Below are positions 1 through 32,000 of a stretch of 32,000 nt of DNA, piece by piece. The stretch is taken from the NCBI RefSeq assembly GCF_029232205.1, contig NZ_CP107255.1, positions 960,001-992,000 on the forward strand, in the 5' to 3' direction. Source of the stretch: Candidatus Saccharimonadota bacterium (lineage in GTDB: Archaea > Nanohalarchaeota > Nanosalinia > Nanosalinales > Nanosalinaceae). Both the position numbers and the translations under genes were made by a program. The notes below the pieces were generated by a model. The model ran no database searches and was not told the origin of the DNA. It saw only the letters and a list, made by a program, of their open reading frames with translations. The first letter of the stretch is position 1; every line of letters begins with the position of its first letter.

Positions 1-24
1 ATAATTGATACTTACGAAGAATCT

Positions 25-783
25 TTGGACGAATTCTTTGACCCTGTAGAAGGATGGCTGGAAGAAGAGTTCGAAGACCATTCAGAGGACGAACTAGGAT
101 GGAAGGCAGAAGGCATCTCTCAAATAGCTACTGAGGCAGAAGCGGTTGCAGACGAATATGAAAGAGAGATTGATTTGGCTCTTTCAAACCTTCCGGAGAA
201 AGAAAGAGAAAGAATAGTTGAAAGACACGACTTTGAGTATGAAGACCCTAACACTCGCGACAACTGGGGCTATGGATTCCTGAACCTGGTTTACGACATA
301 GGCTCTTTCGCAAGGACGAAGATAACAGGTAGAGACAGCCACAGATACGAAGACAGTTCAGGAAATGCTAAGGCTCTTCCACAGGATGAAGAGTTCTCCA
401 GGAGAGCATTCATTGGAATGGGTAAAGAAGCATTAGCTGTAGGAGCTCTTGGAGCCCTGGGATATGCAGCTTCAGAGGAATGGGAAGAACATACTTCCGG
501 TAACGGTGGAGGCGGAGGCCAGCAGCCACCACAGAATGGCAGAGTTACTCTTTCTGTAGGAGAGACATACAATCTATCGGAAGTTGAGCCATGTGCAGCA
601 GACTACCAGATGGAGCAGACCAGAAACTTCCTGAATGATAGAGGCCTTTCTGAGGACGACGTGAGAGTTGAACTTACAAACAATGGAGAAATTGAGGTGC
701 TGGGAGAGACTGGAAACGGCAATTATGACGAGACGTTGTACATTACAGATTCCGTCGCTCAGTGGACCTGCGACCTGGAATAA
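25..783 (+). CDS. Hypothetical very acidic protein: about 124-aa acidic N-terminal region, internal SRRAFIG twin-arginine-like motif plus hydrophobic segment, Gly/Gln/Pro linker, small C-terminal domain with two Cys. May start upstream of the window.
   Basis: ORF-track frame 1 is open from base 1, and the first listed start is TTG at 25. The motif EEFSRRAFIGMGKEALAVGALGALGYAAS starts at nt 397. No ATG, GTG or TTG lies in frame in the roughly 30 codons I read directly before it. Confidence 0.5.
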   Translation: MDEFFDPVEGWLEEEFEDHSEDELGWKAEGISQIATEAEAVADEYEREIDLALSNLPEKERERIVERHDFEYEDPNTRDNWGYGFLNLVYDIGSFARTKITGRDSHRYEDSSGNAKALPQDEEFSRRAFIGMGKEALAVGALGALGYAASEEWEEHTSGNGGGGGQQPPQNGRVTLSVGETYNLSEVEPCAADYQMEQTRNFLNDRGLSEDDVRVELTNNGEIEVLGETGNGNYDETLYITDSVAQWTCDLE

Positions 784-820
784 CGGACTTTATCCGAAAT
801 TTTCTCGGCCCTGCCGTCAA

Positions 821-828
821 TTATAAAA
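821..828 (+). promoter_or_regulatory. TATA-box-like element (TTATAAAA) upstream of the large surface-protein gene
   Basis: AT-rich octamer about 40 nt upstream of the ATG at 868, in the 84-nt gap after the previous stop codon. Confidence 0.4.
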
Positions 829-867
829 GAGTTGTTATCACTATTGAGTAACAGGTGCGTTGTTTTC

Positions 868-3800
868 ATGAAAACAAGACTAAACAAAACACTGATATTC
901 GCAATTTTTGCCCTGCTGGCAATTTCAACAGCAACAGCTACAGTTTCAAGAGTTGAAATCGATCCTCTGGCATCTTACTACGATCAAGGAACTTCTATTA
1001 CCGTTACAGGCGAGGTCTATGGTACAAGCATAGACAAAGTTACGCTGCAGAGAGAAACCAGCTATGGAGGGTCCACAACAGAAGGAACCGATAGCAACCT
1101 AGGATACTGTGACTCCGGATGTAAAGTAGAGATCCCATATACTTTTGAGGAGACCGGCAGTCAGACACTTTACCTGAGAGCTTTCTCTGGAGATCAGCAG
1201 ACAGACAAGGAAAGCTGGAACACGGAGAAAGTTACAGTAGTTCAGCCAGACGATGAAACCAAGAGCTTCGATCTGAGAAACGTTGGAGCATCAAAATACA
1301 GGCTTGATAGAGACCAGTCTACAACACTGAACGCAGAAGTTGAGAACACAGGAGATGTAGGTTCAAGCGTTCTTATGACCTGGTACGCTGAAAGAAACAA
1401 TAACGAAATAGAGCTGGCTAGCAAGTACAGATACATTTCGCCAGGAGACACAAAGTCTTTCGAGACCGACAGAATTTCATGGAACAATCTGGAAAGAAAA
1501 GGCCTGAACCAGGATAGAAACTACGACCTGATAGGCAAGATGAGAGTAGATAACACAGTAAAAGAGACAGAAACTGCTCCAAACAGTCTAAGAATTAATT
1601 CTGAAGATACAGAGGCCTCTCTAACGGTTAATGTTGAGGACACAGATGGAGATTCGCTGAGCTATTCGCAAGTCTCTGTAGATGGAACAGTCAAAAACAC
1701 AGGAAGAGATGGCAGCACCACATTCAGCCTTGAGAGCGGAGGCTACGAGGTTACCGCCAGCAAGAATAATTACATTAGCGAGGATAGAGGAATCTACCTG
1801 GCTCCTGGAGAGGACGAAACAATAACCATCCAGCTTGACAGAGAAAGAGAACAGGCCAGACTCACAGTACATACAGGAGAAATAAACAGAGACGGGCCTA
1901 CAGACGTAATAGTGCATGTTGACGGACAAAGCAGGAGTACAGGCGACGACGATAGAGTAACTTTCAGGCTTGATCCTGATACTTACACAGTCTCGGCTTC
2001 AGCAAATGGAGAGTATGCTGCAAAGGACGTCACATTGAGTAATGGAGAAAGAGAGACTATCCATCTAGGCCTTCCGAGAGATGGCGGTGATGGAGACGAT
2101 GATGCAAGACTGAATATCAGGACGCGCGATCAGGATGGAGACAGGTTGCGCTATGTTGATGTCTCAGTAGATGGCAGAACCGTTAACACAGGAAGTTCGA
2201 GTAGCGCAAGCTTCAGTCTTGAGAGCGGAGGCTACGAGGTTACCGCCAGCAAGTCAGGATATAGAGATGCTTCAAAGGGCGTATATCTAGCGCCTGGAGA
2301 AGAACAGACAGAAACACTGTACCTTGAGAGAAGGAGCTCAGATAGAGAGGATTGCGATCTTTCAGTCTCAAGAGTAGATATCTCCGACAATACTATTGCT
2401 AAAGGAGAGTCTACAGACGTTAGACTGACAATTGATTCGGGAGATGTCGAGCAAGACTTCAGAGTACTCATAGAGACAGAAGAAGAAACCTATTATGACA
2501 AGAGAATTACTGTAGATGGAGAGAGAACAATCAAGAAAACTATCTCCCCGGAAAGCCCTGTGAAAGTTCATACAAGAACAGAGGCCGTCGGAGCTCCTTG
2601 TGGTTACGAGGAGTGGACAAGCAGTGGAGAAATCCTTGTAGCAGATATTTACGATGACAAAGACCGCTACGACCTCACAGTTGATGTAGAGGATGAAGAT
2701 GGAGACAACATCGAGAACGCAGAAGTAAGAGTTACCAACGGCGAGGAACAGGAAGACGATACAAACAGCAATGGAAGGGCCTACTTCAGCCTTGAAAACG
2801 GAAACTACGACTTAGAAGTGTCCAAAAATGGTTACGAAGACTTTGAGAAAAGTTTCAGCATCAACAACGCAGACAGAAGAATAGACGTGACTCTTGTAGA
2901 TGAAGACGACGATGACAGCGATGATGGAGAAGGAGAGTTCACTGCAAGAGTAATCGATCAGGATCACGACAGACTTGAAGACGCAAGAGTAAGAGTTGAA
3001 GGCCTTGACAGCAGTTACAGAAGAACTCAGTGGACTGACGACGATGGAGAGACAACATTCGATCTTGATGAAGGAGACTACGAGGTAACGGCCTACAAGC
3101 CAGGATACAGTTCACAGACTAGAGATATCGAGATTGATGAAGGAGATGACTTCACTAGAGGTTTCCAGCTGTTCAAAGATGAGAACCTGGAAATCAGCAA
3201 CGTCAACTATCCTGACAGCGTCTGCAGAGGAGCAAGCATGTCAGTATCATTCACAGTCAGAAACACTGGAAACTCGAGAGAAGTAGTCGATATCAGCGGT
3301 TCAGGCCTTGGATCAGACCCAAGCGGCAGATCCATAGTGCTTGACGCTGGAAAATCCAGAAGAGCATCTGTAATGTTCACAGGTGTGGAGGGAAGTGGAT
3401 CAGAAAGCTTTACAGTCGATGCGTACTCCAATGGGGAGACAGTATCGGCTACTAGAACAGTGAACGTCCAGAGCTGTGGAGTAAGCAACTTTGGACAGGC
3501 CAGAGATATATCCATGACTTTGAACCCTGACAGAACTCTTTCAGGTCAGCCAGTACAGGTTAAGGGATATGTCGACGGTGGAACAGGCCGTCAGGAAGTA
3601 GAGATCAATGTTGACGGTGAGAGAGTTGCGAGAGTAAGCACTCAGCCTGATGGATACTACCAGACATACATCAGAGTAAGTCAGGTAGGAACTCACTCTG
3701 TTTCAGCAGAGGCCGACGGCATCAGTGCGACAAGAGATCTTGAGGTGCTGCCTACAGTTTCAGCAACAATGATTAACCCTCCAAGACAGGTATTTGAGGG

Positions 3801-4374
3801 AGAAGAGTTCGAACTGTGTGCAGAGATCAGTTCGCAGATTACTCCAAGAGTTGTGCTGTTGAGAGATGGCGAGGTAATCCAGACAAGAGATGCGGGCGGA
3901 GAAGTATGTTTCACCCCTACAGCATCTGATCCTGGAGAGCACGAGTACATGATCCGTGCAGTAACTTACGGCCAGGGAACAGCAGCAACTGCAAAAGTCA
4001 ACGTGCTTGAGACAGGGCCGGAGACCACAAGCTTCCCAGAGAACCTGGCAGCTGTAGAATCAGAGTCCGGACTGGTCAAGGCAGAGATCTACAACACTCA
4101 CAACGAGATCAAGAGGTACCATGTCAGCCTTGAAGGCCTTCCAGATGACTGGGTGTCAACTTCGGAGAAGGAAGTAGTACTGACTCAGGGAGAGAGAAAG
4201 ACAGTCTACTTCTATATCATGCCGAAGGATGAAGGCAACTACGGCGGAGATGTAGTGATTGAGTCCGACGGATCTGAAATTTACAGAGAGAATGTAACGA
4301 TCTGGTCCGGTGGAACGACAGAAAAAGCCGATAAAACCTGGTTTAGCAAAATCAAGGGCTTCTGGCCCTTTTAG
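868..4374 (+). CDS. Large secreted multi-domain surface protein (about 1168 aa) with a Sec-type signal peptide, CARDB/NEW3-like and Ig-like beta-sandwich domains, and five PEGA/carboxypeptidase-regulatory-like modules
   Basis: ORF 832..4374. The ATG at 868 gives MKTRLNKTLIFAIFALLAISTATA, a typical signal peptide. NTG-type motifs recur (ENTGDVGSS, VRNTGNSREV). Five modules have the form D-DGD-L...V.V....T...G...F.LE.G.YEVTASK.GY. The C-terminal domain has the pattern L.GLPDDW...E..V.L..GE.KTVYFYI.P. Confidence 0.85.
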   Translation: MKTRLNKTLIFAIFALLAISTATATVSRVEIDPLASYYDQGTSITVTGEVYGTSIDKVTLQRETSYGGSTTEGTDSNLGYCDSGCKVEIPYTFEETGSQTLYLRAFSGDQQTDKESWNTEKVTVVQPDDETKSFDLRNVGASKYRLDRDQSTTLNAEVENTGDVGSSVLMTWYAERNNNEIELASKYRYISPGDTKSFETDRISWNNLERKGLNQDRNYDLIGKMRVDNTVKETETAPNSLRINSEDTEASLTVNVEDTDGDSLSYSQVSVDGTVKNTGRDGSTTFSLESGGYEVTASKNNYISEDRGIYLAPGEDETITIQLDREREQARLTVHTGEINRDGPTDVIVHVDGQSRSTGDDDRVTFRLDPDTYTVSASANGEYAAKDVTLSNGERETIHLGLPRDGGDGDDDARLNIRTRDQDGDRLRYVDVSVDGRTVNTGSSSSASFSLESGGYEVTASKSGYRDASKGVYLAPGEEQTETLYLERRSSDREDCDLSVSRVDISDNTIAKGESTDVRLTIDSGDVEQDFRVLIETEEETYYDKRITVDGERTIKKTISPESPVKVHTRTEAVGAPCGYEEWTSSGEILVADIYDDKDRYDLTVDVEDEDGDNIENAEVRVTNGEEQEDDTNSNGRAYFSLENGNYDLEVSKNGYEDFEKSFSINNADRRIDVTLVDEDDDDSDDGEGEFTARVIDQDHDRLEDARVRVEGLDSSYRRTQWTDDDGETTFDLDEGDYEVTAYKPGYSSQTRDIEIDEGDDFTRGFQLFKDENLEISNVNYPDSVCRGASMSVSFTVRNTGNSREVVDISGSGLGSDPSGRSIVLDAGKSRRASVMFTGVEGSGSESFTVDAYSNGETVSATRTVNVQSCGVSNFGQARDISMTLNPDRTLSGQPVQVKGYVDGGTGRQEVEINVDGERVARVSTQPDGYYQTYIRVSQVGTHSVSAEADGISATRDLEVLPTVSATMINPPRQVFEGEEFELCAEISSQITPRVVLLRDGEVIQTRDAGGEVCFTPTASDPGEHEYMIRAVTYGQGTAATAKVNVLETGPETTSFPENLAAVESESGLVKAEIYNTHNEIKRYHVSLEGLPDDWVSTSEKEVVLTQGERKTVYFYIMPKDEGNYGGDVVIESDGSEIYRENVTIWSGGTTEKADKTWFSKIKGFWPF
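1723..1764 (+). repeat. Copy 1 of a 42-nt near-identical island (1 mismatch) inside diverged protein-domain repeats
   Basis: ttcagCcttgagagcggaggctacgaggttaccgccagcaag, encoding FSLESGGYEVTASK. Confidence 0.9.
2212..2253 (+). repeat. Copy 2 of the 42-nt near-identical island
   Basis: ttcagTcttgagagcggaggctacgaggttaccgccagcaag. The flanking codons of the two modules differ at many synonymous and non-synonymous sites. Confidence 0.9.
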
Positions 4375-4375
4375 A

Positions 4376-4381
4376 TTTTTT
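4376..4381 (+). terminator. Oligo-T tract (T6) directly after the stop codon, a candidate archaeal terminator
   Basis: tag-attttttatt immediately 3' of the stop at 4372-4374. Confidence 0.45.
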
Positions 4382-4422
4382 ATTAGTACTTAGTCGTTAG
4401 TTTCTTTTGTTACTACCGACTA

Positions 4423-4432
4423 ATATATAAAA
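4423..4432 (+). promoter_or_regulatory. TATA-like element (ATATATAAAA), followed by an AGGTGA Shine-Dalgarno at 4455-4460
   Basis: AT-rich box about 40 nt upstream of the ATG at 4469. AGGTGA lies 8 nt upstream of that ATG. Confidence 0.4.
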
Positions 4433-4468
4433 TTTAAACCGAGGTGTTATTAACAGGTGACACTTTCA

Positions 4469-6202
4469 ATGCGAAGTCTTGGAAAAATACTATTTGCAAC
4501 CCTACTAATTTTAACATCATTAACAACAGTGGCCGCTAGCCCGGCTGATTTGACAATTTTCCCAAAGGAGGCAACTGCTCCAATAGACAGTTATGCTTCC
4601 TATCAGGTAGAGATTGAGAACACTGGTCCTGTGAAGGATCATTACAGTATTCTGACCAAGACTTCTGAAGTCACAGCTCAGCCTTCAAGTTTCTATCTTG
4701 ACTCAGGAGAGACCAAGACAATCTATGTTTGGTACGATCCCGAGGTCACCAAGGATGCCGGAAGATATTCTTTCGACGTAACTGCTCAGTCCCGTGCAAC
4801 CAACAAACAGTATTCTGTAACAGGTATAGCTAATGTTGTCAAGGAGCACGAAGTTGAACTGAGAATTGCAGATTCCAAGACTGTTTGTAGAGGAGAGAAC
4901 GCAAACTACCAGGTAGAAGTCGAAAACACAGGAATTCAGCCTGAAACATTTGAAATCACCACAGATTACGGACAGCTTTCAAGAAGCCAGGTTACACTGG
5001 AAGAAGGAGAGACACAGACAATTACACTGACTGCAAACTCCGAAGAAGCAGTTGAACAATCTTTCAACGTAGTTGCAGCGTCTACCACAAGCTACGCACA
5101 GCAGATTGAAAGAGTCAACTTCAAGTCCGAAACCTGCTACGGCTCATCAGTATCTATTACTCCTGAAAACCAGGAAGTAGCAGCATTCAACACAGCAACA
5201 TACGATATCACAGTAATGAACCAGGGAACCAAGACCGACACATTCAACATTCAGGCAAGCGAAGGAGAACTCTCCAACTCAGCGGTAAGAGTAAACGGAG
5301 AATCAAGCCAGACAGTCACACTATCAGTAACCCCTGAAGAGCTAGGAGAAAAAACAATTACGGTAACAGCATCAGGAGCAAGCACAGCTGAGAGGACAGC
5401 AAACCTCAACGTCGTCAACGGAAACGACGTAGAAGTAGCATTCAACCAGGCAAGCAAGAACGTCTGTGAAGACAGCAGATTCACCTACGAAGCAGAAATA
5501 ACAAACACAGGTGCAGCAACAGACACATACGATCTCTCCACAACACAGGGAGACGTGTCAACAAACTCAGTTGAACTAGCCCCAGAGGAATCAACAACAG
5601 TAGACATCTCATTTAACGCAACAGACTACTCGGAAGGAGCACAGGAAAGCTTCACAATGACAGCTTCCTCAACAACATTCGATGAACCTTCCAAATCAGT
5701 AACAGGAGACTTCAAAGTCCACAACTGCTGGGACCTCAGCATGAACGTAGTACCAGAAGTCAAGAGCGCAGGAGAGAACTCAAGCACAGTCTACGAAATC
5801 AGCCTGAACAACACAGGAACACAGGAGAACACATACAGACTGACATACGAAGGCCCAGCCTGGATCGACATCAAACCAGAATCAGTCACAGTACCAGCTG
5901 GACAATCAGAAACAGCCTACATCTACGCAAGCATCCCATTCCAGAAGAAGGGAGAAGTACAGATCACAGCAACAGCAGTAGGAAATCAGGTACAGGAATC
6001 AGAGACAGTCAAACTCCTCATAGGAAAAGACATTGAGGACGCAATCAAGAGCGATCAGGGAGGAGACAGCCTAACAGGATCCTTCGCAAACAGTGCATCC
6101 AACCTGGCCAACTCAATCCAGCAATCAGACTCGCTAGTCAAGCTACTAGTATCACTAGTAGTATCAGCAGCAATCGTAGCATTCATCCTCTACAGAGGAT
6201 GA
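4469..6202 (+). CDS. Secreted, C-terminally membrane-anchored surface protein with about five tandem NEW3/CARDB-like beta-sandwich domains. Candidate envelope or S-layer-like protein.
   Basis: ORF 4457..6202 has a GTG start, but the ATG at 4469 with an AGGTGA SD is more likely. Signal peptide MRSLGKILFATLLILTSLTTVAA. Recurring motifs: EIENTGPVKDHY, VENTGIQPETFEI, VMNQGTKTDTFNI, ITNTGAATDTYDL, LNNTGTQENTYRL. C-terminal TM LVKLLVSLVVSAAIVAFILYRG. Confidence 0.85.
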   Translation: MRSLGKILFATLLILTSLTTVAASPADLTIFPKEATAPIDSYASYQVEIENTGPVKDHYSILTKTSEVTAQPSSFYLDSGETKTIYVWYDPEVTKDAGRYSFDVTAQSRATNKQYSVTGIANVVKEHEVELRIADSKTVCRGENANYQVEVENTGIQPETFEITTDYGQLSRSQVTLEEGETQTITLTANSEEAVEQSFNVVAASTTSYAQQIERVNFKSETCYGSSVSITPENQEVAAFNTATYDITVMNQGTKTDTFNIQASEGELSNSAVRVNGESSQTVTLSVTPEELGEKTITVTASGASTAERTANLNVVNGNDVEVAFNQASKNVCEDSRFTYEAEITNTGAATDTYDLSTTQGDVSTNSVELAPEESTTVDISFNATDYSEGAQESFTMTASSTTFDEPSKSVTGDFKVHNCWDLSMNVVPEVKSAGENSSTVYEISLNNTGTQENTYRLTYEGPAWIDIKPESVTVPAGQSETAYIYASIPFQKKGEVQITATAVGNQVQESETVKLLIGKDIEDAIKSDQGGDSLTGSFANSASNLANSIQQSDSLVKLLVSLVVSAAIVAFILYRG

Positions 6203-6207
6203 TCTCC

Positions 6208-6213
6208 TTTTTT
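6208..6213 (+). terminator. Oligo-T tract (T6) after the stop codon
   Basis: tga-tctcc-tttttt-ccc, 5 nt after the stop at 6200-6202. Confidence 0.45.
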
Positions 6214-6280
6214 CCCTCATATTCTCTTTTCATTTACTCAATCTACCAAGAATTTTTCCCTCTAAATCCCAAATCTACCA

Positions 6281-6301
6281 GAAATCTGCCAACCAGATTT
6301 C
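6281..6301. other. Perfect 8-bp inverted repeat with a 5-nt loop in the convergent spacer
   Basis: gaaatctg-ccaac-cagatttc. It is preceded by the direct repeat atctaccaagaa / atctaccagaa. Confidence 0.6.
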
Positions 6302-6536
6302 AAATGGGCCACTGCAAGAAACAATAACCATGCCAAATTCTCAGTTCTCTATCCCTCACCATCATACTAACTGCACTCAGCAGCAGCTATCATAGAATCA
6401 TGCTATTGATCAGGAGATCAGCAGAATATTTTCAGAAGAGGCCTTCTCAGAGAGTGATTTAGTGAAATAACATGTCTAGAATGTCAGATTATATAGAGGT
6501 TATAGAAATAGAAAAGTAGGGAAAATGTGTAGGCCT

Positions 6537-7493
6537 TTATGGGCCTGTTTTGAGTGTGATCTGTGTGTTGTCCTGTAGCCTGTATCCGTAGTCTGCTGTG
6601 ACTGTGATTGTTGCTGTCTTGCTGCCTTCGCTTGTGGATACGTAGTTGGAAGTCATGTCGATACAGGTTGATGGGTTGCTTCCGATGAGTTCTTTCTCTA
6701 CTGTTGTTGACTTGTCTGCATCGGCTCCGAATCCTAGGAAGCTGCTTGATGTCTCAACTGTGAGGTTGATTGTGTTTGTGATATCGTCGCTCACTCCTCT
6801 GTATGCCGCGCCGTTTACCTTGGATTCTTCATACAGGAATGGAGTTCCTGAACCTGAGTTCTCAATTGTTATACATAGCGGCTGTGTCTTGCTGGATCCT
6901 CCGCTTTCTGCTGTGAAGAGTACTGGCGAGCTGGCCTGTACTCCCATCTGAACTGGGCCTCCCGTGTTGTCGATTGATGGCGTTGATCTTGTTGGCTGGC
7001 CTTCTACGGAGTTGGTGTTTACCATTTTCATCTGTGTTACGGCCTGTGTCTGATACTTGTAGAACAGGTTGGCGCTGAAGTCGTATGGGATTGGGACTTC
7101 ATTGTTCTTGTTTGGTGCAGTTACCTGCCACTGGATTGTGCGTGTTAGCGCATTCTGTCCTGCATCAGGGTCTGGGCCTCTGAGAGTTTCGAATGCATCC
7201 TTCCACTGGCCTCCTGATACGCTCCAGAGTCCGCTGTCGCTTCCGAATTCTGGGTTCGTTAGCTTGGCCTGGACGTTTTCTGCGTCAACTCCTCCCTTGT
7301 TTTTGATATTCATTTGTAGGGTGGCTGGCTGTCCGCCGGATAGAGTTGCAGGTGTGGCCTGATAGCTTTCTATCTGGACACCATCCGTCTGGCTTATACT
7401 TACTGAGGTATTTTGAGAATTGTCAGTACAACCTGAAACCACTACAATCATGGCTAGGAGTACTAGGCCGAACTTACGGTCTGGAGTATTCAT
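6537..7493 (-). CDS. Exported lipobox protein, paralog 3 of 3 (318 aa), two beta-rich domains, unknown function
   Basis: N-terminus MNTPDRKFGLVLLAMIVVVSGC (lipobox-like VSGC) followed by a polar linker. The start ATG overlaps the upstream stop (TAATG). It shares its architecture with the two upstream genes. Confidence 0.8.
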   Translation of the reverse strand: MNTPDRKFGLVLLAMIVVVSGCTDNSQNTSVSISQTDGVQIESYQATPATLSGGQPATLQMNIKNKGGVDAENVQAKLTNPEFGSDSGLWSVSGGQWKDAFETLRGPDPDAGQNALTRTIQWQVTAPNKNNEVPIPYDFSANLFYKYQTQAVTQMKMVNTNSVEGQPTRSTPSIDNTGGPVQMGVQASSPVLFTAESGGSSKTQPLCITIENSGSGTPFLYEESKVNGAAYRGVSDDITNTINLTVETSSSFLGFGADADKSTTVEKELIGSNPSTCIDMTSNYVSTSEGSKTATITVTADYGYRLQDNTQITLKTGP

Positions 7494-8311
7494 TAGTTAT
7501 TCACGATGTTTATGTTGAGTTTTGGATCTTTCGCGTATTTATAATATGTGGAGAAATAGATGTTTCTCGTCGTTGTTTCGTCTCTATCGACGTCTGCAAG
7601 GCAGGAGAATTCAAGTTTCTCTCCAACTACAGGTTCATCTTCGCTTGGACAGTCTTCGAATACCTGTGGACTTTTAGGGAAGTATTCAAATCTATATGGA
7701 GAAGTTACTCGCCCATCTCCAATAGATTCGACAGAGAAATCTACCTGTCTTCCATTAAGCGTGGACGGGGCCTCAACAGCCATGGTTCCTCTGGCCTCTC
7801 CATTTGAGAAAGTCTTGGTAACTTTTCTGGTACTGTTAATCTGCTGGAATGGCTTGAAAGTTAGTTTAAGAGGATCTACAATCGTTAGGCTAGAATTGTA
7901 CTGCAGGTAAAAGTTCATGGACTGTGGCTTCTGCTCAACATCTAACTGAACGCTATCAGGCACCCTTACATTCCATGTGCATTCCATTTCAGGCTTAATA
8001 TCCTGTTGAGCTGGCTTTATTGTATCAGGACTGCAGGATCTATCTGTTACCTCCAGCAAACCAGTGTTGATGAATGTCTTATCTGTTATAGTTACGTCCT
8101 CTGTATGGTAGTTCTTCAAAGTTACAAGGATTGTTGCCTGTTGACCAGGCCTTAGAGTATTGTCGCTTACACGAAGTTCTGTAACTTCAAGGCCTTTTCC
8201 AGGAGCCTGAGTTTCTGTACCAGGTTCTGTAGTATTTCCTCCGTTTAGATCTGCGCAGCCTGATACTGCTACAGTTAATGCTATCAGAATTGCTATTCTA
8301 GTTGTTTCCAC
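7493..8311 (-). CDS. Exported lipobox protein, paralog 2 of 3 (272 aa), unknown function
   Basis: GTG start at 8311, preceded by GAGGTGAA (8317-8324). N-terminus METTRIAILIALTVAVSGC. Overlaps the upstream gene by 14 nt. Confidence 0.8.
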   Translation of the reverse strand: METTRIAILIALTVAVSGCADLNGGNTTEPGTETQAPGKGLEVTELRVSDNTLRPGQQATILVTLKNYHTEDVTITDKTFINTGLLEVTDRSCSPDTIKPAQQDIKPEMECTWNVRVPDSVQLDVEQKPQSMNFYLQYNSSLTIVDPLKLTFKPFQQINSTRKVTKTFSNGEARGTMAVEAPSTLNGRQVDFSVESIGDGRVTSPYRFEYFPKSPQVFEDCPSEDEPVVGEKLEFSCLADVDRDETTTRNIYFSTYYKYAKDPKLNINIVNN

Positions 8312-9206
8312 TGTACTTCACCTCTACTGGGATGCTCCCCGCATCTTTCGTGTATTGATAATCTGCTTCTACAGATAGCTCCTCTCTAACACTTGGCGAG
8401 TCTATCGAGCCACCGTAGCTGATATCGCAGCGGATTACCTGCGAATCTCCTCTATCCATTATGAGTCTTTCAGGAATATTGCATGTATCCATCTGGATGT
8501 TGAGGCCTTCTGAACTGCTGAATTCCGGCGTAGTTACTGATACCAGGCCTCGGTATGGAGATTCTTCTGTGCTTCTTTTGCTTAGTCTGGTAAGCATTTC
8601 TATGTTGTCTCCTTCAATGAAGACTGGTGCTCCTTGATCGCTGCTGCTTCCTATTGTTTCTATCTGGATTGAAAGCGGTCCTTTGGATGTTTTTGATGAT
8701 AGTGCTGGATCTCCTCCGGATTCTATTCCTTTCTTTATCTGTATTTCTCTGTATGCTGAGACCGAGTAATTGAATGGAGCTTGGAACTGCAGGTTGCATG
8801 TCTGGCCCATCAGCGGGACATCTCCGTATTGCTTTAGTTCCCAGTCGAATTCGGCCTCCCATCCCGGTTTCAAGAAGTAGCTATCTTTATTTGCTTCAGT
8901 TTTTGAGCTTCTTCCATCGTAGTCCTGCATCTTGAATATATCTGTACAGTAGTTTGTGAGTATTTCTTCTCCGTCTTCCCCTGCCATGAGCGTCCCATTC
9001 ATTTCTCCAGTATTTTTCACACCTATTGATACTCGGACAGTTGAATCAGGATATATTGAGCCAGAACTTGGCTGTACCTCAGGGCCCGTGATCGTCAGTG
9101 CTCTGCCATTTTCTTTCTGTGTTTGCTGGTTGCCTCCTGGACCGATGCATCCTGAGGCGAGAACTGCTAAAAACAAGATACTTATACCTAGCTCCCGGGT
9201 TTCCAT
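8298..9206 (-). CDS. Exported lipobox protein, paralog 1 of 3 (302 aa), unknown function
   Basis: ATG at 9206. N-terminus METRELGISILFLAVLASGC. Motif VSIGVKNTGEMNG (CARDB-like). C-terminal ADYQYTKD resembles ADYGYRL and STYYKYAKD in the paralogs. Confidence 0.8.
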   Translation of the reverse strand: METRELGISILFLAVLASGCIGPGGNQQTQKENGRALTITGPEVQPSSGSIYPDSTVRVSIGVKNTGEMNGTLMAGEDGEEILTNYCTDIFKMQDYDGRSSKTEANKDSYFLKPGWEAEFDWELKQYGDVPLMGQTCNLQFQAPFNYSVSAYREIQIKKGIESGGDPALSSKTSKGPLSIQIETIGSSSDQGAPVFIEGDNIEMLTRLSKRSTEESPYRGLVSVTTPEFSSSEGLNIQMDTCNIPERLIMDRGDSQVIRCDISYGGSIDSPSVREELSVEADYQYTKDAGSIPVEVKYSGNN

Positions 9207-9216
9207 ACATCATACT

Positions 9217-10017
9217 ATGTTAGGCCAGATTAAAAGGTTTTTAGTGGAGAAGTTCTGGATCCCGGTAGCTGACGAATCTGTCTACTACAATCCATACAAT
9301 ACTACTATCTATGCTCTGCTTTTTGGATTGGCCGCTCTTTATCTGGTCTATCCATTTTCGAAAAAGCTGGGTATTACATTTGACAGGGATTTTTTCAAGG
9401 GGATAGCACCTTATGCTTTTCTTGGCGGTGCAGTTAGATCATTGAAAGATATCAACGCAGTCAACAGCTTCTTGTTGGAAACACCGTTTATCTACATTGT
9501 TCTCTTCGTATTTACTGTATCTGCTATCAAGTTTTCGCAGATTTTATCGGACAGAACGGACTACTCTATGGAGAATATTCTGGCAGTAACAGGCCTTATT
9601 CCTCTTGCTGTAAGCCTTTCTTTCTACAGTATCAGTAATTTTGCTGCTGTGGGCCTTTTCCTTTCACTTGTTTTGACGTGGTCTTTAGCAGGTTATGCTG
9701 TTTTACAGTTGTTGAGGCCTGATCTATTGAATTATTCTTTCGTGGTTCCTGTTGCTGCCCATTTTTACGATGCTTCTACGACGGTAACTGCTCTGAGCTT
9801 TGGTGGGCGGGAGAAACATGTTTTAGGCCAGTTCTTCATTGATGTGTTTGGGCCTTATGGAATGTTTTTGATGAAGGGTCTGATTATAGTTCCTGTTGTT
9901 TACTATATTGTTGAGAATATGGAGGGAGAGGAAAGGAATTATTACTTGTTCTTGATTGCTTTGTTGGGTATTGCGATAGGCACCAGAAATATTTTGTCTA
10001 CGGTTGCTCTCACCTAA
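9217..10017 (+). CDS. Polytopic integral membrane protein (266 aa), resembles the archaeal DUF63 family
   Basis: ORF 8956..10017, but the first 87 codons overlap the divergent gene. The ATG at 9217 gives MLGQIKRFLVEKFW. There are about 6-7 hydrophobic helices. The DUF63 assignment is from memory of the family's size and character and was not searched. Confidence 0.7.
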   Translation: MLGQIKRFLVEKFWIPVADESVYYNPYNTTIYALLFGLAALYLVYPFSKKLGITFDRDFFKGIAPYAFLGGAVRSLKDINAVNSFLLETPFIYIVLFVFTVSAIKFSQILSDRTDYSMENILAVTGLIPLAVSLSFYSISNFAAVGLFLSLVLTWSLAGYAVLQLLRPDLLNYSFVVPVAAHFYDASTTVTALSFGGREKHVLGQFFIDVFGPYGMFLMKGLIIVPVVYYIVENMEGEERNYYLFLIALLGIAIGTRNILSTVALT

Positions 10018-12269
10018 CCGTCGAAGCATCTGAAGGAGCCGTCGTCAACTATAACTACTCCTCCTTCTTCTCCACTGCACGAGTTCATTGCTTCTTTGAA
10101 GTTTTCTTTAGGAGATGAGCCGAAGGCGTTCATTATTTGTTGTGCGAGACCAGGCCTTTCAGTACAGTCTTGGGCCATTGCTGTAAACATTAGCGTGTCT
10201 GCTCTTGGATTGCTGTCATCCCAGTATTGCATGTAGTCTTCTAGAGTAGCTGAGTAGCTGAAGTCGAATGCGCGCGTACAGAGTATTCCTTCTACCTCTC
10301 TGACCTCCACATCTGAGGAGCCGAATCTCTGGCTTGTGACAAGTCCTGCTCCTATTGATGGTTCGCGGTTAGCATCGTTCATTAATTCTCTTTCGCTGTC
10401 GGAAAGTCCTATGGCTGTATCTGTAACCTCTGGCGATACAGTGATGAAGGCCCCGCCATTACTGCGGGAGTAGTCATTGACTATTGATTCCCAGGTGTAA
10501 GCTGTCTCTCCTTCTTCTATATCTGCGTCAACTTCTTCGTGGTTGTAGAGTTCTACGTTTCTCCAGTCTTGTCCTACGGGTGCACCTCCTTTTCTAACGT
10601 CGCAGCCATTGTTTGCGGCCACACGTAGATCAGAATCACATTTGCTGATGAGATGATCATTATCTACATCTTCGTAGGATCCTATCTTGTCCTTTGGAAC
10701 CAGGAATGGGCAGTTCTTTCTCTGATTACCTCCACAGTTCCTGTTCTGTACTCTGAAGTTGTCAGCGGACTGGCCTAATCTTACAGTATAGTTTGCATCA
10801 ATACTCATTCTGAGTGTTTCTCCTGAAGGACTGATTTCCTCAGGATTTTCCAGAACCATAGCACAGATAGCCTGAGTAGGCCTCTGGCCGTAATCATACC
10901 AGCCCTGATTGGTCATGTACTCTTTCTGTTCCTCTGATAGAGTGTAGAGATTTTCCTCACCGGAGACTTTCTGAAGGCCTCTGCAGTTAGCGCTACCGAG
11001 TTCATCAGCCCATCTCGAGTTCTCTACATCCATTGTTGCGGAAGAATCCCGAATTACTAGTTCTTCTGGATGTACTTTATAGTCAATTCCTCTCTGTGCA
11101 GTTTCAAAGCCTACTTTTACAAGGAATACGTTAGGCCTTACATTATTGCCTTCATTTACGTAGGTAGCCGGATTCTGGACATTAATGAAAGTTTTTACGG
11201 GAGTATCTGCAGTTTTAGATTTCTTGAAGTCTGGTCTACCTTCCAGATTATCTACAGCCATTGCATCGAAAGATATCTGTGACTGAGACGAGTATTCATA
11301 CTTTACCTGCATTTCTACGTGTCTGCTCATGTCTAGAGCTGGCTGCATGAGCCCACAGCTACTGATATTCAGTGCGTTCAAGCTCCCTAGTGGCGTAGCA
11401 AATCCTCCAGGATAAATTGTTCCTTCCTCATCAGTGTATGAGCTTGCATACTGGCCGTTTAGAGGTTTCCAGCCAGTGGAGCAAAGAGTTTGTGCGCCTT
11501 CAAGGCCTGCAAAGCCTTCTGCTTTCTGAACCATTACCCTGTACTGGGCATTTTTTGCCTTAATTCCCTTTAGACCATGTCTCGGATTGAATACTGAGAA
11601 AGATGCCGGGAAAACATACCCTGGCCTCCTTCCAGCTACGTTTATTGTATCTCCACCGTTTACTTCGAATTCTTCTATCTGTAGTTTGTATTCCTGGCCT
11701 TCTACCTCCGAGCCAGGCCTTCTTGTATTGTTATATCTCCATCTCTGCATACAGGCTGCATCACCGAAGCACTGGGCCTGCTGAGCTGCCTGTCTTACTG
11801 CTAGAATTTCGTCTTCAAGGTCGAGGCCGATAACCTGGTTGCCTACTGCATTGCTTGCTAGGGAGCCATATCCTGTTGTGAATACTGCTGCTATCAAGAC
11901 AAATGCGCCAGCTATTTTCAGGATACCACCTAGACTATGGCCTCCTTGCTGTTGTTGCTGTCTTCGGCCTCCATCAGTCATAAGTCTATTATTTGATGCA
12001 CTGGTTGAAGTACCTTGGGAGTACAAGCCCAGTTTATCGTCTAATCCCAGAAGAGTGAATAGTTCTAGATCAAACCAAGGTATGGCGAGCAGCAGTATTG
12101 TGAAAATTCTTTTAGGCCATGATAGTTGTCCAAAGTCGATCTTTTTTACAGGAAGTTTTCCTACAAGAGGCAGCGTATCTATTCCAAAAACTCCGAACCA
12201 GTCAAAGTCTATAGGCGTAGGAGCTAAGTATGCAAGAGCGCTCAGTGCTTTATCCTTTGCCCAGCTCAT
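10014..12269 (-). CDS. Large Cys-rich membrane-anchored protein (751 aa), unknown function. Two N-terminal hydrophobic helices flank a poly-Gln stretch, followed by an extracytoplasmic region of about 610 aa.
   Basis: The ATG at 12269 overlaps the upstream stop (ATGA). Hydrophobic helices IFTILLLAIPWFDLELFTLLGL and ILKIAGAFVLIAAVFTTGYG. More than 15 Cys, often paired (CFGDAAC, CGGNQRKNC, CDSDLRVAANNGC). I could not find a catalytic motif. Confidence 0.8.
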   Translation of the reverse strand: MSWAKDKALSALAYLAPTPIDFDWFGVFGIDTLPLVGKLPVKKIDFGQLSWPKRIFTILLLAIPWFDLELFTLLGLDDKLGLYSQGTSTSASNNRLMTDGGRRQQQQQGGHSLGGILKIAGAFVLIAAVFTTGYGSLASNAVGNQVIGLDLEDEILAVRQAAQQAQCFGDAACMQRWRYNNTRRPGSEVEGQEYKLQIEEFEVNGGDTINVAGRRPGYVFPASFSVFNPRHGLKGIKAKNAQYRVMVQKAEGFAGLEGAQTLCSTGWKPLNGQYASSYTDEEGTIYPGGFATPLGSLNALNISSCGLMQPALDMSRHVEMQVKYEYSSQSQISFDAMAVDNLEGRPDFKKSKTADTPVKTFINVQNPATYVNEGNNVRPNVFLVKVGFETAQRGIDYKVHPEELVIRDSSATMDVENSRWADELGSANCRGLQKVSGEENLYTLSEEQKEYMTNQGWYDYGQRPTQAICAMVLENPEEISPSGETLRMSIDANYTVRLGQSADNFRVQNRNCGGNQRKNCPFLVPKDKIGSYEDVDNDHLISKCDSDLRVAANNGCDVRKGGAPVGQDWRNVELYNHEEVDADIEEGETAYTWESIVNDYSRSNGGAFITVSPEVTDTAIGLSDSERELMNDANREPSIGAGLVTSQRFGSSDVEVREVEGILCTRAFDFSYSATLEDYMQYWDDSNPRADTLMFTAMAQDCTERPGLAQQIMNAFGSSPKENFKEAMNSCSGEEGGVVIVDDGSFRCFDG

Positions 12270-13393
12270 TCTTGAGGCCTCTGTGAGAGAACATTCAGAT
12301 TTCTGATTATATAGGACCCGTTACTTGATATTCTAAGAGTGTTTTCTTCCTGAAGTGTTTCCTCTGGTATCTTGACTACTGAAAATCCTCTTGGAGTTAT
12401 TGTCTCTGAGAACGAGTTTACCGTGACCTGTACCGGGTTCTGTGATGGCATCAGGTTTACGTAGTTGAAGTTTACGTACTCACTTGTTTCTTCTCTGTTT
12501 GCGAAGGATAGGCTGCTCTGATTCATGTCAAAGCTGGCTGTTGCTGTTCCTGGTTCGATTGTTCCGAAGTATCTGACTGTTAGATCTATGTTTTCCAAGT
12601 CGTATCTTGCGTTGCCTTCAGTTTCAAATCTTACCGTGTTGTACCCTGTGTTGATCTGCTCTCTGTCGATTGAGATTGACTGTGTTGATCTTGAGATTCT
12701 CTGTGAGAACACCTGTTCATCGTTAACAAATACTTCCAGAGGTGCTGTTCTTGTTGATGAGTCGATTGGTAAGGTGAAGCTCAGGTTAGCTGCTGCAAAC
12801 TCCTCTATCTCATACTGGTATACTCTGAATGATTTTTCATAATCGTTGAACTTTCGGTCGTTAACCGTTACCTCTACATCCTCTATCGAGTATTCTGTTG
12901 ATGAGAAAAGGCCTCCTTTCGTTGTTCCTATTACAATTTTGTTTTCTCCCGGCTTGAGTACGTCTGAAGAAATATTGATTGATGGAGTGCCTGTTGTGAC
13001 AAGTTTTTCCTTGAATATTTCGTTTCCGTTAACTTTTACGTACATGGCGCCTTTTCCATCTTTACCCAGTACTTCAAATTCGATGTGGCCTGTTGTTGGT
13101 GCTGTGGCCTGATAGTTGAGTTCTATTTTCTGGCCGCCGATTAGTTTATTCTTTACTGTTGCTTCTTGTGCTGTGTAGGCCTGGATATCTCCTCTTCCTT
13201 CTCCTACGGAGAATGTTCCGAAGTTCACTGTTCTTATGTCCTGTGTGGCTTCTCCTATCTGTCCGAAGTCGTTCTGGTAGAATGTTATGTCGGATGTTGC
13301 CTGGTTGTTGAAGTTGTAGTTTTGTGAGGCAACCCAGAACAGGCCGAATACTGCTAGGCCTGCTACTAGTATGACAGCGAACTCGTTATCCAT
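12266..13393 (-). CDS. Signal-anchored protein (375 aa) with three tandem modules of about 80 aa (jelly-roll/CBM-like pattern), unknown function
   Basis: N-terminus MDNEFAVILVAGLAVFGLFWVASQ. Repeated pattern: MYVKVNGNEIF...LKPGENKIVI...YSIEDVEVTV, then LEVFVNDEQVF...INTGYNTVRF...YDLENIDLTV, then VQVTVNSFSE...QEENTLRI...YIIRNLNVL. Confidence 0.8.
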   Translation of the reverse strand: MDNEFAVILVAGLAVFGLFWVASQNYNFNNQATSDITFYQNDFGQIGEATQDIRTVNFGTFSVGEGRGDIQAYTAQEATVKNKLIGGQKIELNYQATAPTTGHIEFEVLGKDGKGAMYVKVNGNEIFKEKLVTTGTPSINISSDVLKPGENKIVIGTTKGGLFSSTEYSIEDVEVTVNDRKFNDYEKSFRVYQYEIEEFAAANLSFTLPIDSSTRTAPLEVFVNDEQVFSQRISRSTQSISIDREQINTGYNTVRFETEGNARYDLENIDLTVRYFGTIEPGTATASFDMNQSSLSFANREETSEYVNFNYVNLMPSQNPVQVTVNSFSETITPRGFSVVKIPEETLQEENTLRISSNGSYIIRNLNVLSQRPQE

Positions 13394-13445
13394 GCTTAAA
13401 GGTGGTTTTTGCAGGTTTTTATTTGTAGGTTGTCCTTTTGAGTGT
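13394..13445. promoter_or_regulatory. 52-bp divergent intergenic region with a T/A-rich box (GTTTTTATTTG), probably carrying promoters for both pelota and the minus-strand envelope genes
   Basis: This is the only non-coding DNA between the divergent starts at 13393 and 13446. The AT-rich box sits about 25-32 nt from each start. Confidence 0.35.
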
Positions 13446-14432
13446 ATGAAGCTGTTAAAAACCGATCGTGGAGAGGGTTACGTTAAGATTCGTATTGAGA
13501 ATCAGGATGATCTCTGGTATTTGAAGGATATTATTGCGAAGGGTGATGAGGTCCGGGCCTTGACTCAGAGGACGAAGTTGGATGGCCGTGAGAAGAAGAC
13601 CTGTACTTTGACACTGGAGACTGAGAAGACTGAGTATCAGGAGAACCGTCTTCGTGTTACCGGGGAGATTACTGAGGGTGCGGATGATATTGAGCTTGGT
13701 TTTCATACTTTCAACTTGGAGCCTGAGCAGGAGTTTGAGATGTGGAAGGATTTCACGAATGAGGAATGGGAAAGGTTAGAGGAGGCCGAGGAGAAGCGTA
13801 GTTACAAGGTGTTTTTCTGTCTTGTTGAGAAAGGTAGTGCTGATTTCTATATTGTTGAGGAGTCCGGTATCAAGGATCTTTCGAACGTTGAGGAGAATAT
13901 TCCTGGCAAGATGTATGCTTCAGATAAGAATTCTGACAACTTTTTCAATCAGGTTAAGGAGGTTGTTGAACGGTCTGCGGACGATATGGATTATATTATT
14001 CTATGTGGGCCTGGCAACCAGAAGAATAAGTTGAAGAACATGCTTTCGGATGATACTGTGTCGAAGACTATGTTGCAGGATACTTCTGTGACAGGTTTTA
14101 CAGGCCTTAATGAGGCTATTAAGAGAGGTGCTCTGAAGAAGGTTGTTGAGACTTCACGTATTGCTGAGGAGTCAGAGGTTATGGAGGAGTTTCTTGATCG
14201 ATTAAATAATGATGAGAGAGTTAGTTACGGCGATCCTGTTGAGGATCTCATTGAGCAGGGTGCTGTTGAGACATTGATCATTACTGCCGAGAAGAACAGG
14301 AAGAATCCTGAGCTGGCCAAGACTGTTGAGAGAATGGGTGGCGATGTTAATGTTGTGCATACCGATCACGAGGCCGGCGAGAGACTGGACAACTTTGGAG
14401 GCCTTGGCGCCCTGCTCCGCTACCAGGTTTGA
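13446..14432 (+). CDS. pelA: Pelota (Dom34-like) mRNA surveillance / ribosome rescue factor
   Basis: MKLLKTDRGEGYVKIRIENQDDLWYLKDII.GDEV matches the pelota N-terminal domain. The length (328 aa) and the eRF1-like C-terminal part also fit. The ATG at 13446 is preferred over the ORF-track start at 13371. Confidence 0.9.
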   Translation: MKLLKTDRGEGYVKIRIENQDDLWYLKDIIAKGDEVRALTQRTKLDGREKKTCTLTLETEKTEYQENRLRVTGEITEGADDIELGFHTFNLEPEQEFEMWKDFTNEEWERLEEAEEKRSYKVFFCLVEKGSADFYIVEESGIKDLSNVEENIPGKMYASDKNSDNFFNQVKEVVERSADDMDYIILCGPGNQKNKLKNMLSDDTVSKTMLQDTSVTGFTGLNEAIKRGALKKVVETSRIAEESEVMEEFLDRLNNDERVSYGDPVEDLIEQGAVETLIITAEKNRKNPELAKTVERMGGDVNVVHTDHEAGERLDNFGGLGALLRYQV

Positions 14433-15560
14433 TCAATCTTGAGGCCTTGAAGCAAGCGTTACCGGTACTTCTACTTCTTCCCCATCACGGATTACAGTTA
14501 TCGTAACTTCATCTCCAGGCTCTGTTTCTTCAGCCAGGTATGTCAGGATATCGCTGATTCCAGTCATTTCTGTACCATTTATAGCTGTTATTACATCGCC
14601 TCCTAGCGTGTATGTTATTCCATTGATTGTTTCGTTTCTTGTTCCTGCCTGAAGGCCTGCTTTTTCTGCTGGACTGTCTTCTACTACGTCCATGACCAGG
14701 AATCCTGTTGAAGTGCTGAGATTCATGGCCTCTGAGATGTCGGAGTTGACGTCAAGGCCTGATACTCCTATCCATGAGTGCTGCCTTTCCCCATTTTCGA
14801 TCAGGTCCGGTACTACTCTCTTGACTGTGTTTGATGGGATTGCGAACCCTACTCCATTAAATGTTCCTGTGGAGGACTGAATGGCTGTGTTTACTCCTAT
14901 TACTTTTCCGTGTATGTTGATTAGTGGGCCTCCTGAGTTTCCAGGGTTGATTGCTGCGTCTGTCTGTATTACGTTTGGTATTGAGAAGCCTCCTTCTGTT
15001 CTGATATTTCTGTTTTTGGCCGAGACTATTCCTGCAGTCATTGTTCCGCTGAGGCCGAATGGGTTTCCTATTGCTACTGCGGTTTGGCCTCTCATTACCT
15101 CTGTGGAGTTTGCTAGTGGAAGCGGTTTGAGGTTTTGTTTATTGACTTTGAGTACTGCAAGGTCGTTGTATACGTCGGATCCTACTACTTCGGCCTTTTT
15201 CCTTGTTCCATCGGAGAATATTACATCGATGCTGTCTGCTCCATCTATTACGTGCTGGTTTGTGACAATATATCCTTCTTTGTTGTATACGAATCCTGAT
15301 CCCTGCGATACCTGATTTCCTATTGCGTCGATGGATACTGTTGATCCTTCTACCTGTTGGTATAGGCTGACGAGTGCTTTTTCGTCTTTTGTTCCGTTTA
15401 TGTATACTACCTGTTGCTGGTCCTGTAGGTTGGATACTTTGTGTTCGAGGCTGGAGACTCTGTCGTCCATTGTCTGGTATACTGTGAAGCCTCCTAGGAC
15501 TGATCCGAAAAGTAGTACTGCTAGAACGCCGAATAATTCGATCTTTCTTTCAGTATCCAT
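14433..15560 (-). CDS. htrA: HtrA/DegP-family serine protease with an N-terminal membrane anchor and a C-terminal PDZ domain
   Basis: Trypsin-fold motifs TNQHVI (His), DLAVLKV (Asp) and GNSGGPL (Ser). PDZ-like stretch GFLVMDVVEDSPAEKAGLQ. ATG at 15560 (MDTERKIELFGVLAVLLFGSVLGG). Confidence 0.9.
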   Translation of the reverse strand: MDTERKIELFGVLAVLLFGSVLGGFTVYQTMDDRVSSLEHKVSNLQDQQQVVYINGTKDEKALVSLYQQVEGSTVSIDAIGNQVSQGSGFVYNKEGYIVTNQHVIDGADSIDVIFSDGTRKKAEVVGSDVYNDLAVLKVNKQNLKPLPLANSTEVMRGQTAVAIGNPFGLSGTMTAGIVSAKNRNIRTEGGFSIPNVIQTDAAINPGNSGGPLINIHGKVIGVNTAIQSSTGTFNGVGFAIPSNTVKRVVPDLIENGERQHSWIGVSGLDVNSDISEAMNLSTSTGFLVMDVVEDSPAEKAGLQAGTRNETINGITYTLGGDVITAINGTEMTGISDILTYLAEETEPGDEVTITVIRDGEEVEVPVTLASRPQD

Positions 15561-15612
15561 CACGTGGCAATTGTTTGTTGAGAGTTTTATAGCTCCCGAA
15601 CATATTTTCTGT

Positions 15613-16047
15613 ATGGTAGAGACCACCAGGCACTTCACCGCTACATGCTTTGTAGTGAATGATGACAGAGTGCTGCTTCATTTCCACAAGAAACTGGATA
15701 AATGGCTACCGGTAGGAGGTCATATCGATAGAGACGAGCTTCCACATCAGGCAGCTGAAAGAGAGGTAAAAGAAGAGTCAGATCTAAATGTTAGTATTGA
15801 GGGCCGCGAAAGTCTTTCTGAAGAGGTTGATGAGCTTCCAAGGCCTGACAAAGTTTTGCTACAGGATATTAATGATCATCACCAGCATATTGACTCTGTT
15901 TTCTATGTAGAATCTGAGGAATATGATTTTGAGGCCGAAGAAGGTATCGAGGAGATGGCCTGGTTCAGTGAGGAAGAGGTTAGGGCTCTTGACGCCAGCG
16001 AGGAGATTAAAACCCATAGTTTAGAGGCTCTGGAGAAGTTCAGGTGA
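15613..16047 (+). CDS. Nudix hydrolase (144 aa)
   Basis: Nudix box GGHIDRDELPHQAAEREVKEESDL. The ATG at 15613 is preferred, because the longer ORF-track start overlaps htrA. Confidence 0.85.
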   Translation: MVETTRHFTATCFVVNDDRVLLHFHKKLDKWLPVGGHIDRDELPHQAAEREVKEESDLNVSIEGRESLSEEVDELPRPDKVLLQDINDHHQHIDSVFYVESEEYDFEAEEGIEEMAWFSEEEVRALDASEEIKTHSLEALEKFR

Positions 16048-16053
16048 ATATTT

Positions 16054-16431
16054 TTGAAGAAGAAAATTTTCCAGCTTACACCTTTAGGCCGTGCTGATAT
16101 AGAGGTTCGCGAGTTTTTGCGCGATGAGCTCGATGAGGAAGAGTTGAAGGATTATGAGTTAAGTCTTGACAAGTTTAGATCAGTTAAGAGCATGCATCTT
16201 GTTGTGAAGTCTCTGCTTTACGCAAGCTTGATTACTTCGATTGCTGCCACTTTTGGATTGAATCAGGCCTATATTCTGCAGAAAATTGCGTCTTACATCG
16301 GTGTTACATTTATCCTTGTGATGTACGCAATTTCCAAGTACTTTATGGAGCTTTACAAGGAGCATTATCACGTGCAGCGTGAAATAGTGGTTGCTATGGC
16401 CGCTGGTAGGAACGGTGGCGAGAAAGAATAA
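16054..16431 (+). CDS. Small hypothetical membrane protein (125 aa, two predicted TM helices)
   Basis: TTG start 7 nt after AGGTGA, which overlaps the Nudix stop. Hydrophobic stretches LLYASLITSIAATFGL and IASYIGVTFILVMYAI. Confidence 0.55.
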   Translation: MKKKIFQLTPLGRADIEVREFLRDELDEEELKDYELSLDKFRSVKSMHLVVKSLLYASLITSIAATFGLNQAYILQKIASYIGVTFILVMYAISKYFMELYKEHYHVQREIVVAMAAGRNGGEKE

Positions 16432-16438
16432 TTGAGTT

Positions 16439-16524
16439 CGCCGGAGCTGGGATTTGAACCCAGGAGAGGCGTGCGCCTCACCACCTTTCCAGGGTGGCAC
16501 CTTTAGCCACTCAGTCACTCCGGC
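16439..16524 (-). tRNA. tRNA-Ser (anticodon GGA), 86 nt, type II with a long variable arm, no encoded CCA
   Basis: Hand-folded minus-strand sequence GCCGGAG-TG-ACTGAGTGGCTAAAGGT-G-CCACC-CTGGAAA-GGTGG-TGAGGCGCACGCCTCTC-CTGGG-TTCAAAT-CCCAG-CTCCGGC-G. All stems pair and the discriminator is G. Confidence 0.9.
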
Positions 16525-16625
16525 ATAACTGAAAAATTCAGTTAGCAGATTCTGATGGTTCCGAAGAACCATCTCTTATAGAGAATTTTGATATAGAAGT
16601 TTTAAATGAAGAAGGCCTGATGGAG

Positions 16626-17168
16626 TCAGTAGTCTGAGTTCTCTCTTATTTTGTCGTACTGGGCTTTTCCAGAGTTTGTCTTGAAGTAGTCCTCGTATGT
16701 TTCCAGGAATTCTTCTAACATGTTTTCCTCTGTTTCCTGGTTGTATTTGGAGGCCTGCATCAGAGTGTCTAATTTGTCGGCTTCTTTGGCTACCTGGGCC
16801 TCTGCTGTCTCTCTTTCTCTCAATTCTTTGATCAAGGCCTCGAATTCAGGCCTTATTTCTGCAGGTACTTTTTGGTAGAGTTCTTCCAGTTTTTCTTCCT
16901 CGAATTGTTTTTTAGATGCGTATTCTTTGTCTTCTGGCGTATAGTCTGGTATGTAGGCCATTATGAGGTCGTGAATTAGAAGCATTTTGACGACTTTGTT
17001 AGAGTCTAGGCCTTCTTTTTCGGCAAGTATCCATCCGTTGATTGTTGCTCCTAGGGAGTGGGATGCAACGGTGTCTAGAGGTTTTTCGATATCTCTTTTC
17101 TGCCAGCCTTCTCTTTCCAGATGTTTTATTTCGTTGATGGCTTCAAAGAGCTGGTCTAAATTTTCCAT
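16626..17168 (-). CDS. HD-domain phosphohydrolase (YfbR/HDDC2-like 5'-nucleotidase family)
   Basis: LDTVASHSLGATINGW and LLIHDL match the H...HD metal-binding signature of the HD_3-type family. 180 aa. Confidence 0.75.
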   Translation of the reverse strand: MENLDQLFEAINEIKHLEREGWQKRDIEKPLDTVASHSLGATINGWILAEKEGLDSNKVVKMLLIHDLIMAYIPDYTPEDKEYASKKQFEEEKLEELYQKVPAEIRPEFEALIKELRERETAEAQVAKEADKLDTLMQASKYNQETEENMLEEFLETYEDYFKTNSGKAQYDKIRENSDY

Positions 17169-17191
17169 AGTTTAGTTCAGTTGAGAAATTT

Positions 17192-18160
17192 TTATTCCTG
17201 TTTCCATCTTTTTGGGTATGTTTCTGGATCCATATGGACTGAGTTGAGTGTGGCTGCGGTCTCTTCGGAGTCGTACATTTGTTCTGAGGTCATCTGGGCC
17301 TCTGCCAGTGCGATTAGCTCTCCTTTGAGCGTCATTATTGCTATTTGTTCTCCTTTTTCTATTCCGTCCTGTAGCTGGCTGATTCCTGCTGCTCCGAGGT
17401 CTGCTCCGTTGGCTATTGCGTTGACTGCGGAGTCTTTGACCACTACTTTTCTTAGGTGGTTCACTGCTTTTTCTATTGGATGAAGTACTTCTCTCAAGGC
17501 CTGTTCGTCGTCTTCTTCTGTGTAGAAGTGGTATGCATCGACTATATCCTGAAGTGTATCTGCGTCTTTTTCTGCTAGCTGGCCTTGCTGTGTTCTGCGG
17601 AGTTCCTGCATCTCTGCTTGTGTGTCGAGTTTTTCTCCGAGTTGTTTGATGAGTACGCGGACGTAGAATCCTGATTCGCATTTTACTCTTCCAAGAACTT
17701 CTTTCTCTGAGGCCTCTAGTAGTTCTATTTCGTATACTTCTCTTTCGCGTTCTTCTTTTTTGACTGCTGATTTTTCTGGCGGTGTCTGTTTGTTTGCGCC
17801 TTTGAATTCCTGCAGTGTTTCTCTGATTTCTTCTTCAGGTTTTTCTTCTTCTAGTTCTGCGAGAAATACGTATTCTTTGTCGGCCTGTGCGAGGGCGTTG
17901 TTTACTCTTGTTCCCTGGTTGAGGCCTACCGGAAGTGTTCCTGTGGCGTTCGGGTCTAGTGTGCCGAAGTGACCTGTCTTTTTGAGGTCGAGTTCTTCTT
18001 TTACCCAGTGGCTTACCTGGTTGCTTGTTGGGCCGAACGGTTTGTCTACTATGAAGAATCCTTTCTGGAGAAGCTCTTCGATACTTCTTTTTTCTGGTAG
18101 TGTGCCGTATTCTTCTGATGGCTCTGCTTTTTCTCTTGTGTACCAGGAAGCGTTCTCCAT
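17192..18160 (-). CDS. cbf5: tRNA/rRNA pseudouridine synthase Cbf5 (H/ACA RNP catalytic subunit, TruB family plus PUA domain)
   Basis: FIVDKPFGPTSNQVSHWVK...GHFGTLDPNATGTLPVGL contains the catalytic Asp motif. The C-terminal PUA-like stretch is VVVKDSAVNAIANGADL...GE.IAIMTLKGELIALA. Confidence 0.92.
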   Translation of the reverse strand: MENASWYTREKAEPSEEYGTLPEKRSIEELLQKGFFIVDKPFGPTSNQVSHWVKEELDLKKTGHFGTLDPNATGTLPVGLNQGTRVNNALAQADKEYVFLAELEEEKPEEEIRETLQEFKGANKQTPPEKSAVKKEEREREVYEIELLEASEKEVLGRVKCESGFYVRVLIKQLGEKLDTQAEMQELRRTQQGQLAEKDADTLQDIVDAYHFYTEEDDEQALREVLHPIEKAVNHLRKVVVKDSAVNAIANGADLGAAGISQLQDGIEKGEQIAIMTLKGELIALAEAQMTSEQMYDSEETAATLNSVHMDPETYPKRWKQE

Positions 18161-18253
18161 AACTGTTGTTTGTTAGGTTAGTTTTTTATCGGGAATTGCG
18201 TTTGAGAAGAAGTTGGATGGGAAATGAGGATATGAGGATAAAAACGTGGTTTT

Positions 18254-18967
18254 TTACTGGATGCCGAGTGCTGATCTGAAGATGTATGTTAGCGGCATTG
18301 TGACCAGTATGTAGAACATCAGCCAGTTGATTGTGTTACCTGCTAGCGGTATTGAGAACGGTAGATCTGCGAATTTTGCGTCGAGGTGCAGTGTCTGTGG
18401 TTCGCCGTTTGATGTGTCTACGCTTCGTATTTCCCAGTTTACTCCTGCTGCGTTTATGGATTGACCTATCTGTGCTGAATTATTGCTGGTTTCTACCGTG
18501 TTGTTGTAGTAGAATAGTTCTTCCTGTTTGTTTGCGAATTCTAGGTGGCCTGTGTACAGTGAGGAGTTTGTTGTGTTGTCTGCTGGGTTGAGTGCTACGT
18601 TTGGTGTGTATGTGTGGCCTAGCCATGGGAACATTACTGCTACGAAGATCATTGTTCCTATCATTGGTTTGAAGTTGAGCATCATGAATTTCTGGTTGAG
18701 CTTCATGGACTTGGACATGTGTTCCTTGGCCTTTTCCGAGTCGTTGTCTTTCTGGGCCTCCTTCATTTTTTCCTGGTGTTCGCTCATCTTCTCTTTGATT
18801 TCGTCGGCTTTCTCTATGTCTAGTAGTATCCAGTAGATTATTGAGAATAGGCCTGCTAGGCATGCTGAGAAGAATATCATTGACACGTACGGGCCCTGTG
18901 CCAGTACTGGGTTGAATAGCTGGTCCAGGAATGGGAATACTGTTGCTTTGAGTTGTACTAGTGCCAT
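18254..18967 (-). CDS. DUF106 / EMC3-TMCO1-like archaeal YidC-Oxa1 superfamily insertase candidate, with an enlarged extracytoplasmic loop
   Basis: TM1, then a charged coiled-coil (EKMSEHQEKMKEAQKD...MKLNQKFMMLNFKP), then TM2, a loop, then DLPFSIPLAGNTINWLMFYILV (TM3). It lies next to secY, as in many archaea. Confidence 0.7.
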   Translation of the reverse strand: MALVQLKATVFPFLDQLFNPVLAQGPYVSMIFFSACLAGLFSIIYWILLDIEKADEIKEKMSEHQEKMKEAQKDNDSEKAKEHMSKSMKLNQKFMMLNFKPMIGTMIFVAVMFPWLGHTYTPNVALNPADNTTNSSLYTGHLEFANKQEELFYYNNTVETSNNSAQIGQSINAAGVNWEIRSVDTSNGEPQTLHLDAKFADLPFSIPLAGNTINWLMFYILVTMPLTYIFRSALGIQ

Positions 18968-19030
18968 TTTTGGTTGCTCACTTCTGTTTTTGTTTTGTGG
19001 AAATTAAAGAGGAATGGAAAGGAAGATTTT

Positions 19031-20425
19031 TTATGATAGGAAGTCCTTCATTGCTGGGTGAAGTTCTTCCATGTGTTTCTGTGCCAGTTGTTCGTATAGC
19101 TGGTACAGGATCATGACTGTGAGCAGGATTCCTGTTCCTCCTCCTGCGGCCTGTGTCATGTTTGCGAGTGCTGCTAGTAGGCCTACTGAGAATCCTGATA
19201 GGACTGTTAGGCCTGGGATGTACCGGTTGAGTACTTTTTTGATTACTCTCTTGTCTTTTCTGAATCCTGGTACTTTCATTCCTGTGTTCTGGATCTGTGA
19301 TGCGACGCTGTCTGCGTCTTGGCCTGATGTTTTCATCCAGAAGATGCTGAATAGGATTGATCCGAATGCGTAGACTCCTATGTAGAAGAATATGTGGAAT
19401 ACATCTCCCAGTGTTACTCCTTGTAGTCCTGATGTGATCAGGCTTTGGAAGATTTGTACTGGTGCTTGTAGCATGTTGACTAGGCCTGATTGTGCTTGTC
19501 CTTGTGCGTTGAAGCATCCTAGTGGGCTGCAGCCGTCTGGACCTGCGAGTGTTGTTCCTACGATTTGTACGTTGGATATTAGTGCTGCTATGAGGATTAC
19601 TGGCATGTTTGATGTGTATAGGAATTTAAGCGGCCATTTTTGTCCGAATCCTCTTACGTTTCCGAATGTCAGCGGTATTTCTACTCGCATGCTTTGTAGG
19701 TATACTACTGCTGAGAATACTGCTATTGTGGAGAGTATTGGGATTAGTGATGTGATTTGCTGTGTTTGTGCGAATACGAACAGGTTACCTACCGGGTTTC
19801 CTCCTGTTGTCCAGAATAGTGTGTTTTCTGGTGTTACGAGTGGTGAGAGGATTGAGATGTAGACTTGTTTGGATACTCCTGCTGCGATGAATAGGCCTGT
19901 TCCTGATCCGAATCCCCATTTTTGGACTAGGTCGTCCATCATGATGATTAGCCATCCTCCTAGGCTGATCTGGCCTGCTAGGAGTAGGATTAGGAATGGG
20001 TCTCCTGCTACGTTTCCGAAGGTTCCTGATAGTACGTATCCGAATGCTTGTACGATTGTTAGGCCGTATGCTAGTAGTTTTTGTGCGGCCTGGAATTTTT
20101 GTTGTCCTTCCTGGTTGTTTGTGTTCCATGGGAGGAGTTCGGATCCTACCATCATCTGTAGTATGATTGATGCTGTTACGATCGGTCCAATTCCTAGCGT
20201 AATTATGGATCCGATCTGTGCTCCTAGAATTGTCTGGTATGTGGCAAGTGTCTGTAGTGCTTGTTGTACTGATGCTGCGTTGGCTCCGTATAGGTTGATG
20301 GAGCCGAGAATGAAGTATAGGACGAGGACTATGCCCGTCCAGGTCAGCATCTGCTTTAGTGATTGTTCTTTTTCTGGTTCTTTTACACTCGGCAGATAGC
20401 TTGCGGCCTGGACGATCCAAGACAT
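19031..20425 (-). CDS. secY: Preprotein translocase subunit SecY
   Basis: 464 aa with 10 hydrophobic helices. Conserved stretches include GIGPIVTASIILQ and GTGLFIAAGV. It sits directly downstream of uL15. Confidence 0.95.
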   Translation of the reverse strand: MSWIVQAASYLPSVKEPEKEQSLKQMLTWTGIVLVLYFILGSINLYGANAASVQQALQTLATYQTILGAQIGSIITLGIGPIVTASIILQMMVGSELLPWNTNNQEGQQKFQAAQKLLAYGLTIVQAFGYVLSGTFGNVAGDPFLILLLAGQISLGGWLIIMMDDLVQKWGFGSGTGLFIAAGVSKQVYISILSPLVTPENTLFWTTGGNPVGNLFVFAQTQQITSLIPILSTIAVFSAVVYLQSMRVEIPLTFGNVRGFGQKWPLKFLYTSNMPVILIAALISNVQIVGTTLAGPDGCSPLGCFNAQGQAQSGLVNMLQAPVQIFQSLITSGLQGVTLGDVFHIFFYIGVYAFGSILFSIFWMKTSGQDADSVASQIQNTGMKVPGFRKDKRVIKKVLNRYIPGLTVLSGFSVGLLAALANMTQAAGGGTGILLTVMILYQLYEQLAQKHMEELHPAMKDFLS

Positions 20426-20429
20426 TTTC

Positions 20430-20855
20430 TTATTCCTCTACGGCTTCCTGTCCTGCTTCTTCGATCTTTCTTTTTGCGGAGTCGGAGAATTCTTCTGCGT
20501 GGACTTCGATGTCTTTGAAGAGTTTTCCTCCTCCTAGGACTTTGTCGTATCCTGCTTCGTCGGCGTGGAAGATGTATCCATCGTCTGTTTCTTCTGCTAC
20601 TCCTGCTTCGACGAATTCCTCGATTCTTTGATCGATGTCTTTGAGGTTGATTCCGTTCTGTTCTCTGGAGTCGTGTGGAGTGAATCCTTCTTCTCCTAGC
20701 TGGTGGACTCCGTCTTTGGTCATTTTTTCGTGCTTTGCTTTCTTTCCGATTCCTGCTTGTCCTCTTCCTCCGCGGCTGCCTGCTCCTCTGTTTTTCTTGG
20801 AGCTTCCGTAGCCGTTGCTGCCGGACTTTTTCTTCTTGGATCTTCTCTTTGTCAT
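20430..20855 (-). CDS. rpl15: 50S ribosomal protein uL15
   Basis: Gly/Arg-rich N-terminus RGAGSRGGRGQAGIGKKAKH and operon position. Confidence 0.9.
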   Translation of the reverse strand: MTKRRSKKKKSGSNGYGSSKKNRGAGSRGGRGQAGIGKKAKHEKMTKDGVHQLGEEGFTPHDSREQNGINLKDIDQRIEEFVEAGVAEETDDGYIFHADEAGYDKVLGGGKLFKDIEVHAEEFSDSAKRKIEEAGQEAVEE

Positions 20856-20892
20856 TTGTTTAGTTCACCTGGAAAATTTTGAGAAAGGGTTT

Positions 20893-21240
20893 TTACACCA
20901 TTTTCTCGATTAGGTTATCTAGGTTTTCTCTTTTGCCTAGGCTTCCGCCTTGGTTTACATTTTTCTTTGTATCCTTATAACCTCTGCTTGGTGGCGATAG
21001 GTTGATGACGTCGCCTGATTCGATTTCTGATCCTTTTCTTTCTTCAAGCAGTTCTAGTGTTTCTTCGGATACTTCGCCGTATGTGATGTAGTCTTTGGCT
21101 TTGTTGAACATTCCTTTGATTGATTCTGTGTCTTCATAGACTACACACTGGTTTCTTCTGTGAAGGTTGACGTTTTGCAGTGTTGCGCTTACTTTGTCGC
21201 TTGCGTCTACGTCTCCTCTTATTCTGATTGCTGCGATCAC
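20893..21240 (-). CDS. rpl30: 50S ribosomal protein uL30
   Basis: IAAIRIRGDVDAS..V..TL..L.L.R.N matches the L30 fold motif. The GTG start overlaps the uS5 stop (GTGA). Confidence 0.88.
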   Translation of the reverse strand: MIAAIRIRGDVDASDKVSATLQNVNLHRRNQCVVYEDTESIKGMFNKAKDYITYGEVSEETLELLEERKGSEIESGDVINLSPPSRGYKDTKKNVNQGGSLGKRENLDNLIEKMV

Positions 21241-21908
21241 TGTTCTTCACCGTTGTGCTGGTATTCTGAGAGTTTTTCCAGTGCATTGAAAGTTGCTCTG
21301 ATCAGGTTCTCTCTTGTTCTTGTGCTTCCTCTGGAGCTTACCCAGACGTTTTCGATTCCTGCTAGTTCCATTACTTTCTTGACATCGTCTGATGCGACGA
21401 GGCCTGTTCCTCTTGGTGCAGGTTTGAGTTCTACTGTTACTGAACCTGATTTTCCTTCTACTTTGAATGGGATGGAGGCCTTGTGGTCTCCTTTGTCTTC
21501 CCATGAGCCGTTTCCTCTTGGTACTTTGATGAGGTTGAGTTTTGCGTTTCTGTTTGCGTCGTCGATTGCGGCTCTGGTGTCTTCTGCTTCTCCCATTCCG
21601 AGGCCGATTACTCCGTTTCTGTTTCCTAGTACTGTCATTGCGTTGCTGGAGTATCTTGCTCCGGATTTGTGCATTCTTGCTGTTCTTTTGGAGACTGTTC
21701 TTCTTTTTCCGCCTCCTTTTCCTGGTGTTCCTCCGATTAGCATTACTTCTTCGTTGAGGTCGGTTAGCTGGTCGACGATTTCTGGCTCCATGATCGGTCT
21801 TTCGTGGCCCAGGGCCTGTTCAATTGTTGTGATCTGGCCGTTTGCCACTGCTCTACCGAGCTTTGTCTTTGGAGTCCAGATTTCTTCTTCCATTTCTTGT
21901 TCTGCCAT
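21237..21908 (-). CDS. rps5: 30S ribosomal protein uS5
   Basis: WTPKTKLGRAV..G.I, then VLGNRNGVIGLGMGEAEDT..AI..A..NAKLNLIKV. Confidence 0.93.
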   Translation of the reverse strand: MAEQEMEEEIWTPKTKLGRAVANGQITTIEQALGHERPIMEPEIVDQLTDLNEEVMLIGGTPGKGGGKRRTVSKRTARMHKSGARYSSNAMTVLGNRNGVIGLGMGEAEDTRAAIDDANRNAKLNLIKVPRGNGSWEDKGDHKASIPFKVEGKSGSVTVELKPAPRGTGLVASDDVKKVMELAGIENVWVSSRGSTRTRENLIRATFNALEKLSEYQHNGEEQ

Positions 21909-22417
21909 TAGTAGTCACCTTCGATGTTTTCTTTGACTTCTTCAAAGTTTTCTGTGATGTTTGAGTCTTCTTTCATTTCCTCGATGTGTTCTCCTCTGAT
22001 TCTTCCTTCTTCTGGGAAAACTTTCTCTCCTGCAGGTACTTCGAGGCCTGCGTCTCTCATTCCTTTGACTGCTGCGAAGATCCGGCCGCCTGTTTTCTGT
22101 TCTCTGAGGCCTATGTCGAGGATTGCTTCTTCTGAGTCGGCTTTTTTGGCTGCCAGGTATCCTGTTAGGTATGCTGCTGGCAGGTTGCCTGTGTTGTGTT
22201 CCCAGCCGTACTCTTTGAGTTCCTTGCTTAGTGTCTGTGCTTCGTTTTCGTCTCCGTCCTTGTTGTAGTGTGCAAGGTGTGCTCGTGTGTGCTGGTTGCT
22301 GGTTCTTACTACTGCTCTTGGTTTTCCTGATTTAACCAGCTTCAGTCGCTGTTCGTAATCTGTTTTCTGTTCTCTTCTTCTTCTGAATGGTACTTTGTAG
22401 TTTGATGTCTCTGCCAT
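21908..22417 (-). CDS. rpl18: 50S ribosomal protein uL18
   Basis: FRRRREQKTDYEQRLKLVKSGKPRAVVRTSN. Confidence 0.93.
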   Translation of the reverse strand: MAETSNYKVPFRRRREQKTDYEQRLKLVKSGKPRAVVRTSNQHTRAHLAHYNKDGDENEAQTLSKELKEYGWEHNTGNLPAAYLTGYLAAKKADSEEAILDIGLREQKTGGRIFAAVKGMRDAGLEVPAGEKVFPEEGRIRGEHIEEMKEDSNITENFEEVKENIEGDY

Positions 22418-22424
22418 ATGTTTA

Positions 22425-22865
22425 TCACTCCATTTTGTTTTCTACGTAGTTTTTGAGGTGTTTTGTGTCTCTGAAGAATCCTCCCTTTGCTCTGTCGTAC
22501 AGGTTACGGTATTGTTCCTGTGTAATTTCTTCTTCGTCTCTCATTTCTTTGAGCTCGGATCGGATTGCTCTGATGTTTTCCATCCATTTGTCTTTGGATG
22601 ATTTACGGGCTGTTTTCTTTCCTTGTCTTCGGCCCTGACCTTTTCTTCGGCCTTTTTGTTTCTGTTTCTTTTTCTTTCGTGCTCGGCCTTTGCTTGTTCC
22701 TTTGACGTCTTTCTTCTGGATTGTTCCTCCTTCGATCAGGTTTCTGATGTCGTTTCTTGTGATTGCTTCGTCTACTTTTTCCTGGTTGTCAGGGTCGATC
22801 CATACTCTGTCTTTTCCGACGTCCATGATGTCTGCGGCCATTCTTCTCTGGTTCTTTAGGTCCAT
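22425..22865 (-). CDS. rpl19e: 50S ribosomal protein eL19
   Basis: MDLKNQRRMAADIMDVGKDRVWIDP, followed by a basic middle region. Confidence 0.93.
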   Translation of the reverse strand: MDLKNQRRMAADIMDVGKDRVWIDPDNQEKVDEAITRNDIRNLIEGGTIQKKDVKGTSKGRARKKKKQKQKGRRKGQGRRQGKKTARKSSKDKWMENIRAIRSELKEMRDEEEITQEQYRNLYDRAKGGFFRDTKHLKNYVENKME

Positions 22866-23201
22866 TTACTGGTCACCTCTGTTCAGTACTTTGATTTCGA
22901 GGTCGTCTGCTTTTTCGAGTATCTGTTCTCTTTTTCGGCCTCCTACTGTGGAGCCGATTCTTGCAGCTTCTGTTTCAGGATCTACTTCTTCTAGGTCATC
23001 TGTGTTGTGTACCATTACTTCTTCGTATCCTGATGGGTGTTTTCCGCGGTCTTCTTTAGGTGTTCTGTATCCTACCTTTGGAAGTTTCTGTGCGCTTTTT
23101 TTCTGTAGTCTTGCGTTGGAGTGGCCTCCGATAGGCTTTCTCCATGAGCTCTTTACTCTCTTTCTTTTGTGTGTTTCCTGTCTTTTGAAGTCTTTACTCA
23201 C
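22866..23201 (-). CDS. rpl32e: 50S ribosomal protein eL32
   Basis: RQETHKRKRVKSSWRKPIGGHSNAR. GTG start, overlapping the uL6 end by 8 nt. Confidence 0.9.
   Translation of the reverse strand: MSKDFKRQETHKRKRVKSSWRKPIGGHSNARLQKKSAQKLPKVGYRTPKEDRGKHPSGYEEVMVHNTDDLEEVDPETEAARIGSTVGGRKREQILEKADDLEIKVLNRGDQ
22871..22879 (-). promoter_or_regulatory. Shine-Dalgarno GAGGTGACC for eL19, embedded in the last codons of eL32 (R-G-D-Q-stop)
   Basis: Minus strand reads AGA GGT GAC CAG TAA ATG. Confidence 0.7.
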
Positions 23202-23727
23202 TGCGGGTCACCTCTGTGATGTAGATTCCATCCTGGAATGTTCTTGGATCGCGGTTTCCTTTACGGGATAGTTGTTCGATCCGTGCTGCTGTCTGGCTTA
23301 CTTTGTCTTTGTTCGGGCCTTTTACTGTTACTTCGTCTCCGTCTACCTGGACGTCTACGCCTTCCATGATTTCTGCTCTTCTTGGGAATCTTTCTCCCAT
23401 GAAGTTTTCGACTACTACTTCGTCGCCTTCTTTCTTGATTGTCATTGGGAAGTGTGCGTATACTCCTTTTAGTTTGTAGACGTGTGCGTTTTCTAGGCCT
23501 TCTGCCATGTTTTGTAGGTGTGATCTGTAGGTTTTTGCTACTGAGATAATGTTTTTCTTGTCTCTCAGTGCTGTGAATGTTACTGTTTCTCCGTCGATGT
23601 CTACTTCTACTAGGGAGTGCTGGATTTGTTTCTCTGTTTCTTCTCCGTTTCCTTCTACCTTTAGGACTCCGTCGCTGTATTCTGCGTTGAATCCTTCTGG
23701 TAGTTCGTATGTTAGTTTTTCTGTCAT
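23194..23727 (-). CDS. rpl6: 50S ribosomal protein uL6
   Basis: Two-domain L6 pattern (VEVDIDGETVTFT...VKGPNKDKVSQTAARIEQL) and operon position. Confidence 0.93.
   Translation of the reverse strand: MTEKLTYELPEGFNAEYSDGVLKVEGNGEETEKQIQHSLVEVDIDGETVTFTALRDKKNIISVAKTYRSHLQNMAEGLENAHVYKLKGVYAHFPMTIKKEGDEVVVENFMGERFPRRAEIMEGVDVQVDGDEVTVKGPNKDKVSQTAARIEQLSRKGNRDPRTFQDGIYITEVTRSE
23206..23214 (-). promoter_or_regulatory. Shine-Dalgarno GAGGTGACC for eL32, embedded in the uL6 C-terminus (E-V-T-R-S-E-stop)
   Basis: Minus strand reads GAG GTG ACC CGC A-GTG. The GTG start lies 4 nt downstream. Confidence 0.7.
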
Positions 23728-23739
23728 TTTTCACTCACC

Positions 23740-24129
23740 TTAGTAGACGTATCCTAGTAGTTTTCCGCCGATTCCTTCTTCGCGGGCCTCGTAGTGTGTC
23801 ATGAGGCCGTGGCTTGTTGTTACCAGTAGTTCTCCGAATCCTTGGGCTGGTAGGTATCTTTTTGCCCATTTGCTGTATTCTTCGTTTTGGACTGAGAACC
23901 GTGGTTTTACGGATTGGCATTCGTTGATGTGGTTTTTGACTTCGACTCGGAATTTGCCTCCTTGTCCGTCTTCTACGTATTCGAATACTCCTATGTATTC
24001 TAGTTCTTGTAGTTTGAGCAGTAGGTTTTTGACCAGGTTGCTGGTTGGGCTGATTGTTGCGTATTTGTTGCCCGCGTCTACTGCGTTGTTGATGGAGGAC
24101 ATTGCGTCGCTGAATGTATCTTGCTGCAT
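23740..24129 (-). CDS. rps8: 30S ribosomal protein uS8
   Basis: MQQDTFSDAMSSINNA....ISPTSNL...LL.LQ..EYI. The ORF track starts at GTG 24141, but that GTG lies inside a TAGGTGAC Shine-Dalgarno. The ATG at 24129, 8 nt downstream, is more likely. Confidence 0.9.
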   Translation of the reverse strand: MQQDTFSDAMSSINNAVDAGNKYATISPTSNLVKNLLLKLQELEYIGVFEYVEDGQGGKFRVEVKNHINECQSVKPRFSVQNEEYSKWAKRYLPAQGFGELLVTTSHGLMTHYEAREEGIGGKLLGYVY

Positions 24130-24141
24130 TTTCTTTGTCAC

Positions 24142-24366
24142 CTAGTTGAGTTGTTTGAATCCGAGTTCTTCTGCGATTTCACGGAAGCATTGTCTGCAGT
24201 AGTTGAGTTCGTACTTGCTGATTACTCCTCTTCCTGTTCTTCCGCATCTTCTGCATTCTTTCTTGGATTTTCCGTAGTCTCTGTGTTTTGGAGCGTTGTG
24301 TTTTTCGAATTTCTGTCTTTTTCCTTTCTTGTGTTTGATTTGTTCGAGTACTGCTTCGTAGCTCAT
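24142..24366 (-). CDS. rps14: 30S ribosomal protein uS14 (zinc-binding type)
   Basis: [26 protein letters not shown] has CxxC...CxxC. Confidence 0.92.
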
Positions 24367-24876
24367 TTATTGGGTCACCTCGGCTCCAAGTTCTTCTTCG
24401 ACGAATTCTTGGGCGTCTTCGTCATCGACTTTGTGGTCTTTTCCTATTTCTCTTGGTTTGTGGTCTCTTCTTTTGGTTCGGTATCCTGGTCTTTCCAGGT
24501 TGACTACTACTTCAAATCCTTTCATGCCGATATCGGCGTCGTAGTCCATTCCGGGTACGTCGATGTATTCTCCGATTCCGAATGCGAAGTTTCCGTTTCC
24601 GTCGAATGCTTCTGCAGAGATCTGGTTGTCTGCTGCAGGTAGTACTTTTTCTAGGAATTCTCTTGCTTCTTCTCCTCTTAGTGTTACTTTTGCTCCAATG
24701 TTGAGGCCTTCTCTTAGGCCGAATGTTTTGGATGCGTCTTTTGAGGAGGTTCTGACTGGCTGTTTTCCTGTTAGTTTTTCGAGTAGGGTGAATCCTTTTT
24801 CTACTTGGTCTCCTACTTCGCCAGCAGATGTGTTTACTGTTACTTTTGCGATTTCTATCTGCTTCATTTCGTTCAT
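24367..24876 (-). CDS. rpl5: 50S ribosomal protein uL5
   Basis: IEIAKVTVNTSAGE...FGIGEYIDVPGMDYD, and operon position. Confidence 0.93.
   Translation of the reverse strand: MNEMKQIEIAKVTVNTSAGEVGDQVEKGFTLLEKLTGKQPVRTSSKDASKTFGLREGLNIGAKVTLRGEEAREFLEKVLPAADNQISAEAFDGNGNFAFGIGEYIDVPGMDYDADIGMKGFEVVVNLERPGYRTKRRDHKPREIGKDHKVDDEDAQEFVEEELGAEVTQ
24373..24381 (-). promoter_or_regulatory. Shine-Dalgarno GAGGTGACC for uS14, embedded in the uL5 C-terminus (E-V-T-Q-stop)
   Basis: Minus strand reads GCC GAG GTG ACC CAA TAA ATG. Confidence 0.7.
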
Positions 24877-25532
24877 TATTCTGTCACCTTGACGTCTTCG
24901 ATTGCTACAACGTTTTCAAGCCGTGTCTGGAATTCACGGTCATCTTCTTTGACTGTAGCTGTTGAGGTTTTGAGGCCGCTTCTGTTGATTTCTGTTAGTT
25001 CTGCAGTTTCTCCTGCATGTTGGCCTCCTGTGATCAGTACTTCTGCTCCTTCTTCTAGAGGTACTTCTTTGACTCCTCCGTTGAAGATTAGAGAGCTTTG
25101 AACGCTGAATTCGTCCTTGGTCCTGTAGTTTTCTCCGTTGTGGAGGTTGTAGACGTATTCGTCGCCCTGTGCTTCTTTTCCTGTTACTTTGGCTAGGACT
25201 TTGTCATCCTGTACAGGGATGAATTTGAGGCCTTTTGTGTCTTTGACGATTCTGTATGTTTCTTCTAGGCCTTCTACTTTGACTACGTCTAGTACTCCTA
25301 GTCCTTCTTTGACGTCTCTTACTGTGTTGTCGTTTCTCTGGACTTTTCCGTCGTTGACTATTTTTTTGGCTTCGCTGACTGAGTCTGCGTAGCCTAGTAC
25401 GTCTCTAAGGAATAGTGCTGTTGGAATTGCTTGGTCTTTGCTTCTTGATCCTTTGAGTTCTACTACGTATGAGTTGTTTTTCCTGTTGATTGGGTAGTGT
25501 TTTGGTGCTGATAGTCGTTTTTGGAATCCCAT
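24876..25532 (-). CDS. rps4e: 30S ribosomal protein eS4
   Basis: GFQKRLSAPKHYPINRKNNSYVV....SR.KD.AIP. Confidence 0.93.
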   Translation of the reverse strand: MGFQKRLSAPKHYPINRKNNSYVVELKGSRSKDQAIPTALFLRDVLGYADSVSEAKKIVNDGKVQRNDNTVRDVKEGLGVLDVVKVEGLEETYRIVKDTKGLKFIPVQDDKVLAKVTGKEAQGDEYVYNLHNGENYRTKDEFSVQSSLIFNGGVKEVPLEEGAEVLITGGQHAGETAELTEINRSGLKTSTATVKEDDREFQTRLENVVAIEDVKVTE

Positions 25533-26203
25533 TATTGGTCACCTTTCTCTTCCGATTCTTCATCGGTTTCTTCTGTTTCTGAGTTTTCTTCTTCCTCATC
25601 TGATTCTTCTTCAGATTCAGTGTCTTCTTCGGCCTCTTCATCTTCAGTTTCTTCGTCTTCTGCTTCCTCTATTTCTTCTTCGATTTCTTCGAGGTCTTCT
25701 TCGCTGATGTCTGCTGCCTGGCCTCCGCCCTGCATTTGCTGCATCATTGCGTTTTCTTCTTCCTGTTCTTCCTCAAGTTCTTCAAGTGTTTCTTCGTCGA
25801 CTTCAATTGCTTCTGTGTCTTCGACGTCGTATGCTTCGATTCTTGAGATGTCTTCGAGGTTGAGTGCCTGGATCTGGAGGTTTGATGGCTGTAGTGTTTT
25901 TTCTCTTGAGGTTCCGTCTGTACGGTTGTTTTCTACTCCTCTGACTGTTACTGTTGTGTTGTCTCTGTCAATTCCGCTGATAACTCCTGATTTTCCTTTG
26001 TCGTCTCCTCTCATTACTTCTACTCTGTCTCCAACCTTGAGGTTGAGATTTCTGGTATCCAGTTCGTCTCTTAGTGCTGGTGCCAGATTAGCGGAAACTA
26101 GTTTGTCTTTTACGTGCTGTGGTGCGTTTCTTCTGTATTTTCTCTGTTTTGAAGGTTGCTTGCTTGAGTTCCAGCTTCTGCTCCAGTTCTTGTTATCTGT
26201 CAT
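25532..26203 (-). CDS. rpl24: 50S ribosomal protein uL24 with a C-terminal polyacidic extension of about 98 aa
   Basis: KOW motif LKVGDRVEVMRGDDKGKSGVISGIDRD. The tail from about aa 126 is almost entirely E, D, T and S. Confidence 0.92.
   Translation of the reverse strand: MTDNKNWSRSWNSSKQPSKQRKYRRNAPQHVKDKLVSANLAPALRDELDTRNLNLKVGDRVEVMRGDDKGKSGVISGIDRDNTTVTVRGVENNRTDGTSREKTLQPSNLQIQALNLEDISRIEAYDVEDTEAIEVDEETLEELEEEQEEENAMMQQMQGGGQAADISEEDLEEIEEEIEEAEDEETEDEEAEEDTESEEESDEEEENSETEETDEESEEKGDQ
25537..25545 (-). promoter_or_regulatory. Shine-Dalgarno AAGGTGACC for eS4, embedded in the uL24 C-terminus (K-G-D-Q-stop)
   Basis: Minus strand reads AAA GGT GAC CAA TAA TG. Confidence 0.7.
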
Positions 26204-26207
26204 TGTT

Positions 26208-26606
26208 TTACACCACCTTTGATGCGATCTTCCCGATAGGGGAGTATCGCTGTACTACTTCTTTTGCGATTGGGCCTCTGGTTACTGATCCTTTCGGTAG
26301 GCCGTTTTCTTCTACTAGTACTGCTGCGTTGTCTTCGAATTTTACTCGTGTTCCTTCCGGTCTTTCGAATTCCTGTCTTTGTCTGACAACTACTGCTTCG
26401 AATATTTCGTGTTTTGTTTCCTCGTCTCCTTTGAGGACTCTTACGATTACTTTATCTGCGATTCCTGCGGAGTTTCTTCTGCTTCTTCGGCCTTTCTGGC
26501 TTTTAACACCGATAATCTTCAGTTTTTTGGCTCCGGAGTTGTCTGCGCATGTTAGTTCTGCGCCCTGGTCAAGGCCTCTTGTAATACTTGCTCCTAGTGG
26601 CTTCAT
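26208..26606 (-). CDS. rpl14: 50S ribosomal protein uL14
   Basis: RGLDQGAELTCADNSGAKKLKIIGV. Confidence 0.95.
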   Translation of the reverse strand: MKPLGASITRGLDQGAELTCADNSGAKKLKIIGVKSQKGRRSRRNSAGIADKVIVRVLKGDEETKHEIFEAVVVRQRQEFERPEGTRVKFEDNAAVLVEENGLPKGSVTRGPIAKEVVQRYSPIGKIASKVV

Positions 26607-26610
26607 TGGT

Positions 26611-26898
26611 TTATTCCTCTTGTTTGTCGGTTATTTTTTCCATTATTACATGGCTCTTGGTTTTACTGATTGGCTTGGTCTCTCCGACCTTTACTGTGTC
26701 GCCTTCTTCTATTTCCATGTCTTCTGGGACGTGGACAGTTATCTTTGTGTTTCTTCTTTCTTTTCTTTCGTATTTCGGAATTTCCTGTGTGTGTTCCCAT
26801 CTTACAGTTGCGGATTTCTGCATTTTTGTGGATTCTACTGTTCCTGTAAATACTCCGCCTCTGATTGGGTATTCGCTGGATTCATTTGTTTCAGTCAA
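26611..26898 (-). CDS. rps17: 30S ribosomal protein uS17
   Basis: GTVESTKMQKSATV......IPKYERKERRNTKI.VHVP....EGD.V.VGETKPISKTK. The TTG start is preceded by AAGGTGAA (26905-26913). Confidence 0.9.
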   Translation of the reverse strand: MTETNESSEYPIRGGVFTGTVESTKMQKSATVRWEHTQEIPKYERKERRNTKITVHVPEDMEIEEGDTVKVGETKPISKTKSHVIMEKITDKQEE

Positions 26899-27175
26899 GC
26901 CTTGTTCACCTTTGGTTGTTTGTCTTAGTTTGTTTCGTTCTGATTGAAGTTCTATAACCGCTAGAAATTATTGGACTCGGAGAGTCTGCAGCAAAAACGC
27001 TCACTACAAGTGGGTTTTTAGGGCAGACCACCGAAAGTATCGAATCAATCAAGATTCGACTTCCAGCGGTTGATCAGAACCTCAATCAAGTTTTGAGGTT
27101 CGTAAGAACACATTCAAAGACAAACTTTAAAAGGGTGTTTTGATTAGGTAGGCACAGTTTGGTGGAAGGCCTTTA
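26899..27175 (-). other. 277-bp non-coding spacer inside the ribosomal operon with several stem-loops. Candidate structured leader or small RNA.
   Basis: Hairpins at 27040-27059 (tcgaatc/gattcga), 27077-27101 (gaacctcaa/ttgaggttc) and 26974-26986 (gactc/gagtc). Possible long-range pairing of aaccgct (26956-26962) with agcggtt (27065-27071). The 8-mer caatcaag sits at the apex region of both larger hairpins. Confidence 0.3.
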
Positions 27176-27448
27176 CTACCATTTTTCGGGCAGTTTCATG
27201 CCTGTTCTTTCCTCAGGCCTTTTGTTGATTAGCTGGCCTTTTACCGATACTTTTTCTCCCGCGGGTATTTGGAAGAGGAATGTGCAGTTCTTTTTCTCCA
27301 CCCACTTATCATTGATTCTGAGCATGGACTTGGTTTCGTCCATTACCTCTCCTTTGAGGCCTTCTAGTGATTCATCTGTAGATTCTGTTACCTCTACTTG
27401 TAGGCCTATGAGTTCATGTTTTGGGAGGTTTTCTGGTGTGATTGGCAT
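27176..27448 (-). CDS. rnp1: RNase P protein component 1 (Rpp29/Pop4 homolog)
   Basis: HELIGLQVEVTESTDESLEGLKGEVMDETKSMLRI matches the Rpp29 Sm-like core, and the gene occupies the conserved position upstream of uS17. Confidence 0.85.
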   Translation of the reverse strand: MPITPENLPKHELIGLQVEVTESTDESLEGLKGEVMDETKSMLRINDKWVEKKNCTFLFQIPAGEKVSVKGQLINKRPEERTGMKLPEKW

Positions 27449-27461
27449 AGTGGTTTCAGTG

Positions 27462-28514
27462 TTAGAGACTTTCTATTTCCTGATTTTCGGGGTTAATTCT
27501 GAGTTTTCCTCCGATGGGTAGAGGGATTTTCGGATGTGTATGGCCAAAGTCGATATCGAATACTGCTGGTGTTTCTGGACAGTAGTTTTTGATTTCTTGT
27601 TTTATGGCCTCTTTCTGCTTTTTATGGTATTCTCTCTTATCTTCGACTGTTTTCTCTTCACTCATTAGTTGTGCTCTCATAGGTCTTCCTACAAGTATAG
27701 CTGAGAACTTCTGTAGGATACCTCGCTCTCCCATAACCATTAATCGTCTTTTTACATCTACGATGGCTGGGTGTTCTTCTGATGTTTCTAGAACAAGCAC
27801 GTTACCTTCCAACCTGTCTTGGTCCGGCATATATCTGTCTGCTGCCATGAATTCTGGTATTACGCCGAGACATCCGCCCCATATTCTTCCCTCTACCGTT
27901 TCTCCATTGAAATTCCAGTATTCCCATTCAGGAGCATTGTATCTTTCTCTTCCATCTTCAAGCTCTTCCTTGAATAAATCAAAATAGTCATCAGTAAACA
28001 TTTTCGAGGATTCTAGATCTCCTAACTGTTCCTGGAAAAAGGCTTTTTCTAGGTAGCTGTACGTATATTCTCCTATTTCTCCCTCTGCAAGCAAGTCATC
28101 CAAGATCTGGCCTCCATAGAAACTCTGTATTCCGAGATTTGATAGATATAGGTGAAGATTAGTGTTGTCGCTTATGCCATAGAATCTTGTCGGATTTTCT
28201 TTCAATCTCTCCGGTTCCAAGTACTTGAGCATTCTCAGTTGTTCTGTGCCTCCTGTAAGAGCGATCACTCCTCTTATTTGAGGGTCTTCGAAGGCCTGCA
28301 TGAACTCTTCTGCTTTCTGTCTCGGATTATCGTTAAGGTAGTCTGTCGACTTTTCCGCAGTGGGATATACCTCTGACTTGAGGCCAAATCTTTGTTCAAG
28401 CCTGTCAACACCTTTTCTTAAGACTTCAGGAAACTCCTGTACGCCGTTAGAGGTTGCGATTATAGCTACTTTATCTCCTTTTTCTAGAGACTGAGGAAGG
28501 TTATACTCCGGCAT
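27462..28514 (-). CDS. Peptidase family S66 protein (LD-carboxypeptidase LdcA / microcin C7 immunity MccF-like), 350 aa
   Basis: N-terminus GDKVAIIATSNG. Nucleophile elbow FYGISDNTNL, compared with GFSDIT in LdcA. Acidic motif LVLETSEE and histidine motif DFGHTHPKIPLPIGG. The Ser-Glu-His triad appears intact. Confidence 0.8.
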   Translation of the reverse strand: MPEYNLPQSLEKGDKVAIIATSNGVQEFPEVLRKGVDRLEQRFGLKSEVYPTAEKSTDYLNDNPRQKAEEFMQAFEDPQIRGVIALTGGTEQLRMLKYLEPERLKENPTRFYGISDNTNLHLYLSNLGIQSFYGGQILDDLLAEGEIGEYTYSYLEKAFFQEQLGDLESSKMFTDDYFDLFKEELEDGRERYNAPEWEYWNFNGETVEGRIWGGCLGVIPEFMAADRYMPDQDRLEGNVLVLETSEEHPAIVDVKRRLMVMGERGILQKFSAILVGRPMRAQLMSEEKTVEDKREYHKKQKEAIKQEIKNYCPETPAVFDIDFGHTHPKIPLPIGGKLRINPENQEIESL

Positions 28515-28573
28515 AGAGAAGAGTTTATGGAGAAAGTAAAAAAGAATATGTGAGAGAATGTCCAGAGAAAATG

Positions 28574-28882
28574 TTATCTCTGGATTTCGATGTTTTCTCG
28601 GTCGAACCCTTGGTCAGCTAGGACGTCTTCGATTCGACGTGTGTGGTCTCCCTGGAGTTCGATGTGGCCGTCTTTGACTGTTCCTCCGCATGCAAGTTTG
28701 GACTTGAGTTTGGAGGATAGGTCGTCGAGGTTGATGTCTTCTCCAAGGCCTTCGACTACTGTTACTTCTTTGCCGAAGCTTCTTGTGTCGATCTTTACTG
28801 TGATTTTTTGCTCTGATCGAGCTAGTTGGTCGGTTACGTCGAGTTCGTCTGGTAGTCCGCTGTTGGGATTGAGATCTGACAT
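28574..28882 (-). CDS. sui1: Translation initiation factor SUI1 (aSUI1/eIF1 homolog)
   Basis: ITVKIDTRSFGKEVTVVEGL....L..L.SKLKSKLACGGTVKDG.IELQGDH. Confidence 0.92.
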   Translation of the reverse strand: MSDLNPNSGLPDELDVTDQLARSEQKITVKIDTRSFGKEVTVVEGLGEDINLDDLSSKLKSKLACGGTVKDGHIELQGDHTRRIEDVLADQGFDRENIEIQR

Positions 28883-28889
28883 TATTATC

Positions 28890-29087
28890 TTATTGGCGTT
28901 CGTTGAGAACTGTTTTGATACGTGCGATGGTTTTCTTCATTTCTCCGAGTCGGCCTGGGTTGTCTGCGAATCCTCCGACTTCGATTTGACCTCTTTCCTG
29001 TACTAGTTCTTTTTGCAGGTCTGTGAGGTCTTGTTTGAGTTCGTCTGCGTCTTTTTCTCGGAGTTCAGAGATTGAAAGTTCTGACAC
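28890..29087 (-). CDS. rpl29: 50S ribosomal protein uL29
   Basis: LREKDADELKQDLTDLQKEL...R and operon position. Confidence 0.9.
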   Translation of the reverse strand: MSELSISELREKDADELKQDLTDLQKELVQERGQIEVGGFADNPGRLGEMKKTIARIKTVLNERQ

Positions 29088-29116
29088 GGTTAATCACTTC
29101 TTTTTTCTCCTTTTAT

Positions 29117-30193
29117 TTATTGCTGGCCTTCAAGCCAGTCAATAAATGTTGTTCGGTTTTTGTTTGCTTGTTCTGCCTGTAGGATTGCTCCGTAGTCAGG
29201 ATCTTCCATTTCAGAGATTGCGTCTTTTGCGTCGCTGATTGTGCCTGAGACTATTTCTTCTACATCTGTCTCTGTTTCCTGTGTTTCTTCCTGTTCCTCT
29301 GCTTCTTCTTGATCTGATTCCTGTTCGGATTCAGTGTCAGATTCTTCAGGTTCTTCTTCAGTTGTTTCTTCGTCTTCTTCTGTTTCTGGTTCTGTTACTT
29401 CTTCTGGTTCTTCGTCTCTGGCTTCGAATGCGTCTCTGACTTCTTGTTTGGAGATGTCGCTTGTTTCGAATTCTTCTCCTTTCTCTTCGATTGCTCTTTC
29501 TAGTTCTGAGGAGGTCATGCTTTCTGCTTCGATAAGGACTTTTTCGATTCTGTCAGCTTTGTTTTCTGCTTCTTCTGTTACTTCTGATTCATGTAGAATC
29601 TTTTCGCTGACGTCTACGTCTCTGTGCATGAAGTCTGGCATTTCCTTCATCATGCGGACTTTGACTCCGATTGCTCCTGGCTTTGTTCGGGCCAGTGAGT
29701 ATCCTTTGTCGACGTTTTCTTTGGATGTGTTTCCGCATCTCTTTACGTATCCGAATGAGAATTTCTCGGTTCTTCCACGGTTTCCGGAGAGCTTTCCTGT
29801 GATTTCTACTTCTGCTCCGATGACTCCTGCTTCTTTCATGCGTCTGATGTAGGTGTATCCTACACGTTTGGCGTGGCCGCCTTTTTCAAGCCAGTTTGCG
29901 ATGCTCTTTGCTACTACTTCTGCATCTGCATCAGCGTTCTCGATTTCGTTGACTTCGATCTGTGGATTGTCGAAGTCGAATTCTTCTTCGAGATCTGCTG
30001 TGAGTTCCTTGATTCTGGATCCTCCTCGTCCGATTACGAGGCCTGGTCTCTGTGCGTAGATTACGATTTTTGCTGATGTCGGTGTTCTGACTAGGTCGGC
30101 GTGGCTGTATCCTGCGCCTTCTAGTTCTTCTTCTAGGAACTCGTGTAGTCTTACTTTACGGGCTCCTTTCTGAATGAATTTTTTCTCTTGCAT
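29117..30193 (-). CDS. rps3: 30S ribosomal protein uS3 with an acidic C-terminal extension of about 165 aa that ends in a non-acidic segment of about 45 aa
   Basis: KH-domain core (VIYAQRPGLVIGRGGSRIKELT) up to about aa 190. An E/D/T-rich tract follows, then VSGTISDAKDAISEMEDPDYGAILQAEQANKNRTTFIDWLEGQQ. Confidence 0.92.
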   Translation of the reverse strand: MQEKKFIQKGARKVRLHEFLEEELEGAGYSHADLVRTPTSAKIVIYAQRPGLVIGRGGSRIKELTADLEEEFDFDNPQIEVNEIENADADAEVVAKSIANWLEKGGHAKRVGYTYIRRMKEAGVIGAEVEITGKLSGNRGRTEKFSFGYVKRCGNTSKENVDKGYSLARTKPGAIGVKVRMMKEMPDFMHRDVDVSEKILHESEVTEEAENKADRIEKVLIEAESMTSSELERAIEEKGEEFETSDISKQEVRDAFEARDEEPEEVTEPETEEDEETTEEEPEESDTESEQESDQEEAEEQEETQETETDVEEIVSGTISDAKDAISEMEDPDYGAILQAEQANKNRTTFIDWLEGQQ

Positions 30194-30248
30194 TCAAAGA
30201 CCACCTCGGTCTTTTGCATGCTCAGAAAATCTTTGATTTTCGCTCATA

Positions 30249-30659
30249 TTATCGCTCTCCTACGATTATTTTTACGTGTGCGGCTTTTGTTTCTCCAGGA
30301 TGTCTTCCTGGTGTTCTCATTTCGCGGCCTTTGTTTGTGATGATGTTCTGGACTTCTAGTGCTCCTGGGTTGAGGCCTTCGTGTTCTGCGTTTGATGCTG
30401 CAGATCTGAGGACTTCCAGGATTTCTTTTGAGGCTTTTTCCGGGTATCTTCCGGAGTCGCCGTGTCCGCTTCTGTGGCCGACGTCTGAGTTGAATTTTGT
30501 GTATGGGACTGCTAGGTCTTTCTCGATTACTTTTTCGAGTTTTCTTTCTGCTTTTTCTACGGAGTCGCCTTTGATGAAGCGTCCGATTTCTGTGCAGTCT
30601 TTCCATGATACGGGCATGTTTCGGCCCTGTGCCATTGCTTGGTGTGCGTCGAGTTCCAT
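30249..30659 (-). CDS. rpl22: 50S ribosomal protein uL22
   Basis: GRNMPVSWKDCTEIGRFIKG..V..A...LE.VI and HVKIIV, plus operon position. Confidence 0.9.
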   Translation of the reverse strand: MELDAHQAMAQGRNMPVSWKDCTEIGRFIKGDSVEKAERKLEKVIEKDLAVPYTKFNSDVGHRSGHGDSGRYPEKASKEILEVLRSAASNAEHEGLNPGALEVQNIITNKGREMRTPGRHPGETKAAHVKIIVGER

Positions 30660-30668
30660 GCTAGATCA

Positions 30669-31052
30669 CTACTTGAGTGGGATGTGTTTGGACGAACGTG
30701 TTGCACCAAGTCCTGGTGCGCTGTGTTCGACTTCTTTTCGGGTTCTTGCGAATTCTCCGAGGTAGTGGCCGAGCATTTCTGGCGCGATTTCTACTTCGAT
30801 GAATCTTTGTCCGTTGTAGACTTCGATGGTTTTTCCGACCATCTGTGGTACTACGATCATTCCTCTTCTGTGGGTTTTGGCTCTGTCTTTTTCCTCGAGT
30901 GTTTCGAGGATTTTTTCTTCCTCTTCTCTTAGGCCTCTTTGAATCTTTCTGCGGCCTCTTGAGTTGAGGAGGTCGGCGAACTCTTCTAGTTCCATGTCTT
31001 TGAGTTCGTCGAGTGTTTTTCCTCTGAATGTGAATTCGTCTTGTTCTGCCAT
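30669..31052 (-). CDS. rps19: 30S ribosomal protein uS19
   Basis: [34 protein letters not shown]. Confidence 0.94.
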
Positions 31053-31056
31053 GTTT

Positions 31057-31065
31057 GGTCACCTT
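31057..31065 (-). promoter_or_regulatory. Shine-Dalgarno AAGGTGACC for uS19, overlapping the uL2 stop codon
   Basis: Minus strand reads CAG TAA GGT GAC CAA ACA TG. Confidence 0.7.
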
Positions 31066-31765
31066 ACTGCTTCTTCTTTCCGCTGCGGCTTGCAGCGATG
31101 TTTCCAACTTTACGCCCTGGTGATGCGTGTCTGGAAACTGTCTTTGCCTTTCCTGGTTTTGCTGATCCACCGAATGGGTGGTCTACTGCGTTCATTGCTA
31201 CGCCGGATACCTTTGGATATGCTTTGCCTCTGGCTTTCATTGCCTTGGACTTGTTTCCGGCCTTTACGAATGGTTTCTCCTTTCTTCCGCCGCCTGCTAC
31301 TTTTCCTACTGTTGCACGGCATTGTGTATTCAGTTTCTTGAATTCTCCACTTGGAAGTTTTACTCTTACTCCGTCTTTTTCGTGTGTTACTACGAATGCG
31401 TATGTTCCTGAACTTCTGGCGATGTGGCCGCCGTCGTTTGGCTGTAGTTCTAGGTTGTGGATTGGTACTCCTTCTGGGAGTTCTCCTAGTGGTAGTGTGT
31501 TTCCTGGTTTTACTTCTGCGGATACTCCTAGTTCTATTTCGTCTCCTACTGCCAGGCCTTCTGGTGCTAGAATGTTTCTTTGTTCTCCGTCTTCGTATTC
31601 TACTACTGCGACTGGAGATGTTCTGCCTGGGTCGTGGATTAGGTCTACTACTGTTCCTTTTGTTTCTGCTCTTTTGGTTTCTACGTCTCCTTTGCTTTTG
31701 TGTGAGTTGGATTGGTAGTTTGGAGATCCTTTTCCTCTTCTTTGTTGTCTTAGTGGGCTTCCCAT
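31064..31765 (-). CDS. rpl2: 50S ribosomal protein uL2
   Basis: GNTLPLGELPEGVPIHNLE..P.DGG...RSSGTYA.V and MNAVDHPFGG. Confidence 0.95.
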   Translation of the reverse strand: MGSPLRQQRRGKGSPNYQSNSHKSKGDVETKRAETKGTVVDLIHDPGRTSPVAVVEYEDGEQRNILAPEGLAVGDEIELGVSAEVKPGNTLPLGELPEGVPIHNLELQPNDGGHIARSSGTYAFVVTHEKDGVRVKLPSGEFKKLNTQCRATVGKVAGGGRKEKPFVKAGNKSKAMKARGKAYPKVSGVAMNAVDHPFGGSAKPGKAKTVSRHASPGRKVGNIAASRSGKKKQ

Positions 31766-31766
31766 C

Positions 31767-32000
31767 TTACATCATACCTAGTTCGGTTGCGACGTCCATT
31801 GCGGAGTCGGTTTCTGAGAGTTTTACGTAGGCCTTTTTCTCGGCGTTTGGCGTGATGTTTGTGTTTACGTTTGTGACTGTAACATCGAACAGTGTTTCTA
31901 CTGCGTCTTCTACCTGGTTCTTGTTTGCATCGAGGTTGACCATTAGGACTAGTTTGTTTTCTTCGTCGATCATGTCCATTGCTTGTTCGGTCATGTGTGG
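31767..32000 (-). CDS. rpl23: 50S ribosomal protein uL23, probably 5'-truncated by the window edge
   Basis: TEQAMDMIDEENKLVLMVNLDANKNQVEDAVE.LFDV.V..VNT. The frame stays open from the ATG at 31994 to base 32000, and typical uL23 has a few more N-terminal residues. Confidence 0.88.
   Translation of the reverse strand, partial: PHMTEQAMDMIDEENKLVLMVNLDANKNQVEDAVETLFDVTVTNVNTNITPNAEKKAYVKLSETDSAMDVATELGMM

Follow-up and report, generated by a model that had tools for sequence, protein, structure and literature searches.

A conserved gene block of predicted lipoproteins, membrane-tethered proteins and an AliA/AliB-family gene, apparently an envelope cassette specific to Nanohaloarchaeota

Introduction

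What role do five adjacent exported proteins of no recognisable function play in the envelope of an ectosymbiotic archaeon? The question arose from an initial annotation of a 32,000-nt stretch of DNA (hereafter the window), in which five minus-strand genes, interrupted by a DUF63-like membrane gene on the opposite strand, were proposed to encode a surface complex for host attachment or exchange. The window originates from Ca. Nanohalovita haloferacivicina, confirming the supposition that the organism is a nanohaloarchaeal ectosymbiont. Nanohaloarchaeal cells possess one lipid bilayer and an S-layer, and the hosts differ among the cultivated members (Haloferax for the organism of the window; Halomicrobium and Halorubrum for others).

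Results and Discussion

Gene layout and conservation

All five minus-strand open reading frames were found in the window and are referred to here as A (375 aa; 12266-13393), B (751 aa; 10014-12269), L1 (302 aa; 8298-9206), L2 (272 aa, with a GTG start; 7493-8311) and L3 (318 aa; 6537-7493); the plus-strand gene between B and L1 (266 aa; 9217-10017) is referred to as aliA. The overlaps described in the initial annotation were each confirmed from the sequence: A and B are joined by an ATGA overlap (...CAAGAATGAGCTGG), L1 and L2 overlap by 14 nt with the L2 start lying inside ...AGTGGAAACAACTAG, and L2 and L3 meet at TAATG, the L3 start overlapping the L2 stop. Additionally, the aliA start codon lies 10 nt from that of L1 in a head-to-head (divergent) arrangement, and the stop codons of aliA and B, which are convergent, overlap.

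The order HtrA, pelota, A, B, opposite-strand membrane gene, L1, L2, L3 was the same in 16 of the 16 other nanohaloarchaeal genomes with enough flanking sequence. Spacing was similarly constrained: in 15 of 16 comparison loci the distance from A to B was -4 to +9 nt, 16 of the 17 sequences bearing both L2 and L3 (window included) have these two genes at -1 or -4 nt, the aliA and L1 starts lay 4-13 nt apart in 14 of the 16 loci carrying aliA, and L1 overlapped L2 in most loci. Because order, strands and near-zero spacers are kept by the orthologs in every nanohaloarchaeal locus with enough flank, the six reading frames are real genes and not chance ORFs. The orthologs are single-copy, and each named homolog comes from a nanohaloarchaeon; for A, B and L1, nothing was found beyond named nanohaloarchaeal and unnamed metagenomic matches. 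The set is thus tightly coupled, as the initial annotation had held, and co-localised across the lineage, the opposite of the scattered homologs that had been named there as grounds for giving up the proposal.

The neighbouring genes are described for context. The genes for pelota (13446-14432, plus strand) and a membrane-anchored HtrA-type serine protease with a PDZ domain (14433-15638, minus strand), neither of which is claimed as part of a complex, are conserved neighbours that were adjacent in all loci, including that of Ca. Nanohalococcus with its broken wider synteny. Two plus-strand genes, encoding a 1180-aa CarboxypepD_reg/PEGA repeat envelope protein (832-4374) and a 581-aa Ig-like repeat protein with a signal peptide, a C-terminal TM anchor and an S-layer-protein-like architecture (4457-6202), adjoin the block in most loci and are absent from the stretch of Ca. 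Nanohalococcus that was read. In Ca. Nanohalococcus occultus the block is intact, though the ribosomal-protein/SecY cluster lies elsewhere. Since the conserved order extends to the unrelated pelota and HtrA genes, part of the linkage within the block may be inherited gene order and not functional coupling.

Putative promoters and ortholog expression

Sequence motifs suggest that the putative promoters of L1 and aliA overlap head to head (9157-9260). The L1 TATA/BRE-like motif (CTAAAAACCTTTTAAT, the complement of 9229-9244) lies 23-38 nt upstream of the L1 ATG and within aliA codons 5-10, and a TATA-like CTTATAC for aliA (about 9181-9187) lies within the L1 signal-peptide codons. The L1 TATA-like motif was found at an equal distance from the L1 ATG in 18 loci, and it is kept both in the one locus without aliA and in two loci in which the assigned aliA start is 53-71 nt away; because these motifs lie over codons, constraint on the encoded proteins accounts for part of their conservation. 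In the 52-nt divergent spacer between A and pelota (13394-13445), a symmetric A/T box (AAATAAAAA, 13416-13424) lies about 22-31 nt from both start codons and is conserved in 20 of 20 sequences aligned upstream of A, suggesting a shared bidirectional promoter.

From this layout, three leaderless transcription units appear likely. A-B would be transcribed from the promoter region that A has in common with pelota, L1-L2-L3 from a promoter lying within the first aliA codons, and aliA from one lying within the codons for the L1 signal peptide. Orthologs of the block genes are transcribed in Ca. Nanohalococcus, with RPKM values of 1394 for A, 1701 for B, 762 for L1, 391 for L2, 1709 for L3 and 387 for aliA. 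The range for A, B and L1-L3 (391-1709) is moderate; most ribosomal proteins in the same table fall at roughly 1000-5500, a nearby gene for a membrane protein labelled 'PKD repeats containing' reaches 6058, and a gene at 344 is termed 'actively expressed' in the accompanying paper.

An AliA/AliB-family gene beside three lipobox proteins

The family of the opposite-strand gene had been correctly recognised in the initial annotation: its polytopic product matches PF01889, now named AliA_AliB in Pfam, over profile positions 1-266 of 269 (E 1e-40; 141.1 bits vs. a cut-off of 25). The reading of this gene as an intruder wedged into the set did not hold, because it belongs to a lipidation family and is a predicted lipidation enzyme encoded beside L1-L3, which points to a functional partner of the lipobox genes rather than an interruption. 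Work published in 2025-26 established that enzymes of PF01889 link archaeol to the cysteine of the lipobox; in Haloferax volcanii, AliA is the main enzyme of this thioether-archaeol modification and is required for it (Hong et al., PMC12462473, PMC13631571). PF01889 orthologs occupy the aliA slot in 16 of 17 comparison loci; in the remaining locus the slot holds a DUF5658 membrane gene. Subtypes are distinguished by two conserved pocket arginines (AliA) or histidines (AliB). Over the whole length of 17 nanohaloarchaeal aliA sequences, the residues conserved at 88% or more include H182, D185, E199, K220 and N258 and no Arg; the gene may be of either subtype.

The AliA/AliB system of H. volcanii (arCOG02177/02178; PMC12462473, PMC13631571) and the aliB-lipoprotein neighbourhoods of Halobacteria likewise place this enzyme family beside genes for lipobox proteins. 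The nanohaloarchaeal aliA differs in being locked head to head with a fixed trio of lineage-specific paralogous lipoproteins, in being convergent with B, and in that its putative promoter and that of L1 overlap each other's coding sequence.

The three lipobox proteins are full-length paralogs according to hhalign (probabilities of 98.0% for L1/L2, 99.2% for L1/L3 and 98.8% for L2/L3). Their lipoboxes read LASGC (L1, Cys20), AVSGC (L2, Cys19) and VVSGC (L3, Cys22), with SGC invariant in all orthologs of the three. Under a strict definition ([L/V/I] at -3, [A/S/T/V/I] at -2, [G/A/S] at -1 and C at +1, following the hydrophobic core of the signal peptide), L2 and L3 (both VSGC) are strict matches, and L1 (ASGC), with Ala at -3 rather than L/V/I, fits the broader definition only. 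With this qualification for L1, all three are predicted from sequence to be lipoproteins, in line with the earlier claim of three lipobox proteins. Beside the lipobox, L1 carries four further invariant cysteines, and the conserved non-lipobox cysteines number 12 in B, 4 in L1, 4 in L2 and 2 in L3, even numbers that fit extracytoplasmic disulfide pairs.

The N-terminal domain of L3 appears CARDB-like: the copy in the window scores 15.1 bits against a PF07705 cut-off of 22.7, and CARDB matches (E up to 0.1; best E 3.8e-5) were obtained for 9 of 15 L3 orthologs and for 0 of 20 L1 orthologs. L3 did not align with the neighbouring 581-aa Ig-repeat protein (probability 1.5%), and neither the second domain nor the conserved motifs RHGLKGI, YDYSSQS, TADTPV and DY.Y match a described family. 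The CARDB/DUF11 Ig-like domains of archaeal surface proteins are, like L3, all-beta and extracytoplasmic, and a DUF11 protein was also the best match of B in the viral structure library.

The Cys-rich membrane-anchored protein B

B begins with a variable N-terminal part (residues 1-150). Next come a conserved core (about 150-510), stapled by cysteines and made up of two beta-sandwiches, then a linker rich in cysteine and, at the C-terminal end, an alpha/beta domain of high variability (about 590-751). A strong hydrophobic helix lies at about 111-137 and a weaker segment at 55-76, and B is not clearly polytopic; residues 1-150 are presumed to be cytoplasmic. The earlier description of B as Cys-rich stands: it has 14 cysteines, and each of 12 conserved ones occurs in no fewer than 84% of 44 orthologs. 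When 1.84 billion representatives were searched with a profile, only 109 matches were obtained, all of them B-like; 'mini-B' proteins also exist, one of which carries a lipobox-like LIIGC. In an hhalign comparison, the N-terminal half of L3 aligned with residues 190-386 of B (probability 90.5%, E 1.3e-6), and the corresponding probabilities were 6.8% for L2 and 0.4% for L1; judging from this single B-L3 comparison, the core of B probably bears the two-beta-sandwich module of L1-L3.

Foldseek searches with B against PDB and BFVD gave no fold match, only generic beta-sandwiches with TM-scores of at most 0.12; the single BFVD match with E <0.001 was the DUF11 protein (TM-score 0.08), and the best 50 PDB matches were all generic beta-sandwiches and included no viral fusion protein. 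The C-terminal 150 residues are hypervariable, the commonest residue having a mean frequency of 0.27 vs. 0.6-0.66 in the core. Between the two closest genomes, B and L2 are 60% and 57% identical, respectively, vs. 77-86% for their neighbours; such faster evolution would likewise be in keeping with exposure to a host or virus.

The jelly-roll protein A

An N-terminal hydrophobic helix (residues 3-25) in A is followed by three beta-sandwich modules of the galactose-binding-domain (GBD)-like jelly-roll type. Homologs fall into 86 clusters of 372-398 aa with 39-80% identity, and every named one is from a nanohaloarchaeon. The AlphaFold2 model (pLDDT 86.6) matched several GBD/CBM arrays in PDB with Foldseek probabilities of 1.0 and E-values from 3e-9 to 1e-5, including tandem CBM35 and GH35 GBD domains, Cry protoxin, BcsB and reelin. 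The three jelly-roll modules of the initial annotation were borne out by this model and these matches, and A is predicted to adopt a beta-jelly-roll fold of the GBD-like/CBM kind; TM-scores to the arrays were low (0.14-0.25), so the similarity is seen at the domain level only.

The three modules of A matched the CBM35 region of a Paenibacillus alpha-1,6-glucosyltransferase (5x7o), the C-terminal domains of a GH35 beta-galactosidase and BcsB of bacterial cellulose synthase. Unlike these arrays, A belongs to no such sequence family (no CBM family scored above the cut-off in Pfam or NCBIfam) and has no synthase, hydrolase or transporter partner at its locus; the matched arrays also include non-lectin proteins (Cry protoxin, reelin). 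As is proposed for A, BcsB is extracytoplasmic and tethered to the membrane, although its anchor is C-terminal whereas that of A is N-terminal. Four N-x-S/T sequons in A are conserved by position among orthologs. The N-terminal flank is acidic or neutral and A lacks any cysteine, leaving its topology uncertain and a cytoplasmic orientation possible.

Searches against known functions

Pfam, NCBIfam, PDB, viral structures, PHROGs and PADLOC assigned no function to A, B or L1-L3, in agreement with the earlier view of exported or membrane-tethered products of no recognisable function. PHROGs gave nothing for B or L1-L3 and one marginal match for A (E 0.0085), and PADLOC gave no matches. Three known classes were considered and set aside. 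For solute-binding lipoproteins of ABC transporters, no solute-binding family matched, no permease or ATPase was present in any locus, and the L-related part of B is a beta-sandwich in the model. For type IV pilins and archaellins, neither A nor B matched Pilin_N or flagellin and no FlaI/FlaJ-type gene occurs in the block; weak pilin-type matches appeared in a single L3 ortholog of 15. For membrane fusogens and viral spikes, B gave the generic beta-sandwich matches described above.

Alternative explanations

The six genes apparently form an envelope cassette specific to Nanohaloarchaeota, and the reading we favour, with a probability of roughly 0.45, is that the block encodes a constitutive, lineage-specific core envelope complex relying on AliA-type lipidation. 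Among its rivals, the role in host attachment or exchange proposed initially, in which A would bind S-layer glycans of the haloarchaeal host and the variable head of B would confer host specificity, is neither supported nor refuted by the present results and appears rather unlikely. It would suit a cluster confined to an obligately host-dependent lineage and actively transcribed in co-culture, the lectin-type folds of A, the hypervariable end of B and the pace at which B and L2 outrun their neighbours. Against it, hosts differ among cultivated members of the lineage, yet A retains 39-80% identity and a fixed length, and neither the block nor the genes adjoining it include an ATPase, a pore or a secretion component. 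A core envelope function fits better than host contact because the block is single-copy and kept across genera whose cultivated representatives live on different hosts, its neighbours are housekeeping genes, its promoter region is shared with pelota, and the literature candidates for nanohaloarchaeal host contact (giant SPEARE-like and LamG/PKD proteins) are strain-specific, unlike the block. If any part conferred host specificity, it would be the variable C-terminal domain of B. Somewhat less probable still is that there is no complex at all, A, B and L1-L3 being independent envelope proteins (e.g., separate adhesins or structural proteins) kept adjacent by inherited order and convenient co-expression with aliA. 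Conserved gene order in such small genomes does also take in the unrelated pelota, HtrA, Cbf5 and SecY genes, and ortholog RPKM differs about 4-fold within the L1-L3 unit; yet the start/stop overlaps are kept across the lineage, the ancient paralogs L1-L2-L3 keep a strict order in all genomes, none of them having been lost, duplicated or shuffled, and the block persists even where synteny around it breaks down.

Capture of glycans is improbable. The lipoproteins and A would here bind extracellular poly- or oligosaccharides released by the host and pass them to a transporter encoded elsewhere, as a counterpart of SusE/SusF of Bacteroidota, which are adjacent paralogous surface lipoproteins with an Ig-like N-domain followed by beta-sandwich domains and act in the context of a bacterial outer membrane with SusC/D and glycoside hydrolases. 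Tandem paralogous beta-sandwich lipoproteins beside a CBM-type jelly-roll protein would suit such a role, as would the life of nanohaloarchaea on sugars and polysaccharides in consortia. The block differs from the Sus system in having no SusC/D partner; in none of the loci does it contain or adjoin a gene for a transporter, a glycoside hydrolase or sugar metabolism, no homology or fold match to Sus proteins or to any CBM family was detected at the family level, and the block is kept regardless of polysaccharide niche. Least probable by far is a domesticated envelope module of a virus or mobile element (spike, fusogen) or an anti-viral surface defence. Ectodomains that are rich in cysteine, anchored in the membrane and without cellular homologs beyond one lineage would resemble viral glycoproteins in general terms, but this explanation is largely refuted by the searches of BFVD (no significant match apart from the DUF11 protein of low TM-score), PDB, PHROGs and PADLOC, by a chromosomal location that is the same in all genomes, amid housekeeping genes, and by the even GC content across the window (0.41-0.49).

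Conclusions

For the favoured core envelope complex, the following model is proposed. The products of A, B and L1-L3 would be exported by the Sec system, the AliA/AliB-family enzyme would attach archaeol by a thioether to Cys20 of L1, Cys19 of L2 and Cys22 of L3, and the N-terminal helices would keep A and B tethered. L1-L3 and the related core of B, each subunit being two disulfide-stapled beta-sandwiches, may assemble into a hetero-oligomeric layer near the membrane on its outer side, with subunit ratios that would be set by the conserved gene order and translational coupling.

Anchoring of S-layers is known from SlaB of Sulfolobales and from bacterial SLH-domain/secondary cell-wall polymer systems. 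The role hypothesised here would be alike, that is, a membrane-tethered protein layer holding a glycosylated S-layer; no sequence or fold similarity was found between these anchors and the proteins of the block. The three lectin-type jelly rolls of A would bind glycan, most plausibly on the glycosylated surface layer of the cell itself. The complex would then serve nanohaloarchaea as a constitutive scaffold or tether between the membrane and the S-layer, of which the hypervariable C-terminal domain of B would be the only outward-facing, lineage-specific part.

Gene content and organization of the locus

Open reading frames read from the window placed five minus-strand genes where the initial annotation had marked a tightly coupled module of exported proteins (6537-13393, a possible host-contact system). 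These encode protein A (375 aa; 12266-13393, minus strand), the membrane-anchored protein B (751 aa; 10014-12269, minus strand), and three lipobox proteins, L1 (8298-9206), L2 (7493-8311) and L3 (6537-7493), all on the minus strand. Between B and L1 lies aliA (9217-10017, plus strand), a gene of the PF01889 AliA/AliB family (formerly DUF63), and the six genes are here termed the block. The sequence of protein B matches, at 100% identity, a hypothetical protein from Candidatus Nanohalovita haloferacivicina, a cultivated nanohaloarchaeal ectosymbiont with a Haloferax host.

The tight coupling reported for these genes was confirmed at each junction: A and B share an ATGA overlap (CAAGAATGAGC), the GTG start of L2 lies 14 nt within L1, and L2 and L3 meet at a TAATG. 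Additionally, the start codons of aliA (9217) and L1 (9206) are 10 nt apart, and the stop codons of aliA and B overlap. The window has an even GC content throughout. The share of the window spent on exported proteins with no assigned function had been put at about a fifth; the flagged 6.9 kb stands, and the full stretch is larger, reaching approximately 12.5 kb (832-13393) when two upstream proteins are counted. These two, encoded on the plus strand within 832-6202 and directly upstream of the block, are an 1180-aa protein of CarboxypepD_reg/PEGA repeats and a 581-aa Ig-repeat protein, the latter with a signal peptide, a C-terminal transmembrane anchor and an architecture resembling that of S-layer proteins. 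Synteny of the two extends to most nanohaloarchaeal loci.

Downstream, the window encodes pelota, HtrA, a Nudix protein, a tRNA-Ser, an HD protein, Cbf5, an EMC3/YidC-like insertase, SecY and the ribosomal-protein supercluster. The tRNA-Ser (GGA; 16438-16525, minus strand), located between the Nudix and HD genes, is the sole RNA gene detected in the window with ARAGORN and Rfam. An LD-carboxypeptidase gene (27462-28514, minus strand; Peptidase_S66 N- and C-terminal domains, E = 4e-27 and 5e-21) within the supercluster is odd for an archaeon, as archaea are not known to have murein. A 252-aa ORF at 25-783 (plus strand) is 23% Asp+Glu, with no hydrophobic segment and no Pfam match. The AT skew is strongly negative (-0.3 to -0.6) across 17000-32000; a single giant gene was rejected as the source of this skew, which coincides with the long minus-strand run of ribosomal-protein and SecY genes.

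Conservation across nanohaloarchaea

Homolog searches returned 86 clusters for A (39-80% identity, with a near-fixed length of 372-398 aa), 50 for B (31-62% identity) and 33 for L1, and the named matches were nanohaloarchaea in every case. The comparison drew on 18 further loci, of which 16 came from scanning species-representative genomes and two from look-ups, and on the complete genome of Ca. Nanohalococcus occultus; all loci were mapped by blastp, and the genes called in the Ca. Nanohalococcus locus were read alongside this map. A single gene order was observed in all loci with sufficient flank, namely HtrA, pelota (opposite strand), A, B, the membrane gene (opposite strand), L1, L2 and L3, and the homologs are clearly not scattered. 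Spacing is conserved as well: A and B are separated by -4 to +9 nt in 15 of 16 comparison loci, L2 and L3 by -1 or -4 nt in 16 of the 17 sequences carrying both genes (window counted), and the starts of aliA and L1 by 4-13 nt in 14 of the 16 loci with a PF01889 gene. L1 and L2 overlap in most loci, and L2 frequently starts with GTG.

In Ca. Nanohalococcus, the HtrA-to-L3 block is intact although the ribosomal/SecY cluster lies elsewhere (SVXNc_0894 versus SVXNc_1035-1042); the Ig-repeat protein was not found within the 21-kb stretch of this locus. The six-gene block is present in all nanohaloarchaeal genomes examined, with a different gene in the aliA slot of one of them (L002, a nanohaloarchaeal MAG), and in no other named organism.

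A variable secreted protein (333-579 aa) follows L3 in some genomes and sometimes overlaps its end (L002, 16376-17863; L017, 17813-19552; L018, 17642-18643; and the Ca. Nanohalococcus locus L019, 17165-18325). These proteins were rejected as part of the system, being neither L-family members nor conserved; only the L002 and L017 copies are alike, at 24% identity.

The lipoproteins and their link to aliA

L1, L2 and L3 are three paralogous lipobox proteins. Profile-profile comparison aligned them over their full length with probabilities of 98.0%, 99.2% and 98.8% (E = 3e-13 to 5e-20), and an S-G-C following a hydrophobic stretch is invariant in all orthologs of each; in L1, position -3 is Ala, so that only a broad lipobox definition fits. 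Further invariant cysteines occur in even numbers (four in L1, four in L2 and two in L3). The triplication that gave rise to these full-length paralogs is older than the radiation of the sampled genomes, among which the L1-L2-L3 order was never shuffled. The first domain of L3 is CARDB-like, matching in 9 of 15 orthologs (best E = 3.8e-5), while L1 gave no Pfam signal whatever and a search of the L3 sequence profile against PDB sequences found nothing. Kinship of L3 with the neighbouring Ig-repeat protein was rejected at a probability of 1.5%.

The aliA product matches PF01889 with E = 1e-40, a family whose current Pfam name is AliA_AliB. Proteins of arCOG02177/02178 are the first archaeal lipoprotein biogenesis components identified, and aliB genes are often found near lipoprotein genes (Hong et al., Nat Commun 2025, PMC12462473). 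Since PF01889 is a lipoprotein-biogenesis family, aliA is the expected partner of the three lipobox genes, and its earlier description as a gene wedged into the set is outdated. A PF01889 gene occupies this slot in 16 of 17 comparison loci; in L002, the slot holds a 201-aa DUF5658 membrane protein (12990-13595, minus strand; E = 1.7e-9). The gene may be of either the AliA or the AliB subtype. Across 17 nanohaloarchaeal aliA products, the positions with at least 88% conservation include H182, D185, E199, K220 and N258, and no Arg.

Combined, these results show that aliA is locked to the lipoprotein operon. The interlocked arrangement of enzyme and substrate genes is new; it suggests that enzyme and substrates are co-regulated, and L1-L3 are presumably lipidated by the aliA-encoded enzyme.

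Putative promoter elements and transcript levels

Candidate promoters were compared by aligning the 60 nt upstream of each start across loci. The element AAAAnCTTTTAA is conserved 23-38 nt upstream of the L1 ATG, within aliA codons 5-10, and is found at the same distance in L002, which has no aliA in that slot, as well as in L008 and L015, whose assigned aliA starts are 53-71 nt away. Reciprocally, the codons of the L1 signal peptide contain a TTAAA/TTATA element, located about 30-35 nt before the aliA ATG. In the window, aliA and L1 stand head to head at 9157-9260, the TATA-like box of each inside the first codons of the other. Coding constraint accounts for part of the conservation of these upstream elements.

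The divergent 52-nt spacer between A and pelota (13394-13445) contains a lone symmetric box, AAATAAAAA, which stands about 22-31 nt from either ATG, is conserved in 20 of 20 aligned sequences and may be a single TATA element common to A and pelota, driving transcription both ways. For pelota, the longest ORF begins at 13371 and overlaps A, but it is the ATG at 13446 that is conserved as a start. From this layout, the block would be transcribed as three leaderless units with interlocked promoters: A-B, L1-L2-L3 and aliA.

In Ca. Nanohalococcus, where the block orthologs were assigned from their order and annotation, transcript levels range from moderate to fairly high: 1394 RPKM for A (SVXNc_1040), 1701 for B (SVXNc_1039), 387 for aliA (SVXNc_1038, annotated as an uncharacterized membrane protein), and 762, 391 and 1709 for L1, L2 and L3 (SVXNc_1037-1035). 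Most ribosomal proteins in the same expression table fall at roughly 1000-5500 RPKM, and the accompanying paper terms a gene at 344 RPKM "actively expressed".

Predicted structures of proteins A and B

The model of A (pLDDT 86.6) consists of an N-terminal helix followed by three beta-sandwich modules. Its best Foldseek match is the tandem CBM35 region of an alpha-1,6-glucosyltransferase (probability 1.0, E = 3e-9), and the other matches at probability 1.0 include GH35 beta-galactosidase C-terminal domains, Cry1 protoxin domains, BcsB and reelin. All of these are galactose-binding-domain-like jelly rolls, which bears out at the domain level the jelly-roll-like modules initially proposed; the overall architecture is not common to A and its matches, because the TM-scores are low. 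A is a lectin-fold protein, and glycan binding is its putative activity. It has no cysteine. Its N-x-S/T sequons include those at 140, 203 and 358, and the four that hold conserved positions lend mild support to an extracytoplasmic location; with its acidic N-terminal flank, A may instead face the cytoplasm. A relationship of A with the L family was rejected (hhalign probability 0.6%).

The AlphaFold2 model of B (mean pLDDT 76.6, above 90 for about residues 320-500) has N-terminal helices, one of them strongly hydrophobic (about 111-137), two beta-sandwiches (about 197-510), a poorly modelled Cys-rich linker and a C-terminal alpha/beta domain. Twelve of its cysteines are conserved, and so is the core (151-500), where the commonest residue reaches a mean frequency of 0.6-0.66, versus 0.33-0.39 for the N-terminal 150 residues and 0.27 for the C-terminal 150; ortholog lengths range from 673 to 1048 aa, the differences falling in these variable ends. 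Profile-profile comparison aligned B 190-386 to L3 33-210 with a probability of 90.5%, making a relationship of B to the L family probable; the alignments of B with L2 (6.8%) and L1 (0.4%) are co-linear and weak, and give the link no independent support.

An exhaustive profile search with B through 1.84 billion representative proteins yielded just 109 matches, all B-like and 94 of them below 1e-30. Foldseek comparison of B returned only integrin-leg or arrestin-like beta-sandwich noise from the PDB (TM-score 0.12 or less) and generic beta-sandwich noise from the viral BFVD library, and its sequence profile found nothing among PDB sequences. A handful of "mini-B" proteins of 177-289 aa (P0253, P0255 and P0263; loci L020-L024) combine an N-terminal anchor, in one case with a lipobox-like LIIGC, with B-core motifs (RHGLKGI-like, YDYSSQ-like and TADT). 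The two mini-B genes inspected are each encoded singly at unrelated loci, one adjoining a rhomboid protease gene and the other on a 972-kb contig near an intein-carrying PolD large subunit gene.

Possible roles of the block

The five proteins had been described as lacking any recognised function, in agreement with the Pfam and NCBIfam searches, in which nothing exceeded the cut-off. A solute-binding role and a pilus were looked for and not supported, nor was a viral module (Foldseek against PDB and BFVD; PHROGs, with a single marginal match, for A, at E = 0.0085) or a defence system (no PADLOC match). The block is not described in the nanohaloarchaeal literature searched. Although each kind of component is familiar (lipoproteins, Ig-like and CARDB-like sandwiches, jelly-roll lectin folds and AliA/AliB), no relatives have been described for the A, B and L families.

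The five products may assemble into one membrane-near complex, for which a constitutive envelope scaffold is the favoured role. This reading is preferred because the block is single-copy and kept across genera whose cultivated members differ in host, because it is embedded among housekeeping genes, and because it includes no ATPase, pore, hydrolase or transporter; furthermore, the host-contact proteins proposed in the literature are strain-specific. Nanohaloarchaeal cells are known to have a glycosylated S-layer, and the scaffold perhaps tethers it. The host-contact role raised in the initial annotation survives mainly through the hypervariable distal domain of B and the faster divergence of B and L2, which are 60% and 57% identical between the two closest genomes versus 77-86% for their neighbours.

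An extended form of the host-contact idea, in which the block is the universal and hitherto unrecognised core of the nanohaloarchaeal symbiosis machine, is considered improbable. Here, the C-terminal head of B, which is hypervariable, would be presented to the host surface by a lipid- and helix-anchored base (A, L1-L3 and the B core). The block would bring about specific adhesion, or even the breaching or bridging of membranes that microscopy has shown, and the interlocked aliA/L1 promoters would tie its supply to lipidation capacity.

Implications

Nanohaloarchaea are obligate symbionts that rely on host contact, and whatever they obtain comes by way of their envelope. Within it, the block adds five orthologous surface proteins, apparently lineage-wide and lineage-unique and unexplained by profile or fold libraries, which are concrete targets for proteomics, cryo-ET labelling and antibodies. 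The apparently overlapping aliA/L1 promoters and the box that A and pelota appear to have in common represent a compact promoter economy in a reduced archaeal genome. With the AliA/AliB pathway discovered as recently as 2025, a DPANN lineage in which the enzyme gene is physically interlocked with those of three obligate clients is a natural test case for archaeal lipidation. Overall, the block is a solid lead, open to testing, for both archaeal lipoprotein biogenesis and the biology of the DPANN envelope.
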